Shown: positions 1 through 64,000 of the stretch, piece by piece | Layout of the letters: each line of letters begins with the position of its first letter | Numbering within the stretch: position 1 is the stretch's first letter | Source of the DNA: Fibrobacterales bacterium | Lineage (GTDB): Bacteria > Fibrobacterota > Fibrobacteria > Fibrobacterales > JAOPTW01 | DNA length: 64,000 bases | NCBI GenBank assembly: GCA_051532055.1 | Contig: JAOPTX010000003.1 | Location: 153,064 to 217,063 of the forward strand | Direction: 5' to 3' | Position numbers and translations under genes: made by a program | The notes under the pieces: model-generated | What the model was told of the DNA's origin: nothing | Seen by the model: the letters and a program-made list of their open reading frames with translations, nothing else | Databases searched by the model: none

Positions 1-1
1 A

Positions 2-244
2 TTAACACTTGAGGAATACCAATCGGGAATAGGCTGGGTTTTTGTAGAAGAAAAAAATGTAGCAAATGAAGTATCGGATATATGGGGGTTGACCAGTTTC
101 CAGCCGACGACAGGTAAACATGGAATTATACAATTTCCTGTACAAATACAGCCAATTAATGAAATTAAATGGCGATTGAATGGTTCTCAATATGATATAC
201 CTGTGACCACAAACTCAATGAACACTTATAACTTAACTCAATAG
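2..244 (+). CDS. 3' end of an upstream gene cut by the window edge (hypothetical protein)
   Basis: Frame +2 is open from the window edge to TAG at 242-244 (own translation LTLEEYQSGIGWVFVEEKNV...NSMNTYNLTQ*). It ends 7 nt before the next same-strand start at 252. It is absent from the supplied track, presumably because it has no start codon. The antisense ORF 2..190 is probably its shadow. Confidence 0.4.
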   Translation, partial: LTLEEYQSGIGWVFVEEKNVANEVSDIWGLTSFQPTTGKHGIIQFPVQIQPINEIKWRLNGSQYDIPVTTNSMNTYNLTQ

Positions 245-251
245 GTAAAGT

Positions 252-728
252 ATGAAAATTTTATTAATTATGCTATTAAGTTTATTAGTTCCCTGTTTCT
301 CGAATAGTCAGGAATCTAAAAGCTTGGCATCCCTCATTGAGGCATTAGAGCTATCAGATAAAATGAAACAGGGTATGGAACTTCAACTTATTGAAACATT
401 GAAGAGCGTTAATGAGCCTAATCATAACGCTGTTGAAGAGGCCTATCAGTATATTAAATATGTTGATATTACGAGTGAATTTGTAGAAAGTTGGAAAGGT
501 AAATTCACGATTAATGAGATTCAAGAATTGGTCATTTTTTTCAAAACTAAAACAGGCAAGAAGTTATTCTATCAATTGCCCGAGATAAGATCCCACATGA
601 CAAATATTGGTAGTTTTTTAGGGCTTAAAGTATATGAAACATTAAATAAATACGACCCATCAAACTTTCCAATTAATGTAACAACATCAGAATATAAACA
701 AAAACTAAAAACACTTTTAAAAAGATAA
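252..728 (+). CDS. exported DUF2059-like protein
   Basis: N-terminal signal peptide (MKILLIMLLSLLVPCFSNSQ). The segment FTINEIQELVIFFKTKTGKKLFYQLPEI resembles the DUF2059 core (F-t-x-x-E-l-x-x-l-i-x-F-y-x-t-p-x-G-k-K-l). It abuts the giant gene directly. Confidence 0.6.
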   Translation: MKILLIMLLSLLVPCFSNSQESKSLASLIEALELSDKMKQGMELQLIETLKSVNEPNHNAVEEAYQYIKYVDITSEFVESWKGKFTINEIQELVIFFKTKTGKKLFYQLPEIRSHMTNIGSFLGLKVYETLNKYDPSNFPINVTTSEYKQKLKTLLKR

Positions 729-3700
729 TTGTCTATGAATGTAAATGCTCTTTATACAATCTTAATTCTTTTCATTTTTTCTATCAATGCGTACTCGGCC
801 TCTACTATAGGCAATTATGCGGAAATAGGTGATTATATAACTGTTTCGGAGTGGGGTGAGGTGTCTGCTTTGAATGCAGCAAAAACTAAACACTCTAATT
901 CATTTAACTACACCTGTTCTTTAGATGATAGTGAACGTGTAATATCACAGCCATACTTTTTTATTGAGGGAGGCTTTAAATATCTGTTTTTTTTCACTTA
1001 TGATGGGTCCAATAAATATGTGAGACTATATAATGCCACAACTCCAGGGAGTCTATTACCTGTTTTATCAAAAGAGGCTTTAGGCAATGGCCCTCATATT
1101 GTTATTGATACACACCTGTATATCTTTGATACTGATCATATTTCAGCATATACCTTAGCAGACCTTGCGAGTGGGGCTTTGAATGCTACTACAGTTACGG
1201 GGTATACATATTTAAGTCAAGCTCCAAATTTCTTTAAATATTATGAAAATGGCCAATTGGCTGATAAGTTTCAAATGAGTTATCCCAATGGTAAAATTGA
1301 AATATTCACCTTTTCAGATGCATTTACACTAGATGGAAAAAAGACCTATGGGGTAGATCTTGGAGTACGTTCTATTAAAAGTCGCCCAGAATATATTGTC
1401 GAAAAATCATCAAGTAATTCATACTTTGTGTCCATAGATAATTTAGGCGATATCATTACCACAAGTGCAGATGTTCAAGATGAAATTTGGCTTACAGAGC
1501 CATATAATAGTACATCTTTTGATGCAATTGATGTATACCCAGTTGGCGTTGATAACGAAGTTATTCAAATATTATCAAAGGATAATAAACTCTATAACTA
1601 TAACATTTCTTCCAATAAAATAATTGGACAAGAGCATACGTTTCTAATTGCTCCACAAGTAGTTAAAAACATAACAGGGAATACTATCAATTCTAGCACA
1701 ATCGAGTACTCTTCACCAAGCACTGCTTTTGCTTCATACACGTTTGGTGGGTTTAATAGACTTTGGGGGTATTTCCATCATGATGGCTCCTTTAGTTTAT
1801 CTCAATTTAAGGTGACTCCAGAAAAATATTCCCCCACTCTAAATGGACCTCTAATTACAAGTTTCCCCGCATCAGGAAATATAAATGTTACCTATGATCT
1901 TCTAATAAAAGATGCTGTTGGAACTATAGTTAAAACCTGGCCGAAGGCGCCCTTAGCATATGGACAGAATACAATAGATTGGGATGGAATTGACGATAAT
2001 GGAGTTGCAGCAGTCAGTAATAATTATATAATGTCTGCCTTATTTACTATTCCTGGTGGAACAACAGAGCAAGTGGATAAAAATTTCATTCTTGATAGAG
2101 ACCCTGTAACAGATGTTTCCTTAGATTTAATGAAAGGTATTCCAGATATTGAGGTAACAAGTCCTCAATTAGGATTAACAATTAATAATAACCGAGTATT
2201 TGTCTCTTCTATACATAAAATTAATCTTGATTTTTCAAATGTTATTGATGTTGCACCATTTACACAATCTGATCTCTCAGTTGAGCTAACATTACAAGAT
2301 ATAAATCAACCCGTTAAATCATATACCTATAGGTGGGATAAAACAACATTAAATCCTGTAACCCATAGTTTGACTTTAAATGGTAAAACACAAGGTGGCG
2401 TGAATATTCCTGATGGAATATATGATTTGAGTTATAAAGTCATTGATCAAGCAGGAAATGAGTCAACTCTACATTCAGGTTTTAAACTTGAAAATGATCC
2501 AAATCTATATGAAGGTATATATATACTACAAAATGATGTTTCAATTAGTGCAAGAGTTAATCCATTTTTTATTACCGCAAGCGATGCCTATACTGCTAAA
2601 GTTGATATAACGTTGACAGCCCCTCAAGATAAAGTGTATACATTAAATATGTATCTTATTGACGCCCAAGGCAACCAGCAAAGCCTTCCTGGTTTTGTTG
2701 CACAGCAAATCACGTTGTCTTCTGGTTCTGCTACCTATGCACAGACATTCGATTTCTCATCTATTACTCAAACGGGGATGAATCAAATAGTAATAGAGGT
2801 ACTTAATGAAACGTTTAATAAACAGGCAAAAAGTATTCCATTAATTCGTGACCGAATTGAGGCCACCATTATAAGCCCAGAGAATAATGAAACCATATCT
2901 CATAGGTTAGTTGAGATATCTGGTGTTGCAACGGCACCAACATTTGGAACAAAAAATTCAAATAGTATTACTTTTTATAAAGCATATTATTCAGAAGGTG
3001 CCCATACATTAAGTAGTTCGATTACGGAGAAATATAAATTATTCGAGAACATAGCTTGGAAGGCGTTGCCAGTACCATTAAGCCAACAGATTCGAAGTAC
3101 TGATCCTGTTTATAAGCAAATTAAACGGGAAATAGATGCAGAATTTCCAAATTCTAATATATCGGCAGTTGATGTTTCCACAAATGGTGTTTTAGCACTT
3201 TTTGAAAAAAACGAAATATTGAATCAGGAACAATTTACTGTCTTAATAATTTCATCTGAGTTGTTTTCTAATAAGTTGGATTCAGATGGTGATAATATTC
3301 CAGATGCAGTGGACAATTGTCCTTATTTAATTAATAGTGAGCAATTTGATTTGACTAATGATGGGATAGGTGATAAATGCCAGAGCCCTGTGAATAACCT
3401 TCTTGATTCTGATGGTGATGGAAAACTTGATATAGAAGATCTCTGTGTGTATCTAAGTACTGATGTAAAAAAAGATGATGATAATTCAGGACGGGGTGAT
3501 CAATGTGAGTTTATGAATTTACCTGATGATGATGGCGATGGGGTAGAAAATAGTATAGACAATTGTGTTTATCTACCAAATGAACCTCAAATGGATAATA
3601 ATAAAGATGGGATAGGTGATTTATGCCAAACAAATAGCGAAATATTTTCTTATGATTCTAAAGTTTTTAATTATGGCCCTTTTGAAAAAATAAATGCTGA

Positions 3701-6700
3701 ACTCATATTGATGGCAACTCAAGTTTCAAAAAATGTTGATCAGATGAGCCCAATAATCGTAAATCTTGACCCTAGTCATATTGATGCAGAACCAGAGTTC
3801 ACTCAATTGTCACTCACAGCTGATATTATTGGATTTACCACAGATATAGATATGACTGTAGTAAAAGGCCATGTTTCTGATGATAAAAATGGAGGTGAAA
3901 GCCATGAAGTTGTATTTGTACATCCTAAAGTTACGAACAGTACAGGCCCTGCTTCGCTTCTATTTTTGGGCAAAGACTATACTGATAGAACTGTTGATGA
4001 AGGAAACTACACTGCAATTATTGAAGCAAAAAGTAGTGAAATTGGTTTAATGAGACATTATTATCACTTTAGTGTGAGTATCCCTGAGCCTCCGACTAAT
4101 GATGATACACAACTACTTGTTGAACCAGGTCGTATACCTCTTGATTATACTGAAGGCTCCAAACCAAGAATTGATATTGAATTTGATATAAACAAAAAAT
4201 CAGATGTTAAAATTAAAATATTTCACAGTGCTGATTTAGTCAACCCAATCAGAAAATATTCTTTTACCAATAGCAGAACTGAACAATTATCATGGGATTT
4301 TTTAACTGAGCAAGGAGTATATATTGTTGATCAGTTAAATACTGATTCGCCTTTAGTTAATGAAAAAACTTTTGTAGTACAGCTCGTTAAAGGAACAGAT
4401 GTATTAGCAACCCAAAATGTAGTTATAGAAGAAGCAATACCTGAGATTACTTATGCACCAAGTATTTTGGAATACACTCCTAATGCTGCAGGAGTTTGGG
4501 AGGCGGGTATCCATTCAGGTTACAAATTTAAGGCACTCGCAAAAGGTGATCTTCAATTTATACCTAATAAAAATCTTAAACCGGGCATGGAGGTGAGTGC
4601 TAACCAAAAAGTAAGAGTATTTCCAGAAGTTCCTTATCGGATGACTTATTCAAAATACTATAATACTGCATCAATTTTTGCAAATTATGAAATAACTGCA
4701 GAGGGTAGACATGCTGGATATGGTGTATGTTGTTCGGGATCATGGACGTCGGAATTGGCAAAGGATAGTGAAAAAAATCTAATTAAAACTATCGATGGTA
4801 GTGGGCGCTTTGCTTCGACTAATGATGTGACTCCCCAATTTTCTAAAGACCCCAGTTATGTAGCAGGGGAATCAAGCCCTATCTGGTATGGTGATATTGA
4901 ACCATGGTTTGATCAAAGTCAACTGAGTTCTTATGATAAATGGTCTGAGTGCTTAGAGTTTCACCAAGAAGCGTTTGTTATGAACAAAAATAGTTTATCA
5001 ATTAATGAATTGTTATTCCAAGCACGTGTAATGGGGCAAGATGGAGAAGGTGATGATGCTTTTAAAGAAAGAAAAGGGTCGTTACAGCTAGGGGTTAATT
5101 TTGGAAAACTTAACGCTGGTTGTGGTCTAGATTTGGCGCAAGGATATCCAATACCACGATTAGAAAATGAAATGAAGACATGGGGAGCAGTAGGCTACGG
5201 TCCATTTTGGATGGTAAGATCAAATAATTGGAGTACCGACACGTATCATTCTCATAAATTTAATTATAGTAATTGGGATAGAGACGCTGGAGACCCACCA
5301 AGAAATCACGCGTTTTATCCCATGAAATATGTAAATGATTCAATTGACTTTACTCATCCTACCTTATATAAAAGAGATCTTATCATTGATGAACCAATAA
5401 GTTATCAAAATTATTTGAATTATTTGGATGGTGTTGCTGGGAATGATGAAACACTTTTACCTACAATCCCTGATGATTATCCTTGGGACGATGGTATATC
5501 ATTGGGTATGAGATTTGGAATGCGTGGATTTGCTTATACGCACAAAGATGATACTTATTTAAATGGTGGGTCGGGTAATGATGGCTTTACACATTTATTG
5601 CCTGTTATATACCCAAAGGATTTCATAGAAAACTACTATGTAATAGATCGACCTGATAAAGGAGAAACTTTAATTAATAAAATAGGCCATATGTATTGGT
5701 CCAATGAGCAGTTTAGTACCAATAACAGAGATAATATTGGAATATTCCCCATATTGAAAATTGACCTCTCAACTAAAGGGTATACGTGGGATGATATTGA
5801 AGTAGGTTATCCAATTGGTGATGGTACGGGTTTAAATATAGAAAGAAGAAATAATGAACCTGTTGTTGTTACCTATCGTAATGTCTACGAAGAGAGTGAA
5901 ATTGTCGGCAACGATATTGTTATGAGTGTACCTACAAATTTTCAATCAACAGGAGATGCTGCTGACGATGAAATACTCTGTTTTCCTATAAACCAGTGGA
6001 TTAGTGGGACAGAAGGTCTTTTTGAAGAGTTATTACGTAATGTGAAATCAAGAAGTGATGTCGTTCCACCCGATGAATACCCATATGTATTAAAAGAAAC
6101 GTTGCAATTTTCTGCAATTCGACCCTTATCAACCTATATCAATTATGATCAAACTATTGAAACATTGGACCCGAATGATTTTGCGCTCCATTTTAATGAA
6201 GATATTTTTTATAACTTCACCCAATCAGAGATTAATAATTCTGGGTGTCCCAATCCATCCCAATACTCATTAGATGATGTGGTTTATAAACTTACTAATA
6301 GAAATGCACCTATGACCGCTAATTATTGGAGTTCTAAAGATGATCCAGCTTTTGCTGTATATGATGGGTATCTCTATGGTTCAGGTAAATTTAACGAGCA
6401 TGGCTTCAAAACTCAACAAAATGCAATGTCAGAAAATGGTAATGGCTACCGAGGCCTTGTACAAGAGCTCATAAGTAATGTTAATGTAAACTTGGCAATC
6501 CCAACAGAGCAAGGGCCTCAAATTGTATCACCTTTTGTGAATAATAATGGAGCTGTAGAATTTAACTCAAATATTTTACCCTCAAGTCTTGAATGGGTTA
6601 TTGATGTATATCATCATGATGGGGAACAACTTAATGACGCTCTTGAAGTTAAGAATCAAAATGAGGAGGAAATGTTCAATCTAGGATTGGCACTTGATAT

Positions 6701-9700
6701 TACACCCAAGAATTTTGTTGAAATTAGAGGTGCTATACCTAATGCTATTCCTGTGGCTGAATCTGGTTTAAGTAATGATATACACTTTAAGTCTTATCAA
6801 CTTTTTGCTTATGTACCTGTAAAAGAAAAAAATGAAGCGGAAGAAAATTATTCAGAGGCTGAGTATCGATATGAACAAATCTCAGTAAATAAATACTTTC
6901 GGTCTGACCTAGCACTGGATAAATTTGAAGGTGATATCCTCCCACAACGAACGTTAGACTTATGGGACAACAGTGAAACTGGTTCAGTGAATCCCGTATT
7001 AGGATATTGGGATGTGACTCATTTAAATGGTCTTTATGATATTGTATTAAGGATTACGTATGTTGACAATAATAGTGGTAGTACCTATCTCGTAAAAAAA
7101 CCAATTAAAATACAAGTAGGAACAGAATTAGTTGCTGGACTAGAACCAGTAGTTCAGTCTACTTATAAACGTGCTGAATTAAATATGCCAGATGGCTCAT
7201 TTACTTCAGGAGATGTACTTTCAATGTATCCTGTTTCGTATAAGGATTTGTCATTGGGTGATGATTTACCTGATGTTAAACCAATTGGTCCAGTAATAGA
7301 AATTAAAACCACTGGTAGTACTAAAAAGTTCGAAGGTACATCGAAGCCGGTAATAACCTATCAATATAGTGCTCGTGAAATTTTTCAAATGAATGGTCGA
7401 TTGGCGGACTTTGAATTGTACAAAAGTACTAGCGACATCTCTGCATTACGAACTGAATTGCTCACATTTATTAGTACCTATAATGTCTATATGTTGAATG
7501 AAGAGGGGCAATTGGATGAAATGCCAACAATTGGAACACTATCTTCTCATGATTTACCTTCAGAGATTGAAGAACTATCAGTACTACTCACTGCGCCAGT
7601 TTCACACTTTTCTTGGGCTGTTGTGCTTGAAAGTTCAACTCTACCAACATTAACTCATGCCATTATCGAAGGTACGGATGTAATTGTAAAAGGTACGTAT
7701 GGGACACCTATAGTAGGTACCATTCCAACGGATTTGGAACTATATATTCATAAGTTCAATTCTCGTTCTGAGAGCCCAACATATATTAGAGGTATATGGA
7801 GTCCGGTGATCAACAAAACAGGTACTTTTGAATTAAGAATTCCTATTTCGGAATTCTATCCTGGTGATAATTATATATATGCGTCTTATGCAGTGCCAGC
7901 ACCTCAGGTAGCTCAAAATTCAGCTAAAATAAAAGTTGAGATCGAAACTGCACAATTACTAGTAGAAGATATTAAAGCGTACCCATCAGTTTTTGAACCC
8001 CATTGTGAAAAGAATAATTACTCGCTTTCATTTGCTGCGTCTAAATCAGGCATTGCAACACGGTATATACTTGATAACTTTGATAATGTAGTTTCTAAAG
8101 AAGTAGTTGCTATAGACTATGGTATTAATAGATTTAAATGGGATGGGTGTGTAGAGCAATCAACATTAAATTATGGTGAGTATTTAGTTAAATATATTTT
8201 TGAGGGTGCCGGCAGTCAAAACTTTGTCATGGGATTAAAGTTGACAGCATCTGATCAAATTAAATCCGTAAAGAGTATTAATGTAAAGTATTCGAGGTTT
8301 TTGCCTTCAGTCACAAATTCTCGACATTTACAGCACTTTAAAATTTATACACACGGTATTGATGCTGCTTCTGATTTAACCATTAATCTGAGTAGAGAAA
8401 GTGATGCCACTAGTTGGACGCTCACACCAGAATTATGGGAAACAAAAAACAATGAGTTTGTCTATCGTGCTACTTGGAACGGTCTCAATGGAAATACTAT
8501 TGAAGTAGATGATACCTACAAGGTAACTGTTAGCCATTCTACTCAAGGCGTGGTTACTCCATTAAAAAAGGAATTTGAATTATATAGCTCCATTCCCCCA
8601 AGTGTAGCTGTTACCCATAATTTTGGATCAGGTGATGTGCCAAGTACGGTACCAGCAATAGAAGTGCTCTTAACAAATAGTGTGAAAATGGGTGTTGTAC
8701 TTTGGTTAGAATACCTTAATGGTGATATTTTCTCAACTGAATTAGGCAAGAAAGGAACTGCAACAACAAGTGATCGCTATGACGTTGTAAATTCTGGTTC
8801 CAAAAGATATACTGTTAAAATGAAAAATAGCGAATTTCCAACAAGAATATTTGCACAATGGGAAACCGAAGAAGGAGAGTCTGGTTTAGTATCTTCTACA
8901 ATATCGGTAAATTATAATCCTGTTTTAACCGGGATCAATCATGGTAGCCTTGAGATTCAACCTCAAGTGTCTGATGTTTTTAGGTCACATTTTGAAAATA
9001 GAGGTCGGTTTACCGCATATAGCAGATCCACGTATGTTGAGTTTACGAGCTCTCGAGCTGGCGAGGTCCGGTATGTTGTAGAACGTAATGGACAAGTCTA
9101 TCGTAACGACAATTTAGCAATTAGAAGAGGACCGAATAAACTGTTTTGGGATGGAAAAGATGACCAAGGAAACTATGTACCTAAATCAGGGATATATACA
9201 ATTAAGGTCTTTACTCAACCAAGTGACCCAAGTGGTACTGAACAACTAGTTTCATCGTGTACTTATTCAGTTGATGTATATATTGTTCCAGATATAGCTA
9301 TATGCAAAAGTTCTGATCCGATATACACTCAAAATAAAATTACAGATCCCAATAGATTTGTAACTGGATTAATCACAAAATTATCTCAACCATTAGTTGG
9401 GATTACCAATGTTATGGAGTTATCACCCGAAGAAACAGTGGGGTATATGCAATATAATCCTAATGGAATGGTGGTGATTGTAAATGATATTACGCCAAAG
9501 GAGATATTTGATGGTACTCGAGATAATCCTCTATTTAGCTATATAAGGTCAGGCGGTAATGCAGTATTTATCAATTCTTTTCCATTTGCTCACTATGTAG
9601 ATCAATTCGGTAATATTCAAAGTAGCTTAGAACTTTCTCTACTCTTATTAGGTGAAAATGAACAGCAAGGACTTACAGCATTACAAGATAGAATGAATGC

Positions 9701-12700
9701 ATTGTATGCATTGTCTGAAGGTGTCACTCAGTTTGATGGGGCACAAGTTGATGACCTTTCTGCTGTGGTGACCAGCGGAATTTTGAATGCTGGGTTAATA
9801 GGTACAGGTGTACCTCAAAGCTACTTAGTTGAAAATGGTGGTTTGTTTAGTCCTCAATTATTTACTGATCAACAAACATTACCCAATGGTGCTCTCGAAA
9901 CATTTATTCATTCAGGTTACTTTAAGCCAAAGTTTAAAGCTACTGAATTACATAAATCTGGCGCATTTCTAATTATGCATCCATTTGGTTTTGTGATGGA
10001 TAATAGTACTGCAGGGATTCAAAAAGAACAAGAAGTTACTGAGGATGTAGCAAACTCAGTATACAGAAATTTCTTTGCAAATGATTTATATATCTTGTCT
10101 AGAGATGTGAAAATTACTCATAATGATGACAAAATTTTACATAGCGAATCTATTGATATATCAGTAACAATAAACTATAAGGGCAAACACACAATACCTT
10201 CAGTGGAGGTCGTGTTAACAGACCTCAATAACAGCAATTGGACTCAAACACTAAACTATTCTAATATATCTATGGGTAGCAGTGAATCTGAAAGAACACA
10301 AACTATCACCGTTCCAATAGATGCATTAGCAAGTTTTGATAGACATATAGTTACTGTAGATATTACACCGTTTTCTATTAATGTACCTCCTCTGGTGATT
10401 AATGAAGAAGTAGTGTATAATAATCAAACTCAGGCGGTGTATTATGTACAATCAAATATAGCGCCTACTCTTACTATTAATAATATTACTAGTGGATACT
10501 TTGATGGCTTAATCACAGGCCTCGCAACGGGGCTCCCATACGAAGTAAGTGGCTCAATTGTAAATAGTCACGGGCAAGGTGATATTAAGCTAACTACAAT
10601 TCTCAAAGATAATGCCGATAATGGTATTAAATTTTATAGTAGTACTCTTGTAACTACACCTAATTTTACACAAGAAGTATCACCAACTGTAGATCTAGAC
10701 CCTACACATAATTACTCAGTATCTATATCAGCCAAGGATAAATATGATAATCAAACAGATGTTGAATATCTTATCAATATTGATGGTGAACTACCCGTAA
10801 TTACCCAATTGACGTGTGACAATTCACATGTTACCAAAATATTTGGCACTGAAGCGGTACATTATGTCATTGATGATATTGCACGATTTACCTTTGAAGT
10901 ATCTGATAATTTAGGGTTAAAATCTTACACACTAAAACGAGGGCCTGCAGTATTAGTTGATGAGGTATTAAGTGGTGTAACTTCTGGCATTCAGACTTTT
11001 ACATTTCCTACAACTGAAGGAGACTTTACATTTATTACCACTGATAATGCTGGTAATGAAATGAAACGAAACTTCACTATAGTCAATGATGTGGAGAAAT
11101 CTGTGGTTCGTATTTTAAATGTTGGAAATACCTTAATGCATCAAGTCGTTGATGGTACCATAACAATTTCTGAGGATGCATTTATGTATGATGAACCTCT
11201 ATTTGAACATTTCCCATTAGTTGTGAGAGGAACAGATGAAGAAAATGAGTTTATTGAAACAGCACGAAATGATTTCGCTACTATTGGTGTAAATGTCGAT
11301 GAACTTCCAGGATTCAAAATTGGTGACTATAGTACTCATTTTATGCATACTACGACAAAGGCAATGTTCCTAATAGATATTTTTGAAGAACATTTAAATT
11401 CTGTAAAAGTGAAAATTAATGATGATCCAGCTGTTGATGCGAGTACTTTAGATCCATTTCAATCATTATTACCAGCCTCGATGCTCCCAATGTATACTAA
11501 TCATAAATATCATAGATATATTGAATTCGATGGGCTTATTGTAGGGGAAGAATATAACATTAAAGTCATGGTTGAGGATGAATCGGGTAATGTCACTACA
11601 ATAGATTTAAAGTTGGGTAATGCAATAAATAAATCTTATGTTGAAGACCCTCAAGGAGATAGAAGCTCTGCTATAGGTCCCGATTTTGGTGAAGTGTACG
11701 TTTCAACCGCTGAGCATACAGGATTTGGCTCACAAGAAGGTGGAGCATGGGTGTACTTTATGATTTATAGTTACAACAGTGACTTTGCTAACCAAATAAC
11801 TGACAACTATCTGTACATTGATGCTGATAAACTTGAAGTAACTGGCGCACAAGATGTAGGGAGAAACAGTCAAAACTTTGATGGGTTTGAATATCGAGTT
11901 ACATTTGGTTCTGTCGATGTACTTGATAGTGGAAAAGCTACAAATGTTACCCTTGAAGAATGGAATGGAACTGCTTGGGCTGCTTTAAGAGCTACAACAG
12001 AATGGAATGTAAATGCCTCTATACAAATAGATGCTAATCAAATTAATGATGTATGGACTCCACCACGTGGGGAGGGGCATCAGGTGACTCCATCAGATAA
12101 AATAGCGAAAGCACCAGGATCTGTTATAGAAATTGGGGTAAGATTAAATAACATGTATGCAAAAAATGACATCCGTTGGTTTTTAGATGGTGAGTATGAT
12201 GATGTATATAATACAAATACAACCCAGCCTTTCTTGTTTAAGTATATAACAGACGGGTCAAAATATATTGATGGTATCACTAAAGATTGGTATACCGATA
12301 CTCCATTTAATGCATTGAGATCAGATATACTTGTGAGTGCTAAACCTTCAGAAAAAGATATACCAATTCAAAACACATGGGAAGAACAGAAAATATCATT
12401 CTCTATTCTGAATAATGGTTTTACAGATGTTGGTAATGTTTCCTTACGCTATTTTATAAACCTTGGTGGTTGTACAGATGTACGAACATATTTAGATAAT
12501 GTTAATGAAACATTTTGGAAGATAACAACTGATGCCCCAATTCAGGCTAATACACTGGGTAGATATAAAGGATTAGATGATGATATCTATTTTGTTGAAT
12601 TGGAATTTATTACCCGTGTATTAACACCAGGTGCTGAGTTGAAAGGGATCCCTTACTTTACTCTTAAAGGGAATGGTTGTACGACTAGATTCGAAGATAA

Positions 12701-12782
12701 TTTTAACAATCAACTTCCAAACAATGTTGAACTCGTTAATGAGCATAACCGTTCATTATTAAATTCTCAAATTACAGAATAA
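729..12782 (+). CDS. giant secreted multidomain protein (about 4015 aa) with FlgD-Ig-like modules, thrombospondin type-3 Ca-binding repeats and Ig/CARDB-like modules
   Basis: Uninterrupted 12-kb ORF. The likely real start is ATG 735 ([23 protein letters not shown] signal peptide). At least four 'x-W-D-G-x-D-x-x-G-x-x-v-x-x-G-x-Y' FlgD-Ig-type signatures are present ([50 protein letters not shown]). TSP3 repeats [15 protein letters not shown] / [14 protein letters not shown] / [14 protein letters not shown] lie at nt 3279-3629. 'D-x-AGN' Ig-like modules also occur. Confidence 0.9.
   Translation: [4017 protein letters not shown]
3279..3629 (+). repeat. thrombospondin type-3-like calcium-binding repeats (coding, inside the giant protein)
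   Basis: DxDxDGxxDxxDNC(P/V)Y motifs with paired Cys recur over about 115 aa: [35 protein letters not shown] ... [35 protein letters not shown]. Confidence 0.75.
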
Positions 12783-12793
12783 GATATCATATT

Positions 12794-15700
12794 ATGAAAG
12801 ATTATAAAACTATGAAAAATGTAAATAATATCAGTGCTTCAATATTAACTGTTCTACTCGTTGTCATATTAGCAGTCCAACTTGGATTTTCAAGTATCAT
12901 ACGATCTAATGAGCAAGGTATAAACGGAAACCACAATTTTACTTCTGGTGGCCCTGGTGCCCAAATTAGCACTCTGAATGGAAATATGGTTATTACTTCA
13001 ACTGCTGCTGATATTTCTAGGGCTCCCTTAGGTATCCAAGTAAGTCGAAGTTATAATTCTGGGTGGAGAAATGCAACTCAGGCCCACCTAATGGATGTAC
13101 AAAAAGATGGAAAATTTAAAGATGTTGACCGTACTCCTGATGCATTTGATTTTGCACCAAATTTTCTTCAGAGAACATTCTATTATAGACCTGACGTAAC
13201 AGAGAATCCATCAGGATACCAAACATCAGCTCTACTTGCAGGAGCATCAGCTACGTATGCAATAGGTGGTTCGATATTAAACTATACTATAGCACAGCAA
13301 AAAGAGGCCGCCGGTACAACACCGCAACCTAAAACTGGATTAGATCACGCAGCGACAGCAATGACAATTATTAATACTGCTTTTAGCTTAAAAACTCTTG
13401 CAGAAAGCAATGGTGATTTTAATAATGTTCAATCATTTCAAGCAATTAATAATTTATCATCATTTGTTTTAAAGTCAGTGACCGAAAAAGCTACTAAAGA
13501 GACAATTGGTCAAATATCAGGTACTATCGGTGCTGCTCTTACCATGTATTCTGCAGCCAAAACTCTATCAAATGTAGAAGATGGCTCACCAGGAGATGAA
13601 GCTCAAAAGATAGCGGCTGTTACTCAAATTGTTGGTGCCATGGGTAGTATGATGGCAGCAGCGAGCGCGGCTTCTGCAGCTACAGGAGTGGGAATCGCCA
13701 TAACAGCGGCAGTTATAGTTGTTCAGATAACTGCTATGTTAGTAACAATTCAAGAAGTACTTGACGCAAATTTAGATATTGCAGAGTATCGACCTCACCC
13801 ATGGCTTTTTGGGGTTAATGGTTATGTGATGCTCGTGGGGACAAAGTATGAGGATGAAGAGGCTCAATATTCAAATATGTTCGGCGGATATTCGAGTAGA
13901 GAAACCTACCAACACTGTACAGCAAGAAATAAAAATGGTTGTTCTAACTACGAAACTCGTTGGAGAGGTGTTGGCGACCGTTCATCAGGTCATCCTATGA
14001 CTGATATGCAGCTGGTTAAGTCTGACGGTGGATCAACGCGGTTTGTTATGGAAAACCATCATTATCAAATACATAATGATGGCATGCAAGATATTAGATA
14101 TTATAATTATAAATCTTTATCAAATGCAAATTTTAAAGAAATATACTATGTGGATTACCCCCCGTATCAGACAAATGATTGGACTAATGGTATACCGGTT
14201 CATACATCAGATTTATTAGGTGTTGGTGACTATTATATGATAAAAGAACCTAATGGTACTGTAGCGAAATTTGGTGTCTCCAGTGATAAAGGAATATACA
14301 GGCATACTGCACGTAATTATCCAAGAGAAATGTATTGGTCTTTTATAGATGAAATTTCTCATACTATATCAGGACAAGTTATAACGGTTAACCGTGATGC
14401 AACGAGTAAACAAATTACGGAGGTCACACATAGTGCAGATACACGAAGGGTAACTATTGATAGGTCTCCAACTCAAGAAGTTGTTAAAGTAGTAGATGGC
14501 ACAACAGAGTTATCAAAAATTACCTATGATTTCGGCCTTATTGATTACACTTTTTTTAAAGAGACAAAGTATAGAAATGACCCTATCCTTGATGCTTCAG
14601 GAAATCCCGTAATAGATGATGAATCAGGAGAAACAGCAACGAAGACCGTTTCGTATGTATATGAACACAAAGCTCAAATGAAAATGATAACAAAAGAATC
14701 TCGCCAGGTTGATGCATCAAATAGTGCAAAAGATTTGATTAAAAATTATGTGTATGATGAATATGGTAATATGACACAGATAAGTACAACAAATGGTAAT
14801 ACTTACAATTATAGCTATTCCGAACTTGATACTCCTACTGAGGGATTTGTAATGAATGTACTCATGGAAAATGGCGCTAAAACAACATCGTTAAATAAAA
14901 AGTTTACGTATACTGGCTGGTCAATCGGATCAGCTGATGGTTATCAGGATGGTTTAAATGGAACTGTTATGACAACTGACATTGTGACAAGTCTCACACA
15001 CCCCGATCTACCAAATAGTGACTATCCAAATAAACATACTATCTTAGAAAAAACAACGTTTAGGGTATCGCAAGATACTTCAACAATTAGACAAATTAAA
15101 AATGCAACTGAATTTTTAGCAACGGGTACGTCGTCAGAAGAGGTAACGAAATATGGTACTGTGGGAATGCAATTATTGTCTCATCAACTTGGATCTTTTG
15201 GCATTGGTCCAATGATAAGTTACCGATATAATGGTGATTTGTTGACAACGACTATTAAGAGAGAACAATCAAACCTTAATATAGATCCAATAATAACCTC
15301 TTATCACTATGATCACTATGGTAATCAAATAGCAGTATTAAATTCTTCTAAAATAGATATGGATAACTACGATGCTGCCTTTTTTGCTATGCATGCAAAC
15401 CTAAAACCCTATGATTGTATAAACGAAATAGAAGTGTGCGAATGTGATAATCCAAATTATGACCCTGATATTCATCCAGTTTCAGAAAGATTTATGGAGT
15501 GCAAAAATCCTGATGTTCTCAATTGTTATAGTAATTTTCCTACTCTGGTCGACTGTAGATCGAGAGATGTAAACTTTTGTACCGATGTTAATTCAAACCC
15601 AGTAGCCTGTTTGGTTGTTGATCCTCTGTTAAGAAAATGTGAAGTTGTAGAAGAGCCTATTGTAGGGTGCACTGAAGATATATTCGAGCAGAATGTTGAG

Positions 15701-18700
15701 GCTAACAAACAAGCCATTTATACACAAATTAATACACAATTTGGAATCGATTATAACTTACTAACATTTGAAGTAGTAGATATTAACACCTACAGTTTTT
15801 ATGATAGTAAACAAATAGCGGGTAATTTTTATAGCAAACGGTCACTAACAACAACTGAAAGAACAGATCAACGTACAAAGTTTGAATCTAAGTATCCTGG
15901 TGAAATATTGACGGATGCAGATCTTGACATGAGTAACAAAGAGATCTTAAATCCATTGTTTGATCCTAATGCTCTTTATTTACCAGGGATTTTAAACGAG
16001 CAACATACCAGTAGACTTCATCCAGATGAAAATGAACTTCTGAGCTATTCTTTTGGTACTAAATATTCATTGAATACTGATTATCTTCCCATTTCTGAGC
16101 ATAGAATAATAAATGGAAATAGCGCTGATACTGCTCTTATTCTGGTAAAAGAAACAGCATATAATGATCCGGCTAATAGATTTGCTCCAACAGGGAAAAA
16201 AACGTATATAGATGATGGCATGTATGCATATGACTCAACAAAATACGACGCTAAGTATCATCAATACCCTGTAGAAAATCATGTTTATAAAGGTGTTTTT
16301 GATATAAATACAACACCAGCTGCGGTGGGTGATTTTGTTACTACCTTGGTATATAACCCAAAAAACTTTCTTGAGACACAAACTAATCCCAATTTGCAAA
16401 CCACTTCTTTTACTTATGATGATGTAGGGAGGGTTGTCAGCACCTTAAACCCAAATGGTACTACTATTATTACAGAACATAACGATGCTCAAAATTATGT
16501 TATGCAGATCAATTCAACAGGTCAAAAATCAAAAATTGTACAGGATGGGCTCGGTGTTGATAGTACTTTTATTACATACGATAATACTGGTACTCTCACA
16601 CAAACATCAAAAAAAGTCTATAATCAATCAGGTCTTATTTATCAACAAGACAATGATGGACGTGAACTTTTTAATTATTATAGTGACGCTGGCAGATTAT
16701 ACATATCTCAGGTACCAGAAGTAAAGGGAGAGTATACCCGATATATTCAAACAAACTTTGAGTATGATTTTTTAAATAGAACAAAAACTACTATTGATCC
16801 TTTACTTAGAAGAACAATAGAGCACTCTAATAAAAACGGCCAGGCAATTAAAATAGAGTCTGAAAAAACGGGTGGAGGCTTTATTACAACCCAATATATC
16901 TATGATAATTTTGGAAATTTAGTCGAGACAATTGATCCTAATGGCAATAGTGAAACTATGGTATATAATCACATGCAACAACCGACTACGGTGGAGTATG
17001 CTGATCAATATAAAATCGAGTATTTTTACACAAATCAAGGGCGTCTAAAGCGTTTTGATAAAACAGACCTTTCACAAACACCTACAGTCACTACATCTAT
17101 CAAGTACGGTAGGGACGGACTTGATAGAGTTATTGCCGATACCGTTGTGTCAGGGTTAGAGCAGTTGGAAACTTATTACACCTATGATAATGCAACGTTT
17201 AATACTACTACTTATGCATACCCACAAAAACTAGTAGATATCACACGTGATAGTTTAAAGGTTAATTTTAGTTATGATAATTTTGGGAATTTGACTGAAA
17301 AGGTAACCCGTATTTACCCAGGGGCAATTTTTACTTCAGGCCCAACCTATTATGGGTCAATTGGTTATGGTTATAGAGATGATTTTAGTGTTGAAACAAT
17401 GACTATAAATGGTGACCTCGCACTAACATATGGTCGCGACCCCTATTTTAGAAATAATACTATTTCTGGTTCATACAAAAGTGGGGCACTGTTTGATATT
17501 ATTAAATCGGTGACTTTTACGCCTAATAACATGGTGGACCAAGTCGTGTATGGGAATAATATTACCACTACCTATGGGTATGATTCCAATAGGCCTATTT
17601 TAAAAAGTATTGAAGCGACAATGGATAATGCCCATGAGCCATTTTATAAACATATAATTACTAATTTAGGAAAGACAGGAAACATAGAGAGAATACAACG
17701 CCACAATGGGACTGAGGCGGCTTATGAGTATGATAAGTTAGATCGCCTTATATCAGTTGGCTATCCTGATGGTGGTGTTGGGGGGAATAATCTTGTAATG
17801 GCCTATGATAATAATGGTAATATTGAGAGTTTTACCCATGATTTTGGTCAGATAGATTACTTTTATAATACTACAGGAAGTGGCGCTACTATTAAACAAC
17901 AAAATACTCTTATCAAATCACATTCGGCACTAAATGGTTGGGCAGTATATGATTATGATAAAAATAAAAATCGAACGTCAACAAGTTATTACAATAAATC
18001 GAGTGACTTAATAGCCGGCAACACTAATTGGCATGTACGACATGAATATGGATTTGACCTACTGAATAGAATGAAAACCTATGTTAAAAAAACTAAGTCA
18101 GGGCAAAGTGGCATTGAGGCTGTAAGTGAGTATCTCTATGATTATGATATTGATGGAGCTAAATTGGTAACCCATAGAAAAAATGGTGCAGGTTTATACG
18201 AAAAACAAAAAGAGTTTGTCTATGAATGGCCTAATGTAGTGTACGAAGCAGATACAGTTTCTGGCGATAGTTCTTATTTTGTATTCTGGGGTAACGAGCG
18301 TATTGCTGAAGTTAAGATAGAGAGTGAAATGCCGGAAATCTATTTTTACCATAATGATCACCTTGGTACTGTTAACCAGATAACTACAAATGAAGCAATA
18401 CCTTCAGTTGTTGCACGATATACTTTTGATCCTTATGGAAATTTAGAGTCATATCAGGGAAGTTATCACACAAATTATTTTTATACCACCAAAGAATGGG
18501 TTCCTGAAATGGGTATGTACTATTTTGGCGCTCGGTATTATGATCCGCATACATTGCAGTGGATGAGTACAGACCCTCTATTTGAATTTAATTCTCCTTA
18601 TAGTTATGTTGGTGGTAATCCACTTAGATTAATTGATCCTGATGGTAAAGACGCCATATTAACGAAAAATGATGTTGATAATACAATTACTATTGAGTCT

Positions 18701-19222
18701 ACAATTTTTATATATGGGGATGAGGCTTCCGCTGATGTTGCAGAACAGATACAGGGTAATATTATGGACGCTTGGGACAATAAAGAATACATGGATGAAG
18801 AAACAAAGGTAAAATATAAGGTAGTATTAAAATTAAAAGTTGTATCTATGGGGAAAGATAAAGATCCTCTAGCTGCTCATGTTGCAAAGAGAGATGGTAT
18901 TAATTTCATTAAGATAGCTGACCCCAATACTTCTTATGTGAATGCAGCGAATGGTAGAACTGGTGAATGGCGAGGCCCTTCTTCATGGGAAGACTATGAT
19001 AATCCTGCTGCACATGAATTTGGGCATTTGATAAGACTAGATGATAAATACTTTTCTAATAAAGCAGGGTATCCTGCTCATCCAGGGTGGAAAGGGACGA
19101 TTATGGGGGAATCACCAGGTGAAGGTGTTGTAACAGGAAAAGTAATGTGGAATTTACTTAATAAAAGAAAATATGATGTAAATAATCAATTTTTTATCAA
19201 TTCTACAACAACTTATAGGTAA
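12794..19222 (+). CDS. RHS/YD-repeat polymorphic toxin with N-terminal membrane anchor and C-terminal zinc-metallopeptidase-like toxin domain
   Basis: Many YD repeats are present (YDEYGNMTQIS, YHYDHYGNQIAV, FTYDDVGRVVST, YIYDNFGNLVETIDPNGN, YEYDKLDRLISV). The RHS-associated core reads YFYHNDHLGTVNQIT...YTFDPYGN...MGMYYFGARYYDPHTLQWMSTDP...NPLRLIDPDGKD. The N-terminal hydrophobic helix is ISASILTVLLVVILAVQLGF. The gene starts 11 nt after the giant gene. Confidence 0.95.
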   Translation: MKDYKTMKNVNNISASILTVLLVVILAVQLGFSSIIRSNEQGINGNHNFTSGGPGAQISTLNGNMVITSTAADISRAPLGIQVSRSYNSGWRNATQAHLMDVQKDGKFKDVDRTPDAFDFAPNFLQRTFYYRPDVTENPSGYQTSALLAGASATYAIGGSILNYTIAQQKEAAGTTPQPKTGLDHAATAMTIINTAFSLKTLAESNGDFNNVQSFQAINNLSSFVLKSVTEKATKETIGQISGTIGAALTMYSAAKTLSNVEDGSPGDEAQKIAAVTQIVGAMGSMMAAASAASAATGVGIAITAAVIVVQITAMLVTIQEVLDANLDIAEYRPHPWLFGVNGYVMLVGTKYEDEEAQYSNMFGGYSSRETYQHCTARNKNGCSNYETRWRGVGDRSSGHPMTDMQLVKSDGGSTRFVMENHHYQIHNDGMQDIRYYNYKSLSNANFKEIYYVDYPPYQTNDWTNGIPVHTSDLLGVGDYYMIKEPNGTVAKFGVSSDKGIYRHTARNYPREMYWSFIDEISHTISGQVITVNRDATSKQITEVTHSADTRRVTIDRSPTQEVVKVVDGTTELSKITYDFGLIDYTFFKETKYRNDPILDASGNPVIDDESGETATKTVSYVYEHKAQMKMITKESRQVDASNSAKDLIKNYVYDEYGNMTQISTTNGNTYNYSYSELDTPTEGFVMNVLMENGAKTTSLNKKFTYTGWSIGSADGYQDGLNGTVMTTDIVTSLTHPDLPNSDYPNKHTILEKTTFRVSQDTSTIRQIKNATEFLATGTSSEEVTKYGTVGMQLLSHQLGSFGIGPMISYRYNGDLLTTTIKREQSNLNIDPIITSYHYDHYGNQIAVLNSSKIDMDNYDAAFFAMHANLKPYDCINEIEVCECDNPNYDPDIHPVSERFMECKNPDVLNCYSNFPTLVDCRSRDVNFCTDVNSNPVACLVVDPLLRKCEVVEEPIVGCTEDIFEQNVEANKQAIYTQINTQFGIDYNLLTFEVVDINTYSFYDSKQIAGNFYSKRSLTTTERTDQRTKFESKYPGEILTDADLDMSNKEILNPLFDPNALYLPGILNEQHTSRLHPDENELLSYSFGTKYSLNTDYLPISEHRIINGNSADTALILVKETAYNDPANRFAPTGKKTYIDDGMYAYDSTKYDAKYHQYPVENHVYKGVFDINTTPAAVGDFVTTLVYNPKNFLETQTNPNLQTTSFTYDDVGRVVSTLNPNGTTIITEHNDAQNYVMQINSTGQKSKIVQDGLGVDSTFITYDNTGTLTQTSKKVYNQSGLIYQQDNDGRELFNYYSDAGRLYISQVPEVKGEYTRYIQTNFEYDFLNRTKTTIDPLLRRTIEHSNKNGQAIKIESEKTGGGFITTQYIYDNFGNLVETIDPNGNSETMVYNHMQQPTTVEYADQYKIEYFYTNQGRLKRFDKTDLSQTPTVTTSIKYGRDGLDRVIADTVVSGLEQLETYYTYDNATFNTTTYAYPQKLVDITRDSLKVNFSYDNFGNLTEKVTRIYPGAIFTSGPTYYGSIGYGYRDDFSVETMTINGDLALTYGRDPYFRNNTISGSYKSGALFDIIKSVTFTPNNMVDQVVYGNNITTTYGYDSNRPILKSIEATMDNAHEPFYKHIITNLGKTGNIERIQRHNGTEAAYEYDKLDRLISVGYPDGGVGGNNLVMAYDNNGNIESFTHDFGQIDYFYNTTGSGATIKQQNTLIKSHSALNGWAVYDYDKNKNRTSTSYYNKSSDLIAGNTNWHVRHEYGFDLLNRMKTYVKKTKSGQSGIEAVSEYLYDYDIDGAKLVTHRKNGAGLYEKQKEFVYEWPNVVYEADTVSGDSSYFVFWGNERIAEVKIESEMPEIYFYHNDHLGTVNQITTNEAIPSVVARYTFDPYGNLESYQGSYHTNYFYTTKEWVPEMGMYYFGARYYDPHTLQWMSTDPLFEFNSPYSYVGGNPLRLIDPDGKDAILTKNDVDNTITIESTIFIYGDEASADVAEQIQGNIMDAWDNKEYMDEETKVKYKVVLKLKVVSMGKDKDPLAAHVAKRDGINFIKIADPNTSYVNAANGRTGEWRGPSSWEDYDNPAAHEFGHLIRLDDKYFSNKAGYPAHPGWKGTIMGESPGEGVVTGKVMWNLLNKRKYDVNNQFFINSTTTYR
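18647..19219 (+). other. C-terminal toxin tip of the RHS protein (about 190 aa, metzincin/snapalysin-like HExxHxxxxxD)
   Basis: It begins right after the core-terminating DPDG motif (nt 18635-18646). HEFGHLIRLDDKY lies at nt 19013-19051. A candidate Met-turn (GTIMGE) follows downstream. Confidence 0.7.
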
Positions 19223-19705
19223 TTGGTGGCCTCTAGTTTACATTTCCTAGTAGTGATAGCTTTTCTATTTATTATTGGGTGTAATCATAAATCCAATGTT
19301 TGTGAAAGTGATGTTAATAAAAAAAACATTGACCACGAATATTTAGGTGGTGGCTTTATAAAGTGCTCTTATCAGGTAATAAATGATAGTAGTCATTTTG
19401 AAAAGTATTACCTTTCTTCCGAAACTTTTTACCACAGTAAAAATCTGGGTGGTCTTTCGGCATTTTATAAATCTCCTCGACGTGACTATGCTATATTTGT
19501 TAAAAATGAGGATGCTCAGCTATATGTATTTGATTTGGAAAGTGGTGAGGAAAAAATTGTAGATTTTGATGTAGCTATTTTCCCTGTTGAAGTGAAGTGG
19601 TCACAAAATAGCAAGCATGTAGTTGTTCATTATCGAAATGATGATAAATTTTTGGTAACGAAAACAGTTAGAATTGATTTATCAACAGGGGATGCAGAAA
19701 AGTAG
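19223..19705 (+). CDS. putative cognate immunity lipoprotein of the RHS toxin
   Basis: It sits immediately after the RHS stop (TAA 19220-19222). The frame contains no ATG at all, so the start must be TTG 19223 or GTG 19226, with an AGGT Shine-Dalgarno-like element at 19217-19220. A lipobox is present (LFIIGC, Cys20). Size (160 aa) and position are typical of toxin-immunity pairs. Confidence 0.7.
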   Translation: MVASSLHFLVVIAFLFIIGCNHKSNVCESDVNKKNIDHEYLGGGFIKCSYQVINDSSHFEKYYLSSETFYHSKNLGGLSAFYKSPRRDYAIFVKNEDAQLYVFDLESGEEKIVDFDVAIFPVEVKWSQNSKHVVVHYRNDDKFLVTKTVRIDLSTGDAEK

Positions 19706-20075
19706 GAGTATGAGATGCTAAAATTATTTCCCTGATTTTAAAAACTCTCTCCCTTGAGGGCTTTTTATGTCTCTATTTACTTAAAAAGTCCTGACCAAAA
19801 CTTAGGAATTTCAATATTATCAAACTATTCAATATCAGACTCTTTGGCTGTTTCAGAATTATATAGAGGGTTGATAGTAATATATCTACAGCGCCAAAGG
19901 CTATGATTGCCGATAGATGACTGTGTAATGGCTGAACATATGTCTTACCGTTTTTTTAGCATCATAAGTATTACTGAATTTTTCAGTTATCATTAAGAGT
20001 TTGTTCCTAACCGTTTAAATAGTTATTGTCTTATTATTGCTTAATGTTACAGGATGTCAAACAGGTATTTAAAAC

Positions 20076-20852
20076 ATGAAATTGAATGGATATATTAGTT
20101 ACTTATTTACAATCTGTTTTGTCTTTATGACATTACTCACAAATAATTCATACGCCCAATCAGGATCACTTGTTTTTGATGGCACATACGGGTTTTCTAA
20201 AGAGCTGTTCCCCATATCAATTGGCAATATCAAAGTAAAAACGCCGGTTGGTAAAGCGTATGAAGCGTTGCAAGAGGATAATGAATTTCATTACCAGCTT
20301 CATTTACACGGTTATTATTTCCCTTTTGATCATTTGGGTGTCGGGGCTTCATATTTCTCCTCTCAATCCTCAAGTAATTCAGTAGGTATGGATTCAATAG
20401 GATATATACAAACATCCTGGAACCATACTCGGTATGTTGAACACACTCTATTCATAGGATTAGTATCTGCAAGGTATTCAAATGAGATCGGAGCTTCACA
20501 GATAGATGTCGGACTAGGAGTTACTCAACTCAGTGTAAATGGTGTTTACAAAATGAATTCTGAAGGCTCGTTCATGAGTGTTAATGCACATATCTTACGC
20601 GCTACAGAAAAAAAATCTTTTACCTTGCTGTTAGTATATTCAAAAGCATTTCATATCTACTCAAAAATAGCACTGGTGCTTAAAGCACAACTTATCTATA
20701 GTGACTTTGGAAAAATTAATTTCCCCATAGTCAATTTAGATGTTGAAGGCAATCCTGAGGTAGATGATTCTGGTGAGGGTGAAGAGAATGACTCCGTTAA
20801 ATATACCTATTTGCAGGGCAACCTTTCAGCTGGTTTAAGAGTTCAGTTTTAA
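20076..20852 (+). CDS. putative outer-membrane beta-barrel protein
   Basis: Signal peptide ending ...NNSYAQ. Alternating hydrophobic beta-strand pattern throughout. The C-terminus ...SAGLRVQF ends in Phe, as in OMP sorting signatures. Confidence 0.55.
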   Translation: MKLNGYISYLFTICFVFMTLLTNNSYAQSGSLVFDGTYGFSKELFPISIGNIKVKTPVGKAYEALQEDNEFHYQLHLHGYYFPFDHLGVGASYFSSQSSSNSVGMDSIGYIQTSWNHTRYVEHTLFIGLVSARYSNEIGASQIDVGLGVTQLSVNGVYKMNSEGSFMSVNAHILRATEKKSFTLLLVYSKAFHIYSKIALVLKAQLIYSDFGKINFPIVNLDVEGNPEVDDSGEGEENDSVKYTYLQGNLSAGLRVQF

Positions 20853-20960
20853 TTTTTTTTTGAAAAATATCATATCTATATATCGGTAATAAATAAACTT
20901 ATTTGAACAGAATGTATGTTGATTTTTTATGTTTATAAGATACGAATTGGAGGTCAATAA

Positions 20961-22031
20961 ATGAAATATTATGCTGTAGTACTACTTCTACTTATCGCGA
21001 TGCTTTATAGTGGATGTGATCTTTTAGATGAACAAGAAACGACTTCTGACGTTATTCCGGAACAGACATATTGTTATATCATCGACAGTAATACAGACTC
21101 TGAGCAAGCTTCATCATTTTTAAAACAGCAAAAATGTGATTCTATTCTTTGTGAATCTATGAATGAAAAAGGTTTTTATTATTGCGAAGCAAGTACCATT
21201 GATTCCATCCTTCTTTTTCAAGAATATTTAGTTGAAAAGGTGAATGATAACCCCGCTAAATTTGAAGGTTTTTATATAAGAAATAGATTAAGCAGAGATG
21301 AAGTGACAACTGAAAATATTATAAACGATCATATATCATTCCAGAAAGATGGATTTCTCTCTTGGAAATCTTTTTCGCTAGACTACGATCAGTTACGCTC
21401 CGATTTAGAATTATATACCACACATGAAAGCCGTAAAGATATACCAGAATTTCAGTTGGATAAATATATGTTGTTAGATGAGGGTGATGGAGTTCAGAGA
21501 ATTATCGGGTATGACACAAATCATACTAATTCTTATGGTCTCAGTGATCTTAGGGGGTATCGTTGGGTATCTTTTCAACTGCGTGATCTATCTGATAATG
21601 GATTTACTGTTTATAATACAAGAAGTGATTTAAATGAAGTTGAAGAGATAGACTATATTAATGCCGAACCAGCAAAAATATATTTGAGCGGTAATTGGAG
21701 AGCTGTTGAAGAGATTTGGGAAAAAGATCTTGGTAAAGCATATGATATCTCTTTTGATGAAGATGGTACTCTTGAGTCTGATGACTGGTTTACTGAATAT
21801 GATGAGTATTATATTACCAAAAGTCCAAGAGAAGGAATGGTTTATCAGATGCATCTTCAGAGAGGCGATGTTGTACGAGCTTCTCAAATTGCAGAGTTTA
21901 AACAAGATAGTGTAATGGTGATTTTAAGGAACTTTTATGACAGAGATAAACCAATAGGGCTTGTTGACTCAGATAATAATGGCACAGCACATGGCGGATT
22001 TCCACTATACTTTTATAAAGTCTCTGAATAG
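20961..22031 (+). CDS. hypothetical lipoprotein
   Basis: Lipoprotein signal LLLLIAMLYSGC. No family motif recognised. Confidence 0.6.
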   Translation: MKYYAVVLLLLIAMLYSGCDLLDEQETTSDVIPEQTYCYIIDSNTDSEQASSFLKQQKCDSILCESMNEKGFYYCEASTIDSILLFQEYLVEKVNDNPAKFEGFYIRNRLSRDEVTTENIINDHISFQKDGFLSWKSFSLDYDQLRSDLELYTTHESRKDIPEFQLDKYMLLDEGDGVQRIIGYDTNHTNSYGLSDLRGYRWVSFQLRDLSDNGFTVYNTRSDLNEVEEIDYINAEPAKIYLSGNWRAVEEIWEKDLGKAYDISFDEDGTLESDDWFTEYDEYYITKSPREGMVYQMHLQRGDVVRASQIAEFKQDSVMVILRNFYDRDKPIGLVDSDNNGTAHGGFPLYFYKVSE

Positions 22032-22128
22032 TGAGATTAAGGGACATTGATTGTAAACACACGTTTACCTTAAAAATATTTTAGAATTTCTAAATTTAAC
22101 ACCTTAAATTTAACCAAGTGAGAGTGGT

Positions 22129-22626
22129 ATGGTATCTATCAAATTATTAATTCGTTGTACGATCGTTGTAGCTGTATGTTCAGGTATTTTATTTGCGGGA
22201 GCATATAAAAAACCTGAAGGGTGGATAAAAAATAAGAATCCGCGTGAAGAAGTATTCAAGCAGTTTATTGCTCCTTCATCTCAAGGATATAGTGCAAATA
22301 TTACTGTTCGTAAAATTGAACGAAAAAAGAAACAGCGTGATCAAAAATTTCGACTTATTCTTGATGACTATATTAAAAAACAATCAAAGCGTAAATCTCA
22401 ATACACTATGCTTGTTAAACGTAAAGACAAAATTGGTGGAAACAAAGGAGTTTGGTGGAAGTTTAGTCATGTAAATAAGTCTACCGGTCAGAAAATTATT
22501 CAGCTAAATTTTGCAATAAAGGATAGGAAAGATTTTATTTTACTTTCCTTAGAATGTTCTAAACAAGACCTAAAACTCTTTAGAAAAACTTTTAAAAGTT
22601 TCTTGAATGATGTTAAAATAAAATAG
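22129..22626 (+). CDS. hypothetical exported or anchored Lys-rich protein (possibly PsbP/DcrB/DUF1795-like fold)
   Basis: N-terminal hydrophobic segment LIRCTIVVAVCSGILFAGAY. The layout 'P-E-G-W ... ANITV ... IGGNKGVWWKF ... LNFAI ... FILLSLEC ... F-x-x-F-L' loosely resembles PsbP/DcrB-type sandwich proteins. The fold assignment is speculative. Confidence 0.45.
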   Translation: MVSIKLLIRCTIVVAVCSGILFAGAYKKPEGWIKNKNPREEVFKQFIAPSSQGYSANITVRKIERKKKQRDQKFRLILDDYIKKQSKRKSQYTMLVKRKDKIGGNKGVWWKFSHVNKSTGQKIIQLNFAIKDRKDFILLSLECSKQDLKLFRKTFKSFLNDVKIK

Positions 22627-22786
22627 ATCTCAGGGGGCGTTGGATCTTGTGATATTTAAGAATCATAAAGATGTAGTATAGTGGCTGAACATATGAGACA
22701 ACCGAGACAACAATAGCTGGTTAAATAGAGAGCTATTAATTATAGTATTCCAAAAACAAGACAGATCACTTCGATCTATTTCCTAA

Positions 22787-25036
22787 TCAAATACCCTTAT
22801 GATACTGAATATGAGTCGTTGGCTTAATTGAGCCGTAGATATCATTGATAGCCGATGCGTCACCGGTAATAACCTTCCTAAAATTTTCAATGAGCACAGG
22901 GAGGGGTATGGAAATATTCGTCTGAGTATCTTTATAACGAAGATCAATCATAAAGCCAGAAAACGTATTTGGAAGGTCTGTGACAATATCGGTATTGAGA
23001 TAATTATGAGCACTCAACACCGAATGATAATTTCCCTTTGATTTTTCAATGACAAAGGAGACCTCTTTGAGGTTGGTAATTGTAGCGTGCTTGGTACATG
23101 ATGAAATACAGGTTCCATCAATCACCTGTTTCTCACACCCACTGACGGGGTGAAAAAGACAAAGCCTGCTGGTCATGAGTTGAATAGGATGATAGATACT
23201 AAAGAAGAGATTAAAATCAGTGGGTTTAGTAAGGGAACTGATCTGTTTTTTATTCAACTCATTTGAGACAAAGGCACCCACACAATTGAACTGCTCCTTT
23301 AGGCATTGTAAGCTATAGGAGTTCACGCAATGAATATCGGGTCCCGCAACCCAAGGGATTCCAAGGCGATGCGCTTCAAAGCCGATACCGGTATTATTCG
23401 TAACGATCAATTGAGGTTTTAATTGTTCTAACAGTGCTACCGCCTGAGTATACTCTTCATTGATGAGCACAGAAGGGAACCACGGAGTCAAGAAGTCATT
23501 TTTTTTAAAGAGATCAATATACTTGTCACAACCGTTACTCATAGAGTTGGGTAGTAGAAAATAGATTCTGTCACCCGAATCAGCGTAGAGCTTAACATCC
23601 TCCATTGAATCAATGAGTATTGACAGTTGGGGTGGGGGACTTTTCTCTTTGGTGGCGGTACGTACAACTGTTGGTAGAACAACAGGATCGACGCTCTCTC
23701 TCTTGTCGTTTAACAGGTAGAGGAGCTCATTTTTTAATACGGTAATCTCTCTGAAGGGGAGAAATAGGTTGGGATGTAGTCCGGCGATATCCAGTTCTTC
23801 AAGTGAGTACTCGGTTTCTGCTATGGATTTAAATCGTGTGAGTAACACCTCTTTAGTCAAAGACTGTTTCACCGTCTCAACGAGTACGCTCGACGACTCC
23901 AGAGTAAACGAGCGATTACCCGTTACAACTGTTACCTGTAGCTGTGTCCCTACATCACCCAAAACATTCAGTGTGAGAGGTGCTGGCTGAGCACTCATTG
24001 AGGCAATCTGTCTCTCTATAGCTGTTGTACGGGTCTCTTTATGTGCATAAAACGCACGCACTCCAATCTCTTCGGCCTCTGGTGTCGCAAACTTCTCTGT
24101 TTTAGAAAGGTGCTTCAACGAGTGATCGCGCGGGTTATCAATAAAGAGGTCACTGCTGATAGTACCGGACAGTAGATCACTGGTAAAATCCCGATTAAAA
24201 ACGTTGTAGAGGTCACTATGGTCGTTACTTAAACATTGGTTATCATAGAATTTTTGGAGCTCCCTCCGCCAAGTATCCACCACCGTGTACACATACTCAA
24301 ACTTCTTTATTCTACCCTCAATCTTAAATGAATCTACCCCGGCATTGGCCAATGCTTTGAGGTCAGAGAATAGAGAGGTATCTTTAATGTTGAGGGGGTA
24401 GCTATTTCCTTGTGCGGTGGTAGTGCAGGCATCTCTGCAGGGCTGACTACAGCGGCCTCGGTTTCCGGATTGGCCCCCATGAAGTGAGCTCATAGTACAG
24501 AGACCAGAAAAAGAAATACAATTTGAACCGTGAACAAATACCTCTGTCAGTAATCCATGATCATGGGCGATACCCGTAAGGTGAGATACTTCATCGAGGT
24601 TGAGTTCCCGTGATAGATTGACCCGAGTAGCATTGAGTTTAGCTATAAATGCAATTTGTCCGGCATTATGGGTGGTCACTTGAGTTGAGGCGTGTACTTT
24701 GAGGGTCTTAAAATGCTGAGATAGAATGTAGAATAGGCCGATATCCTGTACGATAATCCCGTCGATACTCGTATTAACCAGTCGGTTCAATAGCGTTATA
24801 AGAGAAGGAATTTCACTCTGGAGTATAAGTATATTGAGGGTGAGGAACACTTCACATTTATGAGAATGGGCAAGATGCAGAACGCCTTGTAATTCATCAA
24901 AAGAGAGGTTTGTTGCACGGTTTCGTGCATTAAATGAACTCAGTCCACAATATACGGCATTCGCACCAGCTACAATAGCTGCTTTAATAGAATCCAGGTC
25001 TCCACCAGGTGCCAGTAACTCAATTTCTCTCTTCAT
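22787..25036 (-). CDS. peptidase U32 family protein, long form with C-terminal extension
   Basis: The N-terminus ELLAPGGDLDSIKAAIVAGANAVYCG...FNARNRA is typical of U32. The U32 signature region is EVFVHGSNCISFSGLCTMSSL...GNRGRCSQPCR. EGRIKKFEYV is also present. Confidence 0.88.
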   Translation of the reverse strand: MKREIELLAPGGDLDSIKAAIVAGANAVYCGLSSFNARNRATNLSFDELQGVLHLAHSHKCEVFLTLNILILQSEIPSLITLLNRLVNTSIDGIIVQDIGLFYILSQHFKTLKVHASTQVTTHNAGQIAFIAKLNATRVNLSRELNLDEVSHLTGIAHDHGLLTEVFVHGSNCISFSGLCTMSSLHGGQSGNRGRCSQPCRDACTTTAQGNSYPLNIKDTSLFSDLKALANAGVDSFKIEGRIKKFEYVYTVVDTWRRELQKFYDNQCLSNDHSDLYNVFNRDFTSDLLSGTISSDLFIDNPRDHSLKHLSKTEKFATPEAEEIGVRAFYAHKETRTTAIERQIASMSAQPAPLTLNVLGDVGTQLQVTVVTGNRSFTLESSSVLVETVKQSLTKEVLLTRFKSIAETEYSLEELDIAGLHPNLFLPFREITVLKNELLYLLNDKRESVDPVVLPTVVRTATKEKSPPPQLSILIDSMEDVKLYADSGDRIYFLLPNSMSNGCDKYIDLFKKNDFLTPWFPSVLINEEYTQAVALLEQLKPQLIVTNNTGIGFEAHRLGIPWVAGPDIHCVNSYSLQCLKEQFNCVGAFVSNELNKKQISSLTKPTDFNLFFSIYHPIQLMTSRLCLFHPVSGCEKQVIDGTCISSCTKHATITNLKEVSFVIEKSKGNYHSVLSAHNYLNTDIVTDLPNTFSGFMIDLRYKDTQTNISIPLPVLIENFRKVITGDASAINDIYGSIKPTTHIQYHKGI

Positions 25037-25113
25037 GATGGCAATTGTAGCATTTTGATTGATAATTGTGATGGGTTACCTGGGTAAGTACCCTTGTATT
25101 TCGTGAGTAACGC

Positions 25114-26862
25114 CTAAATACGAGCCTGATAGGTAAAGAGCTCATGATATCGGCCTTCCAAAGCGATAAGCTCGTCATGAGTACCGCGCTCAGCAACGGA
25201 GCCCCGCTCAATAACCAGGATTTGGTCCGCTTTGCGAATAGTACTCAACCGGTGAGCAATAACAAACGTTGTTCTCCCTTTCATCAATTCAGTTAAACTT
25301 TTCTGAATCATTGATTCACTTTCGGTATCAAGATTCGAGGTGGCCTCATCAAGGATCAGGATTTTCGGGTCCGCTAACAGTGCTCGAGCTATGGCAATTC
25401 TTTGACGCTGACCTCCAGAAAGTTTCACTCCCCGTTCACCGATAACGGTTTCTAAGCCTTTTTCAAATCGGTCAGTAAATTCGTTCACATAGCCTGCTGC
25501 TACTGCTGCAAGAACTTCATCTTCACTGGCGTCAGGGCGAGGGAAACAGATGTTTTCTCGTATGGTACCTTCAAAGAGGAAGTCATCCTGTAAGACGACA
25601 CCAAGGTGTTTCCGATAACTTTCGAGCGTGACCTTAGACAGATCAGTTCCGTCTATAGTTATGGTTCCGGTCTCTGGGTTTAGAAATGAAGAAACCAGAC
25701 CTGCAATGGTACTCTTGCCTGATCCGGAAGAGCCAACAAGGGCAGTGACTGAGCCAGCTGGTGCTTCAAGTGAGACATTATTGAGCACTGTTTTCTCTTC
25801 GTGATAGTGAAAGGAAACATCATCAAATAGGACATCACCTTCAACTTTTCCGAGGGCAATAGTGCGGTGCTCTGAGTCATGCTCAGATTCAAAATTCATG
25901 AGTTCTTCGGTGCGATCAAGACCGGCAAAGCCTTCAGTAAGTTGACTCCCAATATTACTCATCTGAACAATGGGGGCTATGAGAAAGCCTAGATAAATGG
26001 TGAAGGCAATAAAATCCCCAACGGTCAGTTCATTATGCATCATCATATAGCCTCCGATACCCATAATTCCAGCAGATGCGGTACCGAGGAGTAGGGCAGA
26101 GGAACTGGTGACAATTGCAGTGGAGGTCAAACTCTGCTTGATGTTATTGTAAAGGGCAAAGACCCCTTTCTCGAAGGTGAGGATTTCATGGGCTTCTGCA
26201 TTAAACCCTTTTATGACTCTGATGCCGTTCAATGTTTCGGTGAGTCGACCAGTTACTTCTGCATTGATTTTACCGCGTTCCCGAAAGATTGGGCGGATAA
26301 ACGCAAATGCCTTCATGGCGATAAATCCAAAGATTGCTATAGGTATCAAAATGTATGCAGTCATGGTAGGACTGATACTTATAAGGAGCCCCAATGATAT
26401 TATTGAGGTTAAAGTACCCCCAACTAATTGGACGAGACCGGTGCCGACAAGGTTACGCACCCCTTCAACATCGGTCATTATGCGGGAGACGAGCTCGCCT
26501 GATTTACTATTGTCAAAAAAGTGAACAGGGAGACTCAGTACTTTTTGCTGAACCTTCACACGGAGTTGGGCTATAAGCCGCTGTGCTTCAACGCTCAGTA
26601 AACGGGTGAGCAAAAAAGAGGTGATTGACTGAATGATAATAGCAGCGCCCACCCAGGTTATGATAGTGACGAGCTTTTCAAAGTCTTTCTGCATAACCAC
26701 TTCATCCATAAGGTATTTTGTGGCGCCGGGAAGTACGAGGCCGGCCAATCGACTAATAATGATGAGGATAAGCCCCACAAAAAGAAGCTTTCTTCTGGGC
26801 CAGATAATTGTTTTGAACACACTGCCGATACTTACCCGTTTATTACTCATACTTGCTCCCAA
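25114..26862 (-). CDS. ABC transporter, fused permease/ATPase (MsbA-like type I exporter)
   Basis: Six-helix N-terminal TMD. Walker A is GSSGSGKST, the ABC signature is LSGGQRQRIAIARA, Walker B is ILILDEATS, and the H-loop is AHRL. Confidence 0.95.
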   Translation of the reverse strand: MGASMSNKRVSIGSVFKTIIWPRRKLLFVGLILIIISRLAGLVLPGATKYLMDEVVMQKDFEKLVTIITWVGAAIIIQSITSFLLTRLLSVEAQRLIAQLRVKVQQKVLSLPVHFFDNSKSGELVSRIMTDVEGVRNLVGTGLVQLVGGTLTSIISLGLLISISPTMTAYILIPIAIFGFIAMKAFAFIRPIFRERGKINAEVTGRLTETLNGIRVIKGFNAEAHEILTFEKGVFALYNNIKQSLTSTAIVTSSSALLLGTASAGIMGIGGYMMMHNELTVGDFIAFTIYLGFLIAPIVQMSNIGSQLTEGFAGLDRTEELMNFESEHDSEHRTIALGKVEGDVLFDDVSFHYHEEKTVLNNVSLEAPAGSVTALVGSSGSGKSTIAGLVSSFLNPETGTITIDGTDLSKVTLESYRKHLGVVLQDDFLFEGTIRENICFPRPDASEDEVLAAVAAGYVNEFTDRFEKGLETVIGERGVKLSGGQRQRIAIARALLADPKILILDEATSNLDTESESMIQKSLTELMKGRTTFVIAHRLSTIRKADQILVIERGSVAERGTHDELIALEGRYHELFTYQARI

Positions 26863-27158
26863 AAGTTGTTATACACATAATAGTTGTTATGCCGTATCCT
26901 ATGTAGCAAGTGTAACCCCAAGATGACGCTCTTTTGGATAATAATACAGTTTGTTACACTTTATGATGCCAACAGGTATGATGAACTGGTGGATGGGGTA
27001 TGAATGAGTAAGCACGCTTGATGCGTTAAATTCATGTTTGCCAGGTCTGAATTACAAATGTGTAATTTAAACTATTTGAGTGAATAAACAGATGGTGGGC
27101 AGTACGATGAGCTGTGAAAATTTTACAATTGACCTAGACACATAAATAAGGCATTAAA

Positions 27159-29522
27159 ATGGTACAATATATTTTACGGTTAAGCTCCATCTCTATGTTA
27201 ATAGCTCTCGGTGCATGTTCTGCTATTACCGATGCAACTTCAGGCGAAGAAGATGAAGAATCTGTAGTGGATATCGCGGTATCGAGCTCTCAAATCGTGC
27301 TCTCTTCGAGCGCGCTTAATGGGGGGAGTACTACACCAAGTTCTTCATCGATGAGTACTCCAGGTACAACCGTCGTCCACTCAATACCCACAGCTGTCGA
27401 TCTTGCGATACGAGTGAATACCACTGAACACCATCTTATTGGATCGTTCACGTATCGTGATTCTGATGGTAAACAACAGGGAGAGAGTAAAATCAAGTGG
27501 TTTCGTGACGGAATCCTGATTGACAGCTCAAATACTCTAGATAGCATCTACCGCGCTAATCGTGTGTTTTTGTATCCTCTTACTATGGTAGATAGTAATG
27601 CTACCATAACGTTTGAGGTAACGCCTGCTGGCGTTTCACTTCCTGATAGTAGTATTGTTGTTGGGGTAATGGTTTCTACTACAACAATGGTGAGCTCAGG
27701 TTTTTCTGCTCCCACCGCATTAGTTACTCTTACGGGAAGCGCTCAAGAAGGGGATACTCTTGTTGCTGGGTATCGCTATAGGGATACAGAGAATGATCCT
27801 GAAGGACAGTCCCTGCTACAATGGTATCGTGATTCTGTACCAATTGTTGATGCAACAGAGCTTTCATATAGGATAAGCAAAGCTGATAGTGGCAGTGTTA
27901 TTTGGATAGAGGTGACACCGGTTGCCACACAAGGAAGTAATCTGGTCGGGGCTGTCGCTCGATCAACAAGCATGCACGTAAAAGGATTTAACCCTCCCAT
28001 TGCTCGAGGGGTTGTAGTAAATGGTGACATTAAACAAAACAGCATGTTGACTGTCGGCTATAATTTTTTTGATCCGGATGGCGACCTAGAGGCTGTGTCT
28101 CCTATACAATGGTATCGTGACTCCCTCGCAATAGATGGAGCGACTGATTCAAGTTATACTATTACCTATGCAGATAGCGGTAGAGCGATCACAGTAGGAG
28201 TAACTCCAACGGCGGTTTCTGGTCATAATGCTATTGGGTATGAAGTGCGAGCCACTAAAAAATGGGTAACGAATACGTATCACTATCCTCATATTACGCT
28301 TATAGACGTTTCAAACAATAGCACACAGGATTCGACCCTAATAGGGAGTTATACCTATAATGATGGGGATGGTGATGAGGAAGGCCTTTCAACATATCGG
28401 TGGCTCAGAGATGGGGTTGCTATTGATGGTGCAGTTGATACAGCCTATACTATAACGTATGCAGATAGTGGTGCCGTTTTGAGCTTTGAAGTGACGCCAG
28501 TGGCTCTGACGGGTCATAACCTCATAGGCAAAAGTTCGAAAAGCTCTATCAATGCAATCAGTGGATATAATGCTCCAGTGTTTCATGGGCTCGACTTGGC
28601 TGGCACTCCTCACCCTGGTGACACCCTCACAATGTCTTATAGTTATTATGATCATGATGGTGACGCTGAAGGTGTCTTTCAGTATCAATGGTTACTCAAT
28701 AACGCACCCATAGCAGGGGCAGATAGTAACACGTATATTGTCAAAGTAAGTGACCTTACCAATGCACTCTCTCTGGTGGCTGTTCCGGTTGCTGCAACGG
28801 GAACTACGGTTACGGGGCTTCCCGATACTACGGATCAAGTGAATGCCGTGTTTATGAATCGCAGGGTTGCTGATTCATTAGTTGATACTCGTGATGGCAC
28901 TACACAAAGCTACGATGTGGTGTTTATTGGCACCCAGATTTGGATGGCAGAGAATTTACGCTATCTTCCTGCTGTGAATAGTGTGACCGATGGGTCTGAA
29001 GATTATGTTTTCGATCCGTTTTATTATATCGATGGATACACTCTTTCAACGGTAAATGGTAATACCGAAGAGGAAAATGGCCGACTTGAATCAACCTTTA
29101 CTAAAGGTGTATTGTATAACTGGTATGCCGCTGAGACTGCCTGTCCTACTGGTTGGAGAATACCAACAGAGAGTGACTGGGATCAATTAGGCGCATTTAT
29201 TTCTGATGAAAAAACAGGGCTTCCAAAAAATGGGTCAGCATGGAAGGGAGTTGGTTACTACTTGAAAGCGAATAAGGGTTGGGCCTACTCTGGCTGGGGT
29301 AATGATACTTATAAGTTTACGGGAAATGCAGCGAGTTATCGTGATACAACAAAAACATTTGTACAGTATTCTACCAAGGCTCATTGGTGGACCGCTGAAG
29401 AGGAAAGTTTGCACGTTGGTAAAGTACAATTAATGAGCTATGCTTCGCAAGACCTGTACTCATCGGTCCTTGATAAATCGGTAGGGACATCGGTTCGATG
29501 CCTGAGTGATGATTCTCTATAA
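27159..29522 (+). CDS. lipoprotein with five tandem Ig-like repeats and a C-terminal TIGR02145 (Fibrobacter succinogenes major paralogous) domain
   Basis: Lipobox LIALGAC. Five repeats of about 95 aa occupy nt 27384-28844. The C-terminal domain starts LVDTRDGTTQSYDVVFIGTQIWMAENLRYLP and ends ...GTSVRCLSDD. This matches the 'f-x-D-x-R-D-G-x-x-Y-x-x-v-x-I-G-x-Q-x-W-M-A-e-N-L-n ... vRC' pattern. Confidence 0.88.
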   Translation: MVQYILRLSSISMLIALGACSAITDATSGEEDEESVVDIAVSSSQIVLSSSALNGGSTTPSSSSMSTPGTTVVHSIPTAVDLAIRVNTTEHHLIGSFTYRDSDGKQQGESKIKWFRDGILIDSSNTLDSIYRANRVFLYPLTMVDSNATITFEVTPAGVSLPDSSIVVGVMVSTTTMVSSGFSAPTALVTLTGSAQEGDTLVAGYRYRDTENDPEGQSLLQWYRDSVPIVDATELSYRISKADSGSVIWIEVTPVATQGSNLVGAVARSTSMHVKGFNPPIARGVVVNGDIKQNSMLTVGYNFFDPDGDLEAVSPIQWYRDSLAIDGATDSSYTITYADSGRAITVGVTPTAVSGHNAIGYEVRATKKWVTNTYHYPHITLIDVSNNSTQDSTLIGSYTYNDGDGDEEGLSTYRWLRDGVAIDGAVDTAYTITYADSGAVLSFEVTPVALTGHNLIGKSSKSSINAISGYNAPVFHGLDLAGTPHPGDTLTMSYSYYDHDGDAEGVFQYQWLLNNAPIAGADSNTYIVKVSDLTNALSLVAVPVAATGTTVTGLPDTTDQVNAVFMNRRVADSLVDTRDGTTQSYDVVFIGTQIWMAENLRYLPAVNSVTDGSEDYVFDPFYYIDGYTLSTVNGNTEEENGRLESTFTKGVLYNWYAAETACPTGWRIPTESDWDQLGAFISDEKTGLPKNGSAWKGVGYYLKANKGWAYSGWGNDTYKFTGNAASYRDTTKTFVQYSTKAHWWTAEEESLHVGKVQLMSYASQDLYSSVLDKSVGTSVRCLSDDSL
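27384..28844 (+). repeat. five tandem coding repeats of about 285 nt (about 95 aa each)
   Basis: The core Y-x-Y-x-D-x-(D/E)-G-D-x-E-G-x-x-x-(Y/Q)-x-W-x-R-D-x-x-x-I-x-G-A-x-x-x-x-Y-x-I-x-x-x-D-S-G-x-x-I-x-x-x-V-T-P-x-A recurs. Examples are VAGYRYRDTENDPEGQSLLQWYRDSVPIVDATELSYRISKADSGSVIWIEVTPVA and IGSYTYNDGDGDEEGLSTYRWLRDGVAIDGAVDTAYTITYADSGAVLSFEVTPVA. Confidence 0.8.
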
Positions 29523-29537
29523 TTAAACGTTAACAAT

Positions 29538-29588
29538 GATCTATCCTCGACCGGGTTTATTACTTGGTTGAGGGTAGATCTATTTACT
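29538..29588 (+). terminator. putative rho-independent terminator
   Basis: The arms GATCTATCCTCGACC (29538-29552) and GGTTGAGGGTAGATC (29566-29580) form a 15-bp stem, including two G:U pairs that work only in the + strand transcript. The loop is 13 nt and a weak T-rich tail (TATTTACT) follows. The hairpin begins 16 nt after the stop codon. Confidence 0.45.
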
Positions 29589-29627
29589 GTGGGAGAAGTC
29601 TTTCTCTCACTTATCTAAGATGCAGTA

Positions 29628-30995
29628 TTACCCTAAAAGCCATTTAAGTACTTTTAACTTTGTTTTTGTATAAGGAGCATATTTTAAGGGGAATTCAAAC
29701 CAAGTAGGCTTATGTAATATACCCTTATAATGGGTGAAAGTATCAAAACCAAATTTTCCATGATAACTGCCCATACCACTTGTTCCTACTCCGCCAAAGG
29801 GGAGGTTGTTGTTGGCAAGGTGGTGTATACTTTCATTAATAGCACCCCCACCAAATGAAACGCGATGTACTATAGTGTTAATGGCCTTCTTATTATTTGA
29901 GTACACATAGCAGGAGAGTGCTTTTGGCTTTGCGTTGACCTGAGCAATGGTAGCATCCAGGTCAGAAAAACTGATAATAGGGAGAATCGGTCCGAAAATT
30001 TCATCTTTCATTATGTCGTGATCAAAGGTAATGTTAGTTAGGATAGTAGGGCTAATGAAGCGGTTCTCTGTATCGGTGTGGCCACCACAATAGAGGTGGT
30101 TTGAATCAATCAACCCTTGTAATCGCTTAAAATGTGAATCGTTGATTATTTGTACAGAGTTCTCATTCTGTTGATCAGGCGTGTAATAGGTGTCAAATTC
30201 AGCTTTGAGTGCAATAAGAAATGTTTCTTCAATGGCCTTATCGACTACAATATAGTCCGGGGCAACACAGCTTTGGCCGCTGTTTATTAATTTTGCCCAT
30301 GCAATTCGTTTTGCTGATATCGCTATATCTGCGTCTGCAAGCACAAAGGTTGGACTCTTACCACCCAGTTCAAGAGTGACCGGTGTGAGGTGTTTTGCTG
30401 CGGCCTGATAGACAATTTTTCCTACCTGAGTACTGCCCGTAAAGAATATTTTATCAAACCTCTGAGTTAATAACTCGGTTGTCGTATGTACATCGCCTTC
30501 TACCACATGAAAATAGTTGCTGGGGAAGGTGTTGTTGATGAGGCGAGCCATTATATTTGATGTTCTGGTGGGGAGTTCACTGGGCTTGAGTATGACGGTG
30601 TTGCCAGCGCCAATTGCTGATATTGCGGGTAGCAACGAGAGGGCATAGGGGTAGTTCCATGCGCCAATGATGAGTGTAGTACCGAGGGGTTCCGGCATAA
30701 TGTAACTTCGGGCTGGAAGATTAGCGAGGTTAGTAGGTACCCGTTTCTTAGTATTCCATTTTTTTATGCGCTTGATAAAGGTATGGATCTCATGATATAT
30801 CTGAGAGATCTCTGCTATGTAGGTTTCAAACTCAGATTTACCAAAATCAGCATAAATAGCTTCATAGAGCTCTGTTTCATTCTCTTCAAGCATTTTTTTT
30901 AATGCGCGCAATTGTTTAATTCTAAAGGGTATTTCTTTTGTTGTGTGAGTACCAAAGAAATCTCTTTGAGTGCTAATAAGCTCTGTTACGTTCAT
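29628..30995 (-). CDS. aldehyde dehydrogenase, class-3-like (NAD(P)+)
   Basis: ALDH motifs: catalytic Glu in LELGGKSP, catalytic Cys in NSGQSCVAPDY, plus DEIFGPILP and FGGVGTSGMGSYHG. The 455-aa length is typical of the ALDH3 type. Confidence 0.92.
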   Translation of the reverse strand: MNVTELISTQRDFFGTHTTKEIPFRIKQLRALKKMLEENETELYEAIYADFGKSEFETYIAEISQIYHEIHTFIKRIKKWNTKKRVPTNLANLPARSYIMPEPLGTTLIIGAWNYPYALSLLPAISAIGAGNTVILKPSELPTRTSNIMARLINNTFPSNYFHVVEGDVHTTTELLTQRFDKIFFTGSTQVGKIVYQAAAKHLTPVTLELGGKSPTFVLADADIAISAKRIAWAKLINSGQSCVAPDYIVVDKAIEETFLIALKAEFDTYYTPDQQNENSVQIINDSHFKRLQGLIDSNHLYCGGHTDTENRFISPTILTNITFDHDIMKDEIFGPILPIISFSDLDATIAQVNAKPKALSCYVYSNNKKAINTIVHRVSFGGGAINESIHHLANNNLPFGGVGTSGMGSYHGKFGFDTFTHYKGILHKPTWFEFPLKYAPYTKTKLKVLKWLLG

Positions 30996-31224
30996 GAGTA
31001 TACTTTTTTATCAAGGCTGTTATAGAGCGAAAGTAGTAAGATTCCTGTGGCATGTCAGATATTATACCTTCAAAATTGATGGTATCCCTTTCATTTAAAA
31101 TTCTTGCGTTAGAGGGCAGGTGCTGATTGCATCCTCTTTTTGGTATATGGATTTCGTCTATACTGGTCACTTCTGAAAAAGATATTTTACCTTTAACCCA
31201 AAAGAATATTAGGTATATGTAGAT

Positions 31225-31569
31225 ATGATTAAACAAGAGACGATGGATGCAATATTAAAATTCAGAAACGATCGTGATTGGGAACAATTTCACACGATTA
31301 AAGATCAATGCCTCGGGTTGGGAATTGAGGTGGCTGAATTACAAGAGCTATTCCTCTGGAAGAACAAGGAAGAATTATCTGATACAATAGAAAACAAAGC
31401 TGAAGCCATTAGTGATGAGTTGGCTGATATTTTTGTCTATTTAGCCTATATAAGCAATGATTTAGGGATTGATCTCAATGACGCTGTGAAACGAAAAATG
31501 GATAAAAACAGCAAAAAATACCCTGTTGATAAAGCGAGAGGGTCCAATAAGAAGTATAATGAACTGTAA
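31225..31569 (+). CDS. MazG-like nucleotide pyrophosphohydrolase (small all-alpha NTP-PPase)
   Basis: FRNDRDWEQFHT...LGIEVAELQELFLWK...ELADIFVYLAYISNDLGIDLNDAVKRKMDKNSKKYP matches the dimeric MazG/YpjD-type pattern, including the E-x-x-E and E-x-x-D metal motifs. Confidence 0.8.
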   Translation: MIKQETMDAILKFRNDRDWEQFHTIKDQCLGLGIEVAELQELFLWKNKEELSDTIENKAEAISDELADIFVYLAYISNDLGIDLNDAVKRKMDKNSKKYPVDKARGSNKKYNEL

Positions 31570-31697
31570 TAGAGGCCTCACTCGCTGTTCTATACCTAGA
31601 ATGGCCTTTAAAAAAGCGATTTCATCTAGAATATTTTATCTTTGATACCGTTCTGCATACTGAAGCATACAGTGGTAGCAGTGTACATAATCAAGAT

Positions 31698-32672
31698 ATG
31701 CAACTACGGTACATTATGGCTTTACAAAAAAAACAACAAGAAAAAGCAAGACTCCATTCTCGAAATAAAAACCGAGAAAACTATGATTTAAACGCATTAA
31801 TTACTGCTGTTCCTGAACTGGCACAGTTTATAATACCAAATAAATTTGGGGTAAAATCAGTTGATTTTGCAAATCCAGTTGCAGTTAAGCTTTTGAACCA
31901 AGCATTACTTAAATATTATTATGGCATAAAGAACTGGGATTTCCCTGATGAAAATTTGTGCCCACCAATACCAGGCAGAGCTGATTATATTCATCATGTT
32001 GCTGATTTACTCGGCGAAAAAAATGGGGGGAGTATTCCAACAGGTAATGCAATCACGTGCCTTGATGTTGGAGTAGGGGCAAGTTGTATTTACCCTATTA
32101 TTGGTGCTACTGAATATAAGTGGAATTTTATTGGGTCTGACACTAATCCAAGGTCTGTTGCGTCAGCCCAAAAAATTGTGCAATCAAACGCATCAATAAA
32201 AGATAAGATTCAATGCCGATTACAAGATAATCAACGCAACTTTTTTCATGGCATAATAAGTAAATTTGATTCCATAGATATGGTGGTCTGTAATCCTCCT
32301 TTTCATTCTTCTATTGAAGAAGCGCAGAAAGGGACACGAAGAAAAGTTCATAATTTGTCGGGCAGAAAAGAAGTCATGCCTGAGCGCAACTTTTCTGGAT
32401 TAAGCAGTGAACTTATTTATGCAGGTGGCGAATATAAATTCGTTAAAAACATGATTGGAGAAAGTGAAAAGTTCTCTACAAACTGTTATTGGTTTTCGAC
32501 CTTAGTATCTAAGCAGTCAAACCTGAAAGGATTCTATAAATTACTTGATAGAGTAGGGGCTGTTCAGGTCAAAACGATCCCTATGGGTACGGGTAATAAA
32601 TCGAGCCGCATCGTAGCATGGTCATTCCTTTCTGAAGATGAACAGGCAGAGTGGCGTAGAGCAAACTGGTAA
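31698..32672 (+). CDS. rlmF: 23S rRNA (adenine1618-N6)-methyltransferase RlmF-like
   Basis: LHSRNKNRENYDLNAL...SVDFANPVAVKLLNQALLKYYYGIKNWDFPDENLCPPIPGRADYIHHVADLL...LDVGVGASCIYPIIG...VCNPPFHSSIEEA closely follows the RlmF/YbiN family, including the NPPF catalytic motif. The start could instead be the Met at 31716. Confidence 0.85.
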   Translation: MQLRYIMALQKKQQEKARLHSRNKNRENYDLNALITAVPELAQFIIPNKFGVKSVDFANPVAVKLLNQALLKYYYGIKNWDFPDENLCPPIPGRADYIHHVADLLGEKNGGSIPTGNAITCLDVGVGASCIYPIIGATEYKWNFIGSDTNPRSVASAQKIVQSNASIKDKIQCRLQDNQRNFFHGIISKFDSIDMVVCNPPFHSSIEEAQKGTRRKVHNLSGRKEVMPERNFSGLSSELIYAGGEYKFVKNMIGESEKFSTNCYWFSTLVSKQSNLKGFYKLLDRVGAVQVKTIPMGTGNKSSRIVAWSFLSEDEQAEWRRANW

Positions 32673-33083
32673 GTAGCCTTTCGGCAGTATAGCCTTTTCA
32701 ATGTTCATTCAATAGTTTAAGACTGTTACCCCTTATTTTCAATGGCGTAGCTGTCTTAAGCTTTCCTTTACACAATTGCATATTAAGCAACCTCTATCAT
32801 CATATTCCGTTGGATTGTATCCACCGGTATCGGTATCGTGCGTATATAGATGAGAATTAAGTCTTCTACTCATGCTTACTTAAAGTAAATAAATATAAGA
32901 TTGTCGTCCAGGGTGTGTTCTAGGTGGCTTTATCCTCGTTATTCACTTATATTGCCCAAATTGGATGATAATAATGTAGGTGAAAATAGCTATAGCTTAC
33001 TAATAGTAATGATAAAAATACCTAACTTTAGTTTTTTATGTCGTATATTTAAACATGAACTATTTGGATTGGGAAATCTAGTT

Positions 33084-34757
33084 ATGATTAAACGAATAAC
33101 CTTATTAGGATTAGCACTGAGTATCTTTAATTGTCAAATTATCGATGTAAGAGAAGGAGAGGAGGTTGGTACAGAGAGTAGCAACTATTCCTCAATAGAG
33201 TATGAAAGTTCCGAATCAAGTACCTTAGAGGACTACTCATCTGATGAACAGTGGTCTTCGGAAAATGAAGAGGACCATTGGAGTTGTGATATATCTTCTG
33301 AAGAGTGGTCATCGTATAGCGAAGAATCTTCAGATGAATGGGTTTCTTCATCTATTGATATGTCTTCATGGCTCCCACCAATGTCTTCTTGGGTGCCTCC
33401 AACATCATCGTGGATACCTCCTATGTCATCATGGGTACCGCATTCATCAAACGTATCATCTTCATCTATTGTTGTGTATTCATCGGATATTTCATCATCA
33501 TCGATTGATCCAGGGCTGGCAACGTTTGTTGACCCTCGGGATGGTGAAGTATATCCTCTAACGACTATTAATGAACAGGTGTGGTTTGCTAAAAACCTGA
33601 ACTATAGTGGCGATAATGGCCAGGGTGGCAAAGAAGATCGTATTGGTAAATGCTGGGGTTCAGATGATCAGAGTGATACCGAATATTGTGATCGCACTGG
33701 TAGACTCTATATGTGGGCGGAGCTCAGCAACGAAAACCTTTGTCCTGTTGGATGGCATGTTCCTGAGCCTAAAGAGTGGCTTACTATGACTGATTATGTC
33801 TATTTAAACAGTAATGGTGACATCGTAAATGCACTTAAAGCTGGATGGGGTTGGGATTCTCCTTATGATTCTACAGGTGCTGATCTCTACGGATTCAGTG
33901 CAGTCGCTAATTCTGAATTGGGCAGACTTGAGCCAAGAGGTGCAGAGTTTTGGGCGGGTTATCTTGAAAGCGCTCCTCAAAATTCACTTGTTCGTGTCGC
34001 TTTGGCTTATTATCAAAATGACCATATCGCTTATTTTGGTGCAAACCGAAGCTCTTCAGAATATGGTATTCGTTGTCTGCAAGACGGCATTACTATCATA
34101 GATGAGCCAGCAGTTATTAATCATGATCCAGGTTTTGTCTATCAGTCAGTTGACCATTTAACCGGTGAATTTGTCGATGCACGTGATGGGCAAGAATATC
34201 CTTTTACACAGGTTGGTTCTCAAACATGGATGGCGGCAAACCTAAATTATTCAGGAGATGATGGCGAGGGGAATAAAACGGTAGATGTTGGTAACTGTTT
34301 TGGTTCTGATGATACTGAAGAGACTGAGAATTGTGATCTGTATGGACGATTGTATGTGCATGATACCGCAATGGGAAGAGGGTATACTACGGTTCCAGGT
34401 CAAGGGCTCTGTCCTGAAGGATGGCGCGTTCCTCTTTGGGAAGACTGGGAAGAACTTGAAGAGTATGTTGATGCCCGCAATGGTTCGCATGTTGGAGCGC
34501 GGTCACTTAAAGCAACAACGGGCTGGAGTTCAATCTATAATCGCTATGCTAACGGTACGGATGTAGTGGGTATGAACTTACAATCATATGATAAAACAAA
34601 TGGCATGGCCCATTTCTGGATGAAATCATTGAATAGCAATAGAAGCTCTACCGTGGTAGTAGGATATTATGGTACTCATTCATTGGGTCCTCATACGGGA
34701 AGCCAGGGTCCCGCTGTAATGCGGTGTATTTATGCAGCAGAGTCATTTGCTCAGTAA
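33084..34757 (+). CDS. lipoprotein with acidic Ser/Trp-rich repeats and two TIGR02145 domains
   Basis: The track ORF opens at 32901, but ATG 33084 gives a clean lipoprotein signal (MIKRITLLGLALSIFNC). There are two domains, FVDPRDGEVYPLTTINEQVWFAKNLNY...YGIRCLQDG and FVDARDGQEYPFTQVGSQTWMAANLNY...AVMRCIY. Confidence 0.85.
   Translation: MIKRITLLGLALSIFNCQIIDVREGEEVGTESSNYSSIEYESSESSTLEDYSSDEQWSSENEEDHWSCDISSEEWSSYSEESSDEWVSSSIDMSSWLPPMSSWVPPTSSWIPPMSSWVPHSSNVSSSSIVVYSSDISSSSIDPGLATFVDPRDGEVYPLTTINEQVWFAKNLNYSGDNGQGGKEDRIGKCWGSDDQSDTEYCDRTGRLYMWAELSNENLCPVGWHVPEPKEWLTMTDYVYLNSNGDIVNALKAGWGWDSPYDSTGADLYGFSAVANSELGRLEPRGAEFWAGYLESAPQNSLVRVALAYYQNDHIAYFGANRSSSEYGIRCLQDGITIIDEPAVINHDPGFVYQSVDHLTGEFVDARDGQEYPFTQVGSQTWMAANLNYSGDDGEGNKTVDVGNCFGSDDTEETENCDLYGRLYVHDTAMGRGYTTVPGQGLCPEGWRVPLWEDWEELEEYVDARNGSHVGARSLKATTGWSSIYNRYANGTDVVGMNLQSYDKTNGMAHFWMKSLNSNRSSTVVVGYYGTHSLGPHTGSQGPAVMRCIYAAESFAQ
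33360..33443 (+). repeat. four tandem 21-nt coding repeats (MSSW-x-PP heptads)
   Basis: The units are atgtcttcatggctcccacca / atgtcttcttgggtgcctcca / acatcatcgtggatacctcct / atgtcatcatgggtaccgcat. They encode MSSWLPP MSSWVPP TSSWIPP MSSWVPH. Confidence 0.85.
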
Positions 34758-34779
34758 TAATTGATCTATAGTTTAACAT

Positions 34780-34807
34780 GGCCATCTCTTTGAGGTGGCC
34801 TTTTTTT
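34780..34807 (+). terminator. rho-independent terminator
   Basis: GGCCATCTC (34780-34788), a TTT loop, and GAGGTGGCC (34792-34800) form a 9-bp stem with one G:U pair. It is followed by TTTTTTT (34801-34807) and lies 23 nt after the stop codon. Confidence 0.7.
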
Positions 34808-34854
34808 GTGCAATGAATACTATGGTGAGTCTTTAATACAGAAACACGGTTCCA

Positions 34855-35706
34855 CTACTTTTTAATGAGAGTGGAAAGCGGAAAAAGCTGAATGTTTGTT
34901 TGATATACTTTATTAGTTTTACCTTCACACTGATCAGCAATTTTGATCATTTTGTTCTTGAAATCACGAATAAGTTTATTCATGTCTGATACCCCCTGCT
35001 CATTGAGGGCTAATGTTGCAGAAAGTATATTGCGCTCTTCTTTTTGAAACCGTTCAATTGCTTGCCCGCCCAGTTCAATAAACTTTTTTTGGTTATTTCT
35101 TATAGAAATGGACTTGGGGAGATAGGGAGGTGTTTCAATAGAACTCTCTTTTTGAGTATAATAGCAGCGAGCGCCTTTCTCGTGTCGTTCTATTAGGTTG
35201 AGCTTTAAAAGGAGATTAATTGCATTTTTAGCCTGTTGCACGGTTAAGGCAGGTTTCAAGCTTGAACCCAATAATTTGAAATCATCATTGAAATCGAGCA
35301 TGGTTATTATTTCACGAATTGGTGCGACGAACCAGTTTTCATGGTATTCTGTATACAATCGTTCGAGTATATAGGGAGTTCGTGCGGGCTTTAATGATAG
35401 GAGTAAATCTCGGTAATACTCCTGGTCTGTATCGGTCGTTACTGTGCTATACTGAATTAAGACCTCAAAATAACGAGTTTCTTTAGTGTTTAAGCTGAGT
35501 AGTTTTGCCCACTTGAGAAGTGACTCTATCGTGATATTTCTTTTTCCGGTAAGTACGTTGGAAATTATCGAGCGTGATCTAAAGCCACCTTTATTCGCAA
35601 AAAACTGAAAGGAAAAAGAAGGGCTGTTCTTTTTTTTATCATCAAACCAATCTTTAATGAATAGTTGACTTGACCAATAGTCATAAATATTGATGGTGCT
35701 TGACAC
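34855..35706 (-). CDS. TIGR02147-family protein (Fibrobacter-type putative HTH regulator, DUF4423-like)
   Basis: INIYDYWSSQLFIKDWFDDKKKNSPSFSFQFFANKGGFRSRSIISNVLTGKRNITIESLLKWAKLLSLNTKETRYFEVLIQY follows the family's N-terminal pattern (Y-x-D-Y-r ... K ... FS-x-r-x-fa-x-x-x-G-f-x-S ... G-K-R-N-l ... L-x-L-x-x-x-E-x-x-YF-x-x-L-v). Confidence 0.8.
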   Translation of the reverse strand: MSSTINIYDYWSSQLFIKDWFDDKKKNSPSFSFQFFANKGGFRSRSIISNVLTGKRNITIESLLKWAKLLSLNTKETRYFEVLIQYSTVTTDTDQEYYRDLLLSLKPARTPYILERLYTEYHENWFVAPIREIITMLDFNDDFKLLGSSLKPALTVQQAKNAINLLLKLNLIERHEKGARCYYTQKESSIETPPYLPKSISIRNNQKKFIELGGQAIERFQKEERNILSATLALNEQGVSDMNKLIRDFKNKMIKIADQCEGKTNKVYQTNIQLFPLSTLIKK

Positions 35707-35810
35707 AGTACATACTCTTTTAGAATGATGGGGTCCTTAAAACATAAATGTATTAAATTCCCACTCTTAAATTCAATACGTTCAGTAAATTAAAATTTAC
35801 ACAATTCAAA

Positions 35811-37883
35811 ATGATCATGGCCTTAGTTTATTCTAAATTGTGGGGCATGATTAAAAATACTATTACACTTATATTTATACTTTCTATCACAACGCTTTTA
35901 ATGTATTGTGACTCAAACAGCTCTAGTGTTGATCCAAATGTCGGTATCTCTATAACAGGAAATAATACTGCCATACAAGCAAAAATTGCAACCAATGCTG
36001 ATTCTGACACTACCAAATTGTTAAATGGTGTCGCGTACCTTTACCGGAATGGTAGTGATTCACTCCTGAGGTCGTTGCCCGTAACTATAGGGGAAACCAT
36101 TCTTTTTGACACCCTCGCTGTTGGTATGTATGATGTCCTCATTAAGGATGATACGACTATAGTAGGCGAAAGTCTTTCAATACAGACAATAGATAGTAGT
36201 ACAACTGAAGTTACGGTGTATGTTATGATTATTACCAATATAGCGGGCGACAATGCGCAACAGGTACAAGGAGATGGTAATAGCATAGAGCAACATAATG
36301 GTGATGGGACCATTGGTGGTGATCAAATTATGGGTGATAAAATTATTGGTAACAAAATAGTTGGGGATGTAACAATTATTCAGACAGGTTCTGATACTAT
36401 CGTAATTAAACATCAGCCAGTAGTAACGCAACCAATCAGTAGTGATTCACCGACTGCAATGAGCAGTACACCATTGTCTGCCACCACTGTATCGAGTGCT
36501 CTTCAATTGAATAGTTCTGTAGCAGAAGTTTCAAGCAGCTCACAGCTCTTTAGTAGTTCACTGAGTACACCGAATACACCAGAAATAGTTTCCAGTTCAG
36601 AATCTCTTATTGTATCATCCAGCTCTTCAGTTCCCGCATCTTCTGAAATAATCATTAGCTCTGGAGAAGTATCAAGCTCAAGTATAGTGCTTGATTCGAT
36701 TAATACGATAGAGAGTTTTTCCCTCCACGATCCATTGTATGCTTTTTCATATAATGGCGTTATTGATACGACTTTAAATGAAGTGAGTATTACCATTCCT
36801 TCAATGACTGACCTCACAACGTTACTACCGAATATTGTCGCGAAAGGTACTGCGTTGTTATATGATTCTACAAATATTTTAGAAAACCTTTCTTTTGAAA
36901 TGAGTGCAGAAAATGGTGTAACACGTGAGTACCGTGTAACGATTGCTCGTGATTCAGTCTACTTTATTGAGCAGGCTTATAAGCAAGGACAGTACATCTC
37001 TGTTATGAATGACTCGGTCATTGCTCTCGAGAAGTATTATGCCAACAGTGTAGAAGAAGAGTACAGTTTTACCGTTATGCAAGGATTATTCGATAGCGAC
37101 TGTACTTCTTTTCGTGCACGCACTAATACACAGAAGTTTATAGCACGGAGGGATTTTCTGTTTCAAATTTATAATTATGATTACACTGAAGAATTTAAAA
37201 AGGATGCTACATTCTGTATTGAACAATCATTTGAAACACCAGGAGCTATATACTTATACGGAAAAAATACTGACAGTTTTATGCATGTGATTGATTCTAA
37301 TATTGTGACTTTGGCAAAATTCTATAATTATAGAGCAGATAAAGAGGCGTTTCAGTTTTATTTTAAACCACGCGTCACTGTTGAGGCTGAATCTGATCCT
37401 TACATTCCTCCAACATATACTGTTCAGAATTCACCAGTACATGAGTCAGCTGATCTACTCGGTAGCTTTTCCTTTGAAGTGTATGGTAAAGAAGGGTATT
37501 ATATTGCAAATGATTATGGTATATTAAAAATTATGCATGAATCCGAGCTTGAGTCGTATGATCAAGCAATATTCAATGTTGAAGAGGGGCTGTATGATGC
37601 ATCCTGCGTCTCTTTTAACTCACAATTTCAGCCAGGCTATTATTTTCGACATTACAAGGCGGTTGTTGTCGTACACCCTGAAGAGAGTTCATCTAGTTAC
37701 CAATCTGATGCTACGTGGTGTTATGAAACAGGAATCGAAGATTCAGATCTCATAAGTTTCAGAGCACATAATACATCTGGGTATCTCACCTTTATTGACA
37801 TGGTAGGATATTGGGCAAGTTCGACCCATTCAAGTTACTGGAGAGAATCAGCGACATTCATTCGTAAAAACCCATTACAATAG
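35811..37883 (+). CDS. lipoprotein with Ser-rich linker and two AbfB/CBM42-like beta-trefoil domains
   Basis: The likely start is ATG 35847 (MIKNTITLIFILSITTLLMYC lipobox). A Ser-rich stretch lies at about 36440-36700. C-terminal trefoil motifs are CVSFNSQFQPGYYFRHYKAVV...SDATWCYETG...ISFRAHNTSGYLTF...ESATF, with an earlier copy CTSFRARTNTQKFIARRDF...KDATFCIEQ. Confidence 0.75.
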   Translation: MIMALVYSKLWGMIKNTITLIFILSITTLLMYCDSNSSSVDPNVGISITGNNTAIQAKIATNADSDTTKLLNGVAYLYRNGSDSLLRSLPVTIGETILFDTLAVGMYDVLIKDDTTIVGESLSIQTIDSSTTEVTVYVMIITNIAGDNAQQVQGDGNSIEQHNGDGTIGGDQIMGDKIIGNKIVGDVTIIQTGSDTIVIKHQPVVTQPISSDSPTAMSSTPLSATTVSSALQLNSSVAEVSSSSQLFSSSLSTPNTPEIVSSSESLIVSSSSSVPASSEIIISSGEVSSSSIVLDSINTIESFSLHDPLYAFSYNGVIDTTLNEVSITIPSMTDLTTLLPNIVAKGTALLYDSTNILENLSFEMSAENGVTREYRVTIARDSVYFIEQAYKQGQYISVMNDSVIALEKYYANSVEEEYSFTVMQGLFDSDCTSFRARTNTQKFIARRDFLFQIYNYDYTEEFKKDATFCIEQSFETPGAIYLYGKNTDSFMHVIDSNIVTLAKFYNYRADKEAFQFYFKPRVTVEAESDPYIPPTYTVQNSPVHESADLLGSFSFEVYGKEGYYIANDYGILKIMHESELESYDQAIFNVEEGLYDASCVSFNSQFQPGYYFRHYKAVVVVHPEESSSSYQSDATWCYETGIEDSDLISFRAHNTSGYLTFIDMVGYWASSTHSSYWRESATFIRKNPLQ

Positions 37884-37961
37884 TAGGGTGACTTATTGAG
37901 GCATCTGTTCTATTGTACCATGTCCCAAATTAATATGAGTTAACCTTGGGAGCATTGAGGA

Positions 37962-38483
37962 TCACACACGTTTTTTACGCTTTCTCTTTTTCATAAAGAG
38001 TACAAACAAATATATACCGGTCAAGAGTTGGAATACAAAGAACATTTCAGCAACAACGAAGAGGGCATATTTGGTGGTATCTCCAAAATAGGAGCCATCA
38101 TGAATATTTTCTATGAAATCGGAGTTGCGCTCTTGAATATGTAGAATAGCACCTGTAGATGCATCAATTTGTACTTCAATATTTTCAGGCCCGAGAATTT
38201 TAATGATTCCCTTTTGGGGGCGTACATCAAGTCGATCAATATGGGTCCATTCTGTTATTGTTGTACGGGAATCTAACCTACAGGCTTCAATAATTTGTTC
38301 AGGGGTGAGGGTAAATAACTGAGTTGATCCTTGATGTGTGGGTGGCTGAATCCATTCTATCTGTTTTTTGAACATGAGAATCAGGCCCGTTGTTGAAACG
38401 ATAATCAGAGGGACCATAACAATGATCGATAACCAAATGTGTATCTTTCTGATGGTCTTGAACGTATTCTTATTTTCTGCCAT
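37962..38483 (-). CDS. PepSY-domain membrane protein
   Basis: The N-terminal 'PepSY-associated TM helix' is FKTIRKIHIWLSIIVMVPLIIVSTTGLILMF. A central PepSY-like segment and a C-terminal TM helix follow. The gene lies 27 nt downstream of the BNR protein on the same strand. Confidence 0.7.
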   Translation of the reverse strand: MAENKNTFKTIRKIHIWLSIIVMVPLIIVSTTGLILMFKKQIEWIQPPTHQGSTQLFTLTPEQIIEACRLDSRTTITEWTHIDRLDVRPQKGIIKILGPENIEVQIDASTGAILHIQERNSDFIENIHDGSYFGDTTKYALFVVAEMFFVFQLLTGIYLFVLFMKKRKRKKRV

Positions 38484-38510
38484 GGGTATCTCTATTCTCT
38501 CATTTTTTAT

Positions 38511-41500
38511 CTATGGGTAGCATTGTATAAAGAGGGTTGCTTGTGGTGTGTTTTCCGAAAGAGTTAGTAAACCATCATGAACGATTCCAGAATTAATACG
38601 CTCTCCATGAATGGTAAACGTCACATAGGTTTTGGCAGATTCTGGGACTCTAAAGGTTCGGTTTGTATTATCAACGGTATTAATGATCATTGAATACGAA
38701 TTCTGATGGGTTAAGGAGTTAAGGGGCGCAGGGTCATCGGAACTTTCTTCTCTATATAAATAGTCTTCACTGCTTGATGAGAGGTCATCTTCAGAATATG
38801 CTATAGAGCTTGAAGAGAGTGAAGAAGATATGTTGGAAGATTCTTCCTCTTCAGATGATGAAAGGGGAAGTGGGGGATTGAGATTTTCGTACACACGGAT
38901 TTCGTGGACCGTAAGTTCATTGCTGGTGCTGTGAAGGCGTATTTTATTGGTAAAGCCAGTATCGAGAGTAATTACATCTACGGGAGTCACGGGCTCTAAT
39001 AGGGGACTGAGTGTAATCCAATTATTTGAATCGTTAAACATTTCAATAGTATAGGTTTCGGGGGTAATTGCTCCCCACTCAATAGCCACCACTCCAATGT
39101 GATATGAGTCTGCGAGATCAATTGCTATCCAGTGGTCAGTATCTATTGCATCACTACGCCAATAGGTATCTGAATCGCCATCATTTACAAAGGTATTGCT
39201 GTCAGCGGCATAGGTGGATGAAGCGTCACTCTCTTTGTTAAGGGCAATATTTGTCTGAGGAGGGATAATTGTGTAAAGACCCGTTTCATCAGAAGTGAGG
39301 GTTGTACTGTGTTTGATATGGAGTGTGAATGAATCACCGTTGTCAAGTGAGTCGGGTATAGGCCACGAAAAGAATCCCGTCTGAGTTGCTACAATACCAA
39401 TGGTATCTGTTGGTGTGTCAGAACGCCTGAGGGTTACGATAACGTACTCTAATTGATTAGAGTGCCATTGCACCGTAATAGAGTCTTGGCTGGTAATGAG
39501 GGCTTTTTGATTGGAGTTGAGAAGATCAAGTGTGGGAATGACTTTACCGAGTGTGAGATCCCAAATACCTTGCCCCCATGTAGAGAAGCGTATGATCTCG
39601 GTATCTCCTTTTTTGACCGTGTTGGCTACGTGGCCTGAGAAAATAGGGACTGATCCTTGGAGAGCAAGGGGGTACCAGCGTTCTTCCGATACAATAAATA
39701 CATAGGGTCCTGCTGAAGTTGATGCAAAAATTAGTGATCCTGTCTCATTGGCAGTCATTCCGTTTACCGGAGATGCAGGGAAGAGGTTACTTCCACTCCC
39801 CGTAACATTAGTCCAAGTAGAGCCACCATCTTTTGAGAATATAGAGCGTACTCCGCTACCCGATTCGGTTGCGAAGAGAATCCTTTGATTGTCGATTGCC
39901 CAGCCCATACCAAAGTTACCTCGGGCAACGCCAAAGGTACCTGTAATCCCTGTTACATTGTTCGAAGCAACTTCACTCCATGAATTACCACGGTTTGTAG
40001 AAGTATAAACGAAACCGTTTTCCATAGCAAATACAATGTCAGGATTCTCATGGGATTGGGCGACTCCTTGTACGAAGTACTGACTATTATTGAGGTCATG
40101 TTCTGTACTAGAAATAGAGCCTCCATTGTATTCAAATTTTCTAAGTCTATGACTCATAGTCCATATACGATCACCATTAGACCAGTCTCCGACGCCAGGG
40201 GTAAAGTAGGCAGCGCCTTTAGAATACCCAGGGTTGTAAATGCTTGACCCAGCTCCACTGAGTCCTTTGTAGGTGCCATCAGAATCATAGAGCTCAATAC
40301 GTTGAAAATTGTCGCTGGCTTGATAATTATATTTCCATGCAATAATTCCATCACCTGATATGCAGTTTGGTCCATCACCACCACCCACTTGATCCCATGA
40401 AAGAAGGTCTGTTCCATAGGTCGAGGCACGGGTATTTTGCCAGCCTTGGTCTTGGGTACACGCAGTCATATCATCTGAGTTGTGTTTGCCCGAAATTAAA
40501 CCGCCGCGGTATGCTTCTTGGGTAGGGGCATTAAAGAGGGTTATATTGTAAAAAATATCTTCTATTGACGCTAGGGATGGGTATGAGGTTTTGGTCCACT
40601 CATTGTATGATTTAAATACCCCTCCATCAGTAGAACGCAATGAGAGAAGAGTACCCGATGCATCATAAAAAAATTGAGATGCTTGGTGGTCGGGGTGAAA
40701 GTGAATGCGAACACGATGATCATTTCCTACGGAATTTTGATAGTGCCCCCACCAGTTTTTTGCATCAGAGTTAGTTGTTGCACCAGCATTGCGTGAAGTG
40801 AGTGGAAATGCATAGCCCCCTATTATTATGTCGGGGTTTTCTGGGTTAATACCGGGATACTGGCCTTGAGCCATGTCAGCTTTCATGCTACTGTACCACC
40901 AATTTTCAGTTGCTTGGTACTGCCAGGTAGCTCCGCCATCGACACTATGATACCACTGTCTACTATCTTGAGTCATCCACAGTCGGCGTGAGTCACCGCC
41001 AAGACCAATTTCTGCGCCACTGGCTATGGTCCCTGATTGTACAAAAGATGTTTTCGCACTATTGAGTGTGTAAAAAGTATTTCCATGAGCAAAATAGACC
41101 GCCGCAGCATTGGGTTGTGTTTGCCAGCGCGGCGTGTAGAGTCTCGCATAGGTGTTGGTGGTAAATGATTGAAAGAGGCTAAATGATGACCCGAGGTCAT
41201 AGGATACATAGACAGATTCGCCATCAGTAGTATAGATGGTATGATTGTCTTGTCTATTTATAATTGTGCTGATGATCCCGTTTGAAACCCCTGCAGAGAA
41301 GGACCAGGTTGCACCTGCATTGTCGGAATACATGATAGAACCTTGCTCTTCACCTGCAATAATTCTCCTTTGTGAACCATTGGGCACAACCATGAGGTCT
41401 TCGAATCGTGAGGGGTGTTTCGGGTTGATTATTTTCCAATCGTCATCAGAAAGAGTCCCTTTCCAGATAAACTGTACACCACCATAATGACCCATACTTA

Positions 41501-41945
41501 CCGCATAGACGGTATCAGTTCCTTCGTCCATTTCACAAAATTGAAAGGCTCCCGGCATATTCGCAGGGCCTCTACTGGTCCATTTACCAGAAAATGTGTT
41601 GTTAGCCAGATTGTAGAATCCATTTTTTTCTACTGAGGGAAGGATCTCTGAAGTGGGGACTGGAGCAGGAGCACCGAGTGTAAGGGTTGCTTTGGGTGAC
41701 CTGATATCGGCATAGCGTTTTTTATTAAAGGCAGCTTCTTCTTTTGTCCAGAGACGACGTTTATGATCACCATAGCGTTCACTCTCTTCGTCTGTTTTAA
41801 TGATAACAGGTTTAGGCCAGTTCGATTCTGTGGCTTTGGATACGCCATCGACCGCTGGATTTGCAGTATAAATAAAGTAATAGCCAATTGAAAGTGCAAC
41901 AGCACAAGAATAGATCACCCAAAAAGAGATGGATTTTTTCTTCAT
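38511..41945 (-). CDS. BNR/Asp-box beta-propeller protein with F5/8 type C (discoidin) domain, Ser-rich linker and C-terminal sorting-like domain
   Basis: Asp-boxes are SVDGGATW, SKDGGSTW, SDNAGATW, STNRGNSW and STDGG. The discoidin-like block is NIALNKESDASSTYAADSNTFVNDGDSDTYWRSDAIDTDHWIAIDLADSYHIGVVAIEW...YTIEMFNDSNNW. The linker contains SSSEEEESSNISSSLSSSS. The N-terminus has a TM/signal anchor. Confidence 0.85.
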   Translation of the reverse strand: MKKKSISFWVIYSCAVALSIGYYFIYTANPAVDGVSKATESNWPKPVIIKTDEESERYGDHKRRLWTKEEAAFNKKRYADIRSPKATLTLGAPAPVPTSEILPSVEKNGFYNLANNTFSGKWTSRGPANMPGAFQFCEMDEGTDTVYAVSMGHYGGVQFIWKGTLSDDDWKIINPKHPSRFEDLMVVPNGSQRRIIAGEEQGSIMYSDNAGATWSFSAGVSNGIISTIINRQDNHTIYTTDGESVYVSYDLGSSFSLFQSFTTNTYARLYTPRWQTQPNAAAVYFAHGNTFYTLNSAKTSFVQSGTIASGAEIGLGGDSRRLWMTQDSRQWYHSVDGGATWQYQATENWWYSSMKADMAQGQYPGINPENPDIIIGGYAFPLTSRNAGATTNSDAKNWWGHYQNSVGNDHRVRIHFHPDHQASQFFYDASGTLLSLRSTDGGVFKSYNEWTKTSYPSLASIEDIFYNITLFNAPTQEAYRGGLISGKHNSDDMTACTQDQGWQNTRASTYGTDLLSWDQVGGGDGPNCISGDGIIAWKYNYQASDNFQRIELYDSDGTYKGLSGAGSSIYNPGYSKGAAYFTPGVGDWSNGDRIWTMSHRLRKFEYNGGSISSTEHDLNNSQYFVQGVAQSHENPDIVFAMENGFVYTSTNRGNSWSEVASNNVTGITGTFGVARGNFGMGWAIDNQRILFATESGSGVRSIFSKDGGSTWTNVTGSGSNLFPASPVNGMTANETGSLIFASTSAGPYVFIVSEERWYPLALQGSVPIFSGHVANTVKKGDTEIIRFSTWGQGIWDLTLGKVIPTLDLLNSNQKALITSQDSITVQWHSNQLEYVIVTLRRSDTPTDTIGIVATQTGFFSWPIPDSLDNGDSFTLHIKHSTTLTSDETGLYTIIPPQTNIALNKESDASSTYAADSNTFVNDGDSDTYWRSDAIDTDHWIAIDLADSYHIGVVAIEWGAITPETYTIEMFNDSNNWITLSPLLEPVTPVDVITLDTGFTNKIRLHSTSNELTVHEIRVYENLNPPLPLSSSEEEESSNISSSLSSSSIAYSEDDLSSSSEDYLYREESSDDPAPLNSLTHQNSYSMIINTVDNTNRTFRVPESAKTYVTFTIHGERINSGIVHDGLLTLSENTPQATLFIQCYP

Positions 41946-42241
41946 TAGTTCCCCAACTATGTATGTCTGTCATTAGGTGATTGTGTGAAAATCACATAAT
42001 GTATGTCCCCGCTGGTAAATGTAGGTTATTTTGACTCGTAGAGTTCAGGGAGTTGGTTGATTTTTGGGGATAATTTGTGTTTATTGAGAGTATATTGATA
42101 TCAATCATTAATGTAGTAAGTACAGTACAATCATTATTAAGCTGGTATAGGTTAATGCTTACCCTTGGTAAACATTAACAAATGTCCCTTAAAATCTATA
42201 TTTGGGCTCATACATTATTTACCTATAGAAGTCACTATTAG

Positions 42242-45200
42242 ATGGCTGTATCAAATACATCTATTATTGAAAGAGAGTTTGATTTGAAATATTTTCATGT
42301 GTTTATTTTGGTTTTTACATTAGTTTCTACTGTTTTTAGTCAAACAGCAATTGCACCATCTTTTGGGGATGGAAGCGAAAAAAGCCCCTATCAGATAGCG
42401 TCTCTTGAAAATCTCTACTGGCTCTCTCAAAATCACACTAAAAAAGACGTTGGTTTTTATGTGCAAACAGCTGACATAGATGCAGCTGCGTCACAACATT
42501 GGGACGGGGGTAAAGGGTTTTATCCCATTGGAAAAGATGATACTAACCCATTTAGTGGTGTATATGATGGTAGTGGCTTTAGTATTGATAACCTCACTAT
42601 TAGCACAGCAAACGCTGTATTTGTTGGGCTCTTTGGCGTCGTACAATATTCACATATTATAAATCTGAGCGTTACCAATGTATTGCTCACAGGTAATCAC
42701 TCGGTAGGTGCTGTTGCGGGAATGTCTATTGGAGGCAGTATTTCTAACTGTTCATCATCAGGGACGGTAAACGGTTCTTATGCTGGGGGGCTTGTAGGGG
42801 TCATTCAAAATACAAGTATTTCTAATAGCTCTGCTATTGTTGAGGTCAGTGGTGTTACTAATGTTGGTGGACTTATTGGGTATATAGAATATGAGGGGAG
42901 TATAATAAACAGCTATAGCAGAGGGGAGGTTACAGGGACTGCGGTCGGTACAGGTGGACTTGTGGGTTTTAATGAAGGTGGAACGATTAAAATGTCTTAT
43001 AGTACTGGTAAAGTAATTGGTGTTGTTCAGGCAGGTGGATTGGTTGGGTTAACGAGAAATGGCAATATTACCAATTCTTTTTGGGCATATGATAGTTCAG
43101 GTCAAACAATGAGTAGCGGTGGAACCGGTGTAATTGCTGATGATCTAAAAAATATACATACCTTTACGGATACCTCAACAGTTGGACTGGATAGTGCTTG
43201 GGATTATATTGGCCACACCAATCAAGATACTGTAAATGGTGATATCTGGATAGTAGGTACCGATGAATACCCCGAGCATACAGTGCGTTTGACATATGAA
43301 ACCAATGATCAGTATAGTATACAGGGAGATACGGTACAGATGCTTAAAAAGGGCGGCAACGCTCGTGAAGTTTTAGTGGTTCCTAATTTTGGATTTCGTT
43401 TTGTTCAGTGGTCTGATGGAAATACAGAAAACCCAAGAGAATATGGCACTGTAAACAGAGCTACAAGAGTATCTGCTATGGTTGTTCTAAAAGATATCTC
43501 ACTCTATAAACCCGATGGAGTAGGGTCGCTAGAGAACCCCTATCAGATTGCATCTCTTGTAAATCTTTTTTGGCTCTCCCAGTCTGATACTGCCTGGGAT
43601 AAGAACTTTGTACAAACAGAGGATATCAATGCGTCAGATACAAAAATTTGGGGCAGTGGGTTTAAGCCAATTGGTAATGACACCATCTCTTTTACTGGAG
43701 CGTACTCAGGGAGTGATCACACTATCGAAGAACTTACAATACAGAGATTTAAGGACTCTTTCGTTGGTATGTTTGGAAAAGTAACCGATGCCGTGATACG
43801 TGATGTGCATTTATTAAATGCATTAATAGAAGGGGGAGAATACAAAACGGGTGGTATTGCAGCAGAAATTAATAATAGTGTTATTTCAAATAGTCACGTA
43901 TCGGGTGTAGTTACTGGAGTAGGAATTGTAGGTGGACTTGTTGGTTATGCTCATTATGGAACTATAATTAATTGTTCTAATAGTGGGGCTATTACTACTA
44001 GTGGGAATCGTTTCAATATTTCCGTTGGTGGTGTCGTAGGCAAAAACGAAAGTGGAACAATTTCAAATTGCTTCAATTCAGGGAATGTGGTGATTTTAGA
44101 TAGTACAACTCAAGGATCATCGAGTTCTGCTGGAGGAGTTGTAGGAAATAATTTATTTGGCTCCATAACGTCAAGTTATAATTCGGGATCTGTAAGTGGA
44201 CATACAAACACTGGAGGAATTGTAGGGACAAACTTTTTTGAGAGTATAATTCAAGAAAGCTATAATACAGGAACCGTTACCGGAAAAGAAAAGGTAGGAG
44301 GGGGTGTGGGACTCAATAATGGCGAAGTGTTTAATAGCTATTCTACAGGAGCAGTGATGGGTACCAATGGAGTCGGTGGCTTTATTGGTAAGTTAGACCA
44401 AGGTGTATTAGTCAATAGTTATAGTGTCGGTTTAGTACAGAGTACGGGTACTGTTGGTGGCTTGGTAGCAGATACGAGTAAGGCAGTAATCATACAGTCA
44501 TTTTGGAATACAGAAACATCGGGTCATAGTGTAAGTAGTGGTGGAACGGGTAAGTCGATTATTCAACTGCAAGCTCTAGAAACGTTTACTGATATATCTA
44601 GCGAGGGGCTTGATAGTGCCTGGGATTTTACTGGTACCGTTGCAGATGACCTTCAATCTGATGATATTTGGAGTATGAATTCAGGGACGTATCCTGAACT
44701 TTCACCTACTTTAACGTACAGTTCCGGCCTGAACTATACCGTTATTGGTGATACCATACAAGTATTCGGATCCGGGAAGACTGTTACGCCTGTAGAAGTG
44801 AAACCACAGTTGGGCTACGCATTTGTTCAGTGGTCGGATGGTAAAAAAGATAACCCTCGCATGGATACTACTGTACAGTCTGAAAGAGCAGTAAGTGCAC
44901 TTGTTATAAAAAGAGATATATCACTGTACAAACCTACCGGAACAGGAACGGCAAATGATCCTTATCTGATAGCAAATTTGGGCAACCTCTATTGGCTTTC
45001 TGAGGTTGATACTGCTTGGCATAACTATTTTCTTCAAACTGCTGATATTAATGCGGCCAAAACCCGCTATTGGTATGGCGGTGCAGGTATTAATTCTATT
45101 GGTAATAGCACTATAAAAACCTTTACAGGAGTGTATGATGGAGGGGGCCATGTTATAGATAGTGTATATTCTTTCTTTAGTTATGGTATAAGGCTTTATG

Positions 45201-47083
45201 AAAAGGGACTCTTTGGTGCTCTTGAAGGGGCGGAAATTAAAAACGTTGGTTTGACCAATGTATATATCGCAGGACACGAAAAAATCGGGGCTCTAGTTGG
45301 CAGAGCAGATAAGGGCAGCACTATTAGGAATAGTTATTCAACGGGGGAAGTAATGGGCTATGCTGATGTCGGAGGATTAGTAGGACGTATGGAAGGAGGG
45401 AGCATTAATACGAGTTATAGTAGATGTGCTGTCACCAATTATTTTAGGGATTTCAGTGGTGGGCTTGTTGGCTCGGGTTATACTGTCGGTATATATAATA
45501 GTTATGCTGCAGCTACTTTAGGTGCAGAGTCAGGCGGTTTAGTGGGGCACTTTACTGATGGACAAATAATAAACAGTTATAGTGTATCTCGCTTTATTGA
45601 CATTACAGGTTCAGGCGGTTTGGTTGCAAGCAATGTAAATAGCATTGTGAAAAATTCATTCTGGAATACCGACTCTGCTCATGGTATTATTGGTGGTGAT
45701 GGTATTGGTAAAACCAGTACAGAAATGCAAGACATTTCGCTGTATACCAATACTGGGAGTCCTGATCTTGATTCAGCATGGGATTTTATTTCAAATCCTC
45801 ACAATGACACAGGCAATACTGACGTTTGGACATTTGAAATGGCTGGAGGGTATCCGGTAATAACTGCACAACTCTTCACTTTCCGCTACAATGCTGAAGT
45901 CAATGGACAGATATCTGGCTTAACGATTCAGAAAGTTGAGTTCGGTACTCAGGGGACAGAAGTTGTCGCTATTCCCGATGAAGGATACCATTTTGTGGTG
46001 TGGAGTGATGGTGTCTTAGATAGTGCTCGTCAGGATACTATAGCAACAAAAGATAGTACAGTAACTGCTCAATTTGAAATCAATAAATACCCTGTAAGCT
46101 ATAGTACAGATACTGGGGGAATAGTCAATGGAGATACCGTTCAATCAATTGAGCATGGCTCAAATGCAACACCAGTAACTGCGGTGGCGAGTACCGGTTT
46201 TAAGTTTTTGCAGTGGTCTGACGGAATTCTAGATACCTTACGTACCGATGTTTCAATTACCAAGACTCTTACTGTTAGTGCAGAGTTTGAAGTAGCTTAT
46301 TTTTCAGTAGAATACCATGTGGGTGATTTTGGAACAATTATTAAAGGAGATACCAATCAACGTATTGCCTTTCAGTCACGAGGTACAGAAGTCACAGTGG
46401 AACCAGATTCAGGATATATTTTTACGGGTTGGACGGATGGTAGTACTGCTAATCCACGGCTGGATACTGGTGTTACTACTACTTTCTCAGTAACGGCTCA
46501 GTTTGAGGTGGTAGGTACTATCATTGTTGATACTATAGGTCAGGATACTACACTCGGAGCGATCATTGATAGTATCTCAATGGTTGATATAGATACGCTT
46601 TCAAATACCAATCCTGATACTGTTCTAGACAACGATTTAGATTCAAATATCACAACTATTGCAGAAGATGAGTTAGTTTCATCATCTGAAAATGAGCTCA
46701 GTAGTGTTGGTGAACAAGAACCTCTCGTTGATTCACTTGAGCAACCCGAAGACAATTCTGATCAGGATAGGGTAGAGCTTTTATTTACGGATAACATGTT
46801 GAATAAGCACAGAATGTCTATAGCAGCTCATAACAGAGATTACATAGAGGTGTTTGTATTTACTCCGGAAAAAAATGCTGAAGTTGTTTTTTATGATTTC
46901 AGAGGGCAAAAGATTGGATATGCCAAAAACTCACTATACTCAGATGGCATACATTATTTTACAATGGAAACAGGAGGGCAAGGAGTGGGACAATTACACG
47001 CTGGTCATTATATAGCTGTCACCCAGTTAGGCATTGGTGCTCAGAAAAAGTATTTGAAAGCAGTTTTTACTGTGACTCATTAG
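42242..47083 (+). CDS. giant GLUG-motif surface protein with Listeria-Bacteroides (InlB B-type) repeats and C-terminal sorting-like domain
   Basis: Dense GLUG motifs (AGGLVGV, VGGLIGY, TGGLVGF, AGGLVGL, NSYSxGxVxG). Three large modules each open with G-x-G-x-x-x-x-P-Y-x-I-A-x-L-x-N-L-x-W-L-S. B-repeat units include GYHFVVWSDGVLDSARQD...VTAQFE, GFKFLQWSDGILD...VSAEFE and GYIFTGWTDGSTANPRLD...VTAQFE. Confidence 0.9.
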   Translation: MAVSNTSIIEREFDLKYFHVFILVFTLVSTVFSQTAIAPSFGDGSEKSPYQIASLENLYWLSQNHTKKDVGFYVQTADIDAAASQHWDGGKGFYPIGKDDTNPFSGVYDGSGFSIDNLTISTANAVFVGLFGVVQYSHIINLSVTNVLLTGNHSVGAVAGMSIGGSISNCSSSGTVNGSYAGGLVGVIQNTSISNSSAIVEVSGVTNVGGLIGYIEYEGSIINSYSRGEVTGTAVGTGGLVGFNEGGTIKMSYSTGKVIGVVQAGGLVGLTRNGNITNSFWAYDSSGQTMSSGGTGVIADDLKNIHTFTDTSTVGLDSAWDYIGHTNQDTVNGDIWIVGTDEYPEHTVRLTYETNDQYSIQGDTVQMLKKGGNAREVLVVPNFGFRFVQWSDGNTENPREYGTVNRATRVSAMVVLKDISLYKPDGVGSLENPYQIASLVNLFWLSQSDTAWDKNFVQTEDINASDTKIWGSGFKPIGNDTISFTGAYSGSDHTIEELTIQRFKDSFVGMFGKVTDAVIRDVHLLNALIEGGEYKTGGIAAEINNSVISNSHVSGVVTGVGIVGGLVGYAHYGTIINCSNSGAITTSGNRFNISVGGVVGKNESGTISNCFNSGNVVILDSTTQGSSSSAGGVVGNNLFGSITSSYNSGSVSGHTNTGGIVGTNFFESIIQESYNTGTVTGKEKVGGGVGLNNGEVFNSYSTGAVMGTNGVGGFIGKLDQGVLVNSYSVGLVQSTGTVGGLVADTSKAVIIQSFWNTETSGHSVSSGGTGKSIIQLQALETFTDISSEGLDSAWDFTGTVADDLQSDDIWSMNSGTYPELSPTLTYSSGLNYTVIGDTIQVFGSGKTVTPVEVKPQLGYAFVQWSDGKKDNPRMDTTVQSERAVSALVIKRDISLYKPTGTGTANDPYLIANLGNLYWLSEVDTAWHNYFLQTADINAAKTRYWYGGAGINSIGNSTIKTFTGVYDGGGHVIDSVYSFFSYGIRLYEKGLFGALEGAEIKNVGLTNVYIAGHEKIGALVGRADKGSTIRNSYSTGEVMGYADVGGLVGRMEGGSINTSYSRCAVTNYFRDFSGGLVGSGYTVGIYNSYAAATLGAESGGLVGHFTDGQIINSYSVSRFIDITGSGGLVASNVNSIVKNSFWNTDSAHGIIGGDGIGKTSTEMQDISLYTNTGSPDLDSAWDFISNPHNDTGNTDVWTFEMAGGYPVITAQLFTFRYNAEVNGQISGLTIQKVEFGTQGTEVVAIPDEGYHFVVWSDGVLDSARQDTIATKDSTVTAQFEINKYPVSYSTDTGGIVNGDTVQSIEHGSNATPVTAVASTGFKFLQWSDGILDTLRTDVSITKTLTVSAEFEVAYFSVEYHVGDFGTIIKGDTNQRIAFQSRGTEVTVEPDSGYIFTGWTDGSTANPRLDTGVTTTFSVTAQFEVVGTIIVDTIGQDTTLGAIIDSISMVDIDTLSNTNPDTVLDNDLDSNITTIAEDELVSSSENELSSVGEQEPLVDSLEQPEDNSDQDRVELLFTDNMLNKHRMSIAAHNRDYIEVFVFTPEKNAEVVFYDFRGQKIGYAKNSLYSDGIHYFTMETGGQGVGQLHAGHYIAVTQLGIGAQKKYLKAVFTVTH
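42355..45880 (+). repeat. three tandem coding modules of about 1.2-1.4 kb inside the GLUG protein
   Basis: Module heads are at about 42355 (GDGSEKSPYQIASLENLYWLSQ), 43510 (GVGSLENPYQIASLVNLFWLSQ) and 44930 (GTGTANDPYLIANLGNLYWLSE). Each is followed by GLUG tracts, then FW(N/A)(T/Y)(E/D)(T/S)SG...DSAWD(F/Y)...D(I/V)W...YPE(H/L), then a B-repeat. The divergence is at protein level, not near-identical DNA. Confidence 0.75.
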
Positions 47084-47089
47084 GTCCTA

Positions 47090-47734
47090 TTGTATCCTAT
47101 GAAAATCTATACACAGAATCGAACGTACATTGTGACTATCAGCATATTATTCATACTCCTTGTACAAGTGAGTTGGGCAAATGATGCTATACCTCAATCA
47201 GCAGAAAATATAGCACCTCTTACCATAGGGGATACCGTTTCAGTTGATACCTGGAATGCACTCACCACAACTTTAAACGCCAAAGAATCTAAAAAACCAT
47301 TGGTCGTTATTTTTTATAGAGGTGGGTGGTGTCCCTATTGCAATAGCCATCTTAAAGAACTTCAAGCTATTGAGTCTGATATTATCAAAAAGGGATATAC
47401 TTTACTGGCAGTGAGCCCCGATAAACCTTCTACGGTAGATGCTCATAAATCAAAGAAAAAGTTACCCATCACCTTAGTCTCTAATAGTGATATGAGTCTC
47501 GCCCTCGATTTCGGTATTGCTTTTCAGGTACCTAAGAGTTTAGTTAACAAGTATTTGAAATCCTATAGTATTGATCTTGAAGGTGACTCAGGAAAAAAAC
47601 ATAATCTTCTTCCAGTGCCTTCAGTTTTTATAATCGATCGGACTCGAGTGATTCACTATGTCTATACCAATGCAAACTATAAGGTGCGCTTAAGTGGTGT
47701 GGAGCTTTTGAAGGTATTGGATACCATCAAATAA
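47090..47734 (+). CDS. exported AhpC/TSA-family peroxiredoxin-like thiol-disulfide oxidoreductase
   Basis: The probable start is ATG 47099 (signal peptide ...VQVSWAND). The thioredoxin-fold motif is VVIFYRGGWCPYCNSHLKELQ. The gene begins only 6-15 nt after the GLUG gene. Confidence 0.8.
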   Translation: MYPMKIYTQNRTYIVTISILFILLVQVSWANDAIPQSAENIAPLTIGDTVSVDTWNALTTTLNAKESKKPLVVIFYRGGWCPYCNSHLKELQAIESDIIKKGYTLLAVSPDKPSTVDAHKSKKKLPITLVSNSDMSLALDFGIAFQVPKSLVNKYLKSYSIDLEGDSGKKHNLLPVPSVFIIDRTRVIHYVYTNANYKVRLSGVELLKVLDTIK

Positions 47735-47976
47735 AGTGTAGGGGAGCATTATGTTATTATGCGCATTATCTGATCATACTCTATCTCCATTCGTAGGCAA
47801 TAGGTAATACTATCTATATAATGTAAAGTCTTGAACAGACTTTAATCATAAATACTATGGAACAATAGATACAAGATAAATCCATCTCTGGACCGCTCTA
47901 CAGCCCCTAATAAGTCTATAATGCTATTCTTGTGTTTATTCTATACATTCATAAATACATACAAAGGGGGAAAGGG

Positions 47977-50900
47977 ATGAAATTCAGCTGCGTATTGGGG
48001 TTTTTACTGATTTTACTATTAAATACGGTATTTGCAGGTCCAGTTACTGATCATGGAGACCTACAGGTGCTCAATAAAGGGGGAGAGTACGGGTATACAA
48101 TCTGTGATATTCATGGTACCCCTTACCAACTTAAAGGTTTTAGTGCCCTCGATCTCAAAAACTGGGATACCGAATGGGTAGTGGGTCATACAATCCCTAA
48201 TATCGTTTCACTTACCGGATCTAACGCAGTGCGTGTCGCTATGTATACCTATGAAGCGGCTCATGGGTATATGAACCAAGATGCCACGGGAAAGGCTCTG
48301 TATCGTCAAAAAATGAAGGATTTGATACAAGATGCAATCTTGTCTGATATCTATATCCTGGTTGATTGGCATATATTAAATGACCCCAATCCTTGGAGTA
48401 CAGAGTATTATAATGAAGCCTATAGCTTTTTTACTGAGATTGCTCAGGAGTATGGTGCCTTTGATAATGTACTCTTTGAACTCGGAAATGAGCCTCTCGC
48501 GGTGAGCTTCCCTCATACCATTAAACCATGGGCTGAACATGTGCTCAGTGGTATCAGACTCTACTCAGATAACCTTGCCACAGTCGGTACTCCAAATTGG
48601 AGTCAATCGGTAGGGGATGTGATACATAATCAAATCACCACTAATGTTGGTCGGGGTGTCCTCTATAACATTCACTTTTACGCAGCAACTCACGGTCAGT
48701 GGTTGAGAGATGCAGGGAACAGTGCTCGTTTAAATAATGTGCCGCTTATCATCTCAGAGTTTGGAACCGTCGATGCCAGTGGTAATGGTACACTCGACTT
48801 GTATCAATCGGGACTCTGGCTTGATTGGGCTCAGAGTCATAATTATAGTTGGTTTAACTGGTCCCTCAGTGTTCGCGACGAAACATCAGCAGCGCTCATT
48901 AATAATGACCTTGCAGGCCCATGGGTTCCGAGTGACTTTTCAACCTCAGGTCGTTGGATTCTTTCGCGCCTCGGGCAGACTTTTGTTGATCATTCAAATA
49001 TTGCATTCGGTAAGACGGCTTATATGAGTAGCACCTATAGTGATTATTACGCATCAAGAGCCGTTGATGGTGTTGTAACTGGTTATAATCCTCAGTTGGC
49101 TCACAGTGCTGGAGGCCCAGCAGAGTGGCTTATGATTGATCTTGGGGCTGCATATGATATTACTGAAACCGAGTGGTTTAATAGACTGGACTGCTGTAGT
49201 GATCGCATGGATAGCTATAGTATTCAATATTCTCTTGATGGTTCTCAGTGGGTGACCGCGAGTGTACAGACTGAAGAGATGGCTTTTCCAACACGTATAG
49301 CTCTTAATGTAGCGGCGCGTTATGTACGAATAGTTTTGAATAAAGCAACGGCTATCAATCTAAGTGAAGTACAAATTTTTGGAACATTAGCACCGATAGA
49401 TACTGATGGCGATGGAATTGAAGATCATGCTGATCAATGTCCAGAAACACCAATAGATGAAATTGTTGATGGCGTTGGTTGTGCGCAGTCCCAGCTTGAT
49501 GATGATAATGATGGCGCTATGAATGATGCAGATGTATGCCCGAGTACTCAATCAGGTGTGTTAGTTGACGCCTTTGGTTGTGGCATTGACAGCGATAGTG
49601 ATGGAGTCTTTGATGGCCTTGACCAGTGTCCAGAAAGTCCAAGAGACTTTCCGGTCGATGTACAGGGGTGTGTTGTTGGGGTGACCAATGTTTCGTACGG
49701 AAAACAAGCCACTCAAAGCAGTACACATCCTTCTTACCCCAATTTGAATGCGAGTGTAGCTGTTGATGGAAACACGTCAGGTGGCTATCCCGATATTGCA
49801 CATAACTATAATGGTACTGCGGGCGAGTGGTGGCAGGTCGATCTTGGGGCGGTTTATTTTATTACATCGAGTAATTGGTGGAATCGTTCTGATTGTTGTT
49901 CGGATCGCATGAGTAACTACACTATTCAAGTTTCTTTGGATGGAGGCGTTTGGACCACAGTATCTGATCAGAATACAATTATGGGTCGCCCCTCTACAAT
50001 TGTTATTAATACAGAGGCACGCTATGTGCGAATGATCATGAATAGTAATACAAACTTTAATTTTTCTGAAGCACAAATCTTTGGGGTACTATCACCACAA
50101 GATCACGACAATGATGGTGTGTTGGATAGTGAAGACCTCTGTGTAAATACTCCTGAAGGTGAAATCATTGATGAAAATGGTTGTGCCGACTCTGAGAGAG
50201 ATAGTGATAATGATGGTGTCATTGATTTAGTTGATATATGCCCTTCAACAGAAACGAATGTAGTTGTTGAGGAGACGGGATGTGGAGTCGACAGTGATAG
50301 TGATGGAGTTTTTGATGGACTCGACCAGTGTACCGATACACCAACGGGCATAGCGGTTGATGTGCAAGGGTGTGTAACGGGAATAACCAATGTTTCTCAA
50401 GGGAAACACGCTACTCAGACCAGCACGTATGCATCGCTCACGGCTTCTCGCGCAGTGGATGGTGACTTAAGTGCTCATCACAATGGTGCAAACCTTGCCC
50501 ATACCAATGAATACAACGCCGGACACTGGTGGCAGGTTGACCTGGGTGATCTTTTCTACGTGACCAACAGTGTGTGGTATAACCGACTTGATTGTTGTAG
50601 TGACCGTATGAATAACTATTCTGTGCAAGGTTCACTTGATGGTGTTGTATGGTTTACTATCTCACTTCAAACGACACAAATGGGATATGGCACTACTATA
50701 CCTGTAGAGAGTCAGGCACGCTATATACGCTTGGTACAAAATAAAGCTGATGCAATCAATTTTGCAGAAGTGCAAATCTTTGGAGTAGTCGTACCTCAAG
50801 ACGCTGACCTTGACGGTGTTATGGGGTCACAAGACCATTGTCCAACAACGCCGATTGGTGAGGTTGTTGATAGTAATGGATGTACAGATGATGAGCGCGA

Positions 50901-51507
50901 TAGTGATTTCGATGGGGTGTATGATATAAACGATCAGTGTCCTGAAGCGGTAATTGGTGCATTAGTATCTCTCCATGGTTGTCCGAGTGATAGTGACGGT
51001 GATGGAGTGTTTGACGGTATTGATCAATGCGTGTCGACTCCCACAAGCGTTCCCGTAGATGGTACAGGGTGTATAACAGGTGTCGGTCTTGTTTCACGAG
51101 GGAAGAGTGCTATGCAGACGAGCACCTATCAAAGCCTTACAGCATCTCGCGCAGTCGATGGGGATTACTATGGTCGGCATAATGGCTATAACCTTGCGCA
51201 CACTGATGGCGCGGGGATTGGTGCATGGTGGCAGGTTGACCTTGGAGCACTCCATTATGTTACCAGTACCTACTGGTGGAATCGTACTGATTGTTGTGCA
51301 GATAGAATGAACAACTATATCATTCAACGGTCTGTTGATGGCACAACGTGGATTGATGTGTCTTACCAAACAAGTCAGATGGGGAGTGGCACAGAGATAT
51401 CGATTAATGGTGACGCACGTTATATTAGACTTATGATGAATAAGCATTCTGATATCAACTTCGCAGAAATGGAAGCGTGGGGAGTTGAGACGTTCTCAGA
51501 GATTTAA
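47977..51507 (+). CDS. GH5 glycoside hydrolase fused to four F-type-lectin (CBM47-like) domains separated by TSP3 calcium-binding linkers
   Basis: The track ORF opens at 47932, but ATG 47977 follows a GGGGGAAAGGG RBS and gives the signal peptide MKFSCVLGFLLILLLNTVFAGP. GH5 motifs are HGDLQV...QLKGFS, VDWHILNDPNP, FELGNEP (acid/base) and IISEFG (nucleophile). Four domains carry AH-x26/27-NR-x-DCC-x-DR. Confidence 0.9.
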   Translation: MKFSCVLGFLLILLLNTVFAGPVTDHGDLQVLNKGGEYGYTICDIHGTPYQLKGFSALDLKNWDTEWVVGHTIPNIVSLTGSNAVRVAMYTYEAAHGYMNQDATGKALYRQKMKDLIQDAILSDIYILVDWHILNDPNPWSTEYYNEAYSFFTEIAQEYGAFDNVLFELGNEPLAVSFPHTIKPWAEHVLSGIRLYSDNLATVGTPNWSQSVGDVIHNQITTNVGRGVLYNIHFYAATHGQWLRDAGNSARLNNVPLIISEFGTVDASGNGTLDLYQSGLWLDWAQSHNYSWFNWSLSVRDETSAALINNDLAGPWVPSDFSTSGRWILSRLGQTFVDHSNIAFGKTAYMSSTYSDYYASRAVDGVVTGYNPQLAHSAGGPAEWLMIDLGAAYDITETEWFNRLDCCSDRMDSYSIQYSLDGSQWVTASVQTEEMAFPTRIALNVAARYVRIVLNKATAINLSEVQIFGTLAPIDTDGDGIEDHADQCPETPIDEIVDGVGCAQSQLDDDNDGAMNDADVCPSTQSGVLVDAFGCGIDSDSDGVFDGLDQCPESPRDFPVDVQGCVVGVTNVSYGKQATQSSTHPSYPNLNASVAVDGNTSGGYPDIAHNYNGTAGEWWQVDLGAVYFITSSNWWNRSDCCSDRMSNYTIQVSLDGGVWTTVSDQNTIMGRPSTIVINTEARYVRMIMNSNTNFNFSEAQIFGVLSPQDHDNDGVLDSEDLCVNTPEGEIIDENGCADSERDSDNDGVIDLVDICPSTETNVVVEETGCGVDSDSDGVFDGLDQCTDTPTGIAVDVQGCVTGITNVSQGKHATQTSTYASLTASRAVDGDLSAHHNGANLAHTNEYNAGHWWQVDLGDLFYVTNSVWYNRLDCCSDRMNNYSVQGSLDGVVWFTISLQTTQMGYGTTIPVESQARYIRLVQNKADAINFAEVQIFGVVVPQDADLDGVMGSQDHCPTTPIGEVVDSNGCTDDERDSDFDGVYDINDQCPEAVIGALVSLHGCPSDSDGDGVFDGIDQCVSTPTSVPVDGTGCITGVGLVSRGKSAMQTSTYQSLTASRAVDGDYYGRHNGYNLAHTDGAGIGAWWQVDLGALHYVTSTYWWNRTDCCADRMNNYIIQRSVDGTTWIDVSYQTSQMGSGTEISINGDARYIRLMMNKHSDINFAEMEAWGVETFSEI
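48994..51504 (+). repeat. four tandem coding repeats of about 700 nt (lectin domain plus TSP3 linker)
   Basis: Lectin units start at about 48994, 49681, 50381 and 51083. The linkers at 49396-49670, 50101-50375 and 50800-51075 each carry three DxDxDGxxDxxDxCP motifs (for example DTDGDGIEDHADQCPETP, DDDNDGAMNDADVCPST, DSDSDGVFDGLDQCPESP). Confidence 0.85.
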
Positions 51508-51533
51508 ACTATTTCTTTTAATTAATAATTACT

Positions 51534-51570
51534 AAAGGCACGAATTGACATAGAGTCTATTCGTGCCTTT
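51534..51570. terminator. bidirectional terminator-like hairpin between convergent GH5 and GH30 genes
   Basis: The arms AAAGGCACGAAT (51534-51545) and ATTCGTGCCTTT (51559-51570) form a perfect 12-bp inverted repeat with a 13-nt loop. The A3/T3 flanks are part of the stem. The hairpin sits in the 67-nt gap between the two stop codons. Confidence 0.6.
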
Positions 51571-51574
51571 ACTG

Positions 51575-53803
51575 TTAACGCACTCTATTTATTTGAACGA
51601 TATATGCTCTACCATTGGTTTCGAGGTGGGAAATATCAATTGTTTTCGTCCCCACAAACTCCGTGTTTTCATAAAAAGTTCCCAGCAGTTCACCTGACAC
51701 ATTAAAGAGCGAAATAGTATACTCGCCTGGCTCTTGAATTGAAATCACTGCATGTGAACCTGTTTGCATTGAAGTATTTGCTGCTAATTGAGTATCAACT
51801 TCTGTTACCCCAATAGTTAATGTATCGGTATAGGGCATTGAACTACTCGAAAGTGCTGACGATGAAAGCTCCATACTACTTGAACTTTCAATGGAACTAC
51901 TCAAAGAAGAGCTCGATGAAATAATAATTGAACTCGAGCTTTGCATTGCTGCTTCTTCTATAACCACTGTTTGGATGGCATGTCCTTCAATAGTTCCGGT
52001 AAATGAGTATTCACCAAGGGTAATGCTGTATTCCGAAGTACTCTCTTCATCATTGAGGATTACTACTGCAATACTCCCATCACTGTTTAAAGCAGCGGTT
52101 ACCTCTAGTTTTTCTTCACCCGAAATATTTACCTCTCGGGTAACACCTTCAAAAGTTGATTTTTTATCAGTATCCATCTCAGAATCATTTCCCTCTGTAG
52201 AAACTTCAAGTACTGTAGCGCCCGGACGAATAAATTTGCTGAAATGACCAAAAAGATAAAAAGTAGGATTGTAGTGTATCACAGCATCACTCCCACTCCC
52301 TTTAACCATTACTGGCGCTGCGCACCAATTTCCAACATGATTGGGCCCGCCTTGATCATCTAAGACAATGTTCCAGTCAATCCAACCCGTTACCCAGTGA
52401 TTCAAGCTTGAGATGATATCTCGACCATAGCGGTAGACGCCTTCAACAGCAGGTTGATGATAATACGGGTCAATGCCGAGTCCCTCACGGAGATAGTTAT
52501 AGCCTTCACCATCATCATATCCCCATGAGCCGTGATTGCGTTCCCACCACCATTTCCACCAGTCACTTCTCTCAAACCATGGGTTCTCCATGTTATTAGG
52601 GTGGGCATCACTTGCTTGACAATTATCACCACACTTGTCTGGGTCATCAAAGCCAATACCTTCTCCAGGACTATCTCCCCTCAGCTGATCAATGGTAGCT
52701 TCTGTTGCCAATAACTTGAGGTGGGGATATTCTGTATGAAAAAATTCGAGTTCATCAATATAGGTGTTCCAGGTGCTCCAATACCAGTGGAGGCCAATAC
52801 CATCAAAGTCACCTTTGTCAGATTGGTCTTCCATACCTTTTACAAATTGCTTTGCATGGTCACCTTTGTTTTGGTCGAATCCATATATTTCAATGCCTCC
52901 ATAGCCAGCTTTTTCAAGAGCAGGAACGAGTGCATCATGCACATACTCGCCCTCTTGATCACCTTCAAAATGCATGCTTTCCCAGTTAGCGCCATTTCCA
53001 TAAGGTTCATTCACAGGGGTTAGCCCCCAGATATCTATGCCTTCGTTTTTATAGGCATCAAGGTAGGCAACTATGTAGTCGGCAAACGTTGGGTAATGTT
53101 CTTTTTTAAGAACACCACCAAAATAGCCATCACTGTCGGTATATTTTTTAATGACATCAGCATCTTTTTCACCTTCAATCTCTTTCATCCAAGGGGGAGC
53201 GGTCCATGGCGATGCGAGTAATTTCAAATGATCATCACCGGCTAATTCAAGTGCCTGCTTGATCATTGGAACAACATCATACTCCTCTTCTGTATCTTTT
53301 TTTATGGTAAAATCCGATAGATCTTCTTTCATTGCGTAGGTGTACTTGCCGGGCTCAGAAAAATCACAGCTTGCTATGTGAATTCGTGCGAGAGAATAGT
53401 GATTACCTTTAGGGCTAAAAAACGCCTCCATTATTTCATTACGTTTTTTCAGGGGTAATTTGTTGAGTACGATTGCTGATGACTCGGTGAGCGCGCCCCC
53501 AATGCCTGTAATCGTTTGTCGATAACTACTCGGATTAAGGTTTATAGAAATAGTAACAGCGCCATCTGGTGCACTTTTAGTGATAGCCGGGGAATCATCA
53601 AGTGGTGTAAGTTTTTTACCCTTTTTTGATGTTTCATAGATGGTGACGAGTTCGGGAATATAACCGGAAGATTCATTGGTACTGGATGAAAGCTCAGCAT
53701 TGCTGGTAGTGAGCCCAAGGGTTAAAATAAAACTGATTACACTGACCAGTAGTGTAAGATTGTGGGTGTAGAGAGAAAAATAGATTGTATGTGAAAATAT
53801 CAT
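51575..53803 (-). CDS. GH30 glycoside hydrolase (glucosylceramidase-like fold) with Ser-rich linker and C-terminal sorting-like domain
   Basis: GH30-type motifs are QTITGIGGALTESSA, ARIHIASCDFS, LLASPWTAPPWMK, WGLTPVNEP (acid/base Glu), GIGLHWY and LLATEA (nucleophile Glu). The linker is SSSSIIISSSSSLSSSIESSSSMELSSSALSSSS. Confidence 0.88.
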   Translation of the reverse strand: MIFSHTIYFSLYTHNLTLLVSVISFILTLGLTTSNAELSSSTNESSGYIPELVTIYETSKKGKKLTPLDDSPAITKSAPDGAVTISINLNPSSYRQTITGIGGALTESSAIVLNKLPLKKRNEIMEAFFSPKGNHYSLARIHIASCDFSEPGKYTYAMKEDLSDFTIKKDTEEEYDVVPMIKQALELAGDDHLKLLASPWTAPPWMKEIEGEKDADVIKKYTDSDGYFGGVLKKEHYPTFADYIVAYLDAYKNEGIDIWGLTPVNEPYGNGANWESMHFEGDQEGEYVHDALVPALEKAGYGGIEIYGFDQNKGDHAKQFVKGMEDQSDKGDFDGIGLHWYWSTWNTYIDELEFFHTEYPHLKLLATEATIDQLRGDSPGEGIGFDDPDKCGDNCQASDAHPNNMENPWFERSDWWKWWWERNHGSWGYDDGEGYNYLREGLGIDPYYHQPAVEGVYRYGRDIISSLNHWVTGWIDWNIVLDDQGGPNHVGNWCAAPVMVKGSGSDAVIHYNPTFYLFGHFSKFIRPGATVLEVSTEGNDSEMDTDKKSTFEGVTREVNISGEEKLEVTAALNSDGSIAVVILNDEESTSEYSITLGEYSFTGTIEGHAIQTVVIEEAAMQSSSSIIISSSSSLSSSIESSSSMELSSSALSSSSMPYTDTLTIGVTEVDTQLAANTSMQTGSHAVISIQEPGEYTISLFNVSGELLGTFYENTEFVGTKTIDISHLETNGRAYIVQINRVR

Positions 53804-54195
53804 TAGTGTCCTCTTAAAGTGTGTGTTCCTCTTATTAATATATGGAGGATAGCACCAGTAAATGAACGACTAAGTATTACTCAAAGTAAAAAATGCCTTT
53901 GTTACTCTTCGTAATATCTTTTTGTCCACAAAAAAGTGAACAATGGTAGTTGCTGTGTATGATCGAAAAACGCACTATTTCAAAAGAGTGGAGGTCTAGA
54001 GTAACTGTATTTATGGGCTGTATCGCGGTATTGATAAAATTATTATTTTACTATAAGTAAAAATTAACTGATGAAGTACTACAGTTTAAGTAAGTGGTTT
54101 CAAGAAAGTATACTTCAAGTATTCGTAATTGATGAACATTAATTTAATTTGTATACTGTTACTCCGTACTATTTTCCATCTAAAAAGAGGACATA

Positions 54196-54336
54196 ATGAA
54201 ATATATTGTAACTTTTGCCTTAACACTTTTACTCTTGTCGTTCATTGGCTGCTCTAACTCTGATATGACTCATGTTGAAGGATGTGGCTGTATCAAATTG
54301 AGTTCAGATGATTATCTATCTTCATCTGATGATTAG
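54196..54336 (+). CDS. small (46 aa) putative lipoprotein, not in the supplied track
   Basis: AAGAGGA RBS lies 6 nt upstream of ATG 54196. The translation is MKYIVTFALTLLLLSFIGCSNSDMTHVEGCGCIKLSSDDYLSSSDD*, with a canonical lipobox (SFIGC). The stop is TAG 54334-54336. Confidence 0.35.
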   Translation: MKYIVTFALTLLLLSFIGCSNSDMTHVEGCGCIKLSSDDYLSSSDD

Positions 54337-54384
54337 GTTACATTTGTAGTAAAGACACATTCTAAACATCTCAAGGCATACACT

Positions 54385-54720
54385 ATGATTGAATTCTGTT
54401 TACCTATATTCACTACCTCGAACCTTGAAACAGCCATGGAGTTATATCAAGACCTGTTTAAGTTTAGTATTGACTCACAAGGGGAGGGGTTTGCCCAAAT
54501 GAGTCGTGATGGGGTGAGTATAATGTTACAGGAAACAGAGAACCCTATTATACAGCAGGTGTTATTTGGAGTATCAAGCTTTCGGGAGTTGTTCAAAGAG
54601 TTTAACATGAATGGCGTCATATTCATTCAACTCCCTGAAAATAGCGATAATGGTAATGAATTTAGAGTAAAAGATTACGATGGAAATATTCTTTGGTTTG
54701 TAGACTCTAAAAACTTGTAG
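54385..54720 (+). CDS. glyoxalase/bleomycin-resistance (VOC) family protein
   Basis: The pattern P-I-F-x-x-x-N-L-E-x-A-x-x-x-Y-x-D-L-F-x-F ... RDGVSIMLQE ... FRVKDYDGNILWF matches single-module VOC/bleomycin-resistance-like proteins. Confidence 0.6.
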   Translation: MIEFCLPIFTTSNLETAMELYQDLFKFSIDSQGEGFAQMSRDGVSIMLQETENPIIQQVLFGVSSFRELFKEFNMNGVIFIQLPENSDNGNEFRVKDYDGNILWFVDSKNL

Positions 54721-54832
54721 GAATTACTCACTCAATTAAAATAGATGAGCTCGATTCACTCCTGTTTATCTAACTTGTAGGCGTCAGCAATTCAGTAATT
54801 CAGCTGTTGCATACGGTAGGTATCGAGTCATT

Positions 54833-55291
54833 ATGATCTCAACAAAAAATAGAGAGATATTTCACATAGATGGGACCCTTCGTGATCTTTTTGTAAAAAA
54901 TACAGGAAAAGTTGAGTGGCAATGTCTTATGCGTTTCCTTATGGACTCTGACCATGAGGTATCGCTCTTAAAGAATCATGAAAAAATTGCTATTACATCA
55001 TTTAGGTTTAAAGATATTTTTGAAACCGACGAGTTGTTTGAACTCGAAATATTTCTTGATGCTGTAAAAGTAAACTGTCAGTTTTTTATTTCTACAGAAA
55101 TAGAGCTCGATATTGATCCTGCAGATATCAAAACAGATTCAGATGCCCAAAATGTTTTCACCTTCATGGAAGCAATTGGTACTGCATTGCTTCGTAATGT
55201 TTTACTGACCGAAGAAAACTCTGAAAATCAGGTGATTGTGGAATATGATCATGAGTCTAATCAGATGGTGTATCGCTCAATTCGAAATTAA
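54833..55291 (+). CDS. hypothetical cytosolic acidic protein
   Basis: Clean 152-aa ORF with no signal peptide and no motif recognised. Confidence 0.5.
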   Translation: MISTKNREIFHIDGTLRDLFVKNTGKVEWQCLMRFLMDSDHEVSLLKNHEKIAITSFRFKDIFETDELFELEIFLDAVKVNCQFFISTEIELDIDPADIKTDSDAQNVFTFMEAIGTALLRNVLLTEENSENQVIVEYDHESNQMVYRSIRN

Positions 55292-55469
55292 AAGATTACT
55301 TGATTACAGATAAAAGCCTATATAGTGATAGTATGGTAATATTCATTTTACATAAGCTTGTGCAATAGGTGATTCCTATCACTACTACAAATCAATAATT
55401 CTATTATTGGCTGAAATAGTTATTATTTGCCTTACAAGTTAAATAGAGAACCTTTAGTTGGGGGGATTA

Positions 55470-57974
55470 ATGAAACAAATCGTTATAATATATAGTGTTA
55501 TAGTACTGAGTTTACTATCGATTTTGAGCTGTGAAAACACTGTTTCTTCTAATCAGCAACGAGATTATATTGTCAGTGTTAATAATGCCTCAAAATTAAA
55601 AATTGATAGTGTCGTTCTTACTGAAATAGTAGTGACTGGCACTGTGGTTGATTCTATCAAAAAAACATATTTAGCACATGAATTGGGGACAGTGGATCAT
55701 GGCGAGGCAGGATATTCGCATGAAATCAACTTGGTCTTACAGGGGGATGAATCATCGTTAGTTACCATCGAATATACAATGTATTCTTATGGAGTACCTT
55801 TCTATTCCAAAAATAAACATTTCACTTTAGGGGGAGCTGTACAAAAGACTGATGTATCACAGTATAAATTGTTGGGAGCTGCTATGGGGGATTATCAGAT
55901 CGAAAGCGGTGGAGCTGATACTACTAATATTGTACTCCTCAGAGAAATATTTGTGAGATATATGGTACGTGTTGATAACGAAAACCCTGATGTTTTTTAT
56001 GTAGCTTATATTAATACACCTAATACTTCAGCATCTGAATTAGTAAATGATTTGGTTTTAAAAAAGGGTGGAGGATTTCTTGCAATGGTAGAAGTCACTA
56101 ATATGTTGCCAGAAGGGATAGATATTGAAGCGCTTCTTAATGGTACTTCTGTTGCAGGAACTGGGGTACCTGAAAATAATTCGAGTAGTAGCACTATTCC
56201 TGTGAGCAGTATTGCTCAACTAGATATTTCAAGTAATGGAGTCATTAGTTCATCAAGTAGTGCTCTGGTAGTATCATCGAGTAGTACTGATCCTGATACT
56301 CTCTCTAGCAGTAGTATGAGAATCGTTTCATCAAGTAGTAGTACGCTTGTGGCACCGTCAAGTAGCAGTGTCGATGAATCGTCGAGCAGTGTTTTGACTT
56401 TTAATGTAAGTATGGAGTTTGCTATAGGGGGCTTTGTTATTGCTGATGGCTCTACCTATACCAATGGATCACAATTAGAACTGGCACCATTACAAGCGGC
56501 GACCATAATTGCGGTTCCTGAAACAGGCTATACCTTTAGTCATTGGGAGGCTTCGGTAGCTGAATTGACAATAGGAAATACGAAATTGACTACAACGTCC
56601 TTAGTTGCAAGTGCACATGGGGTGCTTAAGGCTGTATTCATGCCCATCAATAGAAAAATTATATTTCTTACTACTGATAACTATGGTGCCGTATCATTAG
56701 ATGGTACAGAGTTAACGAGTTCATTTGACTTTATATTTGGAACATCTGTAATTTTACAATCAACAGCAGACTTTGGGTATGCATTTAGTTCTTGGGAGTC
56801 ATCCAATATTACTATAACCAATGATAAACATGCTGTTACGGAAATAACTAATGTGACTGCGGCAAGTAGCACTTTGAAAGCGATATATGAGCCGGTAACC
56901 TACGCTGTACCTTCAGATGTCGTAGGCGGAGAAGGGACAATAAATTTTAGTGGTAACTATACCTTTGGAACCACAGAGACTTTGAGTGTTATTCCAGATT
57001 TTGGCTATACTTTTTCTAATTGGAATGTTGTCGGGGTAGTTATAGCAGCAAACACTGAAAGTACAACAATTACAGGGATCACCTCTGAAATTGCTTCGGT
57101 ATCTGTCGAATTGCTCCCGTTGGTATATTCCATCCCAACTACAACTGTAGGGGTGGATGGTACTATTGACTTCGATGGTTTGTATACCTATGGTACTACA
57201 GAACAAATTGTCGCGAAGCCAGCAGAAGGGAATGTGTTTGTGCGTTGGGAGGCATCCAATGTAATTATCGATGACTCTACGCGAGAAACGGCGAATATTA
57301 CCTCAGTGAGTACTGGAAGTGATTCTTGGGATATTAGAGCTGTTTTTGAAGATGCTATTGGTACTTTTACTGATGTACGAGATGGTCAAAAATATAAATC
57401 GACCATTATAGGCGGTCAGACCTGGATGGCGGAAAACCTTAACTTCACTACGGCTGCTTCTGTGTGTTATGATAATCTACCCCTCAATTGTGATCAATAT
57501 GGTGCACTCTATTATGCAGATGATGCTGAGACAAATGCATGTCCTGCAGGCTGGACAGTACCGACCTATGACGATTGGAATATTTTTAGTGATTATCTAG
57601 AAGAATATGGAGGTGGGTATGATTATGATAATCATGACAATGACTGTATAAATAATTTCGGTGAACCAATTAAATCAACTACAGGGTGGAGTAAATTTAA
57701 TTATAATATGGAGTGCTTGCGTGACTTTGATGAATCAAATATGGTAGATGGCAATGGCACTAATTCATTGGACTTTTCAGCGATACCTTCAGGTTGGAAA
57801 CACAGTGCCCAGGCAGACTATTATATAAGAAAAGGCAGTGAAGCTCACTATTGGGCATCAACAGAAATTGGAAATAATTTTAATCGCACTTTTATAGTCA
57901 GAGAATCACATTATGCTCGTGGTAGCTCTGGTTCTAGAGATTATGCATTATCAGTGCGCTGTATAAAAGAATAA
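55470..57974 (+). CDS. lipoprotein with Ser-rich linker, four Listeria-Bacteroides-type repeats and a C-terminal TIGR02145 domain
   Basis: The track ORF opens at TTG 55458. ATG 55470 follows a GGGGGGA RBS and gives MKQIVIIYSVIVLSLLSILSC (lipobox). B-type repeats are GYTFSHWEAS...LKAVFMP, GYAFSSWESS...LKAIYEP, GYTFSNWNVVG and GNVFVRWEAS...RAVFE. The C-terminal domain runs FTDVRDGQKYKSTIIGGQTWMAENLNF...LSVRCIKE. Confidence 0.85.
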   Translation: MKQIVIIYSVIVLSLLSILSCENTVSSNQQRDYIVSVNNASKLKIDSVVLTEIVVTGTVVDSIKKTYLAHELGTVDHGEAGYSHEINLVLQGDESSLVTIEYTMYSYGVPFYSKNKHFTLGGAVQKTDVSQYKLLGAAMGDYQIESGGADTTNIVLLREIFVRYMVRVDNENPDVFYVAYINTPNTSASELVNDLVLKKGGGFLAMVEVTNMLPEGIDIEALLNGTSVAGTGVPENNSSSSTIPVSSIAQLDISSNGVISSSSSALVVSSSSTDPDTLSSSSMRIVSSSSSTLVAPSSSSVDESSSSVLTFNVSMEFAIGGFVIADGSTYTNGSQLELAPLQAATIIAVPETGYTFSHWEASVAELTIGNTKLTTTSLVASAHGVLKAVFMPINRKIIFLTTDNYGAVSLDGTELTSSFDFIFGTSVILQSTADFGYAFSSWESSNITITNDKHAVTEITNVTAASSTLKAIYEPVTYAVPSDVVGGEGTINFSGNYTFGTTETLSVIPDFGYTFSNWNVVGVVIAANTESTTITGITSEIASVSVELLPLVYSIPTTTVGVDGTIDFDGLYTYGTTEQIVAKPAEGNVFVRWEASNVIIDDSTRETANITSVSTGSDSWDIRAVFEDAIGTFTDVRDGQKYKSTIIGGQTWMAENLNFTTAASVCYDNLPLNCDQYGALYYADDAETNACPAGWTVPTYDDWNIFSDYLEEYGGGYDYDNHDNDCINNFGEPIKSTTGWSKFNYNMECLRDFDESNMVDGNGTNSLDFSAIPSGWKHSAQADYYIRKGSEAHYWASTEIGNNFNRTFIVRESHYARGSSGSRDYALSVRCIKE

Positions 57975-57977
57975 TCT

Positions 57978-58304
57978 ATGAAAAATAAGCTAGTAATTTT
58001 AGTCATCACACTACTGCCACTACTATACATAGTGACTCATATTGCATTGACCATTATACTCTACAGCCTGAGTGAGAACCTTTATGATTCATACGAATCA
58101 TTTATGAGCAGCTTTGACCCCGCAATACTCTATTTTATATTGTGGATTATACCAGTGCTCTTTTATAGTAACCACGCATTTAAAAATGATCAACTATCGA
58201 TACTGTCAAAGTCGAGCATAACTTTAGCCTTTCTGTTTTTCAACATTTTTGCAATGCTCCCGTATTATTACTTTTTCATATTTAAAAAGGCCACCCCGGA
58301 GTAG
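57978..58304 (+). CDS. small integral membrane protein (about 3 TM helices)
   Basis: Three hydrophobic helices (LVILVITLLPLLYIVTHIALTIILY, ILYFILWIIPVLFY, LAFLFFNIFAMLPYYYFFIF). The start is 3 nt after the preceding stop. Confidence 0.55.
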   Translation: MKNKLVILVITLLPLLYIVTHIALTIILYSLSENLYDSYESFMSSFDPAILYFILWIIPVLFYSNHAFKNDQLSILSKSSITLAFLFFNIFAMLPYYYFFIFKKATPE

Positions 58305-58376
58305 CCTTTTGTATGTGCATCAGTTGTCTAATAACTATGCACCATCCTGTATCGTATCACCTGTCCGATACTTGTT

Positions 58377-59876
58377 TTATTCAGAAACTTTCGTAATATT
58401 CCACTGTTGATTGGCTTCTCCTACATACTCCCATTGGTGAATTGATGCGCCATTCCAATAGGCATACTCAGAAACATCAAGTACTTTTCCACTGAGAACA
58501 TTCATAATAATATATGAACCATTTTCGATTTGTGTAAGAATCCACTGTTGATTAAGGCCATTAACCCAGTCCCACTGATGGGCATTACCACCATTCTCTT
58601 TTGACCACTCGGCAACATCGAGAACTTTTCCACTTGCTACATTAGTAATTGCATGACCAAAAGTACTTGCAGTGATAGTCCATTGTTGGTTGAGTCCACC
58701 ATGAAGGTCCCATTGCTGTATGTTTGAACCATTGTCACCACCTGCACCATCGAGTGCTTTGCCACTATGACGTGCAGTAAGAAAGAAACGTTCAGATGGA
58801 TCCCAGCCAGTTATTTCCGCGATTTTAACAAGATCACCATCTACAGTTAATTGAGTCCAGCCAATATACGAGCCATTGATAACAGGGTATCCTTCATTAG
58901 ATTCAGTATTGGTGACTTGGTTAATGACTGCCCCGTTGTAATGATATACATCAAAGTTTCCACCAGAGATTTGTTTACTCAGGTATACGATGTTACCATT
59001 GTCAATGCGGATATCTTTAACCGTTTCATCATGACTACTGATAGAGGTTGTATTCGTTCCGTCAAAAAGAACCACTTCATAGTGATTAAAGTTATACGGA
59101 GGGTGACCACCGAAGTCGTAACGTGATTTCCAAACGACTTGTCCGTTAGAGATAGCAAACTCGTCATCGGATTGAGGACTGTTACTGATGTTGGTTGTTA
59201 CACCGTTTGAGTGCATAAATACTTCACGATCACTTCCTGGAATATATTCACCCCAAACAATGATGTCATTTTCAACAATAGGGTCCATTGCGCCAATTCC
59301 AGAAGGGATTTGTGTAATAATCCCATCTTTCCAGCTATAGACTTCATGTATTCCGAGCTCTCCACCAACCCAAACAATGTGTCCATTGTGTATACTTGGA
59401 TTGTTATCTCTGATGTCATTGTCAGTAATTTGAACAAGTTCTGAGCCGTTGTAGAAATAAACTTCTGAATCGTTGCCGTCCCACATTGAGAACACCACTT
59501 GGCCGTTGCTGAATGAGAGCCCTTCCCAGCCGAGAGATGCTTCAGGTGCAACGTTGTTTGTTTCTGTACCATTATATATGTGTACACCCGGTTCGTTAGG
59601 AACGTGATAGGCGTACCGACCATTTTCAACTCCTGCAAAACGATCCATAAGGGTGTTTTCCGTTATTTGAGTTGCTTCTATACCGTCAGTGATGAAGAGT
59701 TCTTGGCGCTCTCCATATGCCCATGCCGCTCCAATATATGCGCTGCCATTTTCTACACTAAATAGAATTTTCGACCCTGCTGTTGTTGGGTAGGTTACAT
59801 CGGTAATAGTGTATTTTGCTTGTGCAATAGTAGCAGTGAGCCCTAATGCAATTACTAAATGTTTAAATGCTTTCAT
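58377..59876 (-). CDS. secreted protein with N-terminal beta-propeller-like repeats and a C-terminal ricin-B (CBM13-like) beta-trefoil lectin domain
   Basis: Signal peptide MKAFKHLVIALGLTATIAQA. 'NG-x-(V/I)-(V/I)-W' blades repeat (SNGQVVFSMWDG, HNGHIVWVGG, ENDIIVWGEY, SNGQVVWKS, DNGNIVYLS). The C-terminus has three QxW subrepeats (NIQQWDLHGGLNQQWTI, NAHQWDWVNGLNQQWIL, SIHQWEYVGEANQQWNI). Confidence 0.85.
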   Translation of the reverse strand: MKAFKHLVIALGLTATIAQAKYTITDVTYPTTAGSKILFSVENGSAYIGAAWAYGERQELFITDGIEATQITENTLMDRFAGVENGRYAYHVPNEPGVHIYNGTETNNVAPEASLGWEGLSFSNGQVVFSMWDGNDSEVYFYNGSELVQITDNDIRDNNPSIHNGHIVWVGGELGIHEVYSWKDGIITQIPSGIGAMDPIVENDIIVWGEYIPGSDREVFMHSNGVTTNISNSPQSDDEFAISNGQVVWKSRYDFGGHPPYNFNHYEVVLFDGTNTTSISSHDETVKDIRIDNGNIVYLSKQISGGNFDVYHYNGAVINQVTNTESNEGYPVINGSYIGWTQLTVDGDLVKIAEITGWDPSERFFLTARHSGKALDGAGGDNGSNIQQWDLHGGLNQQWTITASTFGHAITNVASGKVLDVAEWSKENGGNAHQWDWVNGLNQQWILTQIENGSYIIMNVLSGKVLDVSEYAYWNGASIHQWEYVGEANQQWNITKVSE

Positions 59877-60292
59877 GTATGATTTTCCTTTATCCTATAA
59901 ATAATTATGTGTAGAGCCTACCGTTATTCTAGATAACGCTTGCTGCATACTTGTATAATTTGATGAAGATTCGACATATGAATCATAGGGTTTTGTTTGA
60001 AAACCAATATAAGATACGACCTCTGAATATCTCTGTAAGGGAGATATGCCCGTTCAGATGTGTCTATTTGTGCCCCATCAGCACTACAAATGTACTATAG
60101 ATATCCGACTTCCTTCATTTTGTAAATAGAAAGTTTTCCTATAAGAAAAGAGTTGTACAACCTTGTGTTAGATGTTTTAGTGAGGAATCAGCTCTAAGGT
60201 GAGAGACTGTATTGTATTAATAAGTGAAATGTTTAGATTTATACTTTTAAACCTACCAACTCTATTTTAGAGCTAATAAACGAGATTATACT

Positions 60293-60763
60293 ATGGAACT
60301 CTATCAATTTTACATTGAACTTATACCGACACGCTGGCTCAGAGACAATGATATTGCCTATCTTTACAACGATGTTCAAAAATTGGATACCTACGAAGCG
60401 TGGGAATTGAATCAACCAAAATTTGATTTCGAACCGATGATTTCAAAAATGTTACCGAAGGGTCCATCATGGTGTAGTGATATTAAAATCTGGGGTGATG
60501 AGAAGGAGTCTGATGTCCAGGTTATTAGAGAGGGCAGTAAAATTGAATCAATTTCAATTCGCATTGATATGCGAAGAGAAGTTATGCCGTTGTTGATTGA
60601 TGTACTAGACCTCGCTTCTGAAATGAAGTGTCAGTTGCTTATTCCAGAGGTAAAGACCTGTATTGCTCCTTCGTTAACGGAGATTAAACCGTTTATACTC
60701 GGGGCTGCTTCTTTTGAATATTGTGGCAATCCTGAAGATTTTGCCGAATGTAAAACCTTATAA
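60293..60763 (+). CDS. hypothetical cytosolic protein
   Basis: 156-aa ORF flanked by long intergenic regions, with no signal peptide and no motif recognised. Confidence 0.5.
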   Translation: MELYQFYIELIPTRWLRDNDIAYLYNDVQKLDTYEAWELNQPKFDFEPMISKMLPKGPSWCSDIKIWGDEKESDVQVIREGSKIESISIRIDMRREVMPLLIDVLDLASEMKCQLLIPEVKTCIAPSLTEIKPFILGAASFEYCGNPEDFAECKTL

Positions 60764-61006
60764 TCATCCTTAAATTATCTAGGGTATTTGGTTCTAAATA
60801 TGGGATCATTAGAGCTATCGTTTGTCACTATTTGAAGCGGTTTAGGGGCTCAAGCAGGTGCTTCCTAAAAGAAAGCTGAATATTTTGGTGTTTCCGGGGT
60901 GTCGTTAGTTATGAGCTAATAATTACTATCTTTTGTAACCATTGCAATTGGTCTATACAGTGCTTTCTACACCTATTTAACTGTATACCATACTAAAGGA
61001 TTTACA

Positions 61007-63802
61007 ATGAAATACACCAGACTACAACAAATTATTCAGAGCACCTTGCTGCTAGTAGTGGCGGCTTCAATGACCGCCTTCAGCGCTTTTTCTGGAATGG
61101 GTGATGGCACTGAAGCAAGTCCTTATCAGATATCGTCGATTGAACAATTACAAGAAATGCAGAATGAACTAAATAAGCATTATATCTTAATTGATAACAT
61201 AAATGCTGAGGGTACTTTAACTTGGAATAATAGCGCTGGATTTGTTTCTATAGGCACTGAAGAATCACCTTTTGAGGGTACTTTTGATGGTCAAGAGTTT
61301 ACCATACATAAATTAGTGATTAAAGATGAGACACACTATAAACCACTTGGCCTTTTTTCAGTAGTAGGCGAAAATGGCACAGTGAAAAATGTGACGGTGA
61401 GTGGTTCAGTAACGGGATATAACACTGTTGGTGGAATCGTGGGGGAACTTAATGGCACCCTAATCAATGTACATAACCGTTCGTCAGTTATTGGAAGTGA
61501 GAATGTAGGAGGGGTTATCGGTAGACTTACTGCTACAGGACACATATCTCAGCTCATGAATAGTGGAACGGTCTCTGCATTTAGAGGTGCTGCGGGGGTT
61601 GTTGCTTTTGCTTATGAGGCAACCATAGCAGATGTAATGAATATGGGGTCAATAACAGCTGAAATCAGTGCTGCAGGAATTTGTTATCGTTCTTCAAAAG
61701 GAACCATTACGCGGGTAGTAAATATTGGACCGGTGTTGGCAAAACGTTCTGGTTCGTATGGGGTATATGGAGGAGGAACTCAGAGTGGGCCCGCAGTTAT
61801 TACTCACGCCTATTGGGATAGTAACATCGTAAATGGTAAATGGGATAATTATGGTGAAAGCCTTTCTACTCTTAATATGAAATTAAAAGAGTCGTATAAA
61901 ACATTTGATTTTGACAACATATGGGCAATAGATGAAGGACATACCTATCCTTATTTTAAAGATAGGTACCACCCTATACAACCATTTTCAGATGTGAGTG
62001 AGACAACGTCAATTACAGATAGCTCAACGTTATTGGACAATGATATAACATTTAATGATCAATTTACTGGTGTGGTTAAAATAGAAGATGCATCGTTTCT
62101 TAATGAAACTCGGGATACGCTGTACAGAAGGTATCGCGCTGGTGAAATTGATTTACAGAATGATACCCTATGGGGAGGGTATTCACACATAATGATTCCT
62201 TGGGACTCTATTATTCCTCTCGCCACTCTTGGTGATCTATTAACCATAGGGAAGAAGTGGGATACACCACGTGAGGGTTCGTATATTTTAACTAATAATA
62301 TTGATGCATCGCAAAATACCGAACAAGCATCAAACTCTAATGCCTTTCCCATCGATTATCATGACAGGCCTTTTTCGGGAATCTTAGATGGGAATAATTT
62401 CACTATTTATAATATTAACCTTACTACAGATTTTGATTACTTGGCATTGTTTCAAGAAATTGATAGTCTGGGGGTCGTTAAGCGATTAGGAGTCTCAGGT
62501 GATAGTGAATGTGAAAGTAACTGTGCGGGAATTGCTCATGAAAACTATGGTACTATATCACAATCATTTGTGAGTATGGATATTTTACTTGAAACAAATC
62601 GTGCAGGGGGTATTGCGGTTTATAACTATGGTACTATTGAAGAATCATATTTTGCTGGAACTATTTACGCACCTTGGGGGCAATCAAGTGGAATTTGTTA
62701 TCAAAATACCGGTCTTATCGAAAATAGTTATTCTGTGGGGACGGTATATACCTCCAGTTGGACAGGTGGTATTGCTTTTGAAAACAGAGGGTACCATAGA
62801 CCAACCGCGGTTCATAATAAACAAGGAACTATTCGGAACTCTTATACTACAATGTCTCACCTAACGGCCGATAAAACCAAAGGAATATATGGGTTAAATG
62901 CGGGTACCATTGAGTACTCTTTTTATAATAGTGACTGGGCGCAACAGACGACTCAATCGATTGGGGCAAAAAACACACAGGAGTTAATGACTTTAGAGAC
63001 CTTTGCTGAGTGGGATATGGCCACTATTTGGAGGCTAGACTCTCAGAGTGCTTTTCCCATTCTGCGAAACGTGACCAATGTTCCCATTGGGTTTCCTGAT
63101 TATAGAGCGGATCACAGCGATAGACATGACTCATTAAGCCTTTTGACTAATGACTTTAATAGTACCGAGAACAAGCTCACTTTTGTGATACTTGATAGTA
63201 ATCAGTTTTCCGCAGATAGTTTACTTCAATTTTCCTTTTATAAGCCTGGTATCATTATGGATCATGATGATACCTTGTGGGGTGGTGCTGTTCCGATAAC
63301 AATGCCCGCACCTATGGGGATTGTACTTTCATCTTCAGTATTCATTAGCTCTTCAAGTTTAGCCGTTTCAGAGTCTTCAGAGTCCATTGTGAGTAGTTCC
63401 TCTGTAGTGAGTAGTAGTTCCGTTGAGCCAAAAAGCAGCGCACTTGAGAGTAGTAGTGTTGTTTTTAAATTTAGCAGTAGTTCGGATGAGGACGACGATG
63501 AAGAATCTGAGGAATCGTCAAGTGATGACCCGTCTCCTGAACGTTTTTCGAGTAGTATTACGACCTCATTGTATAAAAGTCTTACTCATGGACTTAATGT
63601 GTATAGACCAAATTATATACAGATTGACCATCAAGCACCGTATATAGTCACCATTTATACAATTTTTGGACAGAAACTAAGAGTCATTAAAGGAAGTAAT
63701 TCGGGGGAACATTATTTGAAAACCCCTTTACCGTCAATGCCACTCCTTTTTGTTTTACAACAAAATGGAGTCGTGAATCATTTTTTGTTTACCGTTCAAT
63801 AA
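61007..63802 (+). CDS. GLUG-motif surface protein with acidic/Ser-rich linker and C-terminal sorting-like domain (paralog-type of 42242..47083)
   Basis: A signal peptide is followed by GMGDGTEASPYQISSIEQLQEM, the same module head as the 42242 protein. GLUG-type tracts include VGGIVGEL, VGGVIGRL, AGGIAVYN and TGGIAFEN. YWDSNI also occurs. The linker is SSSVVSSSSVEPKSS...SSSSDEDDDEESEESSSDD. The C-terminal beta-rich tail is IVTIYTIFGQKLRVIKG...LFVLQQNGVVNHFLFTVQ. Confidence 0.9.
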   Translation: MKYTRLQQIIQSTLLLVVAASMTAFSAFSGMGDGTEASPYQISSIEQLQEMQNELNKHYILIDNINAEGTLTWNNSAGFVSIGTEESPFEGTFDGQEFTIHKLVIKDETHYKPLGLFSVVGENGTVKNVTVSGSVTGYNTVGGIVGELNGTLINVHNRSSVIGSENVGGVIGRLTATGHISQLMNSGTVSAFRGAAGVVAFAYEATIADVMNMGSITAEISAAGICYRSSKGTITRVVNIGPVLAKRSGSYGVYGGGTQSGPAVITHAYWDSNIVNGKWDNYGESLSTLNMKLKESYKTFDFDNIWAIDEGHTYPYFKDRYHPIQPFSDVSETTSITDSSTLLDNDITFNDQFTGVVKIEDASFLNETRDTLYRRYRAGEIDLQNDTLWGGYSHIMIPWDSIIPLATLGDLLTIGKKWDTPREGSYILTNNIDASQNTEQASNSNAFPIDYHDRPFSGILDGNNFTIYNINLTTDFDYLALFQEIDSLGVVKRLGVSGDSECESNCAGIAHENYGTISQSFVSMDILLETNRAGGIAVYNYGTIEESYFAGTIYAPWGQSSGICYQNTGLIENSYSVGTVYTSSWTGGIAFENRGYHRPTAVHNKQGTIRNSYTTMSHLTADKTKGIYGLNAGTIEYSFYNSDWAQQTTQSIGAKNTQELMTLETFAEWDMATIWRLDSQSAFPILRNVTNVPIGFPDYRADHSDRHDSLSLLTNDFNSTENKLTFVILDSNQFSADSLLQFSFYKPGIIMDHDDTLWGGAVPITMPAPMGIVLSSSVFISSSSLAVSESSESIVSSSSVVSSSSVEPKSSALESSSVVFKFSSSSDEDDDEESEESSSDDPSPERFSSSITTSLYKSLTHGLNVYRPNYIQIDHQAPYIVTIYTIFGQKLRVIKGSNSGEHYLKTPLPSMPLLFVLQQNGVVNHFLFTVQ

Positions 63803-63815
63803 CTTTGAGGGATCT

Positions 63816-64000
63816 GTGAATAATCTGGCCTTTGTACTTTTCTTGTTATCATTTTTAAGTTCAGCTATTGGGGCTAATGCGAATTTGACAGTGAATATAT
63901 TTTTTAAGGAGAATGGATACGTAGTCTATGGTCCGGAAGGGAGTCTTCCTGTAGTATTCTATAGGAATTCACCGCATTTTGATCAAATGTTTATTACCGA
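63816..64000 (+). CDS. 5' end of an exported protein cut by the window edge
   Basis: GTG 63816 is preceded by GAGGGA (63807-63812). The own translation VNNLAFVLFLLSFLSSAIGANANLTVNIFFKENGYVVYGPEG... looks like a signal peptide. The frame stays open to the window end. Confidence 0.35.
   Translation, partial: MNNLAFVLFLLSFLSSAIGANANLTVNIFFKENGYVVYGPEGSLPVVFYRNSPHFDQMFIT

Follow-up and report, generated by a model that had tools for sequence, protein, structure and literature searches.

A modular GH5 enzyme with four F-type lectin domains and TSP3 linkers in a marine Fibrobacterales bacterium

What use could a secreted cellulase-type enzyme have for four lectin domains that resemble those of fucose-binding proteins? 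The question is raised by an open reading frame of 1176 aa at positions 47977..51507 (forward strand) of the 64,000-nt stretch of DNA from a marine Fibrobacterales bacterium that we analysed (the window). Its product consists of a Sec signal peptide, a GH5 catalytic domain, four lectin domains of ~140 aa and three 92-aa linkers of thrombospondin type-3 (TSP3) repeats between the lectin domains. The architecture is real, well supported and previously unannotated; it belongs to the known class of modular CAZymes with CBM47, and its parts are themselves known. On balance, we favour the reading that the protein is a secreted endo-beta-1,4-glucanase which an array of four lectin sites keeps attached to fucose-bearing glycans; for this we infer fucose binding, the natural ligand and the range of substrates.

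Gene, catalytic domain and linkers

The reading frame is also open from an upstream GTG (47932..51507). The ATG at 47977 yields a typical Sec signal peptide (aa 1-20, 47977..48036) with cleavage at MKFSCVLGFLLILLLNTVFA/GPV and agrees with the start of an 87%-identical orthologue (P0001); the same N-terminus is present in P0001 and in a stand-alone GH5 of Alteromonadaceae. Pfam calls on the protein comprised Cellulase (7.7e-37), four copies of F5_F8_type_C_2 (5.1e-72) and TSP_3 (2.5e-18), in agreement with the preliminary description of a GH5 enzyme with four lectin domains. Pfam gave no sorting or anchor domain at the C-terminus, and there is no lipobox; the protein stops at lectin domain 4. 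The four-copy repeat is visible in the DNA with a period of 699-702 nt, and the four-domain pattern is not a product of chance.

The GH5 catalytic domain (aa 21-335, 48037..48981) is of the endo-beta-1,4-glucanase type. It scored 127.7 bits against PF00150 (Cellulase, cut-off 23.5) and matched PDB entries 6gjf (2e-58), 4xzb (2e-55), 3pzt (2e-52) and 1a3h (2.5e-49). Bacillus agaradhaerens Cel5A (1a3h), the B. subtilis enzyme (3pzt) and Geobacillus CelA (4xzb) share ~40% identity with it over the whole domain, with the catalytic motifs in common. The predicted acid/base E172 (LGNEP) and the predicted nucleophile E261 (ISEFG) align with NEP and TEWG of 6gjf, 4xzb and 3pzt, and both glutamate motifs, NEP and (S/T)E(F/W)G, are conserved in the domain alignments. 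The best-matching enzymes (Bacillus, Geobacillus, Erwinia CelZ and Thermobifida E5 types) represent subfamily GH5_2, from which we suspect that the domain belongs to subfamily 2. We take its closest solved relatives to be cellulases and not xyloglucanases, so that the catalytic domain does not imply a xyloglucan-specific role. To our knowledge, GH5 endo-beta-1,4-glucanases of this type carry cellulose-binding modules (e.g., CBM3, CBM17/28) or none, and we know of no report of CBM47 on any of them. The domain is 95% identical to that of P0001, with a dN/dS of 0.036.

Each linker is exactly 92 aa long and holds three TSP3 repeats. Linker 1 (aa 474-565, 49396..49671; DxDxDG at 475, 508 and 538) is supported by Pfam TSP_3 and C-x13-C pairs, linker 2 (aa 708-799, 50098..50373; DxDxDG at 709, 742 and 772) by a pattern scan and cysteine pairs, and linker 3 (aa 941-1032, 50797..51072; DxDxDG at 942, 975 and 1005) by a pattern scan and PDB 5wtl. 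The preliminary description had the lectin domains separated by TSP3 repeats of the calcium-binding form DxDxDGxxDxxDxC. This holds for the three inter-lectin linkers, which contain nine DxDxDG repeats, seven of them fitting the full pattern; lectin domain 1, however, abuts the GH5 domain without a TSP3 spacer, and a model of these two domains had no fixed inter-domain orientation (pTM 0.69). A C-x13-C pair is present in every repeat, and Pfam TSP_3 (PF02412, cut-off 25) scored 65.9 bits. Residues 941-1029 of linker 3 match an OmpA family protein (5wtl, 7.5e-5), in which calcium binding reportedly depends on the intra-repeat disulfide. DxDxDGxxDxxDxC repeats with a second cysteine are common to the window protein and to bacterial TSP3 proteins (5wtl, PA1041-type anchor lipoprotein, MtsC and TraB), but there they belong to envelope anchors, whereas here they form spacers between carbohydrate-binding modules. 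Membership in the PA1041 anchor lipoprotein, MtsC or TraB families was rejected, as NCBIfam scores stayed far below the cut-offs (107.5 vs 250, 72.4 vs 350 and 55.9 vs 700) and just the TSP3 repeats matched.

Identity of the lectin domains

The four domains are F-type lectin (CBM47-like) domains and not generic discoidin or CBM32 modules, as the preliminary description had proposed. A regular-expression scan of the protein for H-x(26-27)-R-x-D-x4-R gave exactly four matches (aa 376-410, 609-644, 842-877 and 1075-1110), one in each of domain 1 (aa 336-473, 48982..49395; H376, R403, D405, C406-C407, R410), domain 2 (aa 566-707, 49672..50097; H609, R637, D639, C640-C641, R644), domain 3 (aa 800-940, 50374..50796; H842, R870, D872, C873-C874, R877) and domain 4 (aa 1033-1176 plus stop codon, 51073..51507; H1075, R1103, D1105, C1106-C1107, R1110). 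All four contain NR-x-DCC-[SA]-DR, and while domains 2-4 share 43-50% identity with domain 1, the motif residues are invariant. Between His and the first Arg lie 26 residues in domain 1 and 27 in each of the other three domains; the fucose motif has been printed as H-x24-R-x-D-x4-R/K, and the numbering of the eel agglutinin AAA (H52, R79, R86) implies 26 intervening residues (PMC5712786). The triad and the NRxDCC hallmark noted at first sight were borne out: in the alignment with AAA and with MsaFBP32 of striped bass, the triad residues (His/Arg/Arg), the Asp and both vicinal cysteines match column for column.

Searched against PDB, a profile built from the four domains had solved F-type lectins as its top matches (E 4e-23 to 3e-10), with CBM32/NedA-type structures at 5e-7 or weaker. 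MsaFBP32 (3cqo) was the best sequence match overall at 3.8e-23, followed by lectinolysin (4gwi/3le0, 4e-18 to ~5e-18), AAA (1k12, 9e-12) and pneumococcal SpX-1 (2j1r, 3.3e-11), the founding CBM47 structure, on which the CBM47 comparison rests in place of the SMART FTP or dbCAN CBM47 HMM; the best CBM32 reached 5.5e-7. Individually, domain 2 scored 161 bits against the lectin-domain profile, and domain 4 matched lectinolysin at 4e-11 over aa 1039-1168. An AlphaFold2 model of domain 3 (pLDDT 94.1, pTM 0.89) returned exclusively F-type lectins at Foldseek PDB ranks 1-11 (TM 0.81-0.87, E 3e-12 to 5e-11). The first match of another type was a CBM32-type chitosan-binding module (3.5e-9), CBM32s being two to three orders worse in E.

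The vicinal cysteines are the only two in each lectin domain. Such a pair follows the Asp in AAA, where Cys82-Cys83 contacts C1-C2 of fucose, and is lost in some F-type members (PMC5712786). The calcium motif of F-type lectins, h2DGx (PMC5712786), appears in all four domains as AVDG(V/N/D/D), together with an invariant Glu, equivalent to E147, which is part of (S/A)E(V/A/M) ahead of the final strand. Positions aligned with Ser49 of AAA hold Q, D, N and N; reported substitutions there are D, Q, E, T and Y (PMC5712786), and we consider Asn a possible calcium ligand.

Among known proteins, AAA and MsaFBP32 share with the window domains NR-x-DCC-x-(E/D)R, including the fucose-contacting Cys-Cys, and the h2DGx motif, and MsaFBP32 also has tandem domains. 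Both are, however, stand-alone serum lectins of innate immunity without enzyme or TSP3 linkers, and the AAA disulfides C50-C146 and C108-C124 are missing from the window domains. Lectinolysin of Streptococcus mitis, the top fold match and aligned at full length with its triad in register (4e-18), likewise joins an F-type lectin of bacterial origin to an effector domain, but carries one lectin copy on a pore-forming cytolysin and lacks the Cys-Cys (NRGDGNVANR). In the GH98 enzyme SP2159 of Streptococcus pneumoniae (SpX-1 to SpX-3; 2j1r-2j1v, 2j22), several lectin copies with the His/Arg/Arg triad also lie C-terminal to a glycoside hydrolase, with the same fold (TM 0.84-0.87) and related sequence (3e-11). 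Its catalytic partner is a blood-group endo-beta-galactosidase whose substrate is itself fucosylated, whereas here the partner is a cellulase-type GH5. The window lectin domains moreover retain the Cys-Cys, are TSP3-spaced and share just 21-27% identity with those of SP2159.

Distribution and selection

When 1.84 billion representative proteins were searched exhaustively, GH5 combined with F-type lectin domains occurred in just two paralogues of one deep-sea MAG, tPB_Fibr2, the dominant member of a cellulose-degrading biofilm. The combination is rare and, in this search, limited to one Fibrobacterales lineage, in line with the initial impression of an unusual architecture; every pairwise combination of the modules also occurs elsewhere. 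The accompanying remark that F-type lectins are uncommon in bacteria was overstated. Dozens of metagenomic protein clusters contain motif-bearing domains, some in 4-13 copies, and reviews already record their presence across many phyla of bacteria (PMC5712786). The nearest relatives of the lectin domains sit on fucose-related enzymes, which speaks for a link to fucose; these are GH98 (P0022, P0044, P0051), GH95 (P0047), fragments named alpha-L-fucosidase by JGI and an M60 mucinase-like peptidase (P0077).

The lectin domains have been kept by selection, as their dN/dS is 0.04-0.10 (0.037 for domain 1) compared to 0.09-0.22 for the linkers, and the fucose motif is unchanged in the orthologue. 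At the same time, the array behaves like a set of modules added on to the enzyme. A GH5 of 67% identity stands alone in an Alteromonadaceae MAG, and a paralogue (P0002) retains the core of GH5 and lectin domain 1 but bears, on the same kind of TSP3 spacers, different beta-sandwich-like modules in place of the later ones. In unrelated proteins, TSP3 spacers are also found between CBM6 and CBM4_9 modules.

Possible roles of the lectin array

In the favoured reading, the GH5 domain, with both catalytic glutamates intact, would cut beta-1,4-glucan as a secreted modular cellulase. Lectin domain 1 sits directly on the catalytic domain, and the other three are strung on TSP3 spacers that would be disulfide-locked and calcium-binding. 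All four lectin domains would be functional; the predicted ligand of each is terminal alpha-L-fucose or a similarly configured sugar, bound through the His/Arg/Arg triad, with an Asp salt-bridging the first Arg, a vicinal Cys-Cys disulfide and a structural calcium site (AVDG and the conserved Glu). Four weak sites per chain could add up to avidity, so that the glucanase would be kept on fucose-decorated material around or coating beta-1,4-glucan and would work by being targeted to, and held close to, its substrate. Plant debris bearing fucosylated xyloglucan, algal walls rich in fucose and marine exopolymer are candidates for this material; the preliminary description had suggested xyloglucan, fucoidan and mucin as possible substrates. 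The fucose recognised by F-type lectins has to be terminal, with its 3-OH and 4-OH groups free (PMC5712786). Internal or sulfated fucose in fucoidan may be poorly bound. Precedents exist in bacterial glycosidases with an appended F-type lectin or CBM47: a GH53 galactanase, which is a plant-wall enzyme (PMC3617157), and a GH29 fucosidase, the activity of which is raised by the lectin (PMC13594953). Unlike the window protein, both carry a single lectin copy without TSP3 spacers and belong to other catalytic families. Counting against targeting by fucose, three of the four domains have one more residue between His and Arg than AAA does. Furthermore, the host of the orthologue was enriched on pure regenerated cellulose without fucose (PMC11980830), a substrate that can therefore be reached without the lectins. 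The window was also found to contain no gene for a fucosidase or for fucose utilisation.

Growth of the orthologue's host on a fucose-free material also bears on a second explanation, which we consider unlikely but the strongest of the alternatives. The four lectins might tether the cellulase to fucose-containing glycans, either on the surface of the producing cell itself (LPS or capsule) or in the biofilm matrix, such that enzyme and products stay near the cell in open seawater. This host formed a biofilm on fucose-free cellulose board and expressed endoglucanases there (PMC11980830). The protein has a Sec signal yet no C-terminal sorting or anchor domain, next to secreted neighbours with tail-like C-termini (judged by eye), and TSP3 repeats are a typical feature of proteins of the cell envelope (models of the PA1041-type anchor, MtsC and TraB; OmpA family, 5wtl). 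Calcium-stiffened TSP3 repeats could then serve as stalks in calcium-rich seawater, in what would be, with the same low likelihood, a lectin-based counterpart of cell-surface enzyme display. We know of no cohesin-dockerin cellulosomes in marine Fibrobacterales. If true, lectin-based enzyme display at the cell surface of these bacteria would help explain their dominance on deep-sea cellulose surfaces. The tether presupposes, however, fucosylated surface glycans, which are hypothetical in these bacteria. The lectin-profile scan placed F-type lectin domains on just this one enzyme in the window, in contrast to a general anchor such as dockerin that is found on many enzymes, and the replacement of three lectins in P0002 by other CBM-like modules resembles diversity in substrate binding.

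Less probable still is that the F-type fold was kept for another ligand, such as 3-O-methyl-galactose, L-galactose or another 6-deoxy sugar, or mainly for cell-cell or host adhesion with the cellulase as a passenger. AAA also binds 3-O-methyl-D-galactose and 3-O-methyl-D-fucose, and there are F-type lectin domains that have taken on other functions (PMC5712786); in the window protein the pocket loops (CDRs) are variable, and three domains carry a one-residue insertion between His and Arg. Yet purifying selection is strong, with triad, Asp, Cys-Cys and calcium motif unchanged across all four domains and in both orthologues, and every solved structure among the top Foldseek matches is a fucose binder. 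That the domains are ordinary galactose-type discoidin or CBM32 modules with a coincidental motif is very improbable and largely refuted: Pfam, which has no separate F-type lectin model, offers 'NedA-like galactose-binding domain' (PF22633) and F5_F8_type_C as best names, and NCBI labels the orthologue 'discoidin domain-containing protein', but CBM32 and NedA structures are 4 to 16 orders of magnitude worse by sequence and rank below all F-type lectins by fold, and the true generic F5/8 domain in the window, that of the BNR protein with which the preliminary description had rightly contrasted these domains, lacks the motif and scores 14.9 bits compared to ~160 bits for the lectin domains.

Neighbouring secreted proteins in the window end, as seen by eye, in C-terminal tail-like segments. 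Upstream of the GH5 gene lies a gene for a secreted redoxin of AhpC/TSA fold with a WCPYC motif (47090..47734, forward strand; Pfam AhpC-TSA 9.4e-19). It may help in disulfide formation, although its membership in the feature is uncertain; the same gene is found directly upstream of the orthologue in L001, so that the adjacency is conserved.

Identity of the lectin domains and their spacers

The GH5-lectin gene (window 47977..51507, + strand) lies within an open reading frame of 47932..51507 as counted from an upstream GTG. Translation from the ATG at 47977 yields a product of 1176 aa with a canonical Sec signal peptide, and the closest orthologue, P0001, has the same start. A regular expression search for H-x(26-27)-R-x-D-x4-R found exactly four sites in the protein (aa 376, 609, 842, and 1075), each of the form NR-x-DCC-[SA]-DR, in agreement with the four domains carrying an AH-x(26-27)-NR-x-DCC-x-DR motif proposed in the preliminary description. 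The second to fourth lectin domains (FLD2-FLD4) share 43-50% identity with the first (FLD1), and the motif residues are invariant. The gene contains a four-copy DNA repeat with a spacing of 699-702 nt, from which we conclude that the unit of one lectin domain and three thrombospondin type-3 (TSP3) repeats derives from an old tandem duplication. Three observations rule out a chance occurrence of the motif: the unit recurs four times with a period of 699 nt, the residues of the motif do not vary, and selection is purifying.

Pfam assigns the four domains to F5_F8_type_C_2/F5_F8_type_C (5e-72 and 5e-58). Because F-type lectins lack a Pfam model of their own, the domains were ranked against solved structures. 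A profile of all four matched the striped-bass fucolectin MsaFBP32 best (E 3.8e-23), followed by the lectin domain of lectinolysin (4e-18), the eel agglutinin AAA (9e-12), and the pneumococcal modules SpX-1 and SpX-3 (3e-11 and 3e-10), which define CBM47; the first CBM32 and NedA-type modules scored 5.5e-7 or weaker. In the profile alignments, the His, Arg-x-Asp, Cys-Cys, and final Arg of the motif share columns with AAA H52, R79, D81, C82-C83, and R86. An AlphaFold2 model of FLD3, based on an alignment of 34 motif-bearing relatives, reached a pLDDT of 94.1. Its Foldseek ranks 1-11 in the PDB were all F-type lectins (TM 0.81-0.87), with CBM32 modules coming next at E-values two to three orders worse. 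F-type lectins are defined by their fold, the fucose motif, a vicinal disulfide touching C1-C2 of fucose, and the h2DGx cation motif (PMC5712786), and at the level of sequence and model all of these features are predicted for each of the four domains. The earlier assignment to F-type lectins is thus borne out by sequence and fold ranking, and both rule out a generic CBM32/discoidin reading. SL2-1 of Streptomyces was discarded as a bacterial relative, as its authors call it unrelated to F-type lectins.

Another protein encoded in the window (38511-41945, - strand; 1144 aa) includes a single F5/8 type C domain of the generic kind (aa ~908-1008); its remainder had no Pfam match at E<=1e-5. This domain lacks the fucose motif and scores 14.9 bits with our local lectin profile, compared with ~160 bits per lectin domain of the GH5-lectin protein, and the contrast drawn previously between F-type and ordinary F5/8 domains in the window is therefore valid. 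Public records annotate the GH5-lectin protein only as 'discoidin domain-containing protein', so its lectin identity is currently hidden there.

The linkers were recognized correctly as TSP3 repeats, based on a Pfam TSP_3 match (2.5e-18), similarity to a bacterial OmpA-family structure with TSP3-type repeats (5wtl, 7.5e-5), and nine DxDxDG sites, three per linker, found by regular expression. Each linker is 92 aa long, and each TSP3 repeat has a C-x13-C pair. The description of lectin domains spaced by three-repeat linkers holds for the three linkers but not for FLD1, which adjoins the GH5 domain without a spacer. Membership in the PA1041, MtsC, and TraB families (NCBIfam) was rejected, as scores were far under the cut-offs and TSP3 repeats are all that is shared.

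Catalytic core, selection, and distribution of the architecture

The catalytic domain is a GH5, as originally assigned. It matches Pfam Cellulase/GH5 (7.7e-37) and is ~40% identical to solved GH5 endo-beta-1,4-glucanases (6gjf, 2e-58; 4xzb; 3pzt; 1a3h), with E172 (NEP) and E261 (SEFG) aligned with their catalytic glutamates. These enzymes presumably belong to subfamily GH5_2. A fixed geometry between active site and first lectin was addressed by an AF2 two-domain model of GH5 and FLD1, of which the scores alone are considered here (pTM 0.69, pLDDT 85). A fixed GH5-FLD1 unit, with FLD1 reading a fucosyl side chain beside the cleavage site, was considered as an idea.

P0001, the nearest relative, is 87% identical overall; by region, identity falls from 95% in the GH5 domain to 81-93% across the lectin domains and 74-82% across the linkers. 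Nei-Gojobori dN/dS values against P0001 were 0.036 for GH5, 0.04-0.10 for the lectin domains, and 0.09-0.22 for the linkers. All modules are under purifying selection, which is stronger on the lectin domains than on the spacers.

When 5.8 billion clusters were searched by word index, only P0001 and its paralogue P0002 showed the full architecture. In addition, we ran an exhaustive phmmer search of 1.84 billion representatives and rescanned the best 150 matches and 60 word-index proteins with local GH5 and lectin profiles. Among the matches listed, GH5 and F-type lectin domains are combined in this lineage only, although a remote GH5 subfamily carrying just one lectin domain would rank below the best 150 and may have escaped the search. 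The suspicion that a GH5 with four lectin domains is unusual is well founded within this scope. The same matches include seven other representatives with GH5 and TSP3, three others with lectin and TSP3 (one an M60 peptidase), and about seventeen other clusters with at least four motif-bearing lectin domains, at least one of them bacterial (Bacteroidota, P0003). A literature search for GH5 with CBM47 or an F-type lectin cellulase returned CAZyme inventories only and not this architecture, and a profile search aimed at further lectin proteins of Fibrobacterales gave only short fragments of <=252 aa.

TSP3 arrays also space CBM6 or CBM4_9 modules in other proteins. Unrelated metagenomic examples are P0067, with TSP3 runs between four CBM6/35 modules, and P0140, with three CBM4_9 modules; in the metagenomic P0077, an F-type lectin domain and a CBM6 occur together with an M60 peptidase and TSP3 repeats. 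TSP3 runs as regular spacers between carbohydrate-binding modules seem to be a recurring, little described design. P0064, an eukaryote-looking membrane protein of 2865 aa, contains 37 tandem N-terminal halves of F-type lectin domains without the R-x-DCC part, and represents an odd repeat protein or else an artefact of gene modelling or assembly.

Two relatives illustrate how the modules are recombined. A stand-alone GH5 of the Alteromonadaceae MAG NORP12 (NVXL01000065.1, L005 5965-6990) shares 67% identity, with the signal peptide counted in, and a stop codon follows its catalytic domain immediately. This similarity suggests that the cellulase core is horizontally shared between marine Gammaproteobacteria and Fibrobacterales. 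P0002 (L002 2743-6747) has kept GH5-FLD1, and its later modules differ but sit on TSP3 spacers of the same kind: 14 repeats space two near-identical ~140-aa modules (about aa 600-738 and 930-1071), for which no Pfam match was found, and the C-terminal module, starting with IEAENF, is CBM6/35-like in appearance. The stand-alone GH5 and the module swap in P0002 therefore point to a lectin array that acts as an exchangeable binding cassette on a horizontally mobile cellulase core.

Proposed targeting of fucose-bearing material

As judged from its sequence, the protein is secreted, its GH5 active site and all four F-type lectin sites are intact, and it has nine calcium-type repeats capable of forming disulfides. 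Each predicted lectin site would bind terminal alpha-L-fucose weakly, with avidity arising from the four sites; calcium-loaded TSP3 segments would hold the sites apart, and the enzyme could thereby be concentrated on fucose-bearing material adjoining beta-1,4-glucan. Relatives of the lectin domains are attached to an M60 peptidase, to fragments of fucosidases, and to GH98 and GH95, which supports fucose as the ligand. An F-type lectin domain enhances a GH29 fucosidase (PMC13594953), and CBM47 is also present on a plant-wall galactanase (PMC3617157). The main rival to substrate targeting is retention, with the lectins holding the enzyme on the surface or biofilm of the producer itself. Retention fits the lack of any anchor domain in the protein and the growth of the P0001 host on fucose-free cellulose (PMC11980830); we regard it as the less likely of the two.

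Taken singly, the modules all come from known families, and CBM47 has been described in modular CAZymes before. New are the cellulase-type GH5 as partner of an F-type lectin/CBM47, the valency of four lectin copies, and their regular TSP3 spacing. The carbohydrate-binding modules of cellulases normally target cellulose or a neighbouring plant polymer. If four fucose lectins guide a cellulase, this targeting/proximity principle would extend to a sugar outside the substrate. Prokaryotic F-type lectin members are described in reviews as mostly single-domain (PMC5712786).

Substrate targeting would point to fucose-decorated material as the place where cellulose is broken down in the deep sea, be it plant debris coated with xyloglucan, the walls of algae, marine gels, or the biofilm of the degrader itself. 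P0001 and P0002 both derive from MAG tPB_Fibr2, one of two Fibrobacteres dominating the biofilm that degraded 'transparent paperboard', a material of pure cellulose, at a depth of 855 m; these two Fibrobacteres both expressed GH5 endoglucanases (PMC11980830). Its closest relative comes from a dominant bacterium of a cellulose-degrading biofilm at this depth, which makes the protein a concrete candidate in explanations of how cellulose is turned over in the sea. The protein could also serve glycan-probe engineering as a ready-made tetravalent, predicted fucose-binding scaffold with presumably rigid, calcium-dependent spacers.

Genomic neighbourhood

Neighbouring genes in the window encode Fib_succ_major and DUF4423 domains, which are Fibrobacter-type markers; CBM42- and CBM13-bearing proteins are encoded elsewhere in the window, and no fucosidase gene was found within its 64 kb. 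Only two genes are syntenic with the P0001 locus, L001: a redoxin gene upstream and a ricin-lectin gene downstream. The redoxin (window 47090-47734, + strand; L001 9157-9822), a secreted protein of AhpC/TSA fold with WCPYC, is encoded directly upstream of the GH5-lectin gene. The mature modules of the GH5-lectin protein contain 26 cysteines, in nine pairs of the C-x13-C type plus four vicinal CC, and assisting disulfide formation in this cysteine-rich protein may be the dedicated role of the redoxin. A promoter-like site (10/12 matches, 47794-47822) lies between the two genes. The conserved downstream gene (window 58377-59876, - strand; L001 17117-18619, - strand) encodes a ~500-aa protein with a C-terminal ricin-B (CBM13) lectin and ~360 N-terminal residues without assignment.

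Convergent with the GH5-lectin gene is a GH30 of the glucosylceramidase/SrfJ type (51575-53803, - strand; 742 aa; 2wnw, 4e-49) with a stretch rich in serine and an additional domain at the C-terminus. Directly upstream of the redoxin gene, a secreted 1613-aa protein is encoded (42242-47083, + strand) in which InlB B-repeat (Flg_new) domains accompany three blocks of the GLUG motif; it also weakly matches the N-terminal part of M26 peptidases. At L001 1-6673, 3-10 kb upstream of the GH5-lectin gene, a type II secretion/type IV pilus-like cluster encodes a T2SSE ATPase, secretin, PilO, and N-methyl pseudopilins, an arrangement absent from the window. Two giant ORFs at 729-12782 and 12794-19222 (both + strand; 4017 and 2142 aa), the second with RHS repeats, lie in a stretch of ~34-36% GC, as compared to 38-45% downstream, and may represent a toxin or adhesin island.
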